DNA from: Candidatus Eiseniibacteriota bacterium | Lineage (GTDB): Bacteria > Eisenbacteria > RBG-16-71-46 > SZUA-252 | Direction: 5' to 3' | DNA: 64,000 nucleotides | Assembly (NCBI GenBank): GCA_036274595.1 | Contig: DASUFL010000021.1 | Coordinates: 8,521 to 72,520 of the forward strand | Part shown: positions 1 through 64,000 of the stretch, piece by piece | Layout of the letters: every line of letters begins with the position of its first letter | How positions within the stretch are numbered: position 1 is the first letter of the stretch | Notes under the pieces: model-generated | The model's input: only the letters and a program-made list of their open reading frames with translations | Databases searched by the model: none | What the model was told of the DNA's origin: nothing | Made by a program: the position numbers and the translations under genes

Positions 1-125
1 GCGGAACACGGGGGGCGTGGTCCAGGCGGCCAGTGGCGAATTCAGCAAATCGACGCATCTCCTCGCCGTAGGCCCGCTCCGTGAGCGGCGAGCAGCGTCG
101 ATTCTCTTTCAGATAGCTGAGGAAC

Positions 126-145
<20 letters not shown>
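1..145 (-). CDS. xerC: Tyrosine recombinase XerC/XerD, N-terminus only (runs off the window edge)
   Basis: Not in the ORF track. GTG at 145 reads MERWITEFLSYLKENRRCSPLTERAYGEEMRRFAEF, matching the Xer SAM-like N-terminus (FLxYLxxExxxSxxTxxAY). Overlaps the topA stop by 20 nt; topA-xerC adjacency is common. XerC versus XerD cannot be resolved from 48 aa. Confidence 0.7.
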
Positions 146-2611
<2,466 letters not shown>

Positions 2612-2615
<4 letters not shown>

Positions 2616-3085
2616 TGCACCCCCGCCGTCGGAGCCGGGTCGAACGTGACCCCGTGCTCGTCGTCGAACCACCGGATGAGAACCTCGATCGCCAGCTCGC
2701 GCGCCTGCGCCTCGTCGTGGAGCGACGGGCCCATGTCGCGAGCCCTCGAGAGGATCTCCTCGAACTGCTCCGGCGAGACGTTCCCCGCTTCGAGCAGGCG
2801 GAACAGATACGCATAGGCCGGATTTGCGAGCAGGAGCGCCCGCTCCGGGCCGCTCGGGACGCGCACGTTCGGCCGCTCCTTGGCGGAGCCGTCGCCGAAG
2901 TCCTCGCGCGCATAGGGCTCGAGGGCGCGGACGATCATCTCGAATGCCTCACCGACCACGCTCGCGTCGAACCGGCCGGAGTCGAGCACACGGCTGAGCT
3001 CGAGGAGCGCGTCTTCATCGCCATCGACGAACGCCTTCAGCCGCTCGACGATGACCTGCACCATCTCCCGGACGCTTTCATCCAT
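2612..3085 (-). CDS. smg: Smg / DUF494 family protein
   Basis: 157-aa acidic protein immediately upstream of topA. The segment RVPSGPERALLLANPAYAYLFRLLEAGNVSPEQFEEILSRA and the terminal His resemble Smg. Confidence 0.7.
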
Positions 3086-3099
3086 GGTGTGGGCTCCTT

Positions 3100-6246
<3,147 letters not shown>

Positions 6247-6334
6247 GGCTTCCTTTTGGATGCGGTGGGGCCCCGTGCGCCCTCTACCCGCGGTGTCCGG
6301 GCCCGGTTCCGAGACCCGATACCCCTAGTATGGC

Positions 6335-6366
6335 AAAACCCCAGGAGCCGCTGGCCGCCGGGGGTT
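6335..6366 (-). terminator. Candidate intrinsic terminator or attenuator hairpin in the secA leader
   Basis: Minus strand AACCCCCGGCGGCCAGCGGCTCCTGGGGTTTT forms a GC stem followed by UUUU. Confidence 0.4.
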
Positions 6367-6455
6367 CGGTACGTGACTGCCGACCTATAAACTCTTGTGG
6401 CTTCGCTGGTTAGTCCGTTCGTCGTCCTTCGGCTAGACTCTATTCTTTGGCGGGC

Positions 6456-6485
6456 AGTCTAGGGGCGGCCCCCGGGGAGTGTCAA
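6456..6485 (-). promoter_or_regulatory. sigma70-type promoter upstream of secA
   Basis: TTGACA (6485-6480), N18, TAGACT (6461-6456). Confidence 0.7.
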
Positions 6486-6581
6486 GCCGGAATGGCCGTT
6501 TCATGCCTATCTAAGTAGAAGCATCCCTCGGCCAAACGGTTCCGGGGTCACGACGGGGCCGGGTGGTGCCTGCATCCCCCC

Positions 6582-6610
6582 TTGGATGCCGCCCGAACGT
6601 GCCCTATGGT
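6582..6610 (+). promoter_or_regulatory. sigma70-type promoter for the two beta-barrel genes
   Basis: TTGGAT (6582-6587), N17, TATGGT (6605-6610). Confidence 0.5.
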
Positions 6611-6656
6611 ACCCGCTCGTCCCCCTGGCCTCCCCGGACCCATGGAAGGCGCGATC

Positions 6657-7319
6657 ATGTCGAAGTGGGCTCCCCGCACGCTCTTCTTGGTGATGCTCGT
6701 ATCGATCGCGTCGCCGACGCACGCACGCGCGGCCGCCGTCGGCGCGCTCTTGGGCGTGGGACGTCAGGCCATCTCCGGAGACGCTCCCCCAAACACCTCC
6801 TACGGCGCGAGGGGCGGCTTGATTGCCGGTGTCCAGGGAGAGATGGCGCTCACCCCGAGCATCGCGCTCTGCGTCCAGCCCAGCTTCGCCCAGCGCCGAA
6901 CGACCCTCACGTCGGTGGACGATGTAACGGGTGAGGACGCGCTCGATCTGAACCTCGATTACGTCTCGGTCCCTGTCCTGCTCAAGTTCGGAGCTGCGGG
7001 AGGTCGAACGTACTTCGCGGGCGGCGTCGACATCGGATTTCTTCAGTCGGCTCATCTCACAGGAGATGGGCTCGACCGGGACATCAAGGACCGCTTCAAC
7101 AGCATGGACGTCGGCGCCCTGTTCGGGTTCGGCGTCGTATTCCCGGTGGGGAGGCCACGGCTCACGACCGAGCTCCGGTATGTGCAGGGCCTGGTCAATC
7201 TCTCCAGCGGCGATTTCGCTGAGGCCGCGGCCTCGACCGCAACGTCCCTTCCGGACCGCTTTCACTCCGGCGGCCTCGAGCTGATGGCCGGAATCCTGTT
7301 CCCGCTCGGGAAGCCATGA
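6657..7319 (+). CDS. Outer-membrane beta-barrel protein (OMP_b-brl_2 / porin-like)
   Basis: Signal peptide MSKWAPRTLFLVMLVSIASPTHARA; motifs LNLDYVSVPVLLKF, YFAGG..GFL and LRYVQGL; terminal amphipathic strand LMAGILFPL. ATG 6657 follows a GGAAGG SD. Confidence 0.8.
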   Translation: MSKWAPRTLFLVMLVSIASPTHARAAAVGALLGVGRQAISGDAPPNTSYGARGGLIAGVQGEMALTPSIALCVQPSFAQRRTTLTSVDDVTGEDALDLNLDYVSVPVLLKFGAAGGRTYFAGGVDIGFLQSAHLTGDGLDRDIKDRFNSMDVGALFGFGVVFPVGRPRLTTELRYVQGLVNLSSGDFAEAAASTATSLPDRFHSGGLELMAGILFPLGKP

Positions 7320-8263
7320 TGCCTCGAACGCCGACCCTCGCCTGCCCGGCGGCAATCGCGTGCTTCCTGGCGCTCATGCTGACTCCCATGACGGCTCGCG
7401 CGGATCGGCCCTCGCTGAACGGCCACACGTTCATCTCGACCGACCTGGTCCCGGACGCGCAGGTACGCACGTACATCCGAAACAACATCGGATACACCAT
7501 GACCCCCGAATTCGACTATCCGCCGGTGGCGATCCGAGGCGACACGCTGGCCGTCCTCAGCGGCAGCCTGGCCTATGCCCTGCTCGGGATGGAATACCAG
7601 AGCGCGATCCGCGACTGGATCGGTGTCCGCGCCTCGATCGGAATGCGCACGCGCCTGGGGACGCAGGCGGCCTCGCTCGTCAACGAAGGAGTGAACGTCT
7701 CGAGCACCTTCGAGCTCGGCTGGCTGGTCCGCCTTCGCGAGACTCAGAAAACCGCGCTCTCCGTCTCGCTCGACGTCACGAGACAGACGCTGACGCTCAT
7801 CGACTTGAGGCAGTTCACCGAGGACGTCGTCGACGGAAATCCTGAGCCGCGCTTGATCGACAATGTCCCGATGATCCGGACCAAGGCTGGGCTCCGTTTC
7901 GGGTGGGCCGTGAGCCGGCCCCTGGGCGTAACACTCCTCGGCGAGGGATCGTACGGCGAGGCGCCGCACCGCGGCCAATCGGATTCGTGGGAGTACGGCT
8001 TGGGAGCGAGCGTCGATTTCGACGGACATGCGGCCTGGGGCGTTCCGGTCGGCTTCGCGGTTGCCTATCGCGAGACTTCGCTTCCCGTGATCATCGAAGC
8101 GGATCACGGGAAGGCGCGCCAGACACTCCTTCGCATCGCCTACACGGGGAAGCCGGACTTCCTCGTCGCCCTGGACATCATGGGGCTGGTCGACCGAGAC
8201 AACGTTCAGGTCGAGCCCGTCTGGTCGGGCGGCGCCGCGTTCTCACTGCGGTACTACTTCTAG
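7316..8263 (+). CDS. Hypothetical exported protein, probable outer-membrane beta-barrel
   Basis: Signal peptide, alternating amphipathic strands, BAM-type C-terminus FSLRYYF. ATGA overlap with the upstream gene. Confidence 0.7.
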   Translation: MMPRTPTLACPAAIACFLALMLTPMTARADRPSLNGHTFISTDLVPDAQVRTYIRNNIGYTMTPEFDYPPVAIRGDTLAVLSGSLAYALLGMEYQSAIRDWIGVRASIGMRTRLGTQAASLVNEGVNVSSTFELGWLVRLRETQKTALSVSLDVTRQTLTLIDLRQFTEDVVDGNPEPRLIDNVPMIRTKAGLRFGWAVSRPLGVTLLGEGSYGEAPHRGQSDSWEYGLGASVDFDGHAAWGVPVGFAVAYRETSLPVIIEADHGKARQTLLRIAYTGKPDFLVALDIMGLVDRDNVQVEPVWSGGAAFSLRYYF

Positions 8264-8266
8264 CTC

Positions 8267-8851
8267 TCAGCGCAGCAACAGCTCCATCGCGAACCCGGCC
8301 GACAGTGGAATGCGAAAATTGTCATCGAGCGGTATCGGCAGAAGCTCGAACACCGTCGCCACCGCGGCGCCCACCAGCCCCACCGGGAACGGCAGGTTCG
8401 GCCCGGGCATGATCAGCGTGAGGCCGTAGCAAACCGCGAAGCACGCGAGCGATCCCTCGAGCGTCTTCCCGAAGATCCGGACCTTGCCGATCGACTTCCC
8501 CACGATCGCGGCAACCGTGTCACCGAGGATCAAGAAGCAGAGCGCGAGCACCGCGATGTCCTTCGGAAAGAGATGGATCGTCAGCAGGAACGCGATCAGG
8601 AGGTAGGTCGACCCGAGGAGGCTCGCCTCCTCGTGATTCCGCAAGAGCTCGCCGAAGAAGTGCCGGAAGACGTGCCGCGTGCGCGGATGATTCAGCCGGA
8701 ACACTTCGATCGCGAGCGAGAGGATCACGAGCGCGAGGAGTCCGCGCTCCCAGCCCTTCTGCCACGAGTCGGGCGTGAAGAAGTAGGCGAGCGGGATCGC
8801 GATCGAGGAGAGGTGGATCGATTTCCGCTTGAGCTCGTTGCCGAGGAGCAC
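8267..8851 (-). CDS. CTP-dependent diacylglycerol/polyprenol kinase family (SEC59/DGK1/VTE5-like) membrane protein
   Basis: RKSIHL, LILGDTVAAIVG, GKTLEGSLA and LDDNFRIP motifs; multiple TM helices. Confidence 0.85.
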   Translation of the reverse strand: MLLGNELKRKSIHLSSIAIPLAYFFTPDSWQKGWERGLLALVILSLAIEVFRLNHPRTRHVFRHFFGELLRNHEEASLLGSTYLLIAFLLTIHLFPKDIAVLALCFLILGDTVAAIVGKSIGKVRIFGKTLEGSLACFAVCYGLTLIMPGPNLPFPVGLVGAAVATVFELLPIPLDDNFRIPLSAGFAMELLLR

Positions 8852-8852
8852 C

Positions 8853-11213
8853 CTAGGGCCTGCCCGCCGAGCCCGAGCCGTAGAGCGCCTCGTAGCGGCG
8901 CCAGATCGAATAGACCTGCTTCACGTAGTCGCGGGTCTCCCGGTACGGAATCATCTCCACCCACACGTCGTCCACCACCGGTCGGTCGCGGAGCCACCGG
9001 CGTACCGCGTCCTCGCCCGCATTGTAGGCTGCCATGGCCGCCCGTGGGTCCTTGAATTCTCGAAGGAGCCCGCGCAGGTAGGCGGCCCCCAGCCGCACGT
9101 TGAGGTCGGGATCGGTGAGCGACCCCTCGGTCACGGGCGACCCGTTCAGGCGCGACGCCGTGGGCGGCATGAGCTGAAGCAGTCCGATCGCGCCCGCCTT
9201 GGACCGCGCGTTCCGCTGATAGATGCTCTCCTGGCGCATGATCGCCCAGAGGAGCGCCGCCGTGACGCTCTCCCGCTCGGCGGCATGCAGGACCGCGGTC
9301 GGGTACGCGGGAGGATATTCCAGGCGGGCCTGGGGCAGGAGTCCCGCGCGGCCGACGCGGAACACGCCTCGCTCCTCGAGCTCGTCCGTGCAGCCGCGCG
9401 CCTGCGCGGGGTCGCCGTTCCTGGCGCAGTCGCGCAACAGGTCCATCAGCAACGGCACGGCGCCGGCGCCGCCGAGCACGCGCGCGGGCAGAGGCGGATC
9501 GAGCTCGCTCTCGGGAATGGCGCGCACCATCGCCTCCGCGGAAGAGTCGGAGTCCGCCGGAGCTGCCGCCCCGGGGAGCGGCGCGCCGACGCGCTGGAGC
9601 TCCTCACGGGCGCGCACGCCTTCATAGGTCCAGGGTTCTCCGTTCGCGATGGCTCCGAGCGCCGCGTACGCTCCGGCGGTGTCGCCCGCGGCGAACCGCG
9701 CCCGGGCGCGCCAGTACCGTGGGACGGTGCCGATCGAGTCCGTGATGGCGATCACCGCGGAGTCCGGCTTCCCCGCCCGCAGCATGGCGATCCCGGCGTG
9801 GGCCGCCCGCGGCGGCGCGATGGCAGGATCGCCGACGTACGGCCGCGCCCACGCGAAGATCGCGGCCGCCTCCGAGGGACTCCGGCGATCCTCCCACTCG
9901 CGGGCCCGCTCCCAGGCCGCCTGCGAGGCGTTCGGCCCCTTGGGATCCACCACGACCGCGCGCACGAACGCGGCATCCATGGCCGCGAACGAGCCCTGCG
10001 CGCGGAGCGACCGCGCGAGACCGAGCGCCAACCGGGCGCGCTCCTCCGAGGACAGGTCCTTTCGCGCCAAGAGGCGCTGATATCCGAGAACGGCCTCGTC
10101 GTGGCGCTTCAGCCGGGCGAGAAGCGACGCGCGAAGCTCGGCGCGATTGAACTCCGCGTTCGCCATGCGGGGCGGCGCGCGCCGCGCATCGAGGAGCCCG
10201 AGCGCGGCATGGCTCTCCCCCATCGCCCCGAGCTGCTTCACGAGATCGAACCAGCGGTTCTCGTCGAGTGAATCGATGCGCGCGCCCCGAGCCTCGCCGG
10301 CGGCTCTCATCGCGAGCGGATAGCGGGCCGCGAGCGTTCCCTTGCCGGAGCGCACGGCGTCGATCAGCAGATCCACGGCGCCCAGGGTGTCGCCGGCCGA
10401 CTCCATGAGATCCGCGCGGATGTCGACGAGGAGCGCCTCTTCGTCCGGGTTCATGGCCGAGGCCGACGAGAGCACGGCGCCCGCCAGCCGAGGCTCCCCG
10501 CTCGCCAGGAGCGAACGCGCGAGCGCCATGCGCGCGTAGCTCCGCACGGCGGGACGCGGATGGCTCTGCAACCGCCACAATGCGGCGCGACGCGCCCTGG
10601 GAAGATCGAGCGAGTCGGACAGCTCGGCGGCGACGAGGTAGGAAGCGTCGGCGGAGGGACCGGAAAAGCGCCCCGTGATGTCGGCGCCGAAACGCGCCGC
10701 ACCGCCGCGACGATCGGGCGGCCATCCGAGGATCGCGAGCCCCGAGTCAGGCGCGCCGAGTCCAACCGCGCGGGCGTGGAGGGGAGCCAGCGAAGCGTCG
10801 AATCGAAGCGGACCGCCAAGGAGGAGCTTTGCCGACTCGACACGGCCGTCCTCCATCAGATCGAGCGCGCCGTTCCGGAGCGTCCCCTCGAAGGCGGGAT
10901 CCGGCCGCCCGGCAAACCCCACGGCGCCCGAGCGAATCCACGCCTCGAGCGCTCCGAGGTAGGTCGACTCGGCGCGCGCGGCCTGCGAGAAGGTGGCCGC
11001 GATCTCGGGAAGGCTGCCGCTCCAGCGCGCGGTGCGGTACGCGCGCCGCGCCTGATCCCAGGCGGCGCGCTCGGCGCTCATCTTCTTGGCGCCTTCCTTC
11101 CACACGGTCTCGGCGCCACAGATCATCGCGCCCGGCAGGAGCGCGAAGGCAGCGGCCGCGGCGAGCGCGGCCGTCCATGCCCCGAGAAGAAGCCCCCGCC
11201 CCCGCCGCGCCAC
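8853..11213 (-). CDS. slt: Soluble lytic murein transglycosylase (Slt70-like) with a TPR/alpha-superhelical N-terminus
   Basis: C-terminal SLT domain AIMRQES, AIGLLQLMP, AAYNAG, PYRETRDYV. N-terminal hydrophobic signal or anchor. Confidence 0.9.
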   Translation of the reverse strand: MARRGRGLLLGAWTAALAAAAAFALLPGAMICGAETVWKEGAKKMSAERAAWDQARRAYRTARWSGSLPEIAATFSQAARAESTYLGALEAWIRSGAVGFAGRPDPAFEGTLRNGALDLMEDGRVESAKLLLGGPLRFDASLAPLHARAVGLGAPDSGLAILGWPPDRRGGAARFGADITGRFSGPSADASYLVAAELSDSLDLPRARRAALWRLQSHPRPAVRSYARMALARSLLASGEPRLAGAVLSSASAMNPDEEALLVDIRADLMESAGDTLGAVDLLIDAVRSGKGTLAARYPLAMRAAGEARGARIDSLDENRWFDLVKQLGAMGESHAALGLLDARRAPPRMANAEFNRAELRASLLARLKRHDEAVLGYQRLLARKDLSSEERARLALGLARSLRAQGSFAAMDAAFVRAVVVDPKGPNASQAAWERAREWEDRRSPSEAAAIFAWARPYVGDPAIAPPRAAHAGIAMLRAGKPDSAVIAITDSIGTVPRYWRARARFAAGDTAGAYAALGAIANGEPWTYEGVRAREELQRVGAPLPGAAAPADSDSSAEAMVRAIPESELDPPLPARVLGGAGAVPLLMDLLRDCARNGDPAQARGCTDELEERGVFRVGRAGLLPQARLEYPPAYPTAVLHAAERESVTAALLWAIMRQESIYQRNARSKAGAIGLLQLMPPTASRLNGSPVTEGSLTDPDLNVRLGAAYLRGLLREFKDPRAAMAAYNAGEDAVRRWLRDRPVVDDVWVEMIPYRETRDYVKQVYSIWRRYEALYGSGSAGRP

Positions 11214-11216
11214 GAC

Positions 11217-14018
11217 CTACTTCAGCAGAACCACGCGGAAGGTCTGTTCCTTGCCCTGGATGTCGACTCTGGCGAAGTAGATGCCCGCGCGGCAGGTTTC
11301 CCCGTTCCGATCCTTCGCGTTCCAGGTCGCGTGGAACTCGCTCGCGACGAGGCCGGTTGCGGCGGGAAGCTCGCGGATGAGGCGGCCGCGCACGTCGTAG
11401 AGGCGCACCACGGGGCTGAGCTCCGGATGCGGGAGGCCGTCGGGAGCGGTGAAGCGGAACTGGAGCGAGCCGGCCGAGGGAGCGCCGATGTGATACGGGC
11501 TCGGGCCGCCGCGCAGGGACACGGCCCGCACGGTCGAGGTGGGCGCCGTGCGCGCCTGGACGACGACGTTGTCCACGTACCAGCCCTCGTACGCGCGGAC
11601 CTGCTCGCCGAAGCGCCCGAAGGGCGGATTGTCCTCGTTCGACGAGAAGCGGAAGCGCACGCGGGCTTCCCCGGAGTAGCCGGTGAGATCGGCGGTGACG
11701 TGCCGCCAGCTCTGCGGCGATCCGGAGAAGACGTCCTGACCGCGGAGCGAGGCCCCGGAGTCGAACTTGATGATCGTGCCGTAGCCGCCGTCCACGGCGA
11801 GCGGGACCCACTCCCCGCCGTTCATCGAGAGCTCGACCCGGCCGCCATCCACCGACTCCGTTCCGCCGTAGGTCTCGGCATCGATCCAGGAGTCGAACGC
11901 GAGCTGGCTTCCGGCCGGAAGCTCGAACGTGGGCGAGACGAGCGCGGCGTCCTGCATCGGCGCGTAGCTCAGGTCCTCGGGCGCGCCCGACGTGGCGGTC
12001 GAGCCCACCTTGGCGCTCCAGATCCCGCTCTTCGCACGCTGCTGCCCCTCCGCGTGCCACTGGTTGCTCGAGCTGCCGGGAAGCGACTCGGTCTCCCAGA
12101 AGAGGCCCGGCTCGTCGCCCGACTCGAAGTCCTCGGAGAGGCCGGGCTGCGCCCCCACGACGATGTCGAACCCGAACACGCCGTTGTAGGTGCCGTCGCT
12201 CCAGTTCACGTTGAAGTGGACCAGATGGGGCTGGTTGGCGATGGATCCGATCGTGTACGCAAAGGGCGTGGACGTCGTGACCGCGGCCCCGGCCGCGGCC
12301 GAGGGGGCCGCAACGGTGGGCGTGTTCAGCGTCACCGCCGGGTCCCCGGTGCTGATGGTGAGGGTCAAGGGGCCCGACGGAATCCCCACGTTCTTCATCG
12401 TGAGCGTGAGCTGCTCGGCCTCGTTCGGATCCGGGAGCCCATCGCCGCCGCCATCGTCGATCGTGTAGCGCACGGTGCGGAAGTCGGGCTTCGTCGCGAT
12501 CTGGAGATCGAACGAGACCGTGTCCGCGGCGTAGGCGATGTTCGTGATCCGGATGCCGGTGTCGAACAGATTGAAGTCGCGCGTGTTGGGCGTCGTGCTT
12601 TCGGTGATGTTCGTCTTCGCCGTTGTCCCCGGGAAGAAGTCGCCCGGATCGCCGTAGTTGGCGCCGCTCTCGAGCTGGCCGAGATTGTCCGCCGCCACGA
12701 TGCGCGCGCGGTAGTTCGCGGGCCCGTCGATGTTGTCCATCTTGGTGTCGTCGATGTGATAGACGAGGAGCCCCTCACCCGGGAGCCACGCGTCCGATCC
12801 TTCCTTCGTGCGGTTCTCGACGAGGAAGTACTCGGTCCCAGGCTCGCCGTTCGTCCAGATCTTGATCGAGCCGCCGCCGCGCGTGACCGGCGGGAGCACG
12901 TAGTGTCCGGCCGTGGCCGGCGTGGGATTGTCGAATCCGAGGAATTGGCGGGACCAGGCGTCGAGGTTCGAGGGATTCGCCCCCTGGACGCCGGGGCCGG
13001 TCGTGTTCGGGTCGCCCGAGAACGGCAGGTAGTTCCCCACCGCCATGAGCGAGTAGAAGCCAAGCCCGTTCCCGCCGCTCAGGTCATAGAGATCGGGCAG
13101 GCCCAGCGTGTGGCTGAACTCGTGGATCCAGGTCCCCACCGCATTGTCGCCCGGGTAGTCGTTGTACTCGCTCCCGAGGTTGTAGAGGAACCCCCGCTTG
13201 TCGCCGAGCGGCATGCCGGGCAGGCAGCCGGCGCCCGAGTTCGCCTCAGGGCAATCGGAGTAGAGCGCGATCCCCGACTCGTGCGCCCAGAGCCTCGGGC
13301 AGCCCTGCGGCACGGAGCACTGCGTCTCGCCGCCTTGGCCAGGCACGATCACCATGACCGCGTCGATGTAGCTGTCGTCGTCGCCGCTCGACGGCACCCC
13401 GTCCGGTCCGTCGTTGTCGAAGAACTTGAGATTGCCGTCGAAGTCGTTGTACGCGGCATCCATCGCGTCCTCGGCGAGCTTCTGGGCCGAGCGCGGGTAG
13501 GCTCCGAAGTTGAGCCCCGCGTAGTCGTTCACGTAGTACTGATAGCTGTGCGGCATTTCGAGCCAGTCGGAGGTGACGTAGCCCGAGATGACGAGCCGGC
13601 CGTTCGAGTTGGTTCGATAGTACTCGCGGAGGCTCGTGATCCCGTCGCTCGGATCGTCGCTGAAGAGACGGTTGTAGAAGTACCGCGGCGTGCTCACGGC
13701 CGCCGGGCCCGAGGAGGGCGAGCCGCTCTCCGACGGGAACTTGCAGAGCACGACGAGCACGTTCCGGTGCGCCACGCCCTGCCGCGGGAACTTCGCCATG
13801 TCGAGCGCGAATTGCGGATAGATCCTGTCCACGCCCATCGCGCGGAGATCGAGGCGCGCCTGGTCATAGGCCTTGATCGCGGCGCTCCGCTGGACCTCGG
13901 TGAGGTTCTGATACACCTTCGGAGACGGAGCCGCGGCCCAGACGGGCGCGACCACGAAGGTGAGAAGCGTCAGGGACAGCGCGGCGACGCGCGCACGCAC
14001 GGCTCGATCATGGCTCAA
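11217..14018 (-). CDS. Secreted M6 family (immune inhibitor A-like) metalloprotease with a FlgD/T9SS-like C-terminal domain
   Basis: Signal peptide; HEFSHTLGLPDLYD zinc motif; YFLVENR and GLLVYHID motifs; C-terminus RLYDVRGRLIREL...WNAKDRNG...AGIYFARV...RVVLLK. Confidence 0.9.
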   Translation of the reverse strand: MSHDRAVRARVAALSLTLLTFVVAPVWAAAPSPKVYQNLTEVQRSAAIKAYDQARLDLRAMGVDRIYPQFALDMAKFPRQGVAHRNVLVVLCKFPSESGSPSSGPAAVSTPRYFYNRLFSDDPSDGITSLREYYRTNSNGRLVISGYVTSDWLEMPHSYQYYVNDYAGLNFGAYPRSAQKLAEDAMDAAYNDFDGNLKFFDNDGPDGVPSSGDDDSYIDAVMVIVPGQGGETQCSVPQGCPRLWAHESGIALYSDCPEANSGAGCLPGMPLGDKRGFLYNLGSEYNDYPGDNAVGTWIHEFSHTLGLPDLYDLSGGNGLGFYSLMAVGNYLPFSGDPNTTGPGVQGANPSNLDAWSRQFLGFDNPTPATAGHYVLPPVTRGGGSIKIWTNGEPGTEYFLVENRTKEGSDAWLPGEGLLVYHIDDTKMDNIDGPANYRARIVAADNLGQLESGANYGDPGDFFPGTTAKTNITESTTPNTRDFNLFDTGIRITNIAYAADTVSFDLQIATKPDFRTVRYTIDDGGGDGLPDPNEAEQLTLTMKNVGIPSGPLTLTISTGDPAVTLNTPTVAAPSAAAGAAVTTSTPFAYTIGSIANQPHLVHFNVNWSDGTYNGVFGFDIVVGAQPGLSEDFESGDEPGLFWETESLPGSSSNQWHAEGQQRAKSGIWSAKVGSTATSGAPEDLSYAPMQDAALVSPTFELPAGSQLAFDSWIDAETYGGTESVDGGRVELSMNGGEWVPLAVDGGYGTIIKFDSGASLRGQDVFSGSPQSWRHVTADLTGYSGEARVRFRFSSNEDNPPFGRFGEQVRAYEGWYVDNVVVQARTAPTSTVRAVSLRGGPSPYHIGAPSAGSLQFRFTAPDGLPHPELSPVVRLYDVRGRLIRELPAATGLVASEFHATWNAKDRNGETCRAGIYFARVDIQGKEQTFRVVLLK

Positions 14019-14049
14019 CGGAGTCTCTCCGGATGGATGATGGGAAGCC

Positions 14050-15588
14050 TCACTCCCACTCGATCGTGGCGGGAGGCTTGCTGCTGACGTCGTACACGAC
14101 GCGATTGACCCCTCGAACTTCGTTGACGATGCGCGACGAGACGCGCGCGAGGAACTCGTGCGGCAGCCGGGCCCAGTCGGCCGTCATCCCATCGCTCGAG
14201 GTGACCGCGCGGAGCGCGACCACCTGATCGTACGTCCGGCCGTCCCCCATCACGCCGACCGTCCGCACGGGGAGAAGGACCGCGAAGGCCTGCCAGACCT
14301 TGTCGTACAGGTCCGCGCGGCGCAGCTCCGTGATGTAGATATCGTCCGCATGGCCGAGCGTCTCCACCGCTTCCTCGGTGACCGGCCCCAAAATTCGCAC
14401 CGCCAGGCCGGGCCCCGGGAAGGGGTGCCGGCCGAGAACGGAGGGGGGGAGACCCAGAAGAGATCCGAGGCTCCGGACCTCGTCCTTGAATAACTCCCGA
14501 AGGGGCTCCACCAGTTCCATCTTCATGTGGTCGGGCAGCCCGCCCACGTTGTGATGGGACTTGATCTTGGCCGAGGGCCCCCGGATGGACGTCGACTCGA
14601 TGACGTCCGGGTAGAGGGTGCCCTGGGCCAGGAGCTCCGCTCCCCCCAATCGCTTGGCCTCGTCCTCGAACACCTCGATGAAGACCCGGCCGATCGTCTT
14701 CCGCTTGGCCTCGGGGTCCTCGATGCCCTTGAGGGCGTCCAGGAACCGCCGCCGGGCATCCACGGTCACGAGGTCGTCCCCGATCACGTGCCCCATCAGC
14801 TCCTGCACCTGGGCCGCCTCGTTCCTCCGGAGGAGCCCGTGGTCCACGAAGACCGCCCGGACCTGCCCCGGGATGGCCCGGTGGAGGAGGGCCGCGACGA
14901 CCGACGAGTCCACGCCGCCGGAGAGCGCGCAGAGCACCCGTCGCTTCCCCACCTGGCGACGGATCCTGTCCATCTGCTCGTCCAGGACCTGCCCCATCGT
15001 CCAGTCGCCGGAGAAGCCGCAGACGTCGAAGAGGAAGTTCCGGTAGATGCGCATCCCCTGCTCCGTGTGCGCGACCTCGGGGTGGAACTGGACGACGTAG
15101 CGCTGGTGGTCGAGGTCTTCGGCCGCGGCGGCCAGCCCGCCCGTCGAGCGCGCCAGGAGCGTGAAGCCCGGCGGCAGCTCTTCGACGATGTCGCCATGGC
15201 TCGCCCAGATCCGGCTCTCGGCCGGCAAGCCGGCGAGGAGCGTCCCCGTGCGCTCCACCTGGAGCACGGCCTGCCCGTACTCGCGGTGCTTGCTCGGATG
15301 GATGCGTCCGCCGAGGTCGCGCGCGAGGAGCTGCATGCCGTAGCAGACGCCGAGAATGGGGACTCCCTGCGCGAGCACCGCGGGGGCGAGCTGCGGCGCT
15401 CCCGGCTCGTCCACGCTCGAGGGACCGCCCGAGAGGATGATCCCTTTCGGGTTGAGCGACGCCAGCGTCATGGCGTCGATATCGGGTGCGCGGATCTCGG
15501 CGAAGACGCCCAGCTCGCGCGCGCGCCGCGCGATGAGCTGGGTGAACTGGGAACCGAAGTCGAGGATGAGCAGCCGTTCGTGGCTCAC
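14050..15588 (-). CDS. guaA: GMP synthase (glutamine-hydrolysing)
   Basis: ILDFGSQFTQ, GVCYGMQ, QFHPEV, ALSGGVDSSV, IKSHHNVGG, HPFPGPGL and KPPATIEWE. GTG start at 15588 (GTGA overlap). Confidence 0.99.
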   Translation of the reverse strand: MSHERLLILDFGSQFTQLIARRARELGVFAEIRAPDIDAMTLASLNPKGIILSGGPSSVDEPGAPQLAPAVLAQGVPILGVCYGMQLLARDLGGRIHPSKHREYGQAVLQVERTGTLLAGLPAESRIWASHGDIVEELPPGFTLLARSTGGLAAAAEDLDHQRYVVQFHPEVAHTEQGMRIYRNFLFDVCGFSGDWTMGQVLDEQMDRIRRQVGKRRVLCALSGGVDSSVVAALLHRAIPGQVRAVFVDHGLLRRNEAAQVQELMGHVIGDDLVTVDARRRFLDALKGIEDPEAKRKTIGRVFIEVFEDEAKRLGGAELLAQGTLYPDVIESTSIRGPSAKIKSHHNVGGLPDHMKMELVEPLRELFKDEVRSLGSLLGLPPSVLGRHPFPGPGLAVRILGPVTEEAVETLGHADDIYITELRRADLYDKVWQAFAVLLPVRTVGVMGDGRTYDQVVALRAVTSSDGMTADWARLPHEFLARVSSRIVNEVRGVNRVVYDVSSKPPATIEWE

Positions 15589-16331
15589 GGACCCCCCGGC
15601 AGTTGAAAATCGAAGGGCAGCTCGTACCATGCCGCGACGGGAACTCCGTTCTTCCTCGCCGGTGTGAAGGTCCACACCTTGGCCGCTTCGATGGCCGGCT
15701 CGTCGAGGCCCATCACGCTCTGAATGACGAAGACATCCCGGACGTGCCCCTTCTCGTCGATGAGGACGTCGAGCACGACCCTCCCCGTGATTCGCGCGGT
15801 TCGAGCGAATTCGGGATACTCAGGCGGCGGAGCCGAGAGCGGCACCGGCCGCTGGTCGTAGACCACGTCACCATCGGGCAGGTGGGGAAGGCTGTCGCTG
15901 CGGGAGATGGCACGAACGTACAGGTCGACCCCGCCGTCCTCGAGCGCATAACCCATGTCCCCGTCTCGAAGGAGCAAAGTATCGTGGCCGGAGAACTGGA
16001 ACACGCGCTGCTTCCTGGCGGTCCCGGGATCGAACTCGATCCATGGATCGAGAGAGTCTCGACGAGCGGTTTGATAAACCTTGAACCGGCCCATCCGCGT
16101 CCTGGATCCCCCGTTCCTGATCTCGGTCAATCGGTAGGTCGAGTCGGGATTCAGACTGAGTTGACCGTCACGTCCTGGACCCCGCGTGAACGCATCATTG
16201 GACTGCCACCTCCACGTTCCGAAGAGGCTGTCCGCATACACCTCTTCGATGGGCGCGGGGTGATCGATGGTGGCGCAGCCCGCGCCGGCCAAGATCCCGA
16301 GTCCCAGGACGGGTACGTAGTCGCGCAGCAT
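15585..16331 (-). CDS. Putative lipoprotein: lipocalin/NlpE-like N-domain fused to a TonB C-terminal domain
   Basis: Hydrophobic leader ending ILAGAGC (imperfect lipobox); GTWRWQ...LSLNPDSTYRL; C-terminal YPEFAR..ITGRVVLDVLIDEKG...WTFTPA...PV TonB_C. Alternative ATG at 16352. Confidence 0.75.
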   Translation of the reverse strand: MLRDYVPVLGLGILAGAGCATIDHPAPIEEVYADSLFGTWRWQSNDAFTRGPGRDGQLSLNPDSTYRLTEIRNGGSRTRMGRFKVYQTARRDSLDPWIEFDPGTARKQRVFQFSGHDTLLLRDGDMGYALEDGGVDLYVRAISRSDSLPHLPDGDVVYDQRPVPLSAPPPEYPEFARTARITGRVVLDVLIDEKGHVRDVFVIQSVMGLDEPAIEAAKVWTFTPARKNGVPVAAWYELPFDFQLPGGP

Positions 16332-16336
16332 CTGCC

Positions 16337-17944
16337 TCAGTGAAGAAAACATCTCTCGCCTGTCGTCATCAGCACGATCCCCGCCCTGTCCGCGGCGGCG
16401 ACGGATTCTCCGTCCCGCACCGAGCCTCCCGGATGCGCGATCGCCGCGATCCCCGCCTCGGCCGCGATCTCGACCGAGTCGGGGAACGGGAAGAACGCGT
16501 CCGAGCAGAGCACCGCCCCGCGCACGTCGTGTCCCGCCCGCTCCGCTTTCAACAAGGCGAGCCGCACCGCGTCCACACGCGAGGACTGCCCCGCCCCGAT
16601 CCCGAGCGTTCGTCCGCCATGCGCGATCACGATGCCGTTCGAGATCGCGTGGCGCACCACGCGCCAGGCGAAGTGGAGATCCTCGAGCTGCGCCGGACTG
16701 GGCGGCGTCGTCGACACGGCCCTCCATCCCTCGAGGCGCGGGGGCCCGGGCGCCGTCTCCGCGAGAAGGCCGCCCAGGAGGGTGCGCGCCGACAGACCCG
16801 ACGACGCCCCGTCCCGCATCCAGGGGAGCGCCAGGATGATTAGATTCTTCCTGAGGGCCGCGAGCTTCTCCCCGTTTGCTTCCACCGACGGCGCGAGCAC
16901 GATCTCGTAGAAGAACGAGCCGACCGCATCGAGCGCGGCGTCGTCGAGCGGGCGGTTCAAACCCAGGATCCCGCCGAACGCCGAGAGCTCGTCCCCCTGC
17001 CGCGCCCGCCCGATCGCCTCCGCCGCGGTGCCCGCCACGGCGGCGCCGGAGGGGTTGCGGTGCTTGATGACGACGGCCGCCGACTCGCTGAACTCGCGCA
17101 GCAAGCCGAGCGCCGCCTCCACGTCGAGGAGGTTGTTGAAGGAGAGCTTCTTCCCGCGCATCTGGCCGAGCCTGAGCCGGCCCCCGCCCTCGGGGAGGTA
17201 CCAGGCCCCCTCCTGCCCCGGATTCTCGCCGTAGCGGAGCCGCTGCTCGAGCCGGAGCTGGAGGTCGATGGTCTCGGGGAGCGCCGCCGCGCCCTCGAGC
17301 GCGCCGGGCACACCGGCGGCCGGCGAGCGGGTCTCGCCCGGCGTGTCGCGCTCGGTGCCCGCGAGGTAGCGCGAGATCGCGGCGTCGTAGGATGCCGTGC
17401 GCTCGAACGCGCGCCGCGCGAACTTCCGAGCGATCGACGGCGGGACGCCTCCCTGGCGATCCATCGCCTCGAGCACGACGCCGTATTGATCGGGATCCAC
17501 CACGACGACCACATGGCTGTGGTTCTTCGCCGCCGCGCGGATGAGCGCGGGACCGCCGATGTCGATCTGCTCGATCGCCTCGTCATCGGTCGTGGCCTCG
17601 GACGCGACCGTCTTCTCGAAGGGATAGAGGTTCACGACCACGAGATCGATCGAAACGATGCCGTGCTTGTGGCGGTCTTCCTCGTCCCGGCCAAGGCCGC
17701 GGCGGTAGAGGATCCCGCCGTGGATCGAGGGGTGGAGCGTCTTCACGCGCCCGTCGAAGAGCTCGGGGTACCCGGTCACCTCGGAGACGTCGCGCACGGT
17801 GATGCCCGCGCCCCGAAGCGCGAGCGCGGTGCCCCCCGTCGAGAGGATCTTCACGCCGTGGCGCGAGAGTCCGCGCGCGAAATCGACCAGACCGGTCTTG
17901 TCGGACGCGGAGAGCAGCGCCCGCCCGATCACGATGGCGCTCAC
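16337..17944 (-). CDS. purH: Bifunctional IMP cyclohydrolase / AICAR transformylase
   Basis: ALLSASDKTG, GRVKTLHP, IDIGGP, LRYGENP, VIKHRNPSG, GAGQSSRVD and SDAFFPF. GTG start at 17944 (GTGA overlap). Confidence 0.97.
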   Translation of the reverse strand: MSAIVIGRALLSASDKTGLVDFARGLSRHGVKILSTGGTALALRGAGITVRDVSEVTGYPELFDGRVKTLHPSIHGGILYRRGLGRDEEDRHKHGIVSIDLVVVNLYPFEKTVASEATTDDEAIEQIDIGGPALIRAAAKNHSHVVVVVDPDQYGVVLEAMDRQGGVPPSIARKFARRAFERTASYDAAISRYLAGTERDTPGETRSPAAGVPGALEGAAALPETIDLQLRLEQRLRYGENPGQEGAWYLPEGGGRLRLGQMRGKKLSFNNLLDVEAALGLLREFSESAAVVIKHRNPSGAAVAGTAAEAIGRARQGDELSAFGGILGLNRPLDDAALDAVGSFFYEIVLAPSVEANGEKLAALRKNLIILALPWMRDGASSGLSARTLLGGLLAETAPGPPRLEGWRAVSTTPPSPAQLEDLHFAWRVVRHAISNGIVIAHGGRTLGIGAGQSSRVDAVRLALLKAERAGHDVRGAVLCSDAFFPFPDSVEIAAEAGIAAIAHPGGSVRDGESVAAADRAGIVLMTTGERCFLH

Positions 17945-19425
17945 CGCGCGGCGCGCGCCCCCGTGATCATCGCGAAGGCTTCTTCGTAGCGCCGAGCCGT
18001 CTTCTCGATCACCTCGTCCGGCAGGCGAGGCGGCGGCGGATTGCGATCCCACTTGATGGAATCGAGATAGTCGCGGATCACCTGCTTGTCGAAGCTGTCC
18101 TGCGCCACGCCTTCGGTGTAGCGGTCGATGGGCCAGTAGCGCGACGAATCGGGCGAGAGCGCCTCGTCGATCCAGACGATCATCCCGTCCTTCTCGCCGA
18201 ACTCGAACTTCGTGTCGGCGAGGATGAGTCCGATCGACTCCGCGTGCGCTGCGGCTGCCTTGTAGATCGCGATGCTCGTCGCGCGGAGCCTCTCCGCTGC
18301 GTCGCCCCCCACGATGGACGCCATGCGGTCGAAGTCGATGTTCTCGTCGTGCCCCTCCTGCTCCTTCGTCGCGGGAGTGAAGATCGGTTCGGGAAGCTTC
18401 GACGAGAGCTTGAGTCCCGGCGGGAGCTTCACCCCGCAGACCATGCCGCTCGCCTGGTATTCCTTCCACCCCGATCCCGCGAGATAGCCGCGCACGACAC
18501 ACTCGACGTCGTAGCGCTTGGCCTTCTTCACGAGCATGGACCGGCCGTCGAGCAGGGAGCGATGGGAGGCGAACGGCTCGGGAAAGCGCGCCACGTCCGT
18601 CGTGAGGTAGTGGCTCGGCACGATCGCCTCGAGCCGCTCGAACCAGAAGCGGGAGATCTGGGTGAGAACGCGCCCCTTCCCCGGGATCCCCTCGTTCAGG
18701 ATCACGTCGTACGCCGACACGCGATCGGTCGCGACCAGGAGGAGCTGGGAGCCGAGATCGTAGAGATCGCGGACCTTTCCCCTGTAGTCGGGCGCGCGGC
18801 CCGGGATCACCACGTCGCGCAGCGCGCGATCGGCCGTCTTCATCGATTCCTCCTGAGTGAACGTTCGTATCGCGTCGACGTAGATCTCGTGTTCCAGCGG
18901 CAGCAGACGCTCCGCCAGGGAGTCCGCGGTCTCGCCCTTTCGAATCGGGAGCTCCGCCTGGAGTACCACGGGGCCCGAGTCCATGCCCGCATCCACGCGG
19001 TGCACGGTCGCTCCGGTCACCGCCACGCCCGCCTCGATCGCCTGCCGCTGCGCCTCCAGCCCTGGAAACCGCGGGAGGAGCGATGGGTGCACGTTGAGGA
19101 TCGGGACGCCCGCCTGGTCGATCGTCTCCGCGCGCAGAAGGCGCATGAAACCGCAGAGGGCGATCAGCCCGGGACGGTCCCGGCGGATGATGCCTTGGAG
19201 CTCTTCTTCGGCTTCGGGAGCGAGCCGCGATCCGGGGCGCCACGGCGTGAGGACGGACGTGGGGATCGATCGCTCTCGGGCGTACTCGAGCGCGGGAGCG
19301 TCCTGCCGGTCGGAGACGACCCGCACGACCGCTGCCCGTAGCCGTCCGTCGCGCGTGGCCTCGATCAGATTCGCGACGTGGCTCCCCCGCCCGGAGGCGA
19401 GGAGCAGCAGCCGAAGGGGCTCCAT
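17941..19425 (-). CDS. purN-purC: In-frame fusion of GAR transformylase PurN (19425-18844) and SAICAR synthase PurC (18843-17941)
   Basis: PurN motifs: LASGRGS, NVHPSLLP, TGATVHRV and DSGPVV. PurC motifs: GKVRDLY, DRVSAYD, ECVVRGYLAGSG, FTPATK, LILADTKFEFG, DSSRYW and FDKQ. No stop codon between the two parts. Confidence 0.95.
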   Translation of the reverse strand: MEPLRLLLLASGRGSHVANLIEATRDGRLRAAVVRVVSDRQDAPALEYARERSIPTSVLTPWRPGSRLAPEAEEELQGIIRRDRPGLIALCGFMRLLRAETIDQAGVPILNVHPSLLPRFPGLEAQRQAIEAGVAVTGATVHRVDAGMDSGPVVLQAELPIRKGETADSLAERLLPLEHEIYVDAIRTFTQEESMKTADRALRDVVIPGRAPDYRGKVRDLYDLGSQLLLVATDRVSAYDVILNEGIPGKGRVLTQISRFWFERLEAIVPSHYLTTDVARFPEPFASHRSLLDGRSMLVKKAKRYDVECVVRGYLAGSGWKEYQASGMVCGVKLPPGLKLSSKLPEPIFTPATKEQEGHDENIDFDRMASIVGGDAAERLRATSIAIYKAAAAHAESIGLILADTKFEFGEKDGMIVWIDEALSPDSSRYWPIDRYTEGVAQDSFDKQVIRDYLDSIKWDRNPPPPRLPDEVIEKTARRYEEAFAMITGARAAR

Positions 19426-19431
19426 CGACAA

Positions 19432-19460
19432 TCGATACCACACTCGGGCGTCCGTCTCAA
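19432..19460 (-). promoter_or_regulatory. sigma70-type promoter, probably giving a leaderless purN transcript
   Basis: TTGAGA, N17 (with TG at the extended -10 position), TATCGA, then 6 nt to ATG 19425. The -10 lacks the final T. Confidence 0.5.
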
Positions 19461-21958
19461 GGTTCTTCGCGTGAAGGGGTTACCGGCGCGCCGCGATTCC
19501 ACGTCAGGCGCTCCGGAGCGGGGTGCGCGCGGGTCGAGATCCAGGCGCCGCCCGGCGCCAGCGTGAGCCGGATCGCCCCCTCCTGATCGGTACGGAGGAC
19601 CTGGGCGCCCCATCGCTCGTAACGGCCCAGAACCGTCGGGTTGGGATGATGGAAGCGATTGTGCTCACCCGAGGAGACCAGGACCACCGAGGGATGGAGC
19701 TTCGCCACCCAGTCCTCGCCGCTCGAGGTCTTGCTCCCGTGATGGGGCGCCTTGACCACGTCGACCGGGCCGAGCCGCGGGAGGAGCGCTTCCTCCCCGT
19801 CGGTCTCGAGGTCCCCCGCGAAGAGCGCCGTCGCGCCGCCCACCTCGAGGATGGCTGCGAGCGAGGCGTCGTTCTCGTGGGGCCCGTCCGCGATTCCACG
19901 CTCGATCGTGAGCGAGGCTCCCCCGCCGAGCGCCAGTGTCGTGTCGCGCGCGACTCCGAGCGCGCGTCCGCCGCGACGTGCCAGCGCGCGCGAGAGCCCT
20001 CGCCTCCACGCGCCGCGGCGATCGCGTCCGTTCTCCCAAAGGGTGCCGATCCAGCCACGGCGGGCGAGCCACTCGAATCCGCCGAAGTGATCGAGATGCG
20101 CGTGCGAGAGGAGCGCGTTCGCGATCCGCCCCGCTCCCTCCGCGCGGAGCGCGGGCTCGATCACCGATTCGCCGGAGTCGCGCCGCTCGTCGCGCGGGCC
20201 CGCGTCGACGAGAAGGGATCCACCACCCGGAAGCGAGACCCACGTCGCGTCTCCCTGCCCGATGTCGAGCATCACGATCGCGGGCCCGGAAGGCGCGCGC
20301 CGTGGCGCCGGAACGAACGGGACGAGCGCGCCTACGAAGAGCGCCATGGCGGACCAGCGCGCCGCGGATGGGCGCGCCGTACGGCCGCCGCGGCACGATT
20401 CGGCCGCGGCCCCCGCGAGCGCGAGGAAGAGCGCGCCGAGAGCGAGCGCATGGAGCGGCGCGACGCCGTGCACGAGCCACGGATCGAGCGCCCGCGATCC
20501 GTGCGTGTTCAGCTCCAGCATCAGGAGGCCCGACGCCTCGAGCGCTCCCGCGGCGGCGTCGCGCAGGAGCGGCATGCCCGTCGCCGCGGCGCCGAGAAAG
20601 AGCACGCACTCGGCCATGAAGAGCGTGCAGAGCGGGATCACGACGAGATTGAGCCCGAGGCCCACCATGGGGATCGCGCCGAACATCGTCGACTGGACGC
20701 CCGCGGTTCCGATCGTGGCCCCGCCGCTCTGCACGAAGAGGGACCAGCCTCCCGCAGCGGCGCGCCGCGCGAGGCCGCGAAGCCCTCCGCCCGATGCACC
20801 GGCCTTCACCAAGCCGCCGAGCGGTCCGGCGGCGCCCAGCCCGAGCACGGCGAGGAACGAGAGCTGAAATCCGGGATCGAGCACCGATCGCGGATCGGCG
20901 AGGTGGAGCGCGAGCCCGGCGATGCCCCACGCGGTGAAGGGACGCACGACGACCCCGAGCAGGCGGCCGCATCGCGAGGAGGTCCAGAGGAGCGCGGAGC
21001 GGAGCGCCGACGCCGGCGCGCCCACGAGCGCGACGTAGCCCCAGAGCGCCGCCAGCTCGATCGCCGCGGTCGGAGCGGGCGGGAGCCGGAGCGTCCCCGC
21101 GAAGAGAGCGATGAAGCCCGCGAGGATGCAGACGTGGAGTCCCGAGATCGAGAGGATGTGGACCGTGCCGCCGTCGCGAAACGAGTGCTGGATCGCCGGA
21201 GCGATGCCGGAGCGGTCGCCCAGGAGCATCCCGCGCGCGAGGGCCGCGACCGGACGGGAGAGCGACGCGGCGAACGCACGCGCGAGGCGGTCCCGGATGA
21301 TCGCGCCCGGATCGGAGCCGCGCTCCGGCGGATCCGCGGGCGCCTCGATCGAGAGCGGATCGATCGTGACGGTGCCGGCGAGACCGAGCCGCTCGAGGGC
21401 GCGCCCGGGGGCGCTCGAGCCTGGATTGCGCGCGTCTTCCGGAGGGCGAAAATCGCCGCGCAGCCGGAGCCACAACCCCGGCAGCACCCACCGGGGCGGG
21501 ATCGCGTCGTCCCGCCAGCGGACGGTGAGCTTCGCGCGGCACGGGGCCTCGCGGCTCCCCACGCGCACGCGGCGAGCTTCCACGACGAGGCTCGGAAACT
21601 CCGCGTCGGTCGCCGTCGTGTCGAGCACGCGCCCCTCGATCACGACGGGCGTTTCCGCGGGATGCACGGGGAGCGGCCAGATGAGGGAATCGGCCTCCGC
21701 CCCGAGCGTCACGCCCGCCGCGATCAAGGAAGCCACGCCGAGAGCCGCTTCGAGCCGCGTCCACGGGGCGCGCCGGTATGGATGACCGCGCCACCCGATC
21801 CCGAGCGACAGCGCGCCGCACGCGAGCGCGGCCAGGAGGGCGGGCTCTTCGATGCGCGCCGGCACCGCCGCCCAGGTCGAAGCCAGGTGACCCAGCGCGA
21901 TCAGGAACCAGAGAACGACCGGTGCGGGCCAGACGAAGTGAGGCCAGGAGGGACGCAT
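19457..21958 (-). CDS. comEC: DNA internalization competence protein ComEC/Rec2
   Basis: OB/DUF4131-like region, Competence domain (HILSISGLHV, PASALRS, GFQLSF) and MBL domain (MLDIGQGDA, LSHAHLDHFGG, KAPHHGS). ATG 21958 follows a GAGGA SD. Confidence 0.93.
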   Translation of the reverse strand: MRPSWPHFVWPAPVVLWFLIALGHLASTWAAVPARIEEPALLAALACGALSLGIGWRGHPYRRAPWTRLEAALGVASLIAAGVTLGAEADSLIWPLPVHPAETPVVIEGRVLDTTATDAEFPSLVVEARRVRVGSREAPCRAKLTVRWRDDAIPPRWVLPGLWLRLRGDFRPPEDARNPGSSAPGRALERLGLAGTVTIDPLSIEAPADPPERGSDPGAIIRDRLARAFAASLSRPVAALARGMLLGDRSGIAPAIQHSFRDGGTVHILSISGLHVCILAGFIALFAGTLRLPPAPTAAIELAALWGYVALVGAPASALRSALLWTSSRCGRLLGVVVRPFTAWGIAGLALHLADPRSVLDPGFQLSFLAVLGLGAAGPLGGLVKAGASGGGLRGLARRAAAGGWSLFVQSGGATIGTAGVQSTMFGAIPMVGLGLNLVVIPLCTLFMAECVLFLGAAATGMPLLRDAAAGALEASGLLMLELNTHGSRALDPWLVHGVAPLHALALGALFLALAGAAAESCRGGRTARPSAARWSAMALFVGALVPFVPAPRRAPSGPAIVMLDIGQGDATWVSLPGGGSLLVDAGPRDERRDSGESVIEPALRAEGAGRIANALLSHAHLDHFGGFEWLARRGWIGTLWENGRDRRGAWRRGLSRALARRGGRALGVARDTTLALGGGASLTIERGIADGPHENDASLAAILEVGGATALFAGDLETDGEEALLPRLGPVDVVKAPHHGSKTSSGEDWVAKLHPSVVLVSSGEHNRFHHPNPTVLGRYERWGAQVLRTDQEGAIRLTLAPGGAWISTRAHPAPERLTWNRGAPVTPSREEP

Positions 21959-22017
21959 CGCGTCCTCGCAGCGGGGAGGTCCAATCGAGCGCGGCGAGGA
22001 GGGGCCGCGCTTTGGGA

Positions 22018-24165
22018 TCAGTTCCGAACGGGGAGTGTGTAGATCTCGGAGTAGATCTCGTGTCCGCTCGTGCCGGACGCCATGAAATAGATGCGCACCT
22101 GACCCGCCTTGGAGCGGAGCACCTCGGGGGGCACGAGCGCCGCGTAGGAGCGCGAGCCCTCTTCGAGGCGCGTCATCCGCTTCGGCTGGAACGTGCCGCC
22201 GGGGGGCGCCGCGTAGAGCCAGAGCGCGAGCGACGGATCCCATTCGGACTCGGGAAGCGTGATGGTGAGCGGGAGCGGATTCGACCGGTCGATCGCGTCG
22301 GGCGGGTCGAACCGAAGCGGCTCGTCGGAATGCTCGCCGAACTCCGCGGTGACGAAGGCCTGCCCGCCCGACTTCACGTCGAGGATCGACACCTGCGGCG
22401 GGAATCCGCGCCGCGCCACGCGCACGCTGTGGGTCCCCGGTCCGAGGGTGATCTTGCCCGGCGTCACGCCGCGCGGAACGCCGTCGACCCAGAAGGGATC
22501 GCCGCGGCTCGGCTCGAACCCCGCGTCGCCCAGGATGCTGCTCTTCACCTCCACCGAGCCGTCGAGCGGCGTCGGGCCGACGCTCCCGACGAGCTCCGCG
22601 CTCTTGTCCTTCAGAACGTCGATCTCCTGCGCGCTCGTCGCGATCCCCGGACCGCTGAACCGCACGAGATGCCGCCCCACGACCACCTGGTCGAGCGTGA
22701 GCGGCGTCGTCCCCATGTAGACGCCGTCGAGATAGACGTCGAGAACGCGCTTCGGCTCCGATGAGGTGAACGCGACCGCGCCGTAGAGCGCGGGGTGGAG
22801 CGTCAGGCGCGTCGCGGCGGAGATCTCGACCGTATCGCGCCACGCGCCGTACGGTCCCCAGTCGAGCTCCACCTTGTGGAGTCCCGCGTCGAGCGAGACG
22901 CCGGTCAGCGGCGTGCGTCCTTCGAGCGCCACGCCGTCCACGTGCACGACGGCGCCGGGCGGATCGGAGAAGATGTCGGCCGTGCCGCTCACCGCCGCGG
23001 GCATAGGAGGCGCCGCGGAGCGCCTCGACGAATCGCCCAGGATTCCGGGAAGGAGCGCACGGATCAGGATGGCGACCGCGATGATCGCGAGCGCGCCTCC
23101 GCCCCACAGCGCGAGCGGCTCGTACCACGCGCGCTCCTCGCCGATCGGCGTGAGCGTCGGCGTGCGGGGACGGTCCGCGTCGCTCGATGCGACGGACTCC
23201 TCGGTTTCGACGGACGGCTCGGTCTCCGCGCTCGCCCCGTCCTCGATCGCCTCCCCGACGAAGCCAGGAGCGCCGCTCGGCACGGCCTGTGCGCTGTCGG
23301 CGATCGCGGGAGCGATGGGATCGAGCACGCCCAGACCGGGGGCTTCCTCGAAGCCCTCGGCGGCCGCGTGCTCCTCCACGAAAGGCGGCGGCGCTTCCGT
23401 CGCGAAGCCGGCCACGTCGAGGCTCTCGATCGGTTCCGGCTCCGCGACCGCGGCCACCACGTCCTGCGTCTCCGCTGTCAGCTCGGCCTCGGGACCGATC
23501 GATTCGGACTCCTGAGGCTGGAGGACGCGCACGGCGACCCGGCCGCGGTCGGCCGCCCCCTCCGACGCCGCTCGCAGGATCTGAACCGGGTCCATCGCCC
23601 CCGCGAGGTCTCGCGCCAGGAGCGCGATCTCCCCCTCCCTGAGCGGGCGGGTCGAGAGCACGTAGACGTCGCCCGGCTCGGGTTTCAGGGGCACGACCTC
23701 GATCCTTACCTGTGGCTCCGACCCCAGCGCCCCGCGCGGCGCATGGGGCCCCGGATCGGGATCGGCGCGCCCCAGGCGCGAGAGGAGGCCGCTCCGGTGC
23801 CGGAAACAGGGGCAATCGCCTGCGCTCACCGCCACCGCGTCCCCGCCCTGGAGGAGGAGAGCGAGAACGGCCACCCAGGGCCGATCTCCCTCGGGCCGGG
23901 CCATGAGCTCGGCATGGAGGGCGCGGAGCGCACCGATGACGCGCTTCAGAGGCGTCTCCTCGGGGTCCACGGTGGTGCTGAGGGCGAGGGCGATCTTCTC
24001 CTTGACCCAGATGGTCGGATCGATGACGTCCGCGGGTCCCATGGCTCCACGGGCCACCAAAGCGAAGCCCCGATCGGGGTCGAGGTGCGCCAGAGCACCC
24101 TCCCGATCGGGGCTGCGCGCGACACCGGCGATCCGGAATCGCGATCCGAGCTGGGTTTGGATCAC
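22018..24165 (-). CDS. Degenerate PP2C-like domain + acidic linker + TM helix + three PEGA domains
   Basis: PP2C-like scaffold (VSAGDCPCF..RSG.L.RL, GDVYVLST); TM LALWGGGALAIIAVAILIRALL; PEGA repeats SDPPGAVVHVDG, VYLDGVYMGTTP and FWVDGVPRGVTP. GTG start is supported by a promoter 6 nt upstream. Confidence 0.8.
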   Translation of the reverse strand: MIQTQLGSRFRIAGVARSPDREGALAHLDPDRGFALVARGAMGPADVIDPTIWVKEKIALALSTTVDPEETPLKRVIGALRALHAELMARPEGDRPWVAVLALLLQGGDAVAVSAGDCPCFRHRSGLLSRLGRADPDPGPHAPRGALGSEPQVRIEVVPLKPEPGDVYVLSTRPLREGEIALLARDLAGAMDPVQILRAASEGAADRGRVAVRVLQPQESESIGPEAELTAETQDVVAAVAEPEPIESLDVAGFATEAPPPFVEEHAAAEGFEEAPGLGVLDPIAPAIADSAQAVPSGAPGFVGEAIEDGASAETEPSVETEESVASSDADRPRTPTLTPIGEERAWYEPLALWGGGALAIIAVAILIRALLPGILGDSSRRSAAPPMPAAVSGTADIFSDPPGAVVHVDGVALEGRTPLTGVSLDAGLHKVELDWGPYGAWRDTVEISAATRLTLHPALYGAVAFTSSEPKRVLDVYLDGVYMGTTPLTLDQVVVGRHLVRFSGPGIATSAQEIDVLKDKSAELVGSVGPTPLDGSVEVKSSILGDAGFEPSRGDPFWVDGVPRGVTPGKITLGPGTHSVRVARRGFPPQVSILDVKSGGQAFVTAEFGEHSDEPLRFDPPDAIDRSNPLPLTITLPESEWDPSLALWLYAAPPGGTFQPKRMTRLEEGSRSYAALVPPEVLRSKAGQVRIYFMASGTSGHEIYSEIYTLPVRN

Positions 24166-24171
24166 GGGCGC

Positions 24172-24200
24172 AGAATAGGAACCGACGGTGTACCTGTCAA
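24172..24200 (-). promoter_or_regulatory. sigma70 promoter giving a leaderless transcript
   Basis: TTGACA (24200-24195), N17, TATTCT (24177-24172), then 6 nt to GTG 24165. Confidence 0.75.
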
Positions 24201-24461
24201 CAAGCCGATCGCATCGAGCCATGGCATATGGCTTGCAGTGCCTAGGGTTAACGGACCGCGCATCGCGGAACTGATTTCGGAGAGGACATCATTTCGCCTC
24301 GAAATCTTTTTGGGCTTGCGGAATGCACGGTCCACGCATTAGCCTCCGCAGGTCCGCATCAAGGCGACGAACAGGAAGTTCGCTAACCCCAGGGACCGGA
24401 CGGTCTTCGGACGTACCGCGTTCGGCCCTCCTGCATCGAAGACTGGGACGGAGGTATTCGT

Positions 24462-25885
24462 TTGATCCCTCGCAAGTCCTGTACATCTTCCTACTCCTCG
24501 GCCTGACCCTCCTGGTCCGCCCCTCGGCTCCTGCGTGCGCGGCGGTCATGGGTCCGGACATGCCCGGCGCCGTGATGCTGGGACCGGACATGGCCGGCTC
24601 GGACCACTCCACGCCGGAGAAGCCCGAGCCGGAGGCCAATTCCGATCCGGTCGCCCCCATCCAGGCCTCGTTCGACAGGGCCAAGGATCTGGCCCAATCG
24701 GGCAAGAATGCCGACGCGGCGGCCACCTGCGAGAGCGCGCTCAGGGACATCGAGAAGCTCTCGAGCGCGTCGCGGGGCGATGTCGTCCTCCTCAAGGAAG
24801 CGCTCGAGGACCTTAGGGACAAGTCGAAGGACGCCGCCCAGGAGGACGCCGACGAGGATCTCGCCTCCAAGCTCCCGCCGTCCCTCGCCCCCGTGGAGAT
24901 CGAGCGGAACGAGCGGGTCGACAAGTGGATCAACTACTACGCCGGCCGCGGCCGTGAGCGCTTCCAGATCTGGCTCCAGCGGTCCGGTTCCTACATGGAT
25001 CTCCTGACGCGCAATCTGAGGGCCGAGGGCGTGCCCGAGGAGCTCGCGAACCTCGTCTTCGTCGAGAGCGGCTTCAACATGCACGCGAAGTCGGTCGCGC
25101 GCGCCGTCGGTCCCTGGCAGTTCATTCGAGGCACGGCCCGCCTCTTCGGCCTGGAGATGACGGCGTACAAGGACGAGCGGCGCGATCCGGAGCTGGCCAC
25201 GCGCGCGGCCGCGCGCTACCTGCGCCGGCTCTACACGATGTTCGACGGCTCCTGGCCGCTCGCGCTCGCCGCCTACAACGCCGGCGAGGGCACCGTGCAG
25301 CGCGCGATCAAGCGCCAAGGGACGCACGACTTCTGGTCGCTCCGGCTCCCGCGCGAGACGCAGGACTACGTGCCGAAATTCCTCGCCGCGATGGAGATCG
25401 CGTCCGACCCGCAGCGCTACGGCTTCGATCTCCCGGAGAACTCGCCGCTCAAGTACGACATGGTGACCGTGCGCGGTCCCGTCGACATGAAGGAGCTCTC
25501 ACGCGTCAGCGCGGTCGAGGTGGACGAGCTCCAGCGGCTCAATCCGGTGTTCGTCCGCCACCGCATGCCGGCCGACAAAGAAGGCACCATGGTCCGCGTC
25601 CCGCACGGCATGGGCGAGCAGGTGCAGCAGGCCCTCCAGAGCGACTACAAGCCGCGTCCGCTCACGAAGACGGAGCTTCGGACGGCGGCCCGGGAGCACA
25701 AGAAGGAGATGCGTCCCGTGCGGCACGGCCGGCATGGCCGTCGCGGCGTGCACGTGGTGCGCCGGGGCGAGACGCTGTCGCAGATCAGCGCCAGGTACCA
25801 CGTGAGCTCGAGCCGCCTGCGCCAGCTGAACGGCCTCGCCGACGCCGGCTCCATCCGCGCCGGCCAGCGCCTCCGCATCCAGTAG
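24462..25885 (+). CDS. mltD: Membrane-bound lytic transglycosylase D-like protein (SLT + LysM); 5' end needs a 1-nt frameshift or another start
   Basis: [22 protein letters not shown] and [11 protein letters not shown]; Lys[17 protein letters not shown]...LNGL...IRAGQRLRI. The start is uncertain (see findings). Confidence 0.85.
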
Positions 25886-25921
25886 CGCGTCTCGCGGCGC
25901 GGGCGCGCCCCGTTCCCTCCC

Positions 25922-27181
25922 CTAGCGCTCCAGCACGTCCCCGCTCGCGAGCCCGTCGTGCGGAAAATCCTCTTCCGCGAGATCGGGCGCGATCCGCACG
26001 TTCCGTCCGACGGTGATCCCCTCGGGTACGCGCGTCTCCTTGCCCACGAGCGTGATCCCTGCGCTCAGGTGCTCGGGACAGGCGCGATTGGGCGTCGACG
26101 GTCCGGTGCCGATCACGGCCGCGCGACCCACGTGCACGCGCTTGTCGAGGATCACGCGGTCGAGCACGGCGTCCGGACCGATCCAGGCCGCCCCCATCAC
26201 GATCGAGTCGCGCACCACCGCCCCCTCCTCGACGACCGCTCCCGGAAAGAGAACCGACCGCTCGACCGTGCCGTTCACGATCGTGCCGTGCGTCACGATG
26301 GACGAGCGGACCTGCGCGCCGGCTCCAATGCGGGCCGGCGGATACTCGGTGGAGGGTGTGAAGATGGGCCAGCGGGCGTCCTCGAGCGGAAACGGAGGAT
26401 CCTCGCTCACGAGATCGAGATTGGCCTGATAGAAGGAGTCGAGCGTCCCGATGTCCTGCCAGTAGCCCGGGACGAGAAAGGCGGCGACGCGTCCGCGCTC
26501 CACGAGCGCGGGGAGGATGTCCCGGCCGAAGTCGTGCGCCGAGTTCCGCTCGTCGTCCTTCACCAGCTCTTGCAGGAGCGCCGCGACCCGGAACACGTAG
26601 ACGCCCATCGAGATCCTCCCCGAGGGCGGATTCTTCGGCTTCTCGAGAAAGCCCGTGATCCATCCCGAGGCGTCCGTGCGCACCACGCCGAAGTGGGACG
26701 CCTGCTCGACCGGAATCTCGGTGATCGCGACCGTCGCGTCGGCGCCCCGCTCCAGATGCGCCTCGATCATGGGGCGGTAGTCCATGCGGTACACGTGATC
26801 GCCCGAGAGCACCAGGATGTGCTCCGCCTGGCGATCCGCGACGCGGTGCCAGTTCTGCCAGACCGCGTCCGCGGTGCCGCGGTACCAGTCGTTCTCCGCC
26901 CACCCCTGGAAGGGCTGGAGGAGCTCGACCCCGCCGCGCTTTCGATCGAGATCCCAGGCGCGGCCGATCCCGATGTGGTCGCGCAGCGAGAGCGGCCGGT
27001 ACTGGGTGAGAATGCCGACGTCGAAGATGCCCGAGTTCACGCAGTTCGAGAGCGTGAAGTCGATGATGCGGTACTTGCCGCCGAAGGGAACGGCGGGCTT
27101 GGCGCGCTTCTCCGAGAGGAGGCAGAGCCGGCTCCCGACGCCGCCGGCGAGGATCATCGCGTACTGGACCCCGCTCATCAT
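25922..27181 (-). CDS. glgC: Glucose-1-phosphate adenylyltransferase, catalytic-type subunit
   Basis: [67 protein letters not shown] and YWQDIGT; C-terminal left-handed beta-helix. Confidence 0.95.
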
Positions 27182-28455
27182 CGCGCCGCCCCCACGGGCC
27201 GCGGCCTCACCGTCGAGCCGGAGGGCACCTCGTCGCGCCCGAAGTCGCGCTCCCGCACGCCGATCTCGACGAGCGTGTTCCGCCCCACCCTGGCGCCGGC
27301 CGGCACCTCGGCCCCCTTCCCGATCACGCAGAGCCCGCCTGCCAGATCGTGCGGGTGCTCGCGGTGGCGGACGGGCTCGCCGACGCCTACCTCGGCCTTC
27401 TCGCCGATCCGCACCTGCTTGTCGATGATGGCGCCATGGAGGCGCGCGCCCGGAAGGATGCGCGTGTCGTGCATCACGATGGAGTCCTCGACGACCGCCC
27501 CCGCGCCCACGTGGACGCCTGGGAAGAGAATCGAGCGGCGCACGGCCCCTTCGATGCGAGCGCCGTGCGCGATCATGCTCGACGCGACCTCGGCGGTCCC
27601 GCCCAGGAGGCAGGGCGCGCGGTCCTCGCTCGGCGTGTAGACGAGCCAGTCGGGATCGTTGAGGTTGATGGGGGGAAGCGGGCGCAGGAGATCCATGCTC
27701 GCCGCGTAGTAGGAATCGATCGTCGTCACGTCGTGCCAGTAGCCGTCGAAGGGCTCCGCGTGCACCGGGAGCCCCTCCTCGATCATCGGACGGATCACGT
27801 CCGCCACGAGGTCGGGACCGAGCGAGGGATCGGCGAGCCGCGCGAGGAGATCGCGCCCGCGGAAGAGATAGATCGAGGCCGACACCTGGGTCCCCGGCCC
27901 TCCGTCGCGGCGCACCTCGACGCCGCGGAGGCGGCCCGTGCCGTCCACGTCCACGATGCCGTAGCGCTCCGCCTCGTCATCGGGGCTCCGCGTCGTGACC
28001 ACCGTCAGGACCGAGCCGCGCGCCTCGTGGCGCGCGATCAGCGATCCGTAGTCCATCTTGTAGATGAGGTCCCCGGAGACGACGAGGATGTGCCGCGCCT
28101 GCGCGTCCGCGATCACGTTCCGGTTCTGGACGAGCGCGTCGGCGGTGCCGCGGTACCAGTTCGTCGCGCGCTGCCGCACGTAGGGCGGAAGAAGGCGGAT
28201 CCCGCCGTCCCGCCGGTCGAGGTCCCACGCCCGGCCGATCCCGATGTGCTCCTGGAGCGACAGGGGCGCGTACTGCGTGAGCACGCCGATCCGGTAGAGC
28301 CCCGAGTGGACGCAGTTCGAGAGGGTGAAGTCGATGATGCGATACTTGCCGCCGAAGGGGAGCGCCGAGGCCGTGCGCATGCGCCCGAGCGCGTGGAGCC
28401 GCTCGCTCTTCCCCCCCGCGAGCACGAGGACGAGGATCGGCGGGACGACGGTCAG
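27178..28455 (-). CDS. glgD: GlgD-like (non-catalytic-type) ADP-glucose pyrophosphorylase paralog
   Basis: Same fold motifs as GlgC ([29 protein letters not shown]), but RAKPA becomes RTASA and EKP becomes EVR. Start inferred at CTG 28455; the first canonical start is GTG 28425. Confidence 0.75.
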
Positions 28456-28480
28456 GCGCGGACCCTCCGGCGCGGAGCGC

Positions 28481-29509
28481 CTAGAATGCGTAGGAAGCGG
28501 AGATGCGGTGGCTCGAATCCAGATCCTGATGGTCCAGGTACGCGTAGTCGAGCCCGAATTTCTTGAAGCGGAAGCCGGTCCCTGCCGCGAAGTTCTTCCC
28601 CTCGAGGCCGGTTCGCAGGGCGAGCTTTCGCTCGAGCCAGTATTCGAGGCCAGGGTGGAAGACGAACGTCACCGAGCCGAGATTGGCCTGGCTCGAGAGC
28701 TGCTCGTCGGAGAAGCCCATGTCCACGTCGAACGCCGCGGTGATGATGTGCTTCCGGTTCGAGAAGGCGGTCGTCTTCGCGAAGCCGAGGCGCAAGGAGG
28801 GAGCGATGAACTCGTCCGTGCCGGTGTTCCAGAGGATCCGCGTGGTGGTGGCATCGCTCAGCTTCGCACCCGCCGACCATCCGTGCGGGCCCAGGTAGAG
28901 CGCGCCGACGTCGAGGCCGAATCCGTTCGAGCGGAGACTGTCCCCCAGCCACTGGTGCACGAGCTTCACGTTGCCGCCGAGCGAGAACCCGCGGCTCACT
29001 TCGCGCGCGTAGCTGAAGAGGAGCGCGACGTCGTTGTCGCTGTCGAACACGAAGCGGCTCTCGTCCACGACGAGGCGGTCCTCGGGATAATCGAAGCGGC
29101 CGTTTCCGTTCACGTCGATGATCTCGAGCCCGCGCGTGTCGGGGATCTCGTCCACGCCGAGGCGGATGAGCGAGACCGCGAGCCCCTGCTTCGCCTTGCC
29201 CGGCGCGCCCAGGGGGGCGGAGTAGGACAGGTAGTCGTACTGCACGATGGATCCGAACTGCTCCGCGTGCATGGCCTGGACTTCATGCTTGTCCAGCGTG
29301 GCGAGCCCGGCCGGATTCCAGTACGCCGCCGTCCCGTCGTCGGCGAGGCCGGCGAAGGCGCTCCCCATGCCGAGCGCGCGCGCGCCAACCCCGACGCGGA
29401 GGAATTCCCCGGCGTAGCGGGTCGCGTGGGCGGGGAGGGCGAGCAGGAGGAGCCCGGCCGACAGGGCCAGAAGGGCCGGAAGGCGCGTGCGGAGACTCGG
29501 AAGGGTCAT
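28481..29509 (-). CDS. PorV/PorQ family (UPF0164) outer-membrane barrel
   Basis: Signal peptide, FLRVGVGARALGMGSAFAGLADDGTAAYWNPAGL, GFGLDVG, GLEYW, LDYAY and terminal SYAF. Confidence 0.85.
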   Translation of the reverse strand: MTLPSLRTRLPALLALSAGLLLLALPAHATRYAGEFLRVGVGARALGMGSAFAGLADDGTAAYWNPAGLATLDKHEVQAMHAEQFGSIVQYDYLSYSAPLGAPGKAKQGLAVSLIRLGVDEIPDTRGLEIIDVNGNGRFDYPEDRLVVDESRFVFDSDNDVALLFSYAREVSRGFSLGGNVKLVHQWLGDSLRSNGFGLDVGALYLGPHGWSAGAKLSDATTTRILWNTGTDEFIAPSLRLGFAKTTAFSNRKHIITAAFDVDMGFSDEQLSSQANLGSVTFVFHPGLEYWLERKLALRTGLEGKNFAAGTGFRFKKFGLDYAYLDHQDLDSSHRISASYAF

Positions 29510-29600
29510 GGCCGGATGATGGGACCCCTGGCCTTATAGCGCGGCATCTCCTGGGGAACTACCCGCGGGCAAAGCCGCCGGTTCCCCCCGGCGGCCCGGA

Positions 29601-30035
29601 TCACGGTGCGGCGCTCCGACGGGGCCTCGCCGGCTCCGGCTCGCCGTTCGTGGTCGGGATGCGGCGGATGGTCCGCCAGACGATGTACTGCTCGATCAGC
29701 TCCCGGTCTCCCTCGGCCAGGTCGGTGAAGTAGCAGGCCAGCTCGTAGCGGGTCTGCTGGCGGGGTCCGGTCCGCTCCTCGCACCGGACGATCACGCCCT
29801 GGACCTGGAGCATCCGCTCGCGCCGGAGGCTCCGCCCGAACGGCGGCAGGAGCAGGGTCAGAGCCACCTTCGTGAGCGGCGACAGGAAGTGGCGGCTCCC
29901 GAACTGGATTCCGCTCGCGGAGAGGTTGATGGACTCGGTGGTGACGACCGACGCTTCGTCCCCCCCTGCGACCTGCATCGCGAGCTTGGCGGAGATGCGC
30001 GGCGATTGGCGGCGCTCGCGGGTCGGCTTCGTCAT
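29601..30035 (-). CDS. Single-domain PilZ protein (putative c-di-GMP receptor)
   Basis: ERRQSPR (RxxxR) and NLSASG (D/NxSxxG) motifs are both intact. Confidence 0.85.
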   Translation of the reverse strand: MTKPTRERRQSPRISAKLAMQVAGGDEASVVTTESINLSASGIQFGSRHFLSPLTKVALTLLLPPFGRSLRRERMLQVQGVIVRCEERTGPRQQTRYELACYFTDLAEGDRELIEQYIVWRTIRRIPTTNGEPEPARPRRSAAP

Positions 30036-30068
30036 GGGATCTCTCCTTGTGGGTGCGTCCCTCGGGGC

Positions 30069-32048
30069 CTAGCGGCGACCCTTCTGACGCCGGTGCGCGG
30101 TGCGCTTCCCCTGCGCCCGCCGTTTCTGCCTCGGGCCGCCCCCGATGCCTGGGACGAGCCCCAATTCGACTTCTCTGCGGTCGAGGTCGGCGCGGCTGAC
30201 CACGACCGCGATCGCGTCTCCCAGCCCGAAGCGATGCCGAGATCGCTTGGACCGGAACGAAAATCCGTGCTCCGCGAGGCTCAGCGACGGATCGCCGAGC
30301 GCCCGCTTCGGCAGGAACCCCTCGATGTTCCAGTCGGGGATCCTGACGAAGAGTCCGCCCGGGGTGAGTCCCGCGATGATGCCCCGCGCTTCTTCACCCA
30401 AGCGCTGGAGCGCGAAACGCACCGCCTTCCGCTTCTCGACGTCGCGCTCCGCGTCGTCGGCGGCGATCTCCGCCTCCGTGGCGCGCCCCGCGACCGACGC
30501 GTTGAGCCACTCCCCCGCGAACGCCCAGGGATCGCCCCCCGCGCGCGGGTGTCCTTCGAGCAGGAACCGCTTCACGATCCGGTGATTCGCGAGATCGGGA
30601 TACCGGCGGATGGGGGAAGTGAAGTGCGCGTATCCCGCCATTCCCAGTCCGAAATGACCCACGTCGACCAGATCGTAGCGAGCTTTTTCCAGGGCACGGA
30701 GCAGGTACAGGTTGAGGAGCCGATCTTTCGGTGCGCGGCCGTGGCTGATCCAGCGCCGAAGCTGCCGCGCATCCGTGACGATTTGCGCCGGTCCCTGTTT
30801 GCCGAGATAACGTGCCGCCTCGAAGAAGGAGCGCAGCTTATCATACCGGGGTCGCTCGTGAACCCGGTAAAGAAAGGGGAGCTCGCGCTCGTGAGCGCGC
30901 TGCCCCACGATCTGGTTCGCGAGCAGCATGAACTCCTCGATCAGCCCGTGCGTCGGCAGCCGGGGCGTCTCGTCGAAGCGCACGGGATCTCCCTGCGCGT
31001 CCAGCTCCGGCTTGATCTCCGGCAGGTCGAGCTCGAGGCCCCCCTTCTCGAAGCGCCGCTCGCGAAGCGCGTTCGCGAGCCGGTCGAGCGTGCGGAGCGC
31101 GACCGCGGTGTCTCCCGACTCCTCGCGCAGGATCCGGTGCGCCTCGGGATAGCTGAGCGACGCCGCACTCCGGATCACTCCCTCGACGACGCGCGCGCCG
31201 ACGAGCGCGCCGTTCTCCGCGATATCCGCGAGCACGGAGACCGTGAGCCGGTCGTCCCCTTCCGTCAGGCTGCAGAGCGTGGACGAGAGCGCCTCGGGCA
31301 GCATCGGATAGGTCGTGTCCGCGAGATAGACGCTCGTCCCGCGCTCGATCGCCTCCCGGTCGAGGGCGGTACCTGGGCGGACGTAGTGTGTCACGTCGGC
31401 GATGTGGATGCCGACCGTGGTCACGCCTCCGGTCACGGCCTCGATCGAGAGCGCGTCGTCGTGGTCCTTCGCGTCGGCCGGATCGATCGTGAGCACGCGG
31501 CTCGCGCGAAAGTCGGTGCGCCCGCGAATCGCGTGCGACACCGAGTCCTCGCGGAACGCGGCCGCCTCGCGCTCGGCTTCGGGATCGAACTCGGTCCGGA
31601 TCCCCTCCTCGAGCGCGACGATCCAGCTGTCCTCGCGCGGGTCGTCGTCCGCGAACACGGCCTCGACCGTGCCGACGAGCGGCTCGGGAGGCGTCGGCTT
31701 CAAACGCACGAGGACGCGCGTGCGCGGCGGGATGCGCGCGCGGCCATGGAGCGTGAGCAGGATCTCGCGGGGATACTCGGGCCGCTCCGGCAGGAGGAGC
31801 GCGTTCCGTCCGCGCCCTTCGAAGCGCCCCAGGATGCCGTACTTCGTTCGCTCGAGGATCTCGAGCACTTCGTGCGCGTCGCCCTGCGGGCCCGAGTCGA
31901 GGTAGCCGGCCCGCACGCGATCTCCGTGGAGCGCCCCCCCCATGGCGAAGGGGGGGATGAAGAGGTCCTCGCCGCCATCCTCGACCCGGACGAATCCGTA
32001 GCCGAAGCGCGTGCGCTCGAGGCGCCCGACCTGAGTGCGCTGGGTCAT
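30069..32048 (-). CDS. rnr: Ribonuclease R family exoribonuclease (no N-terminal wHTH)
   Basis: CSD1 GYGFVR..DLFIPP, catalytic TIDPADAKDHDDALS, RGTSVY, HFTSPIRRYPDL, S1 domain and a basic C-terminal tail. Confidence 0.93.
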   Translation of the reverse strand: MTQRTQVGRLERTRFGYGFVRVEDGGEDLFIPPFAMGGALHGDRVRAGYLDSGPQGDAHEVLEILERTKYGILGRFEGRGRNALLLPERPEYPREILLTLHGRARIPPRTRVLVRLKPTPPEPLVGTVEAVFADDDPREDSWIVALEEGIRTEFDPEAEREAAAFREDSVSHAIRGRTDFRASRVLTIDPADAKDHDDALSIEAVTGGVTTVGIHIADVTHYVRPGTALDREAIERGTSVYLADTTYPMLPEALSSTLCSLTEGDDRLTVSVLADIAENGALVGARVVEGVIRSAASLSYPEAHRILREESGDTAVALRTLDRLANALRERRFEKGGLELDLPEIKPELDAQGDPVRFDETPRLPTHGLIEEFMLLANQIVGQRAHERELPFLYRVHERPRYDKLRSFFEAARYLGKQGPAQIVTDARQLRRWISHGRAPKDRLLNLYLLRALEKARYDLVDVGHFGLGMAGYAHFTSPIRRYPDLANHRIVKRFLLEGHPRAGGDPWAFAGEWLNASVAGRATEAEIAADDAERDVEKRKAVRFALQRLGEEARGIIAGLTPGGLFVRIPDWNIEGFLPKRALGDPSLSLAEHGFSFRSKRSRHRFGLGDAIAVVVSRADLDRREVELGLVPGIGGGPRQKRRAQGKRTAHRRQKGRR

Positions 32049-32077
32049 GGGATCACCGCCGGCGCCGCGTCAGGAGT

Positions 32078-32124
32078 AAAAGAGGGCCGGCCCGAACGTC
32101 CCCCAACGGGGGCCGTCGGGCCGG
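32078..32124 (-). terminator. Intrinsic terminator after bS22
   Basis: CCGGCCCGA...TCGGGCCGG 9-bp stem enclosing CCCCC-GTT-GGGGG, followed by CCCTCTTTT. Confidence 0.6.
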
Positions 32125-32170
32125 AGACCGGTCCGGGAGCGGCAGAGAAGAGCCGCGTGGAGCGCTCCGA

Positions 32171-32266
32171 TCAGCGAAGCTTCTTCTTGTGCCGATCGCG
32201 CCGGAGCCGCTTCTTGCGCTTGTGAGTGGCGATCTTCTTCCGCTTCCTTTTCTTTCCGCTTCCCAT
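32171..32266 (-). CDS. Small ribosomal protein bS22 (mS38/COX24/AURKAIP1 family), 31 aa
   Basis: Not in the ORF track. AAGGAG SD, ATG 32266, MGSGKKRKRKKIATHKRKKRLRRDRHKKKLR, TGA at 32173-32171. Confidence 0.9.
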   Translation of the reverse strand: MGSGKKRKRKKIATHKRKKRLRRDRHKKKLR

Positions 32267-32290
32267 CGGTCTCCTTTGGCCGCCCGCAGG

Positions 32291-32569
32291 TCAACCGCCG
32301 CGGACCGCGCCCTTCAGCTCGTTCGACGCCTTGAAGACCGGCACCAGCTTCGCCGGCACCATCACCTCGGCGCCCGATCTCGGGTTTCGGGCCTTGCGGG
32401 CTTTGCGCTCCCGCACCTTGAAGGTCCCGAAACCGCGGATCTCGATATGCTTCCCTTCGCTCAACGCTCGCGAGATCGCGTTCAACAGCTGATCGACGAT
32501 CGTGGCCGTCTCGCTCTTCGAAATCTTGGTCGAGGACGATATCTCGTCCACGAGATCGGCTTTCGTCAT
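32291..32569 (-). CDS. HU/IHF family nucleoid protein
   Basis: MTKADLVDEI...IEIRGFGTFKV...ARNPRSG...VPVFKAS..LK; GGAGG SD before ATG 32569. Confidence 0.95.
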   Translation of the reverse strand: MTKADLVDEISSSTKISKSETATIVDQLLNAISRALSEGKHIEIRGFGTFKVRERKARKARNPRSGAEVMVPAKLVPVFKASNELKGAVRGG

Positions 32570-32618
32570 GTCGTTTCCTCCATCGGCTCGGGCCGCGTAA
32601 CCACCGTAGCCAGGCCAG

Positions 32619-32647
32619 AATCTAGCATCGGGCTGCGGGGCCGTCAA
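32619..32647 (-). promoter_or_regulatory. sigma70 promoter for HU/IHF-bS22
   Basis: TTGACG, N17 (ending TGC), TAGATT. Confidence 0.75.
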
Positions 32648-33541
32648 TCAACGCAGGCGATACTCCAGACGGGGTCCCTTCGAAGAGAACCCGGCAGCCT
32701 CGCCGACCTGGTTCATCTTCTCGTCGAGCAAATCCAAGAGACCCACCTTGTGACGCTCCTTGCGGACGATCGTAGGTTCTCCCCGGATCCCTCCCAGCTT
32801 GGCCGCCATGTCGATCGCGTCGTCGAGATCCCCGAGCCGGTCCACGAATCCGTACTCGAGCGCCTGGTCTCCCGAGAAGACCCGTCCGTCGGCGTAGGGC
32901 AGGATGTCCTCCCGCTCCATGCCGCGGCCGTCGACGATCGCATCCACGAACTGGTCGTACACGTTGGACAGCACGTTTTGGAGGAGCTCGCGCTCCTCGG
33001 CCGTCATCGGACGCCACATGCTCCCAACGTCCTTGTATTTCCCTGTCTTGATCACCTCGAAGTGAAGGCCCACCTTGCGGAACAGCTCCTCGGTGTTCGG
33101 AAAGCTCATGATCACGCCGATCGAGCCCGTGAGCGTCCCTGGATTCGAGACGATGGAATCGGCCGCGCAGGCGACATAGTACGCGCCCGACGCCGCCACG
33201 CCCGCGAAGGACGCGATCACGGGTTTCTTGTCGTCGTGCAGCTTCCGGAGCGCCTCGTAGATCTCCTGAGACGCCGCCACGCCCCCGCCCGGACTGTCGA
33301 GGCGGACCACGACCGCCTTCACGCTGGCGTCACGGTCGAGCCGCTCGATCTGGTCCACGATGTCATCGGAATCGTCGATCTCGCCGAGAATCTCCACGAG
33401 TCCGACGCGTCCCCCCAATCCTCCCCAGGCGGGGCGGTCTCCGCTCAGCGCCATGTTGACCACCAGGAACGCGAGCGCCACGGTCGCCACCGTCCCGACC
33501 AGCAGAAGCGCACAGCCTAGGAGCCAGCGATTCCGAGCCAA
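32648..33541 (-). CDS. sppA: Signal peptide peptidase SppA (S49, 36-kDa type)
   Basis: N-terminal TM, RLDSPGGGV, VAASGAYY, TLTGSIGVI, KTGKYKD and DGRVFSGDQA. TTG 33541 follows GGGAGG; the track's GTG 33568 falls inside the 6S stem. Confidence 0.95.
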   Translation of the reverse strand: MARNRWLLGCALLLVGTVATVALAFLVVNMALSGDRPAWGGLGGRVGLVEILGEIDDSDDIVDQIERLDRDASVKAVVVRLDSPGGGVAASQEIYEALRKLHDDKKPVIASFAGVAASGAYYVACAADSIVSNPGTLTGSIGVIMSFPNTEELFRKVGLHFEVIKTGKYKDVGSMWRPMTAEERELLQNVLSNVYDQFVDAIVDGRGMEREDILPYADGRVFSGDQALEYGFVDRLGDLDDAIDMAAKLGGIRGEPTIVRKERHKVGLLDLLDEKMNQVGEAAGFSSKGPRLEYRLR

Positions 33542-33553
33542 ACGCCCTCCCGA

Positions 33554-33786
33554 TCCCTGGTTCAGCACTTGGGATAGACCGACTGAACGTAGCAGACCGG
33601 AGGCGGGCTGTGAAAGGAGGAAGGCGCCGCGGTCTCGCCGCGGCGCCTTGGGTGGACCCGGGGGAAGTCGGGCCCTTGGATTACATGTTCCCCACGTGTG
33701 CCGTGCATCCGGTGCCGTTGGAACTGCGTCGTCTCGTCGAGGGGATCAGCTCAGGACCGGACGATTCTCGCGAGCACCGCAGGGAA
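33554..33786 (-). ncRNA. ssrS: 6S RNA (SsrS), about 233 nt
   Basis: The 5' end UUCCCUGCGGUGCUCGCGAG...CCUGAGCUGAU resembles 6S consensus blocks. Closing-stem pairings: UCCCUG (33785-80) with CAGGGA (33559-54), CGGUGCU (33779-73) with AGUGCUG (33569-63), and CUGAGC (33754-49) with GUUCAG (33588-83). Confidence 0.8.
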
Positions 33787-34078
33787 CAAGACTTGGTTTT
33801 CAGTTTTTTTGCTGCGCCCTACGCCATGTACCTACAGCAACCGCTGGACCACGACGCGACGCGCTCGCGGAAAATCGAGTCGCAACCCTCCCGGCGGTGG
33901 CTCGAATTGGCCACCGCTAACGTGTGTATTTCCAATTAGTTACGTGACAGGATTGCAGCGCGACGGGAATGGGCCGTGGCGCGCCTCGGTCCCACGGTTC
34001 GAAGGGGCTTCGAACGGGCCAGGCGGTGGCTGGATCGGGGTCGACGCCCCCAACGCCGGGCGTGAAAACCCCCAGACG

Positions 34079-35611
34079 CTACGGGCGGATGAGCGAGGTT
34101 CCGGTCATCTCCCGGGATGGTTCGAGTCCCAGGAGCTCGATCAGCGTGGGAGCGACGTCCGCCAGGATGCCGGACCGGAGGGTGATGTGGGGGCCGTGGC
34201 CGGCCGCCAGGATCGGAACCGGATTGAGGGTATGGGCCGTGTGAGGGCCGCCGGTCGCTTCGTCGATCATCTGCTCGGCGTTCCCATGGTCGGCGGTGAC
34301 GAGGGCGATTCCTCCGCGCGATTCGACCGCCTGGAGGACACGGCCGAGGCAGCCGTCCACGGTCTCGACCGCGCGGATCGCGGCCTCCAGAACGCCCGTG
34401 TGCCCCACCATGTCCGCGTTCGCGTAGTTGAGCACGAAGAAGCCGTACGGCTCCCCGGTGAGGCGGCGCACCACTTCCTCGGTCACCGGGCCGGCGCTCA
34501 TCTCCGGCTTCAGATCGTAGGTGGCCACTTTGGGCGAGGGAATGAGCGCGCGGTCCTCGCCTTGGAACGGCGTCTCCTCGCTGCCGTTGAAGAAGTAGGT
34601 GACGTGCGCATACTTCTCCGTCTCGGCGATCCGGAGCTGGCGGATCCCGGCCCGGCTCACGACCTCGCCGATCGTGCCCCCGAGGGGCTCGTCGGTGAAG
34701 ATCACCGGGAAGGGGAACGTCTCGTCGTATTCCGTCATGCACGTGTAGTGGATCGGGGGGGCGCCGCCCGGGCGTGGAAATCCGTCGAAGGCGGGATCGG
34801 CGAGGGCGCGCGAGATCTGACGCATGCGGTCGGGGCGGAAGTTGAACGCCACGACCGTGTCGCCGCTGCGAATCGCTCCGTCCGCGCCGCGCACCACGGT
34901 GGGATCCACGAACTCGTCCGATTCTCCGCGCGCGTACGCCTCATCGAGCGCGGCTTCCGCGGAGCCCGCCGTGCGCCCGTCCCCGATCACCATCGCCCGG
35001 TACGCCTTCTCGGTGCGGTCCCAGCGCTTGTCGCGATCCATCGCGTAGTAGCGTCCGGAGATCGTCGCGATCTTCCCGTCCTTCACGTCGCGGAGCACGG
35101 CTTCGATCCCGCGGATCGACGCGCCGGCCGAGCGCGGAGCCGTGTCGCGTCCGTCCAGGAACGCCTGCAGGCGGATCCGCGCCACGCCGCGCGCGATCGC
35201 CTGACGGATCATCGCGGCGAGATGCCGCTCGTGGCTGTGGACGCCGCCGTTGGAGAGGAGCCCGATCAGGTGGAGCGTGCCCTCGACGCGCGCGCGATCG
35301 AGCGCGGCGCCCCAGACCGGGTTCTTCGTGAGCGAGCCGTCCTTCACCGCCTGATCGATGCGCGTGAGGTCCTGATACACGATGCGGCCGGCGCCGAGGT
35401 TCAGGTGTCCCACCTCGGAGTTCCCCATCTGCCCCGCCGGGAGTCCGACCGCCTCGCCGCACGTCGTCAGCGTGGCGCTGGGCCGGGACGCGAGGAGCGC
35501 GTCCATGACGGGCGTGCGCGCGAGCGCGACCGCGTTGCCGTCCTTCTTCGGATTGATTCCCCAGCCGTCGAGCACGACGAGCCCGACGAGCCGCCCCTGG
35601 CTTCGGCTCAT
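34079..35611 (-). CDS. gpmI: 2,3-bisphosphoglycerate-independent phosphoglycerate mutase
   Basis: VVLDGWG, GQMGNSEVGH, GRYYAMDRD, NFRPDR, AETEKYAHVTYFF, NYANADMVGHTG and TADHGNAE. Confidence 0.99.
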   Translation of the reverse strand: MSRSQGRLVGLVVLDGWGINPKKDGNAVALARTPVMDALLASRPSATLTTCGEAVGLPAGQMGNSEVGHLNLGAGRIVYQDLTRIDQAVKDGSLTKNPVWGAALDRARVEGTLHLIGLLSNGGVHSHERHLAAMIRQAIARGVARIRLQAFLDGRDTAPRSAGASIRGIEAVLRDVKDGKIATISGRYYAMDRDKRWDRTEKAYRAMVIGDGRTAGSAEAALDEAYARGESDEFVDPTVVRGADGAIRSGDTVVAFNFRPDRMRQISRALADPAFDGFPRPGGAPPIHYTCMTEYDETFPFPVIFTDEPLGGTIGEVVSRAGIRQLRIAETEKYAHVTYFFNGSEETPFQGEDRALIPSPKVATYDLKPEMSAGPVTEEVVRRLTGEPYGFFVLNYANADMVGHTGVLEAAIRAVETVDGCLGRVLQAVESRGGIALVTADHGNAEQMIDEATGGPHTAHTLNPVPILAAGHGPHITLRSGILADVAPTLIELLGLEPSREMTGTSLIRP

Positions 35612-35618
35612 GAGCAAG

Positions 35619-35627
35619 ACCGTACCA
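35619..35627 (-). promoter_or_regulatory. Extended -10 element, probably giving a leaderless gpmI transcript
   Basis: TG-G-TACGGT then 7 nt to ATG 35611; no SD. Confidence 0.5.
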
Positions 35628-35639
35628 CAGGCTCGAAGG

Positions 35640-36128
35640 TCAGCGGCGGATCTCGATCTTGGGATGCGGCGGTTGGGCGACGGACGTGTGCGGCTCGGTG
35701 GCGCGGAGCCAGAGCGCCAGCGCGAGGGCCGCGGCGCTCGTCAGGAACGGCACCCACACCGGGACGATCCATGCGATCGGCACGAGGAAGACGACGTCCA
35801 GGTCCGCGAGCGATCGGGGAAAGCCGGTGAGCCAGCGGAGGAACGCGTAGTAGAGGATGTCCCAGATGCCGAAGATCCAGAGCCCGGCCGCCAAGCGCGC
35901 GCGGGGGGTGCGGCCCGCCAGGCAGGCCACGGCCGCGATCATCACGAGCGTGGCGATCTCACGCACCTGCTCGAGGAGGAGCGGCCCCGCGGGGATCGGA
36001 GCGAACGGAGGCGCCCAGCCTCCCGGATAGAAGAGCTGCTTCAGCGTGACCACGCAGGCGGCCTCGACGAGCGCCATGGCGGCGGCGTAGAGGCTGATCC
36101 AGGTCCAGACCGAGCGGCGCGCGATCAT
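35640..36128 (-). CDS. Conserved hypothetical membrane protein (4-5 TM)
   Basis: AMALVEAACVV, REIATLVMI, FGIWDILYY and FLVPIAW pattern; ATGA-coupled to lipM. Confidence 0.8.
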   Translation of the reverse strand: MIARRSVWTWISLYAAAMALVEAACVVTLKQLFYPGGWAPPFAPIPAGPLLLEQVREIATLVMIAAVACLAGRTPRARLAAGLWIFGIWDILYYAFLRWLTGFPRSLADLDVVFLVPIAWIVPVWVPFLTSAAALALALWLRATEPHTSVAQPPHPKIEIRR

Positions 36129-36913
36129 GCGGTCTCCACGGCCCGGGCCCGCGCGCGTTCCACGCCCCCAGGAACACAGACGTCGAACGGCGCCGCCTCG
36201 AGGGGCGCGCCCAGTCGTCCCGCGACCTTCTGGGCGAGCACGTCTCCGAGCGCCTGGGCGGACACGGAGCATCCCAGAATCTCGGCGATCGACCGAGCGT
36301 GCTCGGCCAGGCGCTCCCGCTCTCCCGGACGGTCGCCGCGGAAACGCGCAATGTCCCGGTGACGGGGCGAGAGAGGCACGGAAGCGTGACAGAGGGCCGC
36401 CCCGCGCGTGAAGCGCGATGCGATCCCGGCGACCTTGAACGCGCCCGATCGGAGCTCCCCGCTCGACGCGCGGGCGAAGCAGGGGTCGGCGCCGGGCCTC
36501 GCGGCCATGCCCCGCTCGAGGACGCGCTCCGCCTTCACGCCGAACGCCCCCACCGCATCGGCGAGCGCTTCGGCGACGAGATTCGCGTACGCGCGGGGAC
36601 CGAGGCCCCACGGTCCCGGAAGGCTCGCGGCGAGCGCGAACGTGAGCTCGCCGTCGTGGAGCACGGCGTCGCCGCCCGTCGGACGCCGCACGACGTCGAG
36701 CCCGGCCGCCCGGATCGCGCCCTTGTCCCAGCCGTCGGGAAAGGGCTCGGCGCGGCCGAGGCTGATGGCAGGAGGATCCCAGTCGTAGATGCGGAAGACG
36801 GCGCGATCCACGCCGCGCGACGCCCAGTCGAGGAGCGCGGCGTCGATCGCCATCTGGAGCGAGCCGTCCTCTTGGAGGGGCGGAAGCCGGAGAAGCCGGA
36901 GCGGGGGGCTCAC
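36125..36913 (-). CDS. lipM: Lipoate-protein ligase family, LipM-like octanoyltransferase
   Basis: MAIDAALL, RIYDW..PAISLG, VVRRPTGGDAVLH, and PCF...FKVAG (LipM catalytic Cys and Lys positions). Catalytic domain only. Confidence 0.7.
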   Translation of the reverse strand: MSPPLRLLRLPPLQEDGSLQMAIDAALLDWASRGVDRAVFRIYDWDPPAISLGRAEPFPDGWDKGAIRAAGLDVVRRPTGGDAVLHDGELTFALAASLPGPWGLGPRAYANLVAEALADAVGAFGVKAERVLERGMAARPGADPCFARASSGELRSGAFKVAGIASRFTRGAALCHASVPLSPRHRDIARFRGDRPGERERLAEHARSIAEILGCSVSAQALGDVLAQKVAGRLGAPLEAAPFDVCVPGGVERARARAVETA

Positions 36914-36920
36914 GGCACGA

Positions 36921-37571
36921 TCAGAACCGGAGGGCGCCCAACCAGTCGTCGAGCAGGAACATCACGCGGCCGATCAGGAGCGAGACGCGCGCCATCACCG
37001 TGTATCCGTACGACGCGCCGAAGCTCACCATGAGGAAGTAGATCCCGAGCCGCGCCGTCCCCCCGAGCGCACCCTTGTGCTCCTTCGAGAAGAAGAAAAA
37101 GATCAGCGTGCAGACGAGACCCACGACGAGAAGGATGTTGCCGATGCTCGTGCCGATGCTCCCCGGCACCCAGAGCGGCAGGATGGTGCCGTGGATCTGC
37201 TCCACGAAGTCTCCCTGGCCGAATCCCGTGATGCGGAGCGCGGGATAGACGCCGAGCACGAAGGCGATCGGCCACCGCGACAGCCAGTCCCCGCGCGGGA
37301 AGAAGCGCGAGAAGAGCATGATCCCGAGGATGAGCGGGACGACGAGGAGCCAGTGGTAGTCCTTCGCGAACGAGGAGAAGAGCGGCACGAACAGGTTCGG
37401 GTACACCGACGAGATCATCGTGAGCACCACGTAGTAGCCCGCCGAGATTCCGACGAACAGGTGCTCGCAGAATTTGTACACCGGGTTGTCCCGGTACAGG
37501 AAGCTGAAGATGCCGAGCGTGAGGAGCGCCGCGATCCAGATGCCGATGTCGTGGCTCGGGTGGAGGCTCAC
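36921..37571 (-). CDS. Uncharacterised membrane protein (~6 TM), GlmL-associated module
   Basis: WIAALLTLGIFSFLYRDNPVYKFCEHLFVGISAGY...FLMVSFGASYGYTVMARVSLLIGR; GTGA-coupled start at 37571. Confidence 0.85.
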   Translation of the reverse strand: MSLHPSHDIGIWIAALLTLGIFSFLYRDNPVYKFCEHLFVGISAGYYVVLTMISSVYPNLFVPLFSSFAKDYHWLLVVPLILGIMLFSRFFPRGDWLSRWPIAFVLGVYPALRITGFGQGDFVEQIHGTILPLWVPGSIGTSIGNILLVVGLVCTLIFFFFSKEHKGALGGTARLGIYFLMVSFGASYGYTVMARVSLLIGRVMFLLDDWLGALRF

Positions 37572-38398
37572 CGCCCGTTCCCCTTCTTCGGCCCGGCGAT
37601 GAACGCCAGGTTGCCGAGCACGATCATGAACGCGATGAACACGTGCGCGAGCGACTGCGCGTCCATGCCCCGGGTCGCGAGTCCGGGCGCGCCCACGAGG
37701 ACCTCGTATTCGGCCGCGCCCGCCATGCCGCCGAGGAGGCCGTGGAGCTGGCCCGCCTGGAGGTACGGGTAGTACTCCGGCGCGCTCACCGCGGTCACCC
37801 CGGCGACCATCGGCACGTGGTACCGGGACACCACCTGCTGCACCCATTCCTTCGTCCCCGGATAACCGGCGCTGATGTCCACGATGAGCCGGATCTGCTG
37901 GAAGTTCTGGATGCCCTTCATCACCGGGATCGTGTTGACCGCGACGCCGCGGTTGTCGACGGGGAACGTGTTGGGAATGCTCTGCCCCATCTGCGACATC
38001 ACGAGCTCGTTCCCGACCTTGTAGCCCAGGTTCACGTAATCGACGCCCTGCGTCTTGTGGTACTCCTCCCCCGCGATGCGCAGCACCTGGTCGGTGAGGG
38101 GCGGTCCTGCGGGGTAGAGCGCGAGGGCGATGATCCTCATGTTCCGCCGCATGAGCTGGCGCACGGCCGCCAAGTGCATCGGATAGTTCTCGGCGGACGT
38201 GCCGGGATCGTAGTCGCCGGACAGGAGCACCACCGATCCCTCGGGCAGCTTTTCGATCGCGTCGTAGAAGCCGCGCGAGCGATTGCTGGGCAGGACCGGA
38301 GCGATGTGGAAGCTGAAGAGGAGCGGCACGATCACGAGGAGCGCGACCCCGAGGAAGATCCACCGCCGATCCAGATGACGCAGGGCGGCCAGGCTCAT
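37568..38398 (-). CDS. Uncharacterised membrane protein (TM - alpha/beta domain - TM), GlmL-associated module
   Basis: RRWIFLGVALLVIVPLLF TM; soluble region with VLLSGDYDP, DYVNLGY and PYLQAGQLHGLLGGMAGAAEYE; C-terminal TM. ATGA-coupled start at 38398. Confidence 0.85.
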   Translation of the reverse strand: MSLAALRHLDRRWIFLGVALLVIVPLLFSFHIAPVLPSNRSRGFYDAIEKLPEGSVVLLSGDYDPGTSAENYPMHLAAVRQLMRRNMRIIALALYPAGPPLTDQVLRIAGEEYHKTQGVDYVNLGYKVGNELVMSQMGQSIPNTFPVDNRGVAVNTIPVMKGIQNFQQIRLIVDISAGYPGTKEWVQQVVSRYHVPMVAGVTAVSAPEYYPYLQAGQLHGLLGGMAGAAEYEVLVGAPGLATRGMDAQSLAHVFIAFMIVLGNLAFIAGPKKGNGR

Positions 38399-39027
38399 GA
38401 GTCCCCTCCGCCGTACGTCTTCTCGAGCCCCAGGATCACGCGGATGCCGGTGGCCATGACGCCCAGCGCGGCGCCGATCAGGATCCCTCGCTTCGCCGCG
38501 TTCTGCGGGATCTCCATGAGCCAGTCGGCCGCGGCCGGGATGGCCGGGTGGATCGCGGCCCCGAGCGGCACCCGTCCGATCATCAGGATGAACGCCGCGA
38601 TCGCGAGGAGGAGCGCCTCGACCGAGCGGATGCGGAACGCGCGGAACGCCGCCGACGCGATGAAGAAGGCGAGGAGCGAGAACATGGTCGCCGTCATCGG
38701 CGAGTAGAAGGTGCGATAGATCCACTGGAAGCGCGAATCCACGTCCGTGTAGTGGTTCCCCTCCGAGAAGCCGACCACCATCGTGACGAGGAGGCCCGCG
38801 ATCAAGACCATCTTGTACGGCCAGTCACGCTCCTTGCGGGAGACCTGCCGCGTGTTGATGCGCAGGAGATTCGCGACGCCCAGCACATAGGTGAACCCGA
38901 CCACCACGATCGCCCAGTTCTGAAGCCCCTCATACGCGGCCTTGACCGTCGGATGCGGCACGAACCAGGCCAGCAGCATGAAGAGTCCCGCCACGAGCGT
39001 GATGACGATCGGGATCTCGCGCTTCAC
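38395..39027 (-). CDS. Uncharacterised membrane protein (~6 TM), GlmL-associated module
   Basis: Six hydrophobic segments; ATMFSLLAFFIASAAFRAFR, GRVPLG and KRGILIGAALG motifs. Confidence 0.85.
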   Translation of the reverse strand: MKREIPIVITLVAGLFMLLAWFVPHPTVKAAYEGLQNWAIVVVGFTYVLGVANLLRINTRQVSRKERDWPYKMVLIAGLLVTMVVGFSEGNHYTDVDSRFQWIYRTFYSPMTATMFSLLAFFIASAAFRAFRIRSVEALLLAIAAFILMIGRVPLGAAIHPAIPAAADWLMEIPQNAAKRGILIGAALGVMATGIRVILGLEKTYGGGDS

Positions 39028-39037
39028 GCGGGCGTCC

Positions 39038-40207
39038 TCACTGGGTCGAGAAGAAGTCGCCGAGCCAGGTCTGGCCGAACGTGGCCAGGATCGAGCCCAG
39101 GACGATGATGGCGATCATGAGGATCTTCACGGAGTCGGTCGCCTTCAAGCTCCCGAGCAGCCGCGCGTCGTTCGAGAGGAGCGCGCTGGCGGCGAAGTAC
39201 TCCTCGCCGATCAGCGTGTAGTCGCACGCCACCACGAAGAAGGGCATCTGATGGACGTTGGCCGTCCCGGCGATCTGGATGGCGCCCACGGCGTGCCCCG
39301 TCTCCGCGAGGAGGAGTGATTCCGCGAAGAAGGCTCCGAGCAGGAGATTCGCCGCGGGCCGCTCGCGGAGCATCATGCCGTTGACCGCGGCCACGTAGGC
39401 GAACTGCTCCGAGGTGACGTAGCGGACCTGGTCACTCTTGTAAACGTCCGATCGCCCCACGTCGGCGTACGCCGACTTCACGACCTCTTCGGCGACCGTG
39501 TAGACGCCCGGGGAGTTCGTCGGGACGTTGAGGGCGGTCTCGTACTTGGCGGCGATCCGCGCCACGCGGCCCAGGAGGATCATGCTCGCGATGGTCTGAA
39601 TGTCGTCGATTTCCTGCACGCCGGGCACATAGAGCACCCCCTTCCCCATCTCGGTCGCGCGTCCGACCGCCTCTTCGATCGCATCGAGTCCCGGGATCTT
39701 GCGGAAGACCCACTTCGTGCCGCCCTCGGATTTCCGGATGTACCAGAAGAGGAGCGCGAAGAAGACCCCCGCGACCACGAGCACGTTGAACTTGCTCCAA
39801 TCGAAGAGATTCACCGACGCGTGCGCAGGACCGGAGACCTCGGAATCGAGGGAGGGATCCGCGGGCGAGGCCACGAGCTGGTACTCGTAGGCGGTGCCGT
39901 TCTGCGCCGTGTCGTCCGAGTAGTGCGAATCGGTTCCGTCGACCGTCGCGACCGGCGCGAACGTTCCCCCCTGCTCGCGTCGGACGAGGATCCAGGAGGT
40001 CGGATGGTGATCCGGCGGCGTCCAGGACACGTCGACGCTGCCGCCCCCGTCGTTGGGGGTATCGCCCGCCTGGAGCGGGAATGCGGAAGCGAGGGCCGGG
40101 AAGGCGAAAATCGAAACCGCGGTGAGGAGGAACGCGGCCACCGCGAGCCGAGAGAGTCGGTCGCCGGGAGATCGTAGCAGGATCCGCGCGCCGCGGAAGT
40201 TTGTCAG
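39038..40207 (-). CDS. Fibronectin type III + DUF6754 membrane protein
   Basis: Signal peptide; FN3-like domain (VSW...YSD....G..YEYQL); TM; RKIPGLDAIEEAVGRATEMG...QMPFFVVACDYTLIGEEYFAASA; C-terminal TM. Start inferred at CTG 40207; the first canonical start is GTG 40141. Confidence 0.8.
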   Translation of the reverse strand: MTNFRGARILLRSPGDRLSRLAVAAFLLTAVSIFAFPALASAFPLQAGDTPNDGGGSVDVSWTPPDHHPTSWILVRREQGGTFAPVATVDGTDSHYSDDTAQNGTAYEYQLVASPADPSLDSEVSGPAHASVNLFDWSKFNVLVVAGVFFALLFWYIRKSEGGTKWVFRKIPGLDAIEEAVGRATEMGKGVLYVPGVQEIDDIQTIASMILLGRVARIAAKYETALNVPTNSPGVYTVAEEVVKSAYADVGRSDVYKSDQVRYVTSEQFAYVAAVNGMMLRERPAANLLLGAFFAESLLLAETGHAVGAIQIAGTANVHQMPFFVVACDYTLIGEEYFAASALLSNDARLLGSLKATDSVKILMIAIIVLGSILATFGQTWLGDFFSTQ

Positions 40208-40309
40208 GGAGTGGCTCCCGTACGGGTATGAAGCGCTCCAGCCCTGCCGCGATCGGAACTCAGCACGTGGCGCGTTTCCTCCCAGGTACCAACCGGCAAA
40301 ACCGCAACA

Positions 40310-40338
40310 ACCGTAGACTTCGACGCCGCTTCTGTCAA
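40310..40338 (-). promoter_or_regulatory. Internal sigma70 promoter for the membrane-protein sub-operon
   Basis: TTGACA (40338-40333), N17, TACGGT (40315-40310). Confidence 0.75.
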
Positions 40339-40342
40339 GAAA

Positions 40343-41464
40343 TTAGGACTCGATCATCTCCACATTGGCGCGCGGAAGGAGCGCCTTCGATCCGTTCCCG
40401 AAATCCACTTCGAGCACGCGCACCTTGGCCTCGGTCTCGAGAGCCATGAGCTCGGGCGGCAGCGCGACCACCTTCCCCAGATGCCCGAAGTAGGGCTCGC
40501 GGATGACGCGGATCAGGCTTCCCAGCTCGAGGCCGCCATGGCCGGCCCCGGCGCCGTCGGCCCCGGCCGAGATCTCTTGCGGCACGACGATCTCCGGCCG
40601 CAGCACGCCGGCCCGGATCTGCGTGGCTCCGCTCACCGACGCCTTCTTCCCTTCGCACTGCTTCAAGAGCTCGAACGTGCGGCCCGCCATCGGGATCTCG
40701 CCGAAGCCCTCGGTCACGACGAGCGTGATGCCCTTCTCCTCCGATCCCGTGATCGCCACGCCCAGGTCGTAGCCCAGGAACTCGCGGAGATCCTGATCGT
40801 CGAAACCTCCCACGACGACCGCGCGCGCGCCTTTCTGGATGGCGACGCGGAGCACCTTGGTGCTCACGTGCGAGCCGCCCACGAGGACCTTCCCGCGGAC
40901 GTTGTCGCCGATCTTGGCCTCGGTGAGGGCCTCGCCCGGACCGTCCACGCACACGTGGAGCGTCCCGACGGTCTCGCCGCCGATGCCGAAGATTCCCTGG
41001 ATGAAGCTGCCGCGCGTCTCCACCGTCACGCCCTGGCCCTCGTGCACTTCGACGACGGTGCCGTCGACGTACGCGTCCACCTCCACGGGGATCGGAGGCT
41101 CGCGCAGGATGGCTTGCCCGGTCACGGTCGAGATGCTCTCGAGCGTCGAATCGATGGGCGCCATGCACTTCGACTTGAAGAGTCCGAAGAACGATTTGCT
41201 CTCGGCGAAAGCTTCGCCCTTCTTCAAGGTGGAGCCGACCGGCTTGACGAGGCAATCCGGGACGTCCTCGGGAAGCACGCCGAGGATGTTCGCGGCGTTC
41301 ACCGTCTGCACGTTCCCGGGCAGCTCCGTGCGCGCGACGACCGTCTCCGCCTCGACCTTCTGCCCCAGCTTCACGAGCACGTCTCCCGCGAGCGGGAGCT
41401 TGCGCTCCCGGTGGAGCACCGTGAACCGGGCCACCTTGAGACCGGGGGTGTAGGAGTGAGCCAT
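40343..41464 (-). CDS. Uncharacterised soluble protein: barrel-sandwich-hybrid repeats + swivel-like alpha/beta domain + KOW/SH3-like C-terminus
   Basis: GDVLVKLGQKV, LVKPVGSTLKKGE...APIDSTLESI, YVDGTVVEV, GKVLVGG...GARAVVVGG, and GSLIRVIREPYFGHLGKVV. Starts 3 nt after the glmL-like stop. Confidence 0.85.
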   Translation of the reverse strand: MAHSYTPGLKVARFTVLHRERKLPLAGDVLVKLGQKVEAETVVARTELPGNVQTVNAANILGVLPEDVPDCLVKPVGSTLKKGEAFAESKSFFGLFKSKCMAPIDSTLESISTVTGQAILREPPIPVEVDAYVDGTVVEVHEGQGVTVETRGSFIQGIFGIGGETVGTLHVCVDGPGEALTEAKIGDNVRGKVLVGGSHVSTKVLRVAIQKGARAVVVGGFDDQDLREFLGYDLGVAITGSEEKGITLVVTEGFGEIPMAGRTFELLKQCEGKKASVSGATQIRAGVLRPEIVVPQEISAGADGAGAGHGGLELGSLIRVIREPYFGHLGKVVALPPELMALETEAKVRVLEVDFGNGSKALLPRANVEMIES

Positions 41465-41467
41465 GGG

Positions 41468-43288
41468 TCAGACCCTCGCCAGGACCGGGTAGACGTCGAG
41501 GGCCTCGTTCCACTCGGCCAGCTTGGTGATCCTCTGGGTTCGATCCTGCGGGAGGACGAAGGGTTGGCGGCCGCGGCAGTCGAAGATCACGCCGACGACC
41601 CCGCCGCGGAGCGTCACCTCGCGCTCCCTCCCCTTGCCCGCGCCCACGTCGAGGCCGCGGTCGGGCCGGAGCATCGCCTTCACGGTCTGGCCGTCGGGAA
41701 CCGGGATGAGCCTCAGGTAGCCGAACGGCACCGACACCTCCTCCTTCCGCCCGCCCTGGAACTCGAGCGACGCCTTGAGCGCCGTCACGCCATCCTTGCA
41801 CGCGCCCACCGGAGCGACGCTCGCGCCGAGTCGAATCAGGCAGTCCTTCTCGAACACCTGCTTCGCCGCCTCGGGATGCACGGTCGAGAGGACGCCGAGC
41901 TGCGGCATCATGAAGATCGAATCGACCGCGAGCTCCGTGACGTGCTCGGGGAGGAACGCGTCGAGCATCATGAGCGCCGACTGCGCGCGCCTGGGCGCGT
42001 GCGAGAGGACGCCGCCGCTCCCGACGAGGAGGTCGAGATGGTCGAGGCGCACGAGCGTCGCGCCGCTCCCCGTCTGCTCGAAGGTGTCGGAGATCGTCCG
42101 CTCCTGCTGCACTCCCTTCAGGCCGACGGCGAGCATCTTGTGCTGGTCGAACGCGAGCCGGAGCGCCTCCCGCGCGATCGCCTGCTCGATCACGAGCTCC
42201 TCCAGCGTCTGCGGGATCGTGGTCGGGCGGATCATCTTGTTCTTGATGCGGTTGCGGAGGTCGGGCTCGCCGATCTCGAAGGGCACCCAGCGGAGGATGT
42301 TCGGAAGGCCGGCCTCCGCGAGCACGTTCGACACGCTGTAGGACATGCCGAGGTTCGCGCTCACGGTGCGATTGAAGACCCCCTGGAAGACCGAGAAGAC
42401 GTCCGTCGTGGCCCCGCCGATGTCGACGCCGATGACGTTGATCTTCTCGTCCCGCGCGATTCGCTCCATGATCAGCCCGACCGCGCCGGGAGTCGGCATG
42501 ATCGGCACCGGCGACCAGGTCATGAGCTTCTTGTACCCGGGCGCGTGCGCCATCACGTGCTCCATGAAGAGGTCGTGGATCTTGTCGCGGGCGGGCGAGA
42601 GATTCTCGCGCTCGAGGGTCGGGCGGAGATTGTCGGTGATGACCAGCGCGGTCTTCGAAGCGAGCCGCTCCTCGACGATCTGGCGCGCGTCCTTGTTCCC
42701 CGCGTAGATCACGGGGAGCTCGTAGCCCGCGCCGAGCCGCGCCTTGGGATCGGCCGCGGCGAGAAGCTCGGCCATCTCGGCCACGTGCGAGGTGGTGCCG
42801 CCGTCCACGCCCCCCGAGAGGAGGATCATGTCGGGGCGGAGCTGGCGGATCCGCTTGATCTTCTCGTGCGGGAGCCGCCCGTCGTTGCTCGCGATCACGT
42901 CCATGACGATCGCGCCCGCGCCGAGCGCGGCGCGCTGCGCGCTCTCGCCGGTCATGCTCTTCACCACCCCCGAGACCATCATCTGGAGCCCGCCCCCGGC
43001 GCTCGAGGTCGAGATGTAGAGGTCGACCCCCTCGTTCCCCTTCTGCGGCGAGAGGATCCGCTCGCCGTCGAGGAGCTTTCGGCCGGCCAGCTCCTCGACC
43101 TCCATGATGGCGTTCAGCACGCCGCGCGTGACGTCCTCGAACGGCGCTTCCACCGTGGTGGGCGCCTCGCCGCGCACGATGAGCCGGTACTCCGCCCCCC
43201 GGCGCTCGATCAGGATCGCCTTGGTGGTCGTGCTGCCGCAGTCGGTCGCGAGGATCGACTGGATGTCGTCGGGCTTGGGAATGCTCAC
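41468..43288 (-). CDS. glmL: GlmL/MutL-like (glutamate mutase L family) ASKHA-fold ATPase
   Basis: Phosphate-1 ATDCGSTTTKA, SSAGGGLQM, LSGGVDGG, phosphate-2 VDIGGATTDVFS, RTVSANLGMSYS and GSGGVLSH. 606 aa. Confidence 0.85.
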   Translation of the reverse strand: MSIPKPDDIQSILATDCGSTTTKAILIERRGAEYRLIVRGEAPTTVEAPFEDVTRGVLNAIMEVEELAGRKLLDGERILSPQKGNEGVDLYISTSSAGGGLQMMVSGVVKSMTGESAQRAALGAGAIVMDVIASNDGRLPHEKIKRIRQLRPDMILLSGGVDGGTTSHVAEMAELLAAADPKARLGAGYELPVIYAGNKDARQIVEERLASKTALVITDNLRPTLERENLSPARDKIHDLFMEHVMAHAPGYKKLMTWSPVPIMPTPGAVGLIMERIARDEKINVIGVDIGGATTDVFSVFQGVFNRTVSANLGMSYSVSNVLAEAGLPNILRWVPFEIGEPDLRNRIKNKMIRPTTIPQTLEELVIEQAIAREALRLAFDQHKMLAVGLKGVQQERTISDTFEQTGSGATLVRLDHLDLLVGSGGVLSHAPRRAQSALMMLDAFLPEHVTELAVDSIFMMPQLGVLSTVHPEAAKQVFEKDCLIRLGASVAPVGACKDGVTALKASLEFQGGRKEEVSVPFGYLRLIPVPDGQTVKAMLRPDRGLDVGAGKGREREVTLRGGVVGVIFDCRGRQPFVLPQDRTQRITKLAEWNEALDVYPVLARV

Positions 43289-43689
43289 GAAGATTCCTTT
43301 CGGTTCCGCGCCTCGTCGCGCTCCGCGCGCCGGCGCGCCTTGGCCGCCCGCTCCTCGTCGCGAACCGCCTCGTCGCGCCGCTCGATCTTCACGAGCAGCG
43401 CCTCCAAGGTGTCGCGCCGCTCCACGAGGGCGGCGAATCGCTCGTAGTCCGGAACCGTGAAGAAGGCCCGGACCATCGGTTCGAAAAAGTAGAGCGCCTG
43501 GCTGCTCACGAACGAGAGCGGCTTGACGCTCTCGAGCGTGAGGATGGCCGGCACCGTCATCCGGAGCGCGACCACGCGCTCCGCCACCCGGTCGAGCAAG
43601 GCCTCGTCTTCCGGCGACCGCGTGTCAGGCGGCGCGGGACTTGAGGCGCGCTTCCACGAACGCAACCACTTGATCGCGGTTCCCTCCAA
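43285..43689 (-). CDS. Conserved hypothetical helical protein
   Basis: LLDRVAERVV..RMTVPAILTLESVKPLSFVSSQ..FFEPMV pattern with a charged coiled tail; GTGA-coupled to glmL. The start is uncertain. Confidence 0.75.
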   Translation of the reverse strand: MEGTAIKWLRSWKRASSPAPPDTRSPEDEALLDRVAERVVALRMTVPAILTLESVKPLSFVSSQALYFFEPMVRAFFTVPDYERFAALVERRDTLEALLVKIERRDEAVRDEERAAKARRRAERDEARNRKESS

Positions 43690-44077
43690 AGAGGAGCCGG
43701 ACGCCGCGATACGCTTCGAGCCAGCTCCGCTTCTCGAATGGGCTCAGGAAAACGCCCGTCTGGTCCACCGTCATGCGCCGCATCTCCGTCCACGGGCGGA
43801 CTCGGGCCACGCCCAGGGACCGCACCTCGACCGCGTCGTCGGTCAGCCGGTACGTCGTCGGCAAGAGAAACGACGAGAGCGAGACGAGAATGAAGAGCGG
43901 CGTCGCCACGCCCAGCACCCGATCCTGGGTCCCGTGCGCCACGAGCACGCCAAGAACGATCGCGGAGGCCGCGAGCACGGCCGCCGCGAGCGGCCGCTCG
44001 CGCGCGGGCCACGCGGTCCAGGTGAGCGCGCCTTCCGGCGTTTGGGCCGGGCGGCGCTCCCGCTCAGCCTCCGGCAC
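43625..44077 (-). CDS. Two-TM membrane protein with a bacterial PH-like C-terminal domain
   Basis: W..WP..ERP, two TM helices, then PTTYRLTDDAVEV.....VRPWTE. Confidence 0.75.
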   Translation of the reverse strand: MPEAERERRPAQTPEGALTWTAWPARERPLAAAVLAASAIVLGVLVAHGTQDRVLGVATPLFILVSLSSFLLPTTYRLTDDAVEVRSLGVARVRPWTEMRRMTVDQTGVFLSPFEKRSWLEAYRGVRLLFGGNRDQVVAFVEARLKSRAA

Positions 44078-45533
44078 CCTCGGCCTCGAGATCCTGCCAG
44101 GAGAGGATCAGCTTCCTCGCGGCCCGCCCCTCGTCCAGGCGGCGCACCGGCGTCTGCGTGGGCGCCTGGCGGACGCGTTCCGGATCCTCCACGCTCTCCC
44201 GGTCGATCTGCAGCATCGCATCCGCGAAGGCGTCGAGGCTCGCTTTCGTCTCCGTCTCGGTGGGCTCGATCATGAGCGCCTCCTCGACGATGAGCGGGAA
44301 GTAGATCGTCGGCGCGTGCATGCCGAAATCGAGGAGCCGCTTCGCGATGTCGAGCGCCTTCACCCCGCGCGCCTTCTGGCGCGACGCGGAGAGAACGAAC
44401 TCGTGCATGCAGGGCCCGTCGTGGGACGGGGCATACGCGTCCTTGAGCCTCGCCTTGAGATAGTTCGCGTTGAGGATGGCCTCGCGGCTCGCCTCGGCGA
44501 TGCCCGACGCTCCGAGCGAGCGCATGTAGCAGAGCGCCCGCACCAGAATTCCAAAGTTCCCGTAATACGAGTGCACGCGCCCGATCGACTTGGGACGGTC
44601 GTAGCTCCAGCGGTACCGGTCGCCGTCCTGCTCCACCACCGGCATCGGGAGATACGGCTCGAGGTCCTTCCGGACGCAGAGAACGCCGCCGCCGGGGCCG
44701 CCCCCGCCGTGCGGCGTCGAGAACGTCTTGTGGAGATTGATGTGCGCGAAGTCGAAGCCCATCGCGCCCGGGCTCGCGAGCCCCATCATCGCGTTCAGGT
44801 TCGCGCCGTCCAGATAGAGGAGCGCGCCGGCGTCGTGGATGAGCTTCGCGATCGTCCCGACCTGCCGCTCGAAGATCCCGAGCGTGTTCGGGTTGGTCAG
44901 CATCATCGCCGCCGTCTTGGGCGAGATCGCGCGCTTCAAGGCGTCGAGGTCGATGCACCCGTCAGGACCGGACGGGATCTGCACCACCCGGTAGCCCACC
45001 TGATGCACCGTCGACGGGTTCGTGCCGTGGGCCGAGTCGGGCACGATCACTTCCTCGCGCGGGTCGCCGTGATCGCTGTGGTACGCCCGTGCCATGAGCA
45101 CCGCGGCCAATTCGCACTGCGCGCCGGCGGCGGGCTGCGTGGTCACGCCCGGCATTCCCATCACGACGCGGAGCCATTCGTGGAGCTCGAGAACGACGGC
45201 GAGCGCTCCCTGCGCCAGCTCGTCCGGCTGGAGCGGATGGATCGCGGCGAAGCCCGGGATTCGCGCCATCTCGTCGTTCAGCTTCGGGTTGTATTTCATC
45301 GTGCACGACCCGAGCGGATAGATGGCCTTGTCGATATGGTGGTTCAAGGTCGAGAGGTTCACGAAGTGGCGCATCGCGACCGGCTCGGAGATCTCGGGGA
45401 GCGCGGCGCGGTCCTTCCGGATGCGGTCGGCCGGCAGCAGGCGATCGACGCCGCGGGCGGGCACGTCGAGCGGCATGAGCCGCGGCCCGCGGTGTCCTTC
45501 GACGGAGAGCTCGCTCAGGGTCAGCTCTGACAC
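44064..45533 (-). CDS. gcvPB: Glycine dehydrogenase (decarboxylating) subunit 2
   Basis: YPLGSCTMKYNPK, QPAAGAQCE, SAHGTNP, YLDGANLNA and PLP-Lys HINLHKTFSTPHGGGGPG. GTG 45533 follows GGAGGAGG. Confidence 0.98.
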   Translation of the reverse strand: MSELTLSELSVEGHRGPRLMPLDVPARGVDRLLPADRIRKDRAALPEISEPVAMRHFVNLSTLNHHIDKAIYPLGSCTMKYNPKLNDEMARIPGFAAIHPLQPDELAQGALAVVLELHEWLRVVMGMPGVTTQPAAGAQCELAAVLMARAYHSDHGDPREEVIVPDSAHGTNPSTVHQVGYRVVQIPSGPDGCIDLDALKRAISPKTAAMMLTNPNTLGIFERQVGTIAKLIHDAGALLYLDGANLNAMMGLASPGAMGFDFAHINLHKTFSTPHGGGGPGGGVLCVRKDLEPYLPMPVVEQDGDRYRWSYDRPKSIGRVHSYYGNFGILVRALCYMRSLGASGIAEASREAILNANYLKARLKDAYAPSHDGPCMHEFVLSASRQKARGVKALDIAKRLLDFGMHAPTIYFPLIVEEALMIEPTETETKASLDAFADAMLQIDRESVEDPERVRQAPTQTPVRRLDEGRAARKLILSWQDLEAEGAGG

Positions 45534-46906
45534 GCGGCCTCCTCCCTCGGGCTCTTGGCGTGGGCCTTGGCCCACGACGCGAGCGCTTCGACGTAGCGGT
45601 CCAGGTCTTCCTTGCTCCGCTTCTCGGTCACGGCCACGAGGAGATCGTTCGGACGGGAGCGGTCGAACCGGGCGAGCGGGATGCCCGCGAGGATGCGGCG
45701 GTCGAGCGCCGCGCGCGCGAACGACTCCGCCGCCGCGGGAAGGCGAAGCACGAGCTCCCGGAAGAAGGGCGCGTCCTCGTGCGCCAACCTGATGCCTGGG
45801 ATCTCGCGGACCCGATCGGCGAGGTAGTGCGCGCGCTCCAGGCACTGGGTCGCCACGTCCTTGAGTCCCTCCGCGCCGAGGAGCGCCAGGTAGACCGTGT
45901 TCGCGAGGGCCATCAGCCCCTGGTTGGTGCAGATGTTGGAGGTCGCGCGCTCCCGCCTGATGTGCTGCTCGCGGGTCTGGAGCGTCAGCACGTAGCCGCG
46001 CTTCCCCTCGAGATCCACGGTCACCCCCGCGAGACGCCCCGGGAGCCTTCTCACCTCCGCCTTCCGGATGGCGAAGAAGCCGACCAGGGGGCCGCCGTAG
46101 GCCATCGGAACGCCGAGCGGCTGCCCTTCGCCGAAGACCACGTCCGCTCCGTCGTGCCCCGGCGGACGCAGCAGGGCGAGCGCCACCGGATCCGCCCCCG
46201 CGAGCGAATAGGCGCCGATCTCGTGGGCGGCCTTGGTCAGCGCGGCGCCATCTTCCACCACGCCCTCGAAGTTCGGCTGCGCCCAGATCAGGGCCGCCAC
46301 GTCGGACCCGGCCGTGGCGATCGGTCCCGCGGGCGTGCGCCCGTTCTCGAGCGCGATCTCCTCGATGTGGAATCCGCCCGCCGACGCGTAGGTGCGGAGC
46401 ACCTCGCGCGTGTGCGGGTGGACGCCGGCCGAGCAGAGCATGCGCTTCTTGCCCGTGGCGCCGGCCGCGAAGTGGGCCGCTTCCACGGCCGCCGTCGCCC
46501 CGTCGTACAGGGACGCGTTGGCGACTTCCATGCCGGTCAGCTCGCGGATCATGGACTGGTACTCGAAGATCACCTGCAGCGTGCCCTGCGCGACCTCGGG
46601 CTGGTAGGGCGTGTAGGCCGTCGCATACTCGGAGCGCGACACGATCGAGCGGAGCGCGGCCGGGATGAAGTGGTCGTAGATGCCGCCGCCCAGGAAGCAG
46701 GCATACCGGCCCGCGTCGGCGTTCCGCTCGCCCCACTGCTCGAAGCGGCGCGCGATCTCGTACTCCGCGAGCGGCGCGGGAAGCGGAAGCGGGCCCTGGA
46801 CGCGGAATTCAGCGGGAATCGAGGCCCAGAGATCCTCGTCCCGGGAGACGCCGATCCGCTCCAGCATGGCGCGGCGCTCGGCGTCGCTCCGTCCGACGAA
46901 GCTCAC
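45521..46906 (-). CDS. gcvPA: Glycine dehydrogenase (decarboxylating) subunit 1
   Basis: FLGGGIYDH, YTPYQPEVAQG, ANASLYDGATA, GEGQPLG and TREQHIRRERATSNICTNQ. Confidence 0.98.
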   Translation of the reverse strand: MSFVGRSDAERRAMLERIGVSRDEDLWASIPAEFRVQGPLPLPAPLAEYEIARRFEQWGERNADAGRYACFLGGGIYDHFIPAALRSIVSRSEYATAYTPYQPEVAQGTLQVIFEYQSMIRELTGMEVANASLYDGATAAVEAAHFAAGATGKKRMLCSAGVHPHTREVLRTYASAGGFHIEEIALENGRTPAGPIATAGSDVAALIWAQPNFEGVVEDGAALTKAAHEIGAYSLAGADPVALALLRPPGHDGADVVFGEGQPLGVPMAYGGPLVGFFAIRKAEVRRLPGRLAGVTVDLEGKRGYVLTLQTREQHIRRERATSNICTNQGLMALANTVYLALLGAEGLKDVATQCLERAHYLADRVREIPGIRLAHEDAPFFRELVLRLPAAAESFARAALDRRILAGIPLARFDRSRPNDLLVAVTEKRSKEDLDRYVEALASWAKAHAKSPREEAACQS

Positions 46907-47289
46907 GCGTGCGCCCCCAGGGTCTTCTCGTAGTCCTCGGCCGAGAGGAGCGCGTTCACTTCGGCGGGCGACTCGAGCCGGATGCGCACCATCCACCCGT
47001 CCTTGTAGGGCGAGCGGTTCACGAGCGCGGGATCGTCCTTGAGCGCGCCGTTCACCGCCACGATCTCGCCGGTGACCGGGGCGAAGAGATCGCTCACCGT
47101 CTTCACCGCGTCGATCGTGCCGAACGTCTTCATGTACGTCACCTTGGAGCCTGGGGCCGGGAGCTCGACGAAGATCACATCGCCCAGCTCCCCCTGCGCG
47201 TAGTCGGTCACGCCCACCACCGCCTCGCCCCCCTCGACGCGGATCCACTCGTGCTCCTTCGTGTAGCGCAGCTCGCGCGGCACGTTCAT
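46903..47289 (-). CDS. gcvH: Glycine cleavage system H protein
   Basis: YTKEHEW, GVTDYAQGELGDVIFVELP, lipoyl-Lys DAVKTVSD, and VNRSPYKDGW. Confidence 0.98.
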   Translation of the reverse strand: MNVPRELRYTKEHEWIRVEGGEAVVGVTDYAQGELGDVIFVELPAPGSKVTYMKTFGTIDAVKTVSDLFAPVTGEIVAVNGALKDDPALVNRSPYKDGWMVRIRLESPAEVNALLSAEDYEKTLGAHA

Positions 47290-48419
47290 TGCGGCCTCCT
47301 GGGTTTCGGCGATCGAACGGATCCGTGCTGGTACATCGGACGCGCGGTGACCTTGGCCGGCACGGCATGGCCGCGCGTGACCACGTCGACGGTCTGGCCT
47401 ATGGCCGAGACCTCGCGCGCGAGGTAGGCCATGGCGATCGGACGCCCGATCGAGAGGCCCATCGAGCCGCTCGTGACCTTGCCGACGTTGGCCCCGTCCT
47501 TGTCGACCTCCGCGCCGGCGCGCGCGATCTTGTCGCCATCGAGGACCAGCCCCTGGAGCCGGCGCGACACGCCCAGCTCCTTGGACCGGCGGAGCGATTC
47601 CGCCCCGATGAACTCGGACTTGTCCCACCGCACGGTCCACGCGAGCCCCGCCTCGAGCGGGTTCGTGGTCTCGTCGATGTCGTTCCCGTAGAGGCAGTAG
47701 CCCATCTCGAGCCTGAGCGTGTCCCGCGCGCCGAGACCGATCGGGCGGATTCCCTCGGGGCTCCCCGCCTCGAAGACGCGATCCCAGAGCGCGAGCGCGC
47801 GCGGCGCGCGGACGTAGATCTCGAACCCGTCCTCGCCCGTGTAGCCGGTGCGCGAGATGAGCGTCCAGTCGTCGCCGGTTCCGATCTCGAATCCTTCGTA
47901 GAAGCCGAGCGCGCGGACGCGCTCGCCGTAGAGCCGCGCGACCACGTCCTCGGACTTGGGACCCTGCACCGCGAGCTGCGCCGTCCCTGCGTTCTCGTCA
48001 TGCACGGTGACGTCGGCCGGGCAGTGCTCCTGGACCCAGGCGAGGTCCTTCTCGAAGTTCGCGGCGTTCACGACGAGGAGCCGGTCCTCGCCCAGTCCGT
48101 AGACGAGGAGGTCGTCGATGATTCCCCCGCTCTCGAGGCACATGGGCGTGTAGACCACCTTGCCTTCCGGGAGCTGGCCCGCCTCGTTCGTGACGAGCCG
48201 GTTCGCGAGGGCGACGGCGCCGCCGCCGGTCAGCCGGATCTCGCCCATGTGGGAGACATCGAAGACCCCGACCCCGGTGCGGACGGCCCGGTGCTCGGCC
48301 ATGATCCCTTCGTACTGGATCGGCATCTCGTGCCCGGCAAAGGGGACCATCTTGGCCCCGAGGGCCACGTGGCGGGGGTAGAACGGAGTGCGCGTGAGCG
48401 CGGAGGCCGTTTCGAGCAT
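47286..48419 (-). CDS. gcvT: Glycine cleavage system aminomethyltransferase T
   Basis: GVFDVSHMGEI, SRTGYTGEDGFEI and GLGARDTLRLEMG. Confidence 0.98.
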   Translation of the reverse strand: MLETASALTRTPFYPRHVALGAKMVPFAGHEMPIQYEGIMAEHRAVRTGVGVFDVSHMGEIRLTGGGAVALANRLVTNEAGQLPEGKVVYTPMCLESGGIIDDLLVYGLGEDRLLVVNAANFEKDLAWVQEHCPADVTVHDENAGTAQLAVQGPKSEDVVARLYGERVRALGFYEGFEIGTGDDWTLISRTGYTGEDGFEIYVRAPRALALWDRVFEAGSPEGIRPIGLGARDTLRLEMGYCLYGNDIDETTNPLEAGLAWTVRWDKSEFIGAESLRRSKELGVSRRLQGLVLDGDKIARAGAEVDKDGANVGKVTSGSMGLSIGRPIAMAYLAREVSAIGQTVDVVTRGHAVPAKVTARPMYQHGSVRSPKPRRPQ

Positions 48420-48463
48420 CCTCTTTCCTTAGGGATAGATACGGCGTCGATCGAAGAGGGGCA

Positions 48464-48491
48464 ACCTTAGCACATCCCCCGTGGATTTCAA
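48464..48491 (-). promoter_or_regulatory. sigma70 promoter for the gcv super-operon
   Basis: TTGAAA, N16 (ending TGC), TAAGGT; the 5' UTR is only about 40 nt. Confidence 0.65.
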
Positions 48492-51340
48492 ACGGCGGCC
48501 TCGGCCCGGGCGGCCCCCCGGCCGGCCGCTTCGAGCGCAGGGCGGAGCGCCTCTCCAGTGTAGCTCCCGGGAGCCCGCGCTACCGTCTCCGGCGTGCCTT
48601 CGGCCACGATCCGGCCGCCCGCCTCGCCCCCCTCGGGACCGAGGTCGAGGATCCAGTCGGCCCGCTTGATCACGTCCAGGTTGTGCTCGATCACCACGAC
48701 CGTGTTCCCCCGCTCGACCAGACGGTCCAGCACGTCGAGGAGGAACCGCACGTCCTCGAAATGAAGTCCGGTCGTCGGCTCGTCGAGGATGTAGAGCGTG
48801 CGCCCGGTCTCGACGCGCGAGAGCTCGGTCGCCAGCTTCACGCGCTGCGCCTCGCCGCCCGAGAGGGTCGTCGCCGACTGCCCGAGATGGATGTAGCCGA
48901 GCCCCACGCCCGCGAGCGTCTCGAGCTTCCGGCGGATGGACGGGATGGGCCCGAGGAGCTCGAGCGCGTCGTCCACGGTCATCTCGAGCACGTCCGCGAT
49001 CGACTTCCCCTTGTAGGTGACCTCGAGCGTCTCCCGGTTGTAGCGCTTCCCGCGGCAGACGTCGCAGACGACGTACACGTCGGGCAGGAAGTGCATCTCG
49101 ATCTTCACGAGCCCGTCTCCCGCGCAGGCCTCGCACCGTCCGCCCTTCACGTTGAAGCTGAAGCGCCCCGGCTGGTAGCCGCGGACCTTGGCTTCGGGAA
49201 CCTGCGCGAAGAGGTCGCGGATCAGCCCGAACACGCCGGTGTAGGTCGCGGGATTCGATCGCGGCGTCCGCCCGATCGGCGACTGGTCGATGTCGATCAC
49301 CTTGTCGATCGCGTCGCTCCCCGTGATCCGCTCGTGCGCTCCCGGCGCCTCGAGCGCGCCGTGGAGCTTTCGCGCCAGCGCGCGGTGCAGGATGTCGTTC
49401 ACGAGCGTGCTCTTCCCGGATCCCGACACGCCCGACACGCAGACGAGGGTCCCGAGCGGGAATCGCGCGCGGATGCTCTTGAGGTTGTTCTGCCGGGCCC
49501 CGACGACCTCGATCCAGGAGCCGTTCCCGGGACGGCGCATCTCGGGCACGCGGATCTCGCGCGCGCCGGAGAGATACTGCCCCGTGAGCGACTGCGGCGC
49601 CGCCTCGATCGCGGAGAGCGGGCCTTCGGCCACGAGATACCCGCCGCGCCGGCCCGCGCCCGGTCCCAGGTCCACGATGTGATCCGCCGCTTCCATCGTC
49701 TCCCGGTCGTGCTCGACGACGAGCACGGAGTTGCCCAGGTTCCGCAGCGTGAGGAGCGTGTCGAGGAGCTTCCGGTTGTCCCGCGGGTGAAGTCCGATGC
49801 TCGGCTCGTCGAGGATGTAGAGGACGCCCGTGAGCCGCGATCCGATCTGCGTGGCGAGCCTGATCCGCTGCGCCTCGCCCCCCGAGAGCGTCGACGCCGC
49901 GCGGTCCAGCGTGAGGTACCCGACGCCGACGTTGAGCAGGAACTCGAGGCGCGCCCGGAGCTCCTTCACGATCGGCCCCGCGATCGACGCCTCGCGCGGT
50001 CCGAGCGTGAGCCGATCGAGCGCGGCGAGCGCGGCTTCCACGGAGCGGCCGACCCACGTCGCGATCGAGTCCCCGCCCACCTCGACCGCCAGCGATTCCG
50101 GCCGCAGGCGCGCGCCGCCGCAGGCGGGGCAGGGTGTTTTCGACATGCATCCTTCGATCTCGCGGCGGAGAGAGTCGGACTTGGTCTCCTTGAAGCGCCG
50201 GAGCATCTCGGGGATCACGCCCCGGAAGCGGCCCTGGTGCTTCCAGACCTTCCCGCTCCTCATCTTGAACTTGTAGTCGAGCTTCTCATCCCCGAGCCCG
50301 TAGAGGATCGCCTTCTGCGCCGCGGCGGGCAGCTTCCCGAACGGCGTGTCGAACGAAACGTCGAGGTGCTTCGCGATCGCGGCGAGGATTCCCTTGGTCC
50401 ACGTTCCCTCGGGATCGCCCCAGAACGCGACCGCACCGTCGCGAAGGGACTTGGTCCGGTCGGGGACGACCTTGTCGGGATCGATCTCGAGCGTCGTGCC
50501 GAGCCCGTCGCAGCTCTTGCACGCGCCGTAGGGACTGTTGAACGAGAAGGACCGCGGCTGGAGCGGCTCGTAGGAGAGCCCGCAGGCGGGGCAGACCGCG
50601 CTCGCGGACAGGGTCTCCTCCTCGCCGCCCGCGCCAAGCACGAGCGCCATCCCGTCGGCGAGTCTGGTCGCGGTCTCGAGCGATTCGTGGAGGCGGCTCC
50701 GCCGCTCGAGATCGGCGACGAGCCGGTCGACCACGATCTCGATGGTGTGCTTCTTCTTCTTGTCGAGCGCGATCTCGTCCTCCAGCTCGACGAAGGCGCC
50801 GTCGATCCGGGCCCGGACGAATCCGAGCTTCCGCCACTGCGCCATCTCCTTCCGGTACTCGCCCTTCCGCCCCTGGATGACCGGGGCGAGGATCTGGAGC
50901 CTCTGCCCCTGCCGCGTCGCGAGGAGGTGGTCGACCATCTCCTGGACGGTCTGGCTCCGGATCGGCCGGCCGCAGTTCACGCAGTGCTGGACGCCGATGC
51001 GCGCGAAGAAGAGGCGGAGGTAGTCGTAGATCTCGGTGACGGTGGCGACGGTCGACCGGGGATTGCTCCCGGCCGTCCGCTGCTCGATCGAGATGGCCGG
51101 CGAGAGCCCCTCGATCTGGTCCACGTCCGGCTTCTCCATCTGCCCCAGGAACTGGCGGGCGTAGGCGGAGAGGGACTCCACGTACCGCCTCTGCCCCTCC
51201 GCGTAGAGGGTGTCGAAGGCGAGGGAGGACTTGCCGGAGCCGGAGACGCCCGTCAGGACGACGAGGGCGTTCCGGGGGATGTCGAGGTTCAGGTTCTTGA
51301 GGTTGTGCTCGCGCGCGCCGCGAACGCGGATCTCGTCCAT
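48488..51340 (-). CDS. uvrA: Excinuclease ABC subunit A
   Basis: GAREHNLKN, two Walker A motifs [16 protein letters not shown] signatures, zinc fingers and [14 protein letters not shown] 51340. Confidence 0.99.
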
Positions 51341-51351
51341 GGGAGCCTCGA

Positions 51352-51360
51352 ATCTTAGCA
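51352..51360 (-). promoter_or_regulatory. Extended -10 element upstream of uvrA
   Basis: TG-C-TAAGAT, 11 nt before ATG. Confidence 0.5.
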
Positions 51361-51388
51361 CACGCGCGCGGCGGATCCGCCCCGCGGC

Positions 51389-52615
51389 TCACTCGTAGCG
51401 GAGCGAGTCCACGGGGTCGAGGCGGGCCGCCTTGAAGGCGGGATACATCCCGAAGAAGAGCCCGATCGCGGTCGCCGATCCGAACGCGAGGAGGATTCCC
51501 CAGATGGGCACGCCGAACGAGAAGTGGGCGAGGAGGTTGATCACCTTCCCCACGGCGAGTCCGGCCAGAACGCCGATGACTCCTCCGGCGCCCGTCAGGG
51601 TCATGGCCTCCACCAGGAACTGCCAGAGGATGTCCCGCTCGCGCGCGCCGAGCGCTTTCCGCACGCCGATCTCGCGCGTCCGCTCGGTCACGGAGACGAG
51701 CATGATGTTCATCACGCCGATCCCGCCCACCATGAGTCCGATCGAGGAGATCACCACCATCACGAGGTAAAAGGCGCCGGTGATCTGACCGTAGAGGTCC
51801 ACCAGCGACTTGTCGGTGAAGACGGCGAAGTTGTCCCCCTGGTCGTACCGCACATGGCGCTGCCGGCGGAGCACGTCGGAGATCTGCTCCCGCGCCACGT
51901 CGATCATCTCCGGGGAGACCGGCTTCGCGTTGAGAACCATCTTGAGGTTCGGCCCGAAGTCCTTCTCGAGCGTCGTGTGGGGGACGAGGACGATCTCGTC
52001 CATGCTCATCCCCAGGAAGTGCCCCCGCGGCTCCGCGACCCCCACCACCATGAAGGGCTGCGTGCCGATCGCGATCGTCTTTCCCACCGGATTCACGTGC
52101 GGGAACAGGGTCTCGACGTGGTCCACGCCCAGGATGCAGACGGCGGAGCGGTGCTCCACTTCCGCCTCGGTGAACGCCCGTCCGTTGTCCACCGCGTAAT
52201 TGTTGGTCACCATGTAGTCGGGCGACGTTCCGATCACGATGGTCGGGCGGGTCTGGGTCTCGCCGCTCCGGAGGCGGAGCTCCGTGAAGTTGAGCGGCGC
52301 CACCGCGAGCACGGCGGGAGCGGTGCGACGGATCGCCTCCGCGTCCTCCGGCTTGAACCACTTCCGGCGCCTCAAGCTGTCGGGCATCTCCCCCACCCAG
52401 GCGCCGGGCGCGAAGGGGCGGATGTAGAGAACGTCGGTCCCGAGCGAGGCGAGCTGGGTCTTCATGCTCTGGTTCAGCCCCTCGATGATCGAGATCATCG
52501 CCATGATCGCCGTGATCCCGATGATCACGCCGAGCACCGTGAGGAACGAGCGGAGCTTGTTCTCGCGGAGCGCCTGGAACGCGATCCCGACTCCCTCCCG
52601 GACGTCGATGGCCAT
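51389..52615 (-). CDS. MacB/FtsX-family ABC permease (subunit 2)
   Basis: [13 protein letters not shown], MacB periplasmic domain, [29 protein letters not shown] and [12 protein letters not shown]. Confidence 0.95.
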
Positions 52616-52618
52616 CGG

Positions 52619-53872
52619 CTACTCCTGCCTGAGCGCGACGATCGGGTCGAGCCGGGCCGCCCGCGTGGCGGGATAGACGCCGAAGAAGAGCCCGACCGCG
52701 GACGCCACGGTGAGGCTGATCGCGACCGACCAGGGCTGGATCGTGGCCGGGAGCGGCGTGATCGTCCGGATCAGGAGCGCGATCGCCACTCCCGCGAGGA
52801 CCCCGAGCAGGCCGCCGAAGAACGCGAGCACGACGGCTTCGCTCAGGAACTGGGACACGAGGTCGGATCGCCTCGCCCCCACCGCCTTCCGGATGCCGAT
52901 CTCGCGCGTCCGCTCGGTCACGGCGACGAGCATGATGTTCATGATCACGATCCCGCCCACCACCAGCGAGATCGCCACGAGGCCGATCGTGCCGGCGAAG
53001 ATGCCGCCGGTCAGGGTCTGGTAGAGCGCCATGTACGTCTCGGCCGTCGAGAACGCGAAGTCGTCGGGGGCGCCGAGCGGGACGTGCCGCGCGGCGCGGA
53101 GCACCACGCGCGCCTCGTCTTCGAGGTGATCGAGGGTGACGCCGGCCGCGGCGCCGACGATGATCGTCAGGGACCGGTGGGCCCCGTACATCTTCTCGAA
53201 CTGCCCGAGCGGGATGACCACGAGATTGTCCTGGCTCTGGCCCAGCACGTTCCCGCGCGCGACGAGCGTGCCCACCACGAGGAGCTCGTAGCCCGACACC
53301 TTGATCGACTGCCCGATGGGGTCGATGCGCGGGAAGAGCGCCTCCGCCACCTCGGAGCCGATCACGCAGACGGGACGGCGCCTCTGGAAGTCCATGTCCT
53401 CGAGCTCGCGCCCCTGGTCGGTCTCGTACTTCCCCACCGCCGGGTAGCCCTCGGTGGTCCCGAGGATGCGGATGTTCTTGAGCTCCGTGCCGCGATAGCG
53501 GACCCCTTTGTTCGCCTCCGCCTGCGCCACGACGTGCGAGGCGAGCTGCATGCGGGAGGCGAGGACTTCGGCCTCGTACGACGTGAGGTCCCGGCGTTTG
53601 GCCGCCTCGCGGTACGCCTCGTCATCCGTGATGAGGCCGAACTTGTCGATGTAGACGACGTTCAGGCCCTGGTCGAGGATCCGCTCGGAGACGTACTTGT
53701 TCACGCCGTCGATGATGGAGACCACCGCGATCACGGACATGACGGCGACGACGTTGCCGATGACGGTGAGGACCGTCCGGAGCTTGTGGGCGCGGAGCGC
53801 CCGGACGGCGATCTTGAGATTCTCGGCCAGCGCGGCCCAGGCTTCGCGCCGGGGCCGCCCGATGGGGGTCAC
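52619..53872 (-). CDS. MacB/FtsX-family ABC permease (subunit 1)
   Basis: [42 protein letters not shown] and [12 protein letters not shown]. Confidence 0.95.
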
Positions 53873-54588
53873 GCGACGGGCGTCGCGCCCGCTCTGGCCA
53901 CGGGCCTGTCGCTCTCGATCTTCCCGTCCCGAAGCCGGATGATGCGGTGCGCGCGCGCGGCGACGTCCTCCTCGTGCGTGACCAGGATGACCGTGTTCCC
54001 CTTGGCGTGGATCTCGTCCATCAGCCCGAGGATCTCGAGCCCCGTGCGCGAGTCGAGGTTTCCGGTGGGCTCGTCGGCGAGCAGGAGGGACGGGTTGTTC
54101 ACGAGCGCGCGCGCGATCGCGACGCGCTGCCTCTGGCCGCCCGAGAGCTCGTTCGGCCGGTGGTGCGTGCGGTCTCCCAGACCGACCATCGCGAGCATCG
54201 CCTTCGCGCGCTCGCGGCGCTCGGTCGCCGGCGCCCCCGAGTAGATGAGCGGCAGCTCCACGTTGTGGAGCGCGTCGGCGCGCGGAAGCAGGTTGAAGGT
54301 CTGGAAGACGAACCCGATCTCCTGGTTCCGGATCCGCGCGAGCTCGTCGTCGTCGCGCTCGCGAATCTCGGTTCCCCGGAGCTTGTACGAGCCGCTCGTC
54401 GGCGTGTCGAGGCAGCCGACGATGTTCATGAGGGTCGACTTGCCCGACCCCGACGGGCCCATGATCGCCACGTACTCGCCCGCCAGGATCCGCAGGCTGA
54501 CGCCGTCCAGCGCGTTCACCTCGGTCGTGCCCATCTCGTACGTCTTTCGGACGTCGGCGATGTCGATCAGGACGCCGTTCGTGCTCAC
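53869..54588 (-). CDS. ABC exporter ATP-binding subunit (MacB/LolD type)
   Basis: [33 protein letters not shown] and VTHE. Confidence 0.97.
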
Positions 54589-55883
54589 TGCGACTCCTTT
54601 CCCTTCGCCTTCTTCGGCTCTTCGATCTTCACGCGCTGGCCGGGCTTGAGCGAGCGCAGCGTTTTGTGGGGCCCGATCACGACTTTCTCCCCGGGCTTGA
54701 TCTCGCCCAGCACCTCGAAATCGGTGTCGCTCGCGATCCCGGTCTTCACGCGGCGGAACTCCGCCTTGCCGTTCACGATCACGAAGACGCCGCGGATCTC
54801 CTCCGGCTTCGGACGCTCGCCCGACGGCGTGGCCTTCTCCGCCGTCTCCGCCTGGGCCCCCCCGCGCTTCTTCTTGTTCTTGGTCTCGGGAGGCTTGAGG
54901 TCATCGGGCGTGCGGATCACGACCGACTGGATCGGGACCGCGAGCACGCTGTCCCGGCGGGCCGTGCGGATCTCGACGTCCGCGGTCATGCCCGGACGCA
55001 GGATCGGCGGCGGGTTGTCGATCGTGACGTCGACCTTGAAATTGGTCTCCTGCTCCTGTGTGTCCGCTCCCGAGATCAGGGGCGAGTTGGCGATCTGCGT
55101 GACGTGTCCGACGAGGGACGTATCCGGGAGCGCGTCCACCTTGACGGTCGCCTCCTGCCCGATCCGGACCGTCGCGACGTCCGTCTCGTCGACGTCCGCC
55201 TCCACCTTCATCCGGCTCAGATCCGCCACCGTGAGGAGCACCGTCCCGGGATTGTTCATGGTGCCGATGACCGCGATCTCGCCCCGCTCGATCGTGAGCT
55301 GGGTCACGGTGCCGTCGATCGGCGAGATGAAGCGCGTCTTGCGCAGATTGTCGTGCGCCGCCTGGAGCGTCGATTGGAGGCGCCGCACGTCCTCCCGCCC
55401 CGCCTCGACCCGCGCCTGATCCGCGCTCGCGGCCGTTCGCGCCTGATCCAGCTCCTCGGCGGAAACCAGGTTCTGGGCCGAGAGCGCCTCCTTGCGCTTC
55501 AGCACGGACTGCGACTGGGCCAGCGACGCTTCCGCGAGCCTGAGATTGGAGCGCGCCGCGGCGAGGGCCGCAGTGGCCTCACCCACCTGCGCTCGATACT
55601 GCGCGTCGTCGATCTGGAGCAGGAACTGCCCCTTTCGCACCGAATCCCCTTCGTGGATCGGCAGCGTTCGGACCTCGCCCGGCACGTTGGCGCTCAGCTT
55701 GACCTGCGTCTCCGGCTGGACGCGCCCCGGGGCGCGCACGGTCGCGGTGACCGTGCCCTTCCGAACGTCTCCCGCCTGCACGGCGATCTTGCCTCCCGCC
55801 GAGCGGTTCAAGTTCGCGAGGACGATCACGAGGAGGAGGACCACTCCCGCGGCGATCAGGATGATCCGGGTACGGCCCTTCAT
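54585..55883 (-). CDS. RND/MacA-type periplasmic adaptor (membrane fusion protein)
   Basis: N-terminal TM, barrel-sandwich hybrid, coiled-coil hairpin, [15 protein letters not shown] and VLAVP. Confidence 0.95.
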
Positions 55884-55911
55884 GAATGGGTCTCCTGGGT
55901 TGTCATCGGCG

Positions 55912-57408
55912 CTAGTACCGCTTCTCGCCGGTGGCGAACTCGAGATTCGCCTCCGCGATGCGCGCGTCCGCCACGGCCTCGATGAGCCGCTCGCGCGCGT
56001 TGGCCAGGTTGACCTCGGCGGTCAGGAGGTCGAGGTACGTGCCCGCCCCCAGATCGTAGCGCCCTTTCGAGAACTTGTAGTCCTCCTCCGCGGAGACGAG
56101 CCCTTCGCGCTCCACGTCGATCCGCTGCACGGCTTCGCGCAGGTTGAGCCACGCCTCCTGCACCTGGGCCGCGACGTCCAGCTCGCGCTGGCGGCGCTGC
56201 GATTCCGCTTCGAGGAGCGTTCCCTTCGCGGAGCGGATGTCCCCCTCGGTCTGGAAGCCGGTAAAGATCGGAAGCGAGAGCCGCACCTGGCCCTGCCACT
56301 CGGTTGCGTAATGCTGCGTGTCCACGCTCGACGGAGCGCCTGGAATGGCCACGTCGATGTCCTCGATCGTCTGGTCCGTCTTGGCCCGGGAGACGCCGAA
56401 CGACCCGGAAACGACCGGGAGCCGCTGGGTCTGCGCCCCGAAGACGCCCGAATGCGCGGCCCTCTCCACAGCCCGTGCGCTTTCCATGAGCGGGCGCGCG
56501 CTGACCGCTTCGCCGATCGCCTGCGCCGAGTCGGGCAGCACGACCTGGTCATTGAGCGCGGCATCGGGCACGATGCGCAGGGTCGGGTCCACCCCCACGA
56601 TCTGGGCGAGCCGCGACGACTGGATGAGCACCTGGTTGTCCGCGCGGATGCGGTCCACCTGGGTGTTGGCGCGCCGTGCGCGGGCCTTGAGGAGATCTCC
56701 GCGCGCCACGGTGCCCACCTGGAGGAGCGCCTCCGAGCGCTTCTCCTCGTCCCGCGCGAGCTGTTCGGTTTGCGCCGCGACCTGGGCCAGACGGATGGCC
56801 TTGAGCAGGTTGAAGTACTGCTGCTTCACCAGGAAGACGACGTTGTTCCGGGTCTCCTGCTCGTCGTGCTCGGAACCCTTGCGGAGATGGTCCAGCCGTT
56901 TCTTCGCGCCGATGGCCGGCCCGCTCAGGATGTTCGACGTCACATCGGCACGGATCGCCCCTGTCCTGATGTCGGTCGCGAGCCCTGTGGCGAACACGTT
57001 GCTGTCCGGCTTGGCTGGCGTCGGAGTGGGGATCGTCACGCCCACGAACGACGACGTCTTGTCGGGAATGAAGTAGTTGTACGAGGCCCCTGTCGTGAGC
57101 GACGGGATGATGCCGCTCCAGGCGGAGAGGGCCGCGCCGCTCGCCTGCTTGCGCCGTGCCTCGGCATTGCGGACGTCGGCGTTGTTGTGAAGGGCGGTCT
57201 GGATGGCCTGGGCCAGGCTCCACCGCTCCCCTGGAACGGTGATCGGGGCGACGAGCAGGCTTTCGACCGGAGTCGAGGGAGTGAAGCGCACCGTGTCGCC
57301 GACCGCCGGCGGCGGAGCGGCGGGCGGAGGCTGCGCGGCCGGGGTCGCGGGCCGTAGGAGCATGGCCGCGAGAACGAGCATCAGCGTCCAACTGTGCTTC
57401 CGATTCAT
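55912..57408 (-). CDS. tolC: TolC family outer-membrane efflux protein
   Basis: Signal peptide, SLAQAIQTAL..N, two OEP repeats, LSLPIFTG, Y..G.GTYLDLL and ATG. Confidence 0.93.
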   Translation of the reverse strand: MNRKHSWTLMLVLAAMLLRPATPAAQPPPAAPPPAVGDTVRFTPSTPVESLLVAPITVPGERWSLAQAIQTALHNNADVRNAEARRKQASGAALSAWSGIIPSLTTGASYNYFIPDKTSSFVGVTIPTPTPAKPDSNVFATGLATDIRTGAIRADVTSNILSGPAIGAKKRLDHLRKGSEHDEQETRNNVVFLVKQQYFNLLKAIRLAQVAAQTEQLARDEEKRSEALLQVGTVARGDLLKARARRANTQVDRIRADNQVLIQSSRLAQIVGVDPTLRIVPDAALNDQVVLPDSAQAIGEAVSARPLMESARAVERAAHSGVFGAQTQRLPVVSGSFGVSRAKTDQTIEDIDVAIPGAPSSVDTQHYATEWQGQVRLSLPIFTGFQTEGDIRSAKGTLLEAESQRRQRELDVAAQVQEAWLNLREAVQRIDVEREGLVSAEEDYKFSKGRYDLGAGTYLDLLTAEVNLANARERLIEAVADARIAEANLEFATGEKRY

Positions 57409-57463
57409 CCCATTCTCCTGGATGCGGTTCGAGACGGTGAGGGCGAGCCCTGGACCCTATACA

Positions 57464-57490
57464 TACGCCGGCTGGAAGACGTTGGTTTCA
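57464..57490 (-). promoter_or_regulatory. ECF (SigW-like) promoter candidate upstream of tolC
   Basis: TGAAAC (57490-57485), N17, CGTA (57467-57464). Confidence 0.45.
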
Positions 57491-57502
57491 CGGTGGTTCT
57501 GG

Positions 57503-58198
57503 TCAGCGCAGAGCCGACAGTATGAGAGCGACGAGGAACATGGGGAGGACGGCCAGCAGCCCGAACGAAACCTTCTTCCGGGCATAGACCGAAATCCCGA
57601 GCGCCACGATAGCCGTGCTCCAGAGGATGAAGGGATCGGTCGCCGCGTCCAGCATCCTCCCCAGGGGACCGAGGTCGTCCCCGAGCAGGTTTCCCAATCC
57701 CAGCCTGATGTCGAGCGTTCCCTTGCTGAACGCGATCCCGGTCCGGATCGCCTGATCCAGGAGACCGATGGCCGCGCCGTGCGCCTGGGCGGAGAGGTAG
57801 TGCCGGAAGGTGATCCCTCCCCCCATCATGAGGTTCCCCATGAAGAAGGCGACCCCGGATCCGAGGAGGATGATGAACGCCATCGTCACGAGGCCACCGA
57901 CACCGACGATCACAGGCGCAGCCGGTGATTCGAAGAAGGTCCGCATGTGTTCGATCTGCTCCGGGGACGCACCCTTCGCTTCGGCCTTGGCGAGCTGGTC
58001 GTTCGCGACCGCTCCGGACTGGAGAACGAGAATGGAAAACGCGACCTGCGCCACCACGACCAGAATGAGCGGCAGCCAGTACCGCGGATGTTGCCTCATG
58101 GATTCGAACGTCTCGCGCGGCCGCACGAAGACACCGGCGACTGCTCCGAGCGGGGTCGGTTCCGGCAGTTCCGACGCGGTGGTCGCCACCTCGGTCAT
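57503..58198 (-). CDS. Yip1-domain membrane protein (YknW-like)
   Basis: GVFVRPRETFE...P.YWLP opening and about 5 TM helices; GGAGGAG SD. Confidence 0.85.
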   Translation of the reverse strand: MTEVATTASELPEPTPLGAVAGVFVRPRETFESMRQHPRYWLPLILVVVAQVAFSILVLQSGAVANDQLAKAEAKGASPEQIEHMRTFFESPAAPVIVGVGGLVTMAFIILLGSGVAFFMGNLMMGGGITFRHYLSAQAHGAAIGLLDQAIRTGIAFSKGTLDIRLGLGNLLGDDLGPLGRMLDAATDPFILWSTAIVALGISVYARKKVSFGLLAVLPMFLVALILSALR

Positions 58199-58516
58199 GT
58201 CACTCCTCCATCGTCCAGGACGCGGTTGGGATGGAACGGGAACGGGGATCGCCGCATCGGTCGCGGCGGCGCCCCGGCTCGAGTTCGAAGGGGTCGATCG
58301 CGTCCTTGGCCGCGCGGGTCAGCGAGTTCGCGCGCGCCACTTTGGCGCGTTGGATAGGTCCACGATCGTCGAGGTTGACGTGGAGGGTCCTGGCCCGCGG
58401 CTCGAGGCGGGCTCGACCCACGCAGGGGCGGCCAGGGCGACTGCAGGGAGGACCTCCACGAAACGCCGGAACACGTTCGAAATACACAGCTTGGACCAAG
58501 GCGACATGAAGCGCTC

Positions 58517-58545
58517 AGCCTAGGCCCCGGGTCGCGGACTGTCAA
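58517..58545 (-). promoter_or_regulatory. sigma70 promoter upstream of the Yip1-TolC-ABC operon
   Basis: TTGACA (58545-58540), N17, TAGGCT (58522-58517). Confidence 0.75.
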
Positions 58546-58547
58546 GC

Positions 58548-58595
58548 GGCGAGCGGAGGGCGCTCGCGGGTTCGGCGAGCGGAGGGCGCTCGCGG
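58548..58595. repeat. Tandem pair of 22-bp palindromic (REP-like) units
   Basis: GGCGAGCGGAGGGCGCTCGCGG at 58548-58569 and 58574-58595; each unit forms GCGAGCG-N5-CGCTCGC. Confidence 0.8.
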
Positions 58596-58613
58596 TCCCG
58601 CGCCGTCACGACA

Positions 58614-59339
58614 TCACAACCGAAACGAGAACGGCACCTCGATCCACACCGCGACCGGTTGGCGGCCCGCTCTCGCGGGCTTGAACGTCCAGCGGTAGAG
58701 CGTCTCTTCGGCGCTCTCCGACAGACCAGGGATGCCCCGGATGACGGTGACCCTGCGGACCCGTCCGTCGACGCCCACGAGCGCATGGAGCACGACGCGT
58801 CCGTCGATCCCGTTCTCGCGCGCCCATTCGGGGTAGGCGGGATCGGGGCGGAAGATCGGCACGGGCGGCTCGTCGAAGAGGACGAAGGCTTCCTCGGCTG
58901 GATCGGGATCCACGACCGCTTGCGCGCTGGCCGGCCCATCGCCCCCTGAAGCCGACGGCTGGGTTCCCGGCTCTCCGCCGCCGGGACCGATGCTCACCTT
59001 GGTGTCCACGACCGCGGGCTCGGTCGACGGCTCGTCCATGACCGACGTGGGATCGATGGTCCCGCCCTCGGTCCGCTCGGGCGGCGTCGTCCGCACCCGG
59101 TCCAGAATCGGCGCCTCCACGCGTGGAGGCACCAGGTCGACCCTCCCTCTCGTGAGCACGAGCGCGTCCTCGGGATGCTGAGCCTGGATCCAGAGGATGC
59201 ATCCGAGCGCGCTCAGATGGACGAGCGCCGACAGCGCGAGCCCTTGCTTGACGTTCCGGCGGGACGATCCACGGGCGGGGACGGCTTCCGGACGACCGAA
59301 CGGATTCCAGCCGGGAGGAGGGACGGCCATCGCGTTCAT
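58614..59339 (-). CDS. tonB: TonB family protein (second copy)
   Basis: TM with the SHLS-like LALSALVH motif, a Pro-rich linker and TonB_C YPEWARENGIDGRVVL...WTFKPA. ATG 59339 follows AAAGGT. Confidence 0.88.
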   Translation of the reverse strand: MNAMAVPPPGWNPFGRPEAVPARGSSRRNVKQGLALSALVHLSALGCILWIQAQHPEDALVLTRGRVDLVPPRVEAPILDRVRTTPPERTEGGTIDPTSVMDEPSTEPAVVDTKVSIGPGGGEPGTQPSASGGDGPASAQAVVDPDPAEEAFVLFDEPPVPIFRPDPAYPEWARENGIDGRVVLHALVGVDGRVRRVTVIRGIPGLSESAEETLYRWTFKPARAGRQPVAVWIEVPFSFRL

Positions 59340-59402
59340 GCGCTGACCTTTCAAGCCCGGCACCGTCCCGCGCGGCGCGGGACGTTCACGTGAGGGGGAC
59401 TC

Positions 59403-59436
59403 AAACGAAAGCGGCGGCCCGGAGGGGGACCGCCGC
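59403..59436 (-). terminator. Intrinsic terminator after tonB
   Basis: GCGGCGGTCC-CCCTCC-GGGCCGCCGC followed by TTTCGTTT. Confidence 0.8.
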
Positions 59437-59471
59437 ATCACTTGCTTCAGTGTAGCCGAACGGATCCGGCG

Positions 59472-60209
59472 CTAGAAGTGGAAATCCATCGGGACTTCCA
59501 CCCACACCGCGATCGGCTTGTTGTTGCTCAGCGCGGGCTTGAACACCCACTTCTTGACCGCATCGACCGCCGCGGCGTCGAGACCGGTGACGCCCTTGAT
59601 GACCTTCACGTTCTTCACGCGCCCGTCCTTGCCGACGAGGACGTGGAGCGTGACCTTGCCGGTGATGCCCGCGTCGCGTGCGAATTCCGGATACGCCGGA
59701 GGCGGCGCCGTGACCGGCACCGGCTCGTCTTCGTAGTAGACGAACTCCCCTTCGCTCGGAAGATCGTCGCTCGCCGCGATGACCAGGGAGTCCCTCCCGG
59801 ACCCGCTGCCCATGCCCACGGGGGCCAGGCTCGCCGCGATTTCCTGCTGGGTCATGATGGTCTGCTCGGGCGCCATGGCGTCCGGAACCGGGACCGGCGT
59901 ACCGATCGTCGGCTTCACGATCTCGGTGTTGACCGGGATCACGGGCGGCGGCGGCGCCGACGAGAGTGGCGGCGGCGGCGGCAGCGTCTGCATCTTGATG
60001 ACGCGCCCCGTGTACGCCGCTTCGTCGGGCGGATGGTAGAGCTGCGATCCGAGATAGATTCCGATCAGGCCGAGATGGATGGCCGCCGAGACGATGAGCG
60101 CCTTGCGGAGGAACCTCTGCGAGTTCGCCTTGAGATCGGCGGCTCCAATCGGAACGCGATCGAGCGTACTCGTCAGATCGGGAGTGGTGGCGGTGGCCAT
60201 GGCGCTCAC
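59472..60209 (-). CDS. tonB: Energy transducer TonB
   Basis: TM ALIVSAAIHLGLIG, poly-Pro linker, TonB_C YPEFARDAGITGKV...WVFKPA. Confidence 0.93.
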   Translation of the reverse strand: MSAMATATTPDLTSTLDRVPIGAADLKANSQRFLRKALIVSAAIHLGLIGIYLGSQLYHPPDEAAYTGRVIKMQTLPPPPPLSSAPPPPVIPVNTEIVKPTIGTPVPVPDAMAPEQTIMTQQEIAASLAPVGMGSGSGRDSLVIAASDDLPSEGEFVYYEDEPVPVTAPPPAYPEFARDAGITGKVTLHVLVGKDGRVKNVKVIKGVTGLDAAAVDAVKKWVFKPALSNNKPIAVWVEVPMDFHF

Positions 60210-60721
60210 AGCGTCTCCACCTCCTTCTTCTCCTCCGGCGTGAGCGGCGCGAGCGAGAACCGGTTCAGCTCGGCGAACTGCAGCTGATCGATGATGTTCA
60301 CCATGTACTTGTACTTCGCCAGCCGGTCGATCTTCACGAGCACGACCAGCTTCGGATTCTTCTTACCTTCCGCCGCGAAGATCGATTCGAGCTTGTCGAA
60401 CTTCGACTCTTGATACGGCGTCTTGCCCAGCGCCCAGAACGTCCGCACGCCGAGGCTCGTATCCGCCGGCGCGACGACCCGCAGCGTGAGCACGTTCGAC
60501 TCGGCGATCTCCACCTTCGCGTTCGGATCCGGCGGAAGATTGATCTCGAGCGCCTGCGGCTTCCGGAACACCGTCGTACACATGAAGAAAATGAGGAGCA
60601 GGAACGCGACGTCCACCATCGGCGTCATGTCGATCTTCACGCCGATGCGCTTGGGGGCGCGCTTCCGCATCCCTCCCTTTTTCTTTTTTACACCAGCTTC
60701 TGGGGTGTCTACCGCACCCAT
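60206..60721 (-). CDS. exbD: ExbD/TolR biopolymer transporter (2)
   Basis: IDMTPMVDVAFLLLIFFM with the essential TM Asp; Lys-rich N-terminus. Confidence 0.93.
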   Translation of the reverse strand: MGAVDTPEAGVKKKKGGMRKRAPKRIGVKIDMTPMVDVAFLLLIFFMCTTVFRKPQALEINLPPDPNAKVEIAESNVLTLRVVAPADTSLGVRTFWALGKTPYQESKFDKLESIFAAEGKKNPKLVVLVKIDRLAKYKYMVNIIDQLQFAELNRFSLAPLTPEEKKEVETL

Positions 60722-60749
60722 GTCACTCGACTCCTTTGAGGACGCGCCA

Positions 60750-61190
60750 TCAGCGCATTGCGGACTTCTTGCTGGCCACCAGCTCGGTGACGAGGCTGAA
60801 CGTGATCGTGTTGGTCTTCTGCATCACCGCCATGACGTCTTCCATCATGCCGTACTGGGACTCCTTGTCGGCCTTGATGGCGACGCGCAGCCGGGGATTC
60901 CTGCGCCGCTGCTCGAGCACGAGCGTCTCGAGATTCGGAAGGTCCGTCTCCTCCTGGGGGTTCTTCCCCACCTGCCAGAAGAGGCGGCTGTCCTTCGAGA
61001 TCCCGAGGATGAGGACGTCCGACTCCGGAACCTTGAGGTTGGAGTGGCTGTCCGGCAGCAGGATCGGCACCTTCTGCGGCGGGTCGAACTGCGACGTGGA
61101 CATGAAGAAGATCAGGAGCAGGAAGGCCACGTCGACCATGGGCGTCATGTCGATCTTGACGCCAACCCGCTTCATCTTTTTTGCGGACAT
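60750..61190 (-). CDS. exbD: ExbD/TolR biopolymer transporter (1)
   Basis: IDMTPMVDVAFLLLIFFM; VAIKADKESQYG. Confidence 0.93.
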   Translation of the reverse strand: MSAKKMKRVGVKIDMTPMVDVAFLLLIFFMSTSQFDPPQKVPILLPDSHSNLKVPESDVLILGISKDSRLFWQVGKNPQEETDLPNLETLVLEQRRRNPRLRVAIKADKESQYGMMEDVMAVMQKTNTITFSLVTELVASKKSAMR

Positions 61191-61191
61191 G

Positions 61192-61914
61192 TTACTTCGT
61201 CGCTTCCTTCAGAGAGATGACCTCGACGACCTCGAGGGTCGCCTCGTCCATCATGTAGTTGAAGTTGTCGATCATCGTCACGAACACGTTGTAGAGCACG
61301 ATCGAGAAGATGGCCACGAAGAGGCCGCCGGCGGTGTTGATGAGCGCCTCGGAGATACCGACGGCGAGCTTCACGGCGTCCACCGAGCCCGTGTGCCCGA
61401 GCGCCGCGAACGACCGGATCATTCCGATCACCGTCCCGAGGAGACCGACCATCGTCGCGATCGAAGCGATCGTCGCGAGGGCGATCAGGTTCCGCTCGAG
61501 GAGCGGCACCTCGAGCATGTTCGCCTCTTCCATCGCCTTCTGCACTTCATCGACCTTGCTCTTGCGATCGATCTGCGCGGTGCGGACGACCTGGTAGCGG
61601 TCGAGCCCGGCGCGGAGCACGTTCGCGAGCGAGCCGCGCTGCTTGGAGCAGAGATCCGCGGCGCCCTCGATGTCGTTCGCATCGATCTTCTTCCGGACGG
61701 CGCGCATGAACGCGGGGATCGAATCCTTGCCGCGAGCGCGGGAGATGGTGAAGAGGCGCTCGAAGACCAGCGTCACCGACATGATCGAGAGCATGATGAG
61801 GAGCGCCACCAGCGGACCGCCCGACTTGATGTACTCGGGCAGGAACATGTAGACGACGATGGCGATGGTGAGGGCCGCGACGGCCACAATGGTGATGAAC
61901 AAACCTTGTCTCAC
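61192..61914 (-). CDS. exbB: MotA/TolQ/ExbB proton channel
   Basis: IASIATMVGLLGTVIGMI and GISEALINTAGGL; AGGAGG SD before GTG. Confidence 0.93.
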   Translation of the reverse strand: MRQGLFITIVAVAALTIAIVVYMFLPEYIKSGGPLVALLIMLSIMSVTLVFERLFTISRARGKDSIPAFMRAVRKKIDANDIEGAADLCSKQRGSLANVLRAGLDRYQVVRTAQIDRKSKVDEVQKAMEEANMLEVPLLERNLIALATIASIATMVGLLGTVIGMIRSFAALGHTGSVDAVKLAVGISEALINTAGGLFVAIFSIVLYNVFVTMIDNFNYMMDEATLEVVEVISLKEATK

Positions 61915-62019
61915 TGCGACTTCCTCCTGGTTCGAACCGTGCGTTCCGCTCGTTCGAGCGATGCGATGGGGTGACCCTCTCCGGTCCGGCCCCGGAGCGT
62001 GGATCGTGGTTGGCCGCCT

Positions 62020-62048
62020 AGCATACGCCAGGGGCCCGGGACCGGCAA
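62020..62048 (-). promoter_or_regulatory. sigma70 promoter for exbB-exbD-exbD-tonB
   Basis: TTGCCG, N17, TATGCT. Confidence 0.7.
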
Positions 62049-62054
62049 CTCCTG

Positions 62055-62396
62055 TTACTTGAAGCTGGCCAGCGCTTGAGCCTCCGTGTCGTAGACGTCG
62101 AACACCAACGACAGCTTGGTGACCACGAAGATGTTCTGGATCTTCTTGTCCACCGCGCAGAGCTTCATCTGCGCGTCCCGCTTGGCGTAGCTCGAGTGCC
62201 CCGCGATCAGAACGCCCAGGGACACCGAGTTCAGGAACGTGGTCTGGCCGAGATTCACGAGGAGCTTCCGGTTCCCCGCCTCGCCCAGCTCCTTGATCTT
62301 GCTCTGCAGCTCGTCCGTCTCCTTCCCACCCAGGAGCATCCCCTTCGGCGTGAGAATCGTCACGTCACTCGAGGTACGGACATCCAAACTCATCAT
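62055..62396 (-). CDS. STAS-domain anti-sigma factor antagonist (SpoIIAA/RsbV-like)
   Basis: LLVNLGQTTFLNSVSLGVL (phosphorylatable Ser retained), KIQNIFVVTKL..VF. The start may be the second ATG at 62393. Confidence 0.9.
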   Translation of the reverse strand: MMSLDVRTSSDVTILTPKGMLLGGKETDELQSKIKELGEAGNRKLLVNLGQTTFLNSVSLGVLIAGHSSYAKRDAQMKLCAVDKKIQNIFVVTKLSLVFDVYDTEAQALASFK

Positions 62397-62430
62397 GCCT
62401 CCCCAATTGCGCGGCGGACGCCGCCTCTGA

Positions 62431-64000
62431 CTACGGCTTCTTCGGAGCGGATCCGGCCGCCTTGGCCGCCGCTTTGCGCTCTTCGTACTGTCGGATGAGC
62501 TCGAGTCCCCGCGACGCCTCGCGGTTGTTCGGATCGATCTCGATGGCCTTGTTGTACTCGATCTTCGCCGCCGGGAGATTGCTGCACTTCACGTTCGCCT
62601 GCGCGAGCCAGATGTGGCCCTGCACGTGCTGGTCGTCGACGTCGGTCGCCTTCTTCAGATAGTCCATCGCGTCCGTGCACTGGTCCATGAGAAGGAGCGC
62701 GAGTCCCGCGCCGCGAAGCGCGTCCGCGTTCTTGGGATCGAGCGTCGCCGCCTCGCGGAAGGTCTGGAGCGCGACCGGGAGCGAATCGGGCTCCATCTGG
62801 AGCATCGTCTGCCCGATCCACACCATGGTCCGCGACTCCGGCTTCACCGCGAGCGCCCGGCGCAGGTAGTAGATCGCCTCCGGCCGCTGCTGGAGCTGGA
62901 GCTTGGCGAGTCCGATGTTGAGGAGCGCGGGAAGGAAGACCGAGTCCGCAGCGAGGGCCTTCTCGAAGTACGGGACGGACGACGCGAAGTCCTGCTTCGC
63001 GAAGAAGAGATAGCCGAGATTGAAGTACGCGTTCATCCGGTAGGTCGAGTCCTGCGAAGCCGCCCTGTTCAGGTGCAGCACGGCGTTGGCGGAGTCGCCC
63101 ATCTGCGCGTACAGGGAGCCGATCCGGTTCTCCTCTTCCGCCGATAGCGAATCGGCCGCGTTCGCGTAGCGGTCGCAGTAGTAGATCGCGCTGTCGCGGC
63201 CTGCGTCTCCCTGCTCCGAGTAGAGCTTGCAGAGCGAGCCGAGGACCGAGGGGACGTCGGGCTTCATCGCGTTCGCCGTCGACAGCGCGCCCACGGCGCC
63301 GATCTTGTCGTTCGCATCGCGCGAGTTGGCCAGCGCCTGGCCGAGCTCCAGGTAGCCCTCGTAGTCGTCGGGCTTGAGGCCCGTGTACACCTGGAACTGG
63401 TCCGCCGCGTCCTTGTAGCGCTTGCCGCGGTAGTAGAGGCGCCCCGCCTCGAGGTAGGCGGGCGCGTAGGTCGAGTCCTGCTGGGTCGCGTCGATGAACG
63501 CCTTGAGCCCGGAGTTGAACTCGTTCATCCCGACCAGCGACATTCCATAGCGGTAGTGGGTCTCGGGATTCTTGGGATCCAGCTGGATCGCCTGGGCGTA
63601 TTCCGGAGCCGCGAGGACGGGGATCTTCTTCCGGTCGTAGAACCCGCCGAAGTCGAGGCGAACGCGCAGATTGTTCGGATCCGTCTCGCGCGCGCGGATG
63701 AAGAGCTCCTCCGCCTGCTTCAGCTCCCCCTTGCCCTCGAGCGCGAGAGCGGTGCCCGCGAGGAAGAGGGCGCGCCCCTGCTTGAGGAGCGTCCCCTTCC
63801 GCATGACGCGCTCGGCATCGTCGAACTTCTTGTCCTCGAGATACGACGTTCCGAGCGCGTAGAGCGCCGGGGCGTCCTTGGGGTCCTGCTTCACCGCCGC
63901 CTCGAGCTTCGCCGTGCCTTCGTCCTTCTTCCCCTGCTTGCGCAGGAGCTTTCCATAGCCGGTCAGCGCTTCGACGTACTTCGGGTTGATCCGGAGCGCG
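62431..64000 (-). CDS. Large tetratricopeptide-repeat protein (5'-partial, open to the window edge)
   Basis: More than 10 TPR-like repeats (e.g. YAQAIQLDPKNPETHYRYG). The frame stays open from 63894 to 64000 (ALRINPKYVEALTGYG...). Confidence 0.9.
   Translation of the reverse strand, partial: ALRINPKYVEALTGYGKLLRKQGKKDEGTAKLEAAVKQDPKDAPALYALGTSYLEDKKFDDAERVMRKGTLLKQGRALFLAGTALALEGKGELKQAEELFIRARETDPNNLRVRLDFGGFYDRKKIPVLAAPEYAQAIQLDPKNPETHYRYGMSLVGMNEFNSGLKAFIDATQQDSTYAPAYLEAGRLYYRGKRYKDAADQFQVYTGLKPDDYEGYLELGQALANSRDANDKIGAVGALSTANAMKPDVPSVLGSLCKLYSEQGDAGRDSAIYYCDRYANAADSLSAEEENRIGSLYAQMGDSANAVLHLNRAASQDSTYRMNAYFNLGYLFFAKQDFASSVPYFEKALAADSVFLPALLNIGLAKLQLQQRPEAIYYLRRALAVKPESRTMVWIGQTMLQMEPDSLPVALQTFREAATLDPKNADALRGAGLALLLMDQCTDAMDYLKKATDVDDQHVQGHIWLAQANVKCSNLPAAKIEYNKAIEIDPNNREASRGLELIRQYEERKAAAKAAGSAPKKP

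What the first reader, a model, noticed from the sequence alone, without database searches (positions are those of the whole stretch)
17941..19425. PurN and PurC form one reading frame, yet PurC keeps a perfect internal Shine-Dalgarno
Seen: complete PurN runs into complete PurC through ...TTC ACT CAG GAG GAA TCG ATG AAG with no stop, and AGGAGG sits 5 nt before ATG 18843. Known: the familiar purine fusions are PurD-PurM-PurN, PurE-PurC and PurN-PurH, and PurN and PurC catalyse non-consecutive steps. Inference: either an unusual bifunctional enzyme co-produced with free PurC by internal initiation, or a recent stop-codon loss or sequencing error.
Basis: partly seen in the sequence, partly recalled or inferred. 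Interest (0 to 1): 0.65.

Follow-up and report, generated by a model that had tools for sequence, protein, structure and literature searches.

The report
Recurrent PurN-PurC fusion keeping purC's start
Two purine-synthesis genes that normally overlap by four bases have been welded into one reading frame here, and independently in several related soil bacteria. The second gene's ribosome-binding site and start codon are preserved every time, so the cell probably still makes free PurC alongside the fused enzyme.

Summary
Window 17941..19425 (- strand) is one 494-aa ORF made of a complete PurN (aa 1-194) and a complete 300-aa PurC, with AGGAGG 5 nt before the internal ATG.

It is not an error. 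Contigs from four independent soil metagenome studies show the same junction, and 15 of 38 species genomes of this Candidatus Eisenbacteria family carry a fused gene.

Unfused relatives have the ordinary ATGA/GTGA stop-start overlap. Each fusion is a small indel in the last ~20 nt of purN that shifts the frame. Nine fused lineages have different junction sequences. The gene tree needs 8 fused/split changes, and a single fused clade is rejected (AU p 0.005).

None of 165 other genomes of the class is fused. The identical 4-nt purC|purH overlap in the same operon is never fused.

In every fused lineage a GGAG-type SD and an ATG (once GTG) persist, although the surrounding linker peptide is hypervariable. 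SD strength equals that of unfused genes (-8.5 vs -8.55 kcal/mol; internal ATGs -2.6).

I infer selection for internal initiation, giving PurN-PurC plus free PurC. No protein-level data exist.

The PurN-PurC architecture appears undescribed. Interest is moderate.

The parts
17941..19425 (-). purN-purC fused ORF: 494 codons plus the TGA stop at 17943..17941
   Evidence: open frame; PF00551 + PF01259; TIGR00639 and NF010568 both above cut-off.
18844..19425 (-). PurN (GAR transformylase) part, aa 1-194. The NVHPSLLP motif and the D-x-G-P aspartate are kept.
   Evidence: N111, H113 and D149 are invariant in 16 fused proteins. pLDDT 80-95.
18849..18854 (-). Shine-Dalgarno AGGAGG of purC, now inside the ORF (codons cAG GAG Gaa)
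   Evidence: Duplex energy -10.0 kcal/mol; 1.5% of internal ATGs are as strong. A GGAG-type SD is kept in all 22 fused loci.
18841..18843 (-). ATG of purC (Met195), the ancestral start codon and the presumed internal initiation site
   Evidence: It aligns with the ATG/GTG start of unfused purC. It is M in 33 of 34 fused proteins and V (GTG) in one.
17944..18843 (-). PurC (SAICAR synthetase, long form) part, aa 195-494 (300 aa)
   Evidence: Closest solved structures are 3r9r/6yvq and yeast 1a48.
18778..18852 (-). Flexible junction, aa 192-216 (end of the PurN helix, QEES, and the first ~20 residues of PurC)
   Evidence: AlphaFold2: pLDDT below 50 for residues 192-205 and 208-216; pTM 0.55.
16337..17944 (-). 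purH. Its GTG start (17944..17942) overlaps the TGA of purN-purC (GTGA).
   Evidence: PF02142 + PF01808. 33 of 36 family loci have the same 4-nt overlap and none is fused.
19432..19460 (-). Conserved promoter-like element: TTGAGA (19460..19455), 17 nt, TGG-TATCGA (19440..19432). It ends 6 nt before the purN ATG, so purN is probably leaderless.
   Evidence: Conserved at the same spacing in 34 family loci. No SD before purN. Not found by the strict consensus scan.

Best explanation
This is a genuine in-frame fusion of purN (GAR transformylase, purine step 3) and purC (SAICAR synthetase, step 7), in a comEC | purN-purC | purH arrangement of a Candidatus Eisenbacteria soil bacterium.

Shown: the ancestral state, still present in about 60% of the family, is two genes whose stop and start overlap as ATGA/GTGA (a 1-nt spacer in some of genus g2). 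purC's SD is encoded in the last codons of purN.

Shown: a small indel in the last ~20 nt of purN puts purN into the frame of the purC ATG. The indel is net +1 nt mod 3 here and -1 nt in the g2-like lineages. The TGA then falls out of frame and the ribosome reads on into PurC.

Shown: this happened repeatedly within one family. There are nine fused lineages with different junction sequences, and at least 7-8 state changes on the tree. Both catalytic domains stay intact, joined by a disordered linker of about 25 residues.

Inferred: purC's SD and its ATG/GTG are kept by selection in every fused lineage, so ribosomes still initiate there. The gene then yields two products: the 494-aa PurN-PurC, made from the SD-less and probably leaderless purN start, and the 300-aa free PurC, made from the strong internal SD.

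Inferred: because purC keeps its own start, the dosage of essential PurC barely depends on whether the purN stop is in frame. PurN is backed up by PurT. This would explain why this junction drifts between split and fused so easily.

The confidence of 0.65 is for the whole statement including the inferred internal initiation. The shown parts (real fusion, origin by frame change, recurrence) I hold at above 0.9.
For: The ORF and both domains are complete.

The junction is identical in contigs from four independent studies.

Distribution: 15 of 38 family genomes are fused (g1 5/10, g3 7/7, g4 3/9, g2 0/12). None of 165 other genomes of the class is fused.

Junction alignment shows the ATGA overlap in split genes and frame-shifting indels in fused ones.

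The tree, built with the junction columns removed, needs 8 changes in all bootstrap trees, 7 of them forced by starred branches. The AU test rejects a single fused clade (delta lnL 374, p 0.0046).

SD energy: fused mean -8.5 (n 22, weakest -6.4); split mean -8.55 (n 18); internal ATGs of the same genes mean -2.6, with 14% at or below -6.

In the g3 clade, 4-fold sites are only 56% identical pairwise, and only 11 of 108 invariant 4-fold columns keep one codon. Yet the junction glycine is GGA in 10 of 10 sequences, although GGA is 21% of Gly codons. GGAG persists while the peptide reads QEGD, QKGG, QNGG, QRGD, QEGA or QEGG.

The SD sits in three different codon phases in g1, g3 and g4.

The start residue is M in 18 of 19 g3-type proteins. 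The single exception is Val encoded by GTG, behind AAGGAGG. The neighbouring positions show 8 and 5 different residues.

The A that completed the old TGA has been lost in three g3 sequences (ATGG/GTGG), so the stop-related base decays while the start signals do not.

The 16S rRNA carries the canonical anti-SD.

The purN start has no SD and lies 6 nt behind a conserved extended -10-like element.

The genome has purT and only one purC.

The equivalent purC|purH overlap is never fused.

AlphaFold2 gives two folded domains and a floppy linker.
Against: There is no protein, ribosome-profiling or 5'-end evidence. The metatranscriptome contigs found cover only short conserved pieces.

In the window's own clade, the 50-nt stretch around the internal start is no less structured than the rest of the gene (-15.6 against a mean of -15.2 kcal/mol). 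The SD sits near the tip of a hairpin, P(unpaired) about 0.5.

The g1 fused clade is young (90-97% protein identity), so for this clade alone retention could be inertia. The selection argument rests mainly on the older g3 clade and on the number of independent lineages.

The tree is a gene tree of the same two proteins, not a species tree. Gains and reversals cannot be told apart formally.
Confidence: 0.65

Rival explanations
1. The fusion is real, but the SD and ATG are relics. Only the 54-kDa bifunctional protein is made. The GGAG and the Met persist through lack of time, or because they happen to encode an acceptable linker.
For: The window's clade is young. The local mRNA is not unusually open. 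An SD-like sequence inside an ORF does not by itself cause initiation.
Against: All nine fused lineages keep an SD as strong as that of split genes. In g3, synonymous sites are near saturation, yet the rare GGA codon and the start codon are invariant while flanking residues change freely. The only change at Met is to GTG. The SD lies in three different codon phases, so no common peptide is being conserved.
Confidence: 0.25
2. Sequencing or assembly error, or a pseudogene: the true genome has two overlapping genes and one base is wrong.
For: One extra base is enough to create such a frame. MAG assemblies do contain indel errors. An earlier case in this scan (e1-1241745) was judged to be such an artefact.
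Against: The junction is the same, with no indel, in contigs from four runs of four studies. It is shared by 5 species genomes of the genus and 4 metagenome protein clusters. The fused state is consistent within clades. Both domains are under purifying selection.
Confidence: 0.02
3. The fusion is adaptive in itself: tethering or channelling in a purinosome-like assembly, or fixed 1:1 stoichiometry. The internal SD then serves only as a translational pause that helps the PurN domain fold before PurC emerges.
For: The fusion is fixed in all 7 sampled species of genus g3. Fusion recurs at this junction but never at purC|purH. Two-hybrid work places PurC at the hub of bacterial purine-enzyme networks (bioRxiv 10.1101/2025.07.15.664858).
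Against: PurN and PurC catalyse steps 3 and 7, which share no intermediate. The AlphaFold2 model shows no confident domain contact (pTM 0.55, linker pLDDT below 50). About 60% of the family does well without the fusion. A pause model does not explain why the start codon is invariant or why it is replaced only by GTG.
Confidence: 0.12
4. Recoding: the fused and split forms are equivalent because split species also make the fusion by a +1 ribosomal frameshift at the overlap, or fused species terminate at the junction.
For: Cases are known in which some species encode a fusion and others reach it by programmed frameshifting, for example magnesium chelatase (PMC3711429).
Against: There is no slippery heptamer or conserved stimulator at the junction. 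The junction sequences are hypervariable apart from the SD and the start.
Confidence: 0.03

Closest known systems
Multifunctional purine enzymes made by gene fusion: animal trifunctional GART (PurD-PurM-PurN), PAICS (PurE-PurC), ATIC/PurH; bacterial PurN-PurH and PurM-PurN
   Same: Neighbouring purine-pathway genes are joined into one polypeptide with intact, independently folding catalytic domains. PurN and PurC each take part in other known fusions, which turned up here.
   Different: The PurN+PurC combination is not among the fusions listed in the review read (PMC10912719). It did not turn up in the literature searches. Outside this family it was absent from the top hits of the protein searches. 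It joins the non-consecutive steps 3 and 7, is confined to one family, and arose repeatedly.
Bacterial genes with in-frame internal translation starts that give two products (my own knowledge: infB IF2-alpha/beta, clpB 93/79 kDa, cheA long/short)
   Same: An SD plus ATG/GTG inside an ORF, conserved beyond what the protein sequence requires, is predicted to yield a full-length and an N-terminally shorter protein.
   Different: In those genes the short form is a truncated version of one protein. Here it would be a complete, ancestral stand-alone enzyme, and the start is the inherited cistron start rather than a newly evolved one. Here the second product has not been demonstrated.
ATGA/GTGA 4-nt stop-start overlaps of co-directional genes (translational coupling)
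   Same: This is the state of the unfused relatives and of purC|purH in this window: the SD lies in the upstream gene's last codons and the stop overlaps the start.
   Different: In the window the overlap has been converted into read-through by a frame change, so termination-reinitiation coupling no longer applies at purN|purC.
Earlier scan case e1-2111929 (sigma factor fused to an ATPase-beta-like domain with a conserved internal SD and start)
   Same: A fusion junction that retains an RBS and a start codon under apparent selection, and the same inference of a second, separately made product.
   Different: The proteins are unrelated and that fusion is ancient and single. Here the fusion is recurrent and young, and split sister lineages are available as controls. 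That note is an unchecked AI report.

Membership tests
PurN, phosphoribosylglycinamide formyltransferase (TIGR00639 / PF00551) | Full-length match above the curated cut-off | tested here: met
   166.7 bits against 150.1; aa 5-194 match model positions 2-189 of 192. PDB matches to bacterial and E. coli GAR transformylases.
PurN, phosphoribosylglycinamide formyltransferase (TIGR00639 / PF00551) | Catalytic Asn-His in N-x-H-P-S-L-L-P, and Asp in D-x-G-P (E. coli N106/H108/D144; roles from my own knowledge) | tested here: met
   N111, H113 and D149 are invariant in 16 fused proteins. The residue-to-residue mapping onto E. coli was made by motif, not by a printed alignment.
PurC, SAICAR synthetase, long form (NF010568 / PF01259) | Full-length match above the curated cut-off | tested here: met
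   401.4 bits against 251; aa 214-491 match positions 17-295 of 297. PDB 3r9r, 6yvq, 1a48.
Bifunctional fusion protein | One uninterrupted ORF, reproducible in independent data and in relatives | tested here: met
Bifunctional fusion protein | A single polypeptide carrying both activities is observed | not testable with these tools
   No proteomic or biochemical data exist; the organism is uncultured.
Dual-product gene with internal translation initiation | An in-frame start codon preceded by an SD complementary to the organism's own 16S 3' end | tested here: met
   AGGAGG-N5-ATG. The 16S rRNA ends in CACCTCCTTTCT. Duplex energy -10.0 kcal/mol, top 1.5% of internal ATGs.
Dual-product gene with internal translation initiation | SD and start codon conserved beyond the needs of the protein sequence | tested here: met
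Dual-product gene with internal translation initiation | The shorter product is detected and depends on the internal start | not testable with these tools
   The RNA contigs are uninformative. No Ribo-seq or proteome is available.
Programmed ribosomal frameshift site | Conserved slippery sequence and stimulator at the frame junction | tested here: not met
   The junctions vary freely apart from the SD and the start, and no heptamer is shared.

The most novel reading that the evidence does not exclude
The purN|purC junction of this family is an evolutionary toggle. Because purC keeps an autonomous RBS, single indels flip the locus between two genes and one gene plus an internal start, without loss of function. 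Lineages that fix the fused form use it to anchor PurN to the PurC hub of a bacterial purinosome-like assembly, for example as PurN-PurC/PurC mixed dimers whose ratio is set by the two start sites. The fusion would then be a natural Rosetta-stone indication of a PurN-PurC contact.
Probability: 0.15. Interest if true: 0.7.

Novelty: new variant of a known kind. Interest (0 to 1): 0.5.

Why it matters
Gene fusion is the main route to multidomain enzymes, but the birth of a fusion is rarely caught with split and fused sister lineages side by side. Three points make this case useful.

First, the mechanism can be read directly from the sequences: a one-base phase change at a 4-nt overlap.

Second, it has happened many times in one family. 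The purC|purH overlap in the same operon serves as a negative control, because it never fuses.

Third, the downstream cistron's ribosome-binding site survives every time. This suggests that young fusions start life as two-product genes, which lowers the cost of fusing. That hypothesis can be tested with a simple expression construct.

The finding also adds an undescribed architecture (PurN-PurC) to the purine pathway. Annotators currently label these genes as PurC or as partial PurN.

Tried and rejected
1. Sequencing error was rejected (and clade consistency).

2. A single origin of the fusion was rejected by the AU test and by the different junction sequences.

3. Search for PurN-PurC outside the family. 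The representative library's top 150 hits held none. The long PurC hits scanned in Pfam were PurE-PurC, PurC-PurE, PurC-PurS, SNO-PurC, sigma70-PurC, MerR-PurC, AI-2E-PurC and two PurC tandem or extended forms. A search with the PurN part alone found PF00551+PF01259 only in about 33 clusters at 60% identity or more. Both searches can miss distant fusions or fusions with short-form PurC.

4. The metagenome-contig scan returned mostly unrelated PurC loci. Apparent junction-spanning matches L048 and L056 had no PurN.

5. mRNA openness at the internal start gave a weak, mixed signal: mean z +0.9 in fused and +1.3 in split loci, about 0 in the window's clade. I do not use it as support.

6. Metatranscriptome runs gave only 20-30-nt conserved fragments from other organisms, plus one contig across comEC|purN. 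They say nothing about 5' ends.

7. The strict sigma-70 scan found no promoter. The promoter-like element rests on conservation only.

8. Genome-wide SD use was estimated with crude first-ATG gene calls. Enrichment was modest (19% against 4.5% at or below -8 kcal/mol) and is a lower bound.

9. No paper describing a PurN-PurC fusion turned up.
Full report
1. THE OBSERVATION

On the - strand, ATG 19425 opens a frame of 494 codons that ends at TGA 17943..17941. Residues 5-194 are a full-length PurN (TIGR00639, 166.7 bits against a cut-off of 150.1; PF00551). Residues 214-491 are a long-form PurC (NF010568, 401.4 against 251; PF01259).

The junction is ...TTC ACT CAG GAG GAA TCG ATG AAG... The ATG is at 18843..18841 and AGGAGG is at 18854..18849. 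From Met195 the product would be 300 aa, exactly the size of the stand-alone PurC of relatives.

purH follows, with its GTG overlapping the stop as GTGA. comEC precedes.

2. NOT AN ARTEFACT

Logan contigs of four soil metagenome runs from four different studies cover 18700-19000 with no indel.

The same 494/493-aa protein occurs in four other species genomes of the genus, at 90-97% identity. It also occurs in independent ENA/JGI metagenome clusters. By the names on related records, the organism is a Candidatus Eisenbacteria (Eiseniibacteriota) MAG: 3.44 Mb, 68% GC, 94.6% complete.

3. WHAT THE RELATIVES SHOW

Among the 41 species genomes of the family, 38 have the genes and 15 of those are fused. 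By genus the counts are g1 5/10, g3 7/7, g4 3/9 and g2 0/12.

In 206 genomes (83 genera) of the class, no genome outside this family is fused. Two of them have purN and purC in the same frame, separated only by TGA stops.

purN followed by purC is the conserved gene order throughout.

The unfused family members have the commonplace arrangement. The purN TGA overlaps the purC ATG/GTG as ATGA/GTGA, or lies 1 nt before it in part of g2. A GGAG-type SD is encoded in the last purN codons.

Fused genes differ by small indels in the last ~20 nt of purN:
- The window's clade has 21 nt where its split congener G007 has 20. Its sister G008 has 18.
- g3 has 18 nt against 17.
- The g4 lineages carry insertions of 13-16 nt that look like imperfect local duplications.
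- The g2-like metagenome lineages have lost 1 nt.

The stop codon was therefore not mutated. It was put out of frame.

4. RECURRENCE

DNA for further junction types was fetched by exact-protein look-ups. In all, nine fused lineages with distinct junction peptides were seen:
- TFTQEES / TIQEES
- QESRADL
- QEGDx and its variants
- QRQLFQGDS
- QQRNVSIESKGDL
- QRTSE[SF]RRDR
- QRGGQD
- QRGGDD
- QGGGC

An ML tree of PurN+PurC was built from 48 rows with the junction columns removed. It needs 8 changes of state in every bootstrap tree, and 7 of them are forced by strongly supported branches. Forcing all fused genes into one clade costs 374 log-likelihood units (AU p 0.0046).

Gains and reversals cannot be separated formally. 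However, the split genes nested among fused ones keep the ancestral-looking junction (for example CAACAGGAGAAACC-ATGA in G018). Independent gains are therefore the simpler reading.

There is an internal control. The purC|purH junction in the same operon is a 4-nt overlap in 33 of 36 loci and is never fused. The purN|purC junction is therefore unusually tolerant of fusion, or is favoured for it.

5. ARE THE START SIGNALS OF purC STILL UNDER SELECTION?

The genome's 16S rRNA ends in GGATCACCTCCTTTCT.

SD pairing energy, measured against CACCUCCU, compares as follows:
- Fused loci: mean -8.5 kcal/mol (n 22, weakest -6.4).
- Split loci: mean -8.55 kcal/mol (n 18).
- Other in-frame ATGs of the same genes: mean -2.6, with 14% at or below -6.

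In this genome, 1.5% of internal ATGs reach the window's -10.0.

The motif occupies a different codon phase in each of three clades: cAG GAG Gaa (g1), AGG AGa (g4) and gaA GGA Gac (g3). It is therefore not a conserved peptide.

g3 is the oldest fused clade. Its 4-fold sites are 56% identical on average, and only 11 of 108 invariant 4-fold columns keep one codon in all ten sequences. Yet the junction glycine is the minority codon GGA (21% of Gly codons) in 10 of 10. The core GGAG is kept while the peptide changes to QKGG, QNGG, QRGD, QEGA or QEGG.

Among 19 g3-type protein clusters, the residue before the start takes 8 forms and the residue after it takes 5. The start is Met 18 times and Val once. 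That Val is GTG, preceded by the stronger AAGGAGG.

By contrast, the A that used to complete the TGA of ATGA has been replaced in three g3 sequences (ATGG/GTGG). The feature needed only for the old stop decays, while the features needed for a start do not.

I take this as good comparative evidence that the internal RBS is used.

6. HOW IT MOST LIKELY WORKS

purN has no SD (mean -3.4 to -4.4 kcal/mol). Its ATG/GTG lies 6-7 nt behind a conserved TTGAGc-N17-TGnTAt element, present in all 34 loci examined. This is the geometry of a leaderless mRNA. The reading rests on conservation only. The strict scan found no promoter, and one RNA contig runs across the site.

Ribosomes starting at the purN codon now make the 494-aa PurN-PurC. 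Ribosomes recruited by the strong internal SD make the 300-aa PurC.

Both active sites are intact. NVHPSLLP and D149 in PurN, and the GKVRD and DTKFEFG blocks in PurC, are invariant in 16 fused proteins.

AlphaFold2 folds both domains (pLDDT 80-95) and leaves residues 192-216 disordered, with no confident mutual orientation (pTM 0.55).

The genome has one purC but also a purT (582 bits). PurC supply is therefore essential, while PurN is backed up. A purC that keeps its own start makes the state of the purN stop nearly irrelevant to PurC dosage. This would explain the frequent switching.

Shown: the fusion, its mechanism of origin, its recurrence, and the conservation of the SD and start. Inferred: internal initiation, the two products, and near-neutrality.

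7. CAVEATS

- No protein-level evidence exists.
- In the window's own clade, the mRNA around the internal start is not less structured than average, and the SD lies near the tip of a hairpin.
- That clade is young, so the selection argument leans on g3 and on the number of lineages.
- The tree is a gene tree.

8. COMPARISON WITH WHAT IS KNOWN

Known purine fusions are trifunctional GART, PAICS and ATIC/PurH (review PMC10912719). PurN-PurH, PurM-PurN and PurE-PurC in both orders also turned up in my searches.

PurN+PurC appeared only in this family, in the two large protein searches, and in no paper found. Those searches are not exhaustive.

The mechanism works like two known things combined. 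One is ordinary fusion of overlapping cistrons; fusion/fission ambiguity at overlaps is noted in PMC3711429. The other, from my own knowledge, is genes with an internal start such as infB, clpB and cheA.

It agrees with what I see.

9. VERDICT

This is a real, undescribed domain architecture. Its origin is unusually well resolved and recurrent, and a second product is credible but unproven. It is a new variant of a known kind. Interest is moderate (0.5).

Noticed in passing
window 19432..19460 (- strand): A conserved promoter-like element: TTGAGA, 17 nt, TGG-TATCGA. The -35 hexamer overlaps the comEC stop codon, and the -10 hexamer ends 6 nt before the purN ATG. The same layout occurs in 34 family loci, and purN has no SD, so purN looks leaderless. 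The strict consensus scan does not call it, and one metatranscriptome contig (X27, 19258-19490) crosses it.
   Followed up: partly
window 17941..17944 and 36 family loci: purC|purH is a 4-nt GTGA/ATGA/TTGA overlap in 33 of 36 loci and is never fused. This contrasts with at least 8 state changes at purN|purC in the same loci.
   Followed up: yes
G000 contig C87:111983-113128 (outside the window): A purT (formate-dependent GAR transformylase; TIGR01142, 582 bits against a cut-off of 502) is present, so PurN activity is redundant in this organism.
   Followed up: partly
G038:C3:37098-38591 (L026) and G104:C48:9387-10919: In two other families of the class, purN and purC lie in the same reading frame, separated only by two TGA stops (G038) or one (G104). 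These are one or two point mutations away from a fusion, by a different route.
   Followed up: no
proteins P0135, P0144, P0147, P0177, P0233, P0129, P0150; P0282, P0299, P0308, P0345: Other unusual architectures turned up in the searches: sigma70-PurC, MerR-PurC, AI-2E transporter-PurC, SNO/PdxT-like-PurC, PurC-PurS, PurE-PurC in both orders, and PurN with a metallo-beta-lactamase domain. Some may be gene-calling fusions of neighbours. comEC, which has a Lactamase_B domain, sits next to purN here.
   Followed up: no
window 18811..18873 (- strand): In the window's clade the junction lies in a hairpin (GCGAUACG...CGAUCGCGC) with the SD near its tip. Split congeners have an almost unstructured junction (-3.8 against -15.6 kcal/mol for 50 nt).
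   Followed up: partly
L006, L127, L129 junctions (genus g4 and relatives): The three fused lineages of this clade carry different 13-25-nt insertions at the same spot, between the IQ codons and the SD. They look like imperfect tandem duplications of the ATCCA/ATTCAA motif, which may be a local mutational hot spot.
   Followed up: no
window 15585..16727 (- strand): The ORF downstream of purH ends in a TonB_C domain (PF03544). Its listed 380-aa frame overlaps the end of purH, so its true start is probably further in.
   Followed up: no

Follow-up and report, generated by a model that had tools for sequence, protein, structure and literature searches.

The glycine-cleavage operon of a soil bacterium (Candidatus Eiseniibacteriota) was found to hold seven to eight genes without assigned function, which encode a very strongly conserved ATPase of the actin/Hsp70 fold with partner proteins and a four-protein inner-membrane set. 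These genes, designated O1 to O8, recur in at least 10 bacterial phyla and therefore probably encode a hitherto undescribed cellular machine, which would consist of two parts. The explanation that best accounts for the data as a whole, to which we assign a probability of about 40%, is that an ASKHA ATPase drives a machine in the inner membrane, with an envelope or lipid-linked compound as its substrate. A previous reading made from the sequence only had proposed an uncharacterised eight-gene ATPase/membrane-complex module in this operon, and its interpretation as a whole was partly supported.

The gene block and its internal boundary

The window, i.e., the whole stretch of DNA analysed, is 64,000 nucleotides long. 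Within it, all genes of the block are on the minus strand, in the order gcvT-gcvH-gcvPA-gcvPB, O1 to O8, a LipM-like gene and, last, a gene for a small membrane protein. The features are:

47286-48419, minus strand: gcvT, aminomethyltransferase (ORF and translation); first gene of the co-directional block
46903-47289, minus strand: gcvH, H protein (ORF); overlaps gcvT by 4 nt
45521-46906, minus strand: gcvPA, P-protein subunit 1 (ORF)
44064-45533, minus strand: gcvPB, P-protein subunit 2 (PLP subunit); its 3' end shares 14 nt with the start of O1
43625-44077, minus strand: O1, 150 aa, two TM helices and a small, weakly bPH-like C-terminal domain
43285-43689, minus strand: O2, 134 aa, helical
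41468-43288, minus strand: O3, 606 aa, GlmL/MutL-family ASKHA ATPase (Pfam)
40343-41464, minus strand: O4, 373 aa, hybrid-barrel/PA-like/KOW protein
40310-40338, minus strand: putative internal promoter in the O4-O5 spacer, TTGACA-N17-TACGGT (conservation and motif enrichment)
39038-40207 (CTG start, preceded by GGGAG) or 39038-40141 (GTG start), minus strand: O5, FN3-TM-DUF6754-TM
38395-39027, minus strand: O6, 210 aa, six hydrophobic segments
37568-38398, minus strand: O7, 276 aa, TM helix at each end, periplasmic α/β domain
36921-37571, minus strand: O8, 216 aa, polytopic
36125-36913, minus strand: LipM/LplA-family octanoyl/lipoyl transferase gene, catalytic domain only; starts 7 nt after O8
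35640-36128, minus strand: membrane protein gene, 162 aa; overlaps the lipM stop; restricted to Eisenbacteria

ORFs and translations agreed with the gene order and co-directional block given in the sequence-only reading, and its tally of junctions was reproduced: neighboring genes overlap at 9 junctions, are 3-10 nt apart at 3, and are widely spaced at one. This large gap, between O4 and O5, measures 135 nt with the CTG start of O5 and 201 nt with the GTG start. The four gcv products belong to the glycine cleavage system: they are 40-49% identical to WOR-3 genes with Pfam GCV_T, GCV_H, GDC-P and GDC-P/GcvP2_C and 70-98% identical among Eisenbacteria loci, and GcvT is 41-91% identical to its counterparts in loci where these carry GCV_T. 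The LipM-like protein contains an LplA/LipB-type catalytic domain (Pfam LplA-B_cat PF21948, E=9e-21; PF03099, E=2e-8), with weak matches to LplA-type NCBIfam models that fall far under their cut-offs. Its gene keeps this position across Eisenbacteria, and a lipM gene is also found near the module in another locus (L173). Beyond MutL and DUF6754, discussed below, the O1-O8 proteins had no Pfam family, PDB relative or paper.

The O4-O5 gap had been proposed to hold an internal promoter. TTGACA-N17-CTAnnGT is kept in 13/13 Eisenbacteria loci, where the remaining spacer is variable, and the window contains four copies of TTGAC[AT]-N16-18-TAnnnT, all of them on the coding strand, compared with 0.27 expected; however, a generic sigma-70 scan did not call a promoter in this spacer. 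O1-O8 is composed of two sub-modules, the ATPase set (O1-O4) and the membrane set (O5-O8), and this phylogenetically conserved putative promoter divides them.

The ATPase set and the B12-mutase question

O3 is a member of the Pfam MutL family (PF13941; E=2.5e-128, 429 bits, cut-off 27), which agrees with its initial assignment as a GlmL-like ATPase. The ASKHA phosphate-1, phosphate-2 and adenosine motifs are intact (D16-x-G-S-T, D289-I-G-G-A-T-T-D and G423-S-G-G) and are invariant in 14 diverse orthologues. It is also better conserved than any other protein of the block, with 58-87% identity across phyla, and its conservation exceeds that of UvrA in the same loci (69% vs 62% in L089; 86-87% vs 79-81% in L008 and L022).

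GlmL/MutL, encoded between glmS and glmE of the B12-dependent glutamate mutase, is regarded as a mutase-reactivating chaperone (PMC4682846), and O3 shares both family and ASKHA motifs with it. Databases call the O3 family "glutamate mutase L" or "methylaspartate mutase"; together with the strong Pfam match, this would fit an ordinary GlmL/MutL accessory of a B12-dependent mutase encoded elsewhere. However, tblastn searches (E. coli O157 queries, E<=0.01) of the window and of 169 related loci, which add up to 2.35 Mb, detected no homologs of GlmS or GlmE. O3 also scored far under the NCBIfam equivalog cut-offs for GlmL (NF040745; 231 bits, cut-off 475) and Or-4 (NF040744; 218 bits, cut-off 600), and under that of the TIGR01319 family model (163 bits, cut-off 204). 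It is 28% identical to the operon-encoded GlmL of E. coli O157:H7 over residues 12-420 and, unlike GlmL, carries an extra C-terminal domain of ~120 aa and shows far higher cross-phylum conservation. Moreover, its fixed partners, O2 and O4, are absent from canonical glm operons, and the membrane complex further sets it apart from GlmL. By genomic context, the accessory explanation is largely refuted, and we consider it extremely improbable; a B12 role of the module is unsupported. Thus, the reported absence of B12 enzyme subunits held, and the plain mutase accessory role, named in the sequence-only reading as the case against it, was not found. At present, databases probably mislabel the O3 family as "glutamate mutase L".

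O2, which is nearly always located directly upstream of O3, combines a charged tail with a hydrophobic core that is conserved (RMTVPAILFLESVKPLSFVGSQA..FFEP). Neither O2 nor O4 matched a Pfam family. The AlphaFold model of O4 (pLDDT 80) and Foldseek agreed with its description as a hybrid/KOW protein, with N-terminal beta-rich sandwich-barrel-hybrid domains followed by a PA-like alpha/beta domain and, at the C terminus, a KOW domain. O4 is a predicted cytoplasmic partner protein. O1 is present in some lineages only. It had been described as two TM helices plus a PH-like part; the helices were confirmed, whereas the PH-like part rests on weak Pfam bPH_6 matches in 2/5 orthologues. Among PADLOC anti-phage models, O1-O8 were unmatched except for a sub-threshold match of O1 to NsnC (E=0.0017, 15.9 bits).

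The link to glycine cleavage proved genuine and was seen repeatedly, but O2-O3 carry it, not the membrane set. In O3-anchored metagenome loci, gcvPB is directly upstream of O2-O3 in 20/54 cases, usually with overlapping stop and start codons, and it is the most frequent neighbor from outside the module. This adjacency recurs in four or more distinct clades of the O3 tree, including WOR-3, and on a complete WOR-3 chromosome gcvPB-O2-O3 occurs as a three-gene unit alone between unrelated genes. No O4-O8 genes were found within 10 kb of O3 (with O2) in WOR-3 and Poribacteria.

The membrane set and its linkage to the ATPase

Pfam, a PDB profile and an AlphaFold model all supported the description of O5 as an FN3-DUF6754 protein. 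Residues 110-363 matched DUF6754 (PF20539; E=1.2e-108, 362 bits against a cut-off of 27), and in the model (pLDDT 94) two TM helices flank an alpha/beta domain of six strands. The O5 profile matched titin FN3 (E=5e-8), residues 23-108 form a beta sandwich in the model, and the best Foldseek matches were FN3 domains; these dominated the list, and the DUF6754 domain had no significant Foldseek match in PDB. The predicted layout of O5 would be a signal peptide, a periplasmic FN3, a TM helix, a cytoplasmic DUF6754 and a C-terminal TM helix. In O5 relatives, DUF6754 is always C-terminal and follows periplasmic modules which vary by lineage (FN3 here; beta-propeller, HEAT or long FN3 arrays elsewhere) and range from ~90 to >1000 residues. 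O7 has a predicted N-in TM helix, a ~215-aa periplasmic alpha/beta domain and a second TM helix. Hydrophobic segments agreed with the TM helices previously predicted for the membrane proteins. O6, O7 and O8 had no known family or functionally characterized homolog.

A cross-genome neighborhood analysis of O3, DUF6754 and the membrane genes revealed recurrent linkage. Contiguous O5-O6-O7-O8 was observed in 54/58 O5-anchored loci from GTDB species genomes. In O3-anchored metagenome loci, O4 adjoins O3 in 43/57, and a membrane set is located within 10 kb in 14/25. O2-O3-O4 adjoin the membrane set in Eisenbacteria (O1-O2-O3-O4-O5..O8), Zixibacteria and Coatesbacteria ([O5-O8]-O2-O3-O4-[O5'-O7']), Marinimicrobia (O3-O4-O2-O5..O8), Nitrospira (O2-O3-O4-O5..O8) and Brocadiia (O3-PD40-O4-O5-O6-O7-O8-OmpA-O5'), with one to three copies of the membrane set; two Zixibacteria loci (L115 and L128) have three divergent membrane sets beside O3-O4. 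Since the gene order varies between phyla, we argue for selection rather than one inherited arrangement. These data support a conserved multi-subunit system and not a chance neighborhood, and O1-O8 probably form one such system. The picture of a single eight-gene module was modified: seven genes are widely conserved, whereas O1 is lineage-limited, and each of the two sub-modules, with a putative promoter at their boundary, lacks the other in its vicinity in many lineages. For example, O5-O8 without the ATPase set nearby were found in Calditrichota-like loci, some Zixibacteria and other loci. Finding each set without the other nearby implies that they can at least be encoded apart.

It is conceivable, though rather unlikely, that these are two unrelated systems which are merely neighbors, O1-O4 being a GlmL-like chaperone or reactivase for the PLP-dependent glycine decarboxylase and O5-O8 an independent DUF6754 complex. 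Apo/holo cycling or repair of GcvPB would be examples of such a role of O1-O4. The accepted chaperone function of GlmL/MutL, the gcvPB adjacency, the lone WOR-3 unit, the putative promoter conserved between O4 and O5 in Eisenbacteria and the separate occurrence of each set are all consistent with this explanation. However, the sets are adjacent in six or more phyla, where gene orders are rearranged and one ATPase set may be surrounded by duplicated membrane sets, which is hard to explain without functional coupling. In addition, O3-O4 are located beside O5-O8 without nearby gcv genes in many lineages, among them Nitrospira, Marinimicrobia, Zixibacteria and Coatesbacteria, and we know of no ATP-dependent reactivase for P-protein.

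Catabolic operons often carry their own uptake system, and the module lies within the gcv operon in several lineages. The transport role suggested in the sequence-only reading would make the module a primary-active solute transporter for glycine, one-carbon or lipoate metabolism, with O6/O8 as permease, O3 as energizer and O7 contributing a tethered periplasmic binding domain. The architecture, in which a cytoplasmic ATPase is combined with two polytopic proteins of ~210 aa and a periplasmic alpha/beta domain, resembles that of binding-protein-dependent importers, and the presence of more than one membrane set per ATPase set is reminiscent of shared energizing modules. However, no transporter family (Pfam) matched O6, O7 or O8, even over 24-28 diverse orthologues, and outside Eisenbacteria the membrane set is usually away from gcv. 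The large, variable periplasmic domains of O5 would be unusual in a small-solute importer, and the extreme conservation of O3 is atypical of transporter ATPases. We regard this possibility as improbable.

A proposed two-part machine and its relation to known systems

In the proposed ASKHA-driven machine, the O3 ATPase would act at the cytoplasmic surface of the membrane with the small helical O2 and with O4, and O1 may tether this set in some lineages. The inner-membrane complex would comprise the polytopic O6 and O8, O7 with its two TM helices and periplasmic domain, and O5 with its cytoplasmic DUF6754. ATP binding and hydrolysis by O3 might be transmitted via O4 and O2 to DUF6754, which would drive conformational work in the O6/O8 core and in the domains of O7 and O5 that face the periplasm. 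Between one and three membrane sets may be served by a single ATPase set, and expression of the ATPase set may be coupled to that of glycine decarboxylase (gcvPB). Whether the system performs ATP-driven membrane work is, in our estimate, evenly balanced.

The work would most likely consist in handling an envelope or lipid-linked substrate, or in moving it across the inner membrane or out of it. Genomic neighbors in other phyla suggest a connection that is more with envelope and lipid synthesis. Such neighbors were seen in independent lineages: in 9 loci a GT2 glycosyltransferase gene separates O4 from O5, in 8 a LiaF-like gene lies between O6 and O7, and in 5 O5 has a bactofilin gene beside it; OmpA-like and PD40 genes are inside the Brocadiia cluster. 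The module is near plsY, a CDP-alcohol transferase gene and KDO genes in Nitrospira, and near cdsA and a lipid kinase gene in Marinimicrobia, with a TonB-dependent receptor gene downstream. Other neighbors are rpmF-plsX-fabH (WOR-3), fabD-fabG-acpP-fabF-rnc-lipM (L173) and a gene for a PlsC-like acyltransferase (L083). Such a cargo, taken by itself, is doubtful and its class is speculative.

It should be noted that the envelope and lipid neighbors differ by lineage and that many are growth-related housekeeping genes, which cluster with many things. The envelope hypothesis also leaves gcvPB, the commonest neighbor of O2-O3, unexplained, and the lack of characterized homologs of O6, O7 and O8 means that these proteins do not point to a substrate.

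Among known systems, Rnf/Nqr offers a superficial parallel. The size and topology of O6 and O8 (~210 aa) are like those of RnfA/E, the TM-anchored alpha/beta O7 is like RnfG, and the N-terminal barrel-sandwich hybrid of O4, whose homologs give faint RnfC_N matches, is like RnfC and NqrA. A redox-driven or redox-coupled ion pump of this type, passing reducing equivalents from glycine cleavage to the membrane, is disfavored and appears very improbable. PF02508 matched 2/28 O6 orthologues (E=0.18) and 0/24 O8 orthologues, so that no significant family match places O1-O8 in Rnf/Nqr. O3, O4 and O5 have no invariant CxxC or Fe-S pattern, flavin-binding family or heme motif, and the module contains an ATPase instead of an L-protein or dehydrogenase gene. 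Thus, a redox role is unsupported, and the suggested energy coupling to glycine-cleavage reducing equivalents found no support in the sequences.

TonB-ExbBD, TolQRA-Pal and GldLM/PorLM combine a conserved membrane core with a variable periplasmic reach, as seen in O5, and the PD40 and OmpA-like genes in Brocadiia and the TonB-dependent receptor gene in Marinimicrobia fit this parallel. However, these systems use proton-motive force via MotA/ExbB-type stators, whereas the module has no such family and is linked to an ATPase.

By analogy only, the parts list also parallels that of LptB2FGC, MlaFEDB and ABC importers, envelope transport machines in which an ATPase in the cytoplasm is joined by two polytopic proteins and by bitopic proteins carrying periplasmic domains, and one ATPase set with one to three membrane sets may resemble the shared energizer of ECF transporters. 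The position of the Nitrospira module near KDO and phospholipid genes might be compared with that of the E. coli lpt genes, which neighbor kds genes. In these systems, unlike ours, the energizer linked to the membrane set is not an ASKHA protein; no ABC_tran or permease family (Pfam) was detected in O1-O8 and their orthologues, which places them outside ABC-type transporters, including Lpt, Mla and ECF.

The ASKHA reactivases of B12 enzymes (DdrA/DdrB of diol/glycerol dehydratase, and EutA) pair an ATPase of ~600 aa with a subunit of ~100-130 aa and use ATP to pry open their partner. O3 had no PDB chain match by sequence or profile search, and its linked partners are the PLP subunit GcvPB and membrane proteins rather than a B12 enzyme. 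However, the sizes of O3 and O2 parallel this pairing, and by analogy these reactivases may provide a plausible mechanistic model for the ATPase set.

The gene block and its internal promoter

The window (~69% G+C) contains a long run of minus-strand genes, backed by third-position GC, which from high to low coordinates reads uvrA, gcvT, gcvH, gcvPA, gcvPB, O1-O8, a LipM/LplA-family gene, a gene for a 162-aa membrane protein and gpmI. Here, O1-O8 are the eight genes between gcvPB and the LipM-like gene. We divide them into an ATPase set (O1, two transmembrane (TM) helices; O2, 134-aa helical protein; O3, GlmL/MutL-family ASKHA ATPase; O4, multidomain KOW protein) and a membrane set (O5-O8, of which O5 carries DUF6754).

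48488-51361, minus strand: uvrA, next to gcvT at the high-coordinate end of the block
44077 down to 36921, minus strand: O1-O8, no functional annotation

The nearest relatives of the window were Candidatus Eisenbacteria MAGs from soil, and only 5-7% of O3 words were present in soil metatranscriptome runs. Rfam gave no match over the window, and hence no glycine riboswitch. A MacB-type tripartite efflux cluster occupies 51389-57456 (minus strand), upstream of uvrA. It encodes two permeases of the MacB_PCD/FtsX type, an HlyD-family adaptor and an outer-membrane factor (OEP); the ORFs scanned included no ABC ATPase gene.

The sequence-only reading had described a tightly packed operon interrupted by one internal promoter. 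Its junction count was borne out: nine junctions overlap, three have gaps of 3-10 nt, and the remaining one, between O4 and O5, is a long spacer. With O5 starting from the CTG at 40207, which has GGGAG ahead of it, the spacer measures 135 nt; with the first GTG it measures 201 nt. Although a generic sigma-70 scan found no match there, phylogenetic footprinting superseded this result: TTGACA-N17-CTAnnGT was kept in 13/13 Eisenbacteria loci while the surrounding spacer diverged, and TTGAC[AT]-N16-18-TAnnnT occurred 4 times in the window (0.27 expected), always on the coding strand. Conservation and enrichment thus support the internal promoter. Further copies of the element (TTGACA-N16-18-CTAnnnT) were located as follows.

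58517-58545, minus strand: same element as in the O4-O5 spacer
24172-24200, minus strand: same element
6456-6485, minus strand: same element

The element is probably the housekeeping promoter consensus of the source organism. The copy at 24200 falls inside the annotated 5' end of the ORF at 22018-24288, which suggests that the true start of this ORF is further downstream.

Conservation and partition of the gene set

We searched one genome per GTDB species with the DUF6754 profile, and 80 loci were returned. Where sequence was sufficient, O6, O7 and O8 were found beside O5 in 54 of 58 loci. A reciprocal metagenome scan anchored on O3 also returned 80 loci (31-71% G+C), from which counts were taken for loci with enough flank: O4 adjoined O3 in 43/57, and the membrane set was located within 10 kb of O3 in 14/25, in up to three tandem copies. 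The O2-O3-O4 genes adjoin the membrane set in Eisenbacteria and occur beside it in other arrangements in Coatesbacteria, Zixibacteria, Brocadiia (Planctomycetota), Nitrospira and Marinimicrobia; in Coatesbacteria and Zixibacteria, a single ATPase set is flanked on both sides by a duplicated membrane set. By source names, O3-type proteins occur in Eisenbacteria, Zixibacteria, Coatesbacteria, WOR-3, Stahlbacteria, Cloacimonadota, Marinimicrobia, Poribacteria, Nitrospirota and Brocadiia, and O1 is restricted to some lineages. We estimate the probability that O1-O8 represent one conserved system at about 0.8. The full set is present in Nitrospira, and O5-O8 in a MAG labelled Caldithrix abyssi; as these carriers can be cultivated or enriched, the question is approachable by experiment.

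Outside Eisenbacteria, the two sets often lie at separate sites. For example, gcvPB-O2-O3 is a stand-alone unit in a complete WOR-3 chromosome, and one Zixibacteria lineage has O3-DUF6134-O4 at one site and O5-O6-LiaF-O7-O8 at another. Copy number also varies. Four O5-anchored loci (L030, L053, L063 and L077) had at least 3.5 kb of sequence downstream and yet lacked a complete O6-O8 set; one of them, L030, is the second DUF6754 locus of the MAG that contains L025 (GFS_6454), which shows that O5 can occur as a solitary extra copy. In two metagenome loci (L104 and L114), O1 is followed by paralogs of O3 (57-58% identical) and O4 (39-43%) directly upstream of the canonical O2-O3-O4, indicating that the ATPase set itself is duplicated in some lineages.

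The O3 ATPase and the glycine cleavage link

O3 (606 aa) matched Pfam MutL/GlmL with an E value of 2.5e-128 and scored below every curated NCBIfam cut-off (GlmL, ornithine-pathway Or-4 protein and GlmL family). Its identity to the true GlmL, encoded in the E. coli O157:H7 glmS-glmL-glmE operon, was 28% across residues 12-420, and relative to that protein it has a C-terminal extension of ~120 residues. All three ASKHA nucleotide-binding motifs were invariant in orthologs from several phyla, and O3 was the most conserved gene of the block (58-87% identity across phyla), exceeding UvrA and GcvPB of the same loci. PDB sequence and profile searches with O3 detected no relative.

The sequence-only reading had found no B12 enzyme subunit. 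Indeed, a search of the window and 169 related loci, together 2.35 Mb, detected no GlmS or GlmE homolog, and a role as a B12-mutase accessory was rejected on this basis. In NCBI and UniRef, O3 orthologs go under the names "glutamate mutase L" or "methylaspartate mutase", and JGI lists some O4 orthologs as "transcription antitermination factor NusG". These names appear to be misleading, domain-level over-annotations; the O3 labels carry a false prediction of B12-dependent glutamate fermentation into genome reconstructions of Nitrospira, Marinimicrobia, WOR-3 and others.

Judged from O5-anchored loci alone, the gcv link looked specific to Eisenbacteria. The O3-anchored metagenome loci gave a different picture: gcvPB was directly upstream in 20 of 54, and at least four separate clades of the O3 tree have gcvPB or the whole gcvTHPAPB just ahead of (O1-)O2-O3, among them low-GC WOR-3 lineages without adjacent membrane genes. 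The linkage is therefore recurrent and belongs to the ATPase set. One WOR-3 locus has a 64-aa DUF6485 gene wedged between gcvPA and gcvPB (L166, 8110-8304). The gcv link may mean that the PLP subunit of P-protein is served by the ATPase set as by a GlmL-like chaperone, which is the main rival to a membrane machine; shared regulation of gcv and the ATPase set is another possibility. If our reading of O1-O8 as a membrane machine holds, the recurrent gcvPB coupling would suggest that in these phyla the glycine cleavage system has a need not yet recognized.

Architecture, neighbors and predicted function

In the AlphaFold model of O4 (373 aa, pLDDT 80), sandwich-barrel-hybrid domains at the N-terminus are followed by a PA-like alpha/beta domain and, at the C-terminus, a KOW domain. 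O4 matched no Pfam family, and Foldseek returned separate domains only (NusG domain II, RNAP Si3, PA domain and KOW), with no whole-chain relative. O4 was rejected as a lipoylated or biotinylated carrier, as it has no conserved hairpin lysine (K90 and K99 are not invariant in the alignment). In O5 (model pLDDT 94), a signal peptide and FN3 precede the DUF6754 domain, which is six-stranded alpha/beta with one TM helix on either side; the Foldseek list for O5 was filled by FN3 matches and gave no fold class for DUF6754. PDB sequence and profile searches with O4-O8 yielded nothing beyond FN3. No family and no PDB relative were found for O1, O2, O6, O7 and O8: Pfam gave only weak bPH_6 matches for O1 and O2, and only scattered noise (E<=10) for 24-28 diverse orthologs of O6, O7 and O8. 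Internal paralogy was also rejected, every probability in an all-against-all hhalign comparison of the O1-O8 profiles being below 2%, and O6/O8 and O5/O7 were undetectable as paralog pairs. The positive-inside rule and conserved DRR and RR termini would place DUF6754 in the cytoplasm and the O7 alpha/beta domain in the periplasm.

The periplasmic N-terminus of O5 ranges among relatives from nothing to more than 1000 residues and may contain FN3, a BamB-like propeller or HEAT repeats. One Brocadiia locus (L081) encodes a pair of DUF6754 proteins, 1276-1277 aa long, whose N-terminal parts contain no recognizable Pfam domain; in the same locus, a PD40/Tricorn_N protein separates O3 from O4, and O8 is followed by an OmpA-like protein. 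Accessory and neighboring genes vary by lineage, yet repeatedly concern the envelope or membrane lipids. Neighbors include plsY, CDP-alcohol transferase and KDO genes in Nitrospira, cdsA and a lipid kinase in Marinimicrobia, plsX and fabH in WOR-3, fabD-fabG-acpP-fabF and lipM in L173, and a PlsC-like acyltransferase in L083. Two insertions recur.

Between O4 and O5, membrane GT2 glycosyltransferase (Glyco_tranf_2_3, 424-572 aa): divergent Eisenbacteria, loci including L038, L048, L049, L052, L055, L062, L069 and L070
Between O6 and O7, LiaF-like envelope-stress protein: Zixibacteria/"Ignavibacteria" MAGs, loci L035, L037, L039, L040, L044, L045, L056 and L059

In at least seven of nine GT2 loci, the O5 match starts only at about query residue 90-112, and thus the FN3 domain appears to be missing there. 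A conserved ~91-aa ORF follows the LiaF-like gene in five loci (L035, L037, L044, L045 and L056), and bactofilin is divergently upstream of O5 in L042, L047, L050, L054 and L058. In Zixibacteria, O3 and O4 are separated by a gene for a DUF6134 protein (L047, 15840-16580), and an O3-O4 spacing of ~900 nt, as in that locus, recurs in L093, L097, L103, L105 and L108. In a Calditrichota locus, a DUF3108 protein is just upstream of O5 (L072, 8736-9644). The DUF6134 and DUF3108 proteins may be lineage-specific accessory subunits.

Several known types of system were considered and rejected. PADLOC gave nothing for a defense system, no ABC or other transporter family is present in the module, and no test supported an Rnf/Nqr-like complex, the invariant residues containing no redox-cofactor motif. 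The parts list and the one-to-many ratio of ATPase to membrane sets suggest instead an ATP-driven inner-membrane machine reaching into the periplasm, a function that is predicted. It would combine a cytoplasmic ATPase and its adaptor-like partners with two polytopic proteins, two tethered alpha/beta domains (DUF6754 on the cytoplasmic side, held by a pair of TM helices, and that of O7 in the periplasm) and the variable O5 N-terminus. The recurring envelope and membrane-lipid neighbors favor an envelope or lipid-linked substrate as the cargo, a prediction that we offer tentatively. If the machine reading holds, thousands of genomes would encode an unnamed housekeeping-grade machine whose ATPase is more conserved than UvrA, and the coupling of an ASKHA ATPase to its own four-subunit membrane complex would be a novel means of energizing membrane work.

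Full-text literature searches found no paper on DUF6754, PF13941, TIGR01319 or the O1-O8 cluster, and no relevant paper linking GlmL to membranes, or glutamate mutase or glycine cleavage to either Nitrospira or Eisenbacteria. The O1-O8 system has no characterized counterpart. A bolder and rather doubtful proposal is that it represents a new class of primary-active membrane machine, with an ASKHA (actin/Hsp70-fold) motor rather than an ABC, P-type, AAA+ or rotary one. Under this proposal, the machine would connect envelope or membrane-lipid handling with glycine decarboxylase and lipoylation metabolism. It would also be of ancient origin and found almost throughout a large group of diderm phyla, most of them uncultivated (Eisenbacteria, Zixibacteria, Coatesbacteria, WOR-3, Marinimicrobia, Cloacimonadota, Stahlbacteria, Poribacteria, Nitrospirota and anammox Planctomycetota).
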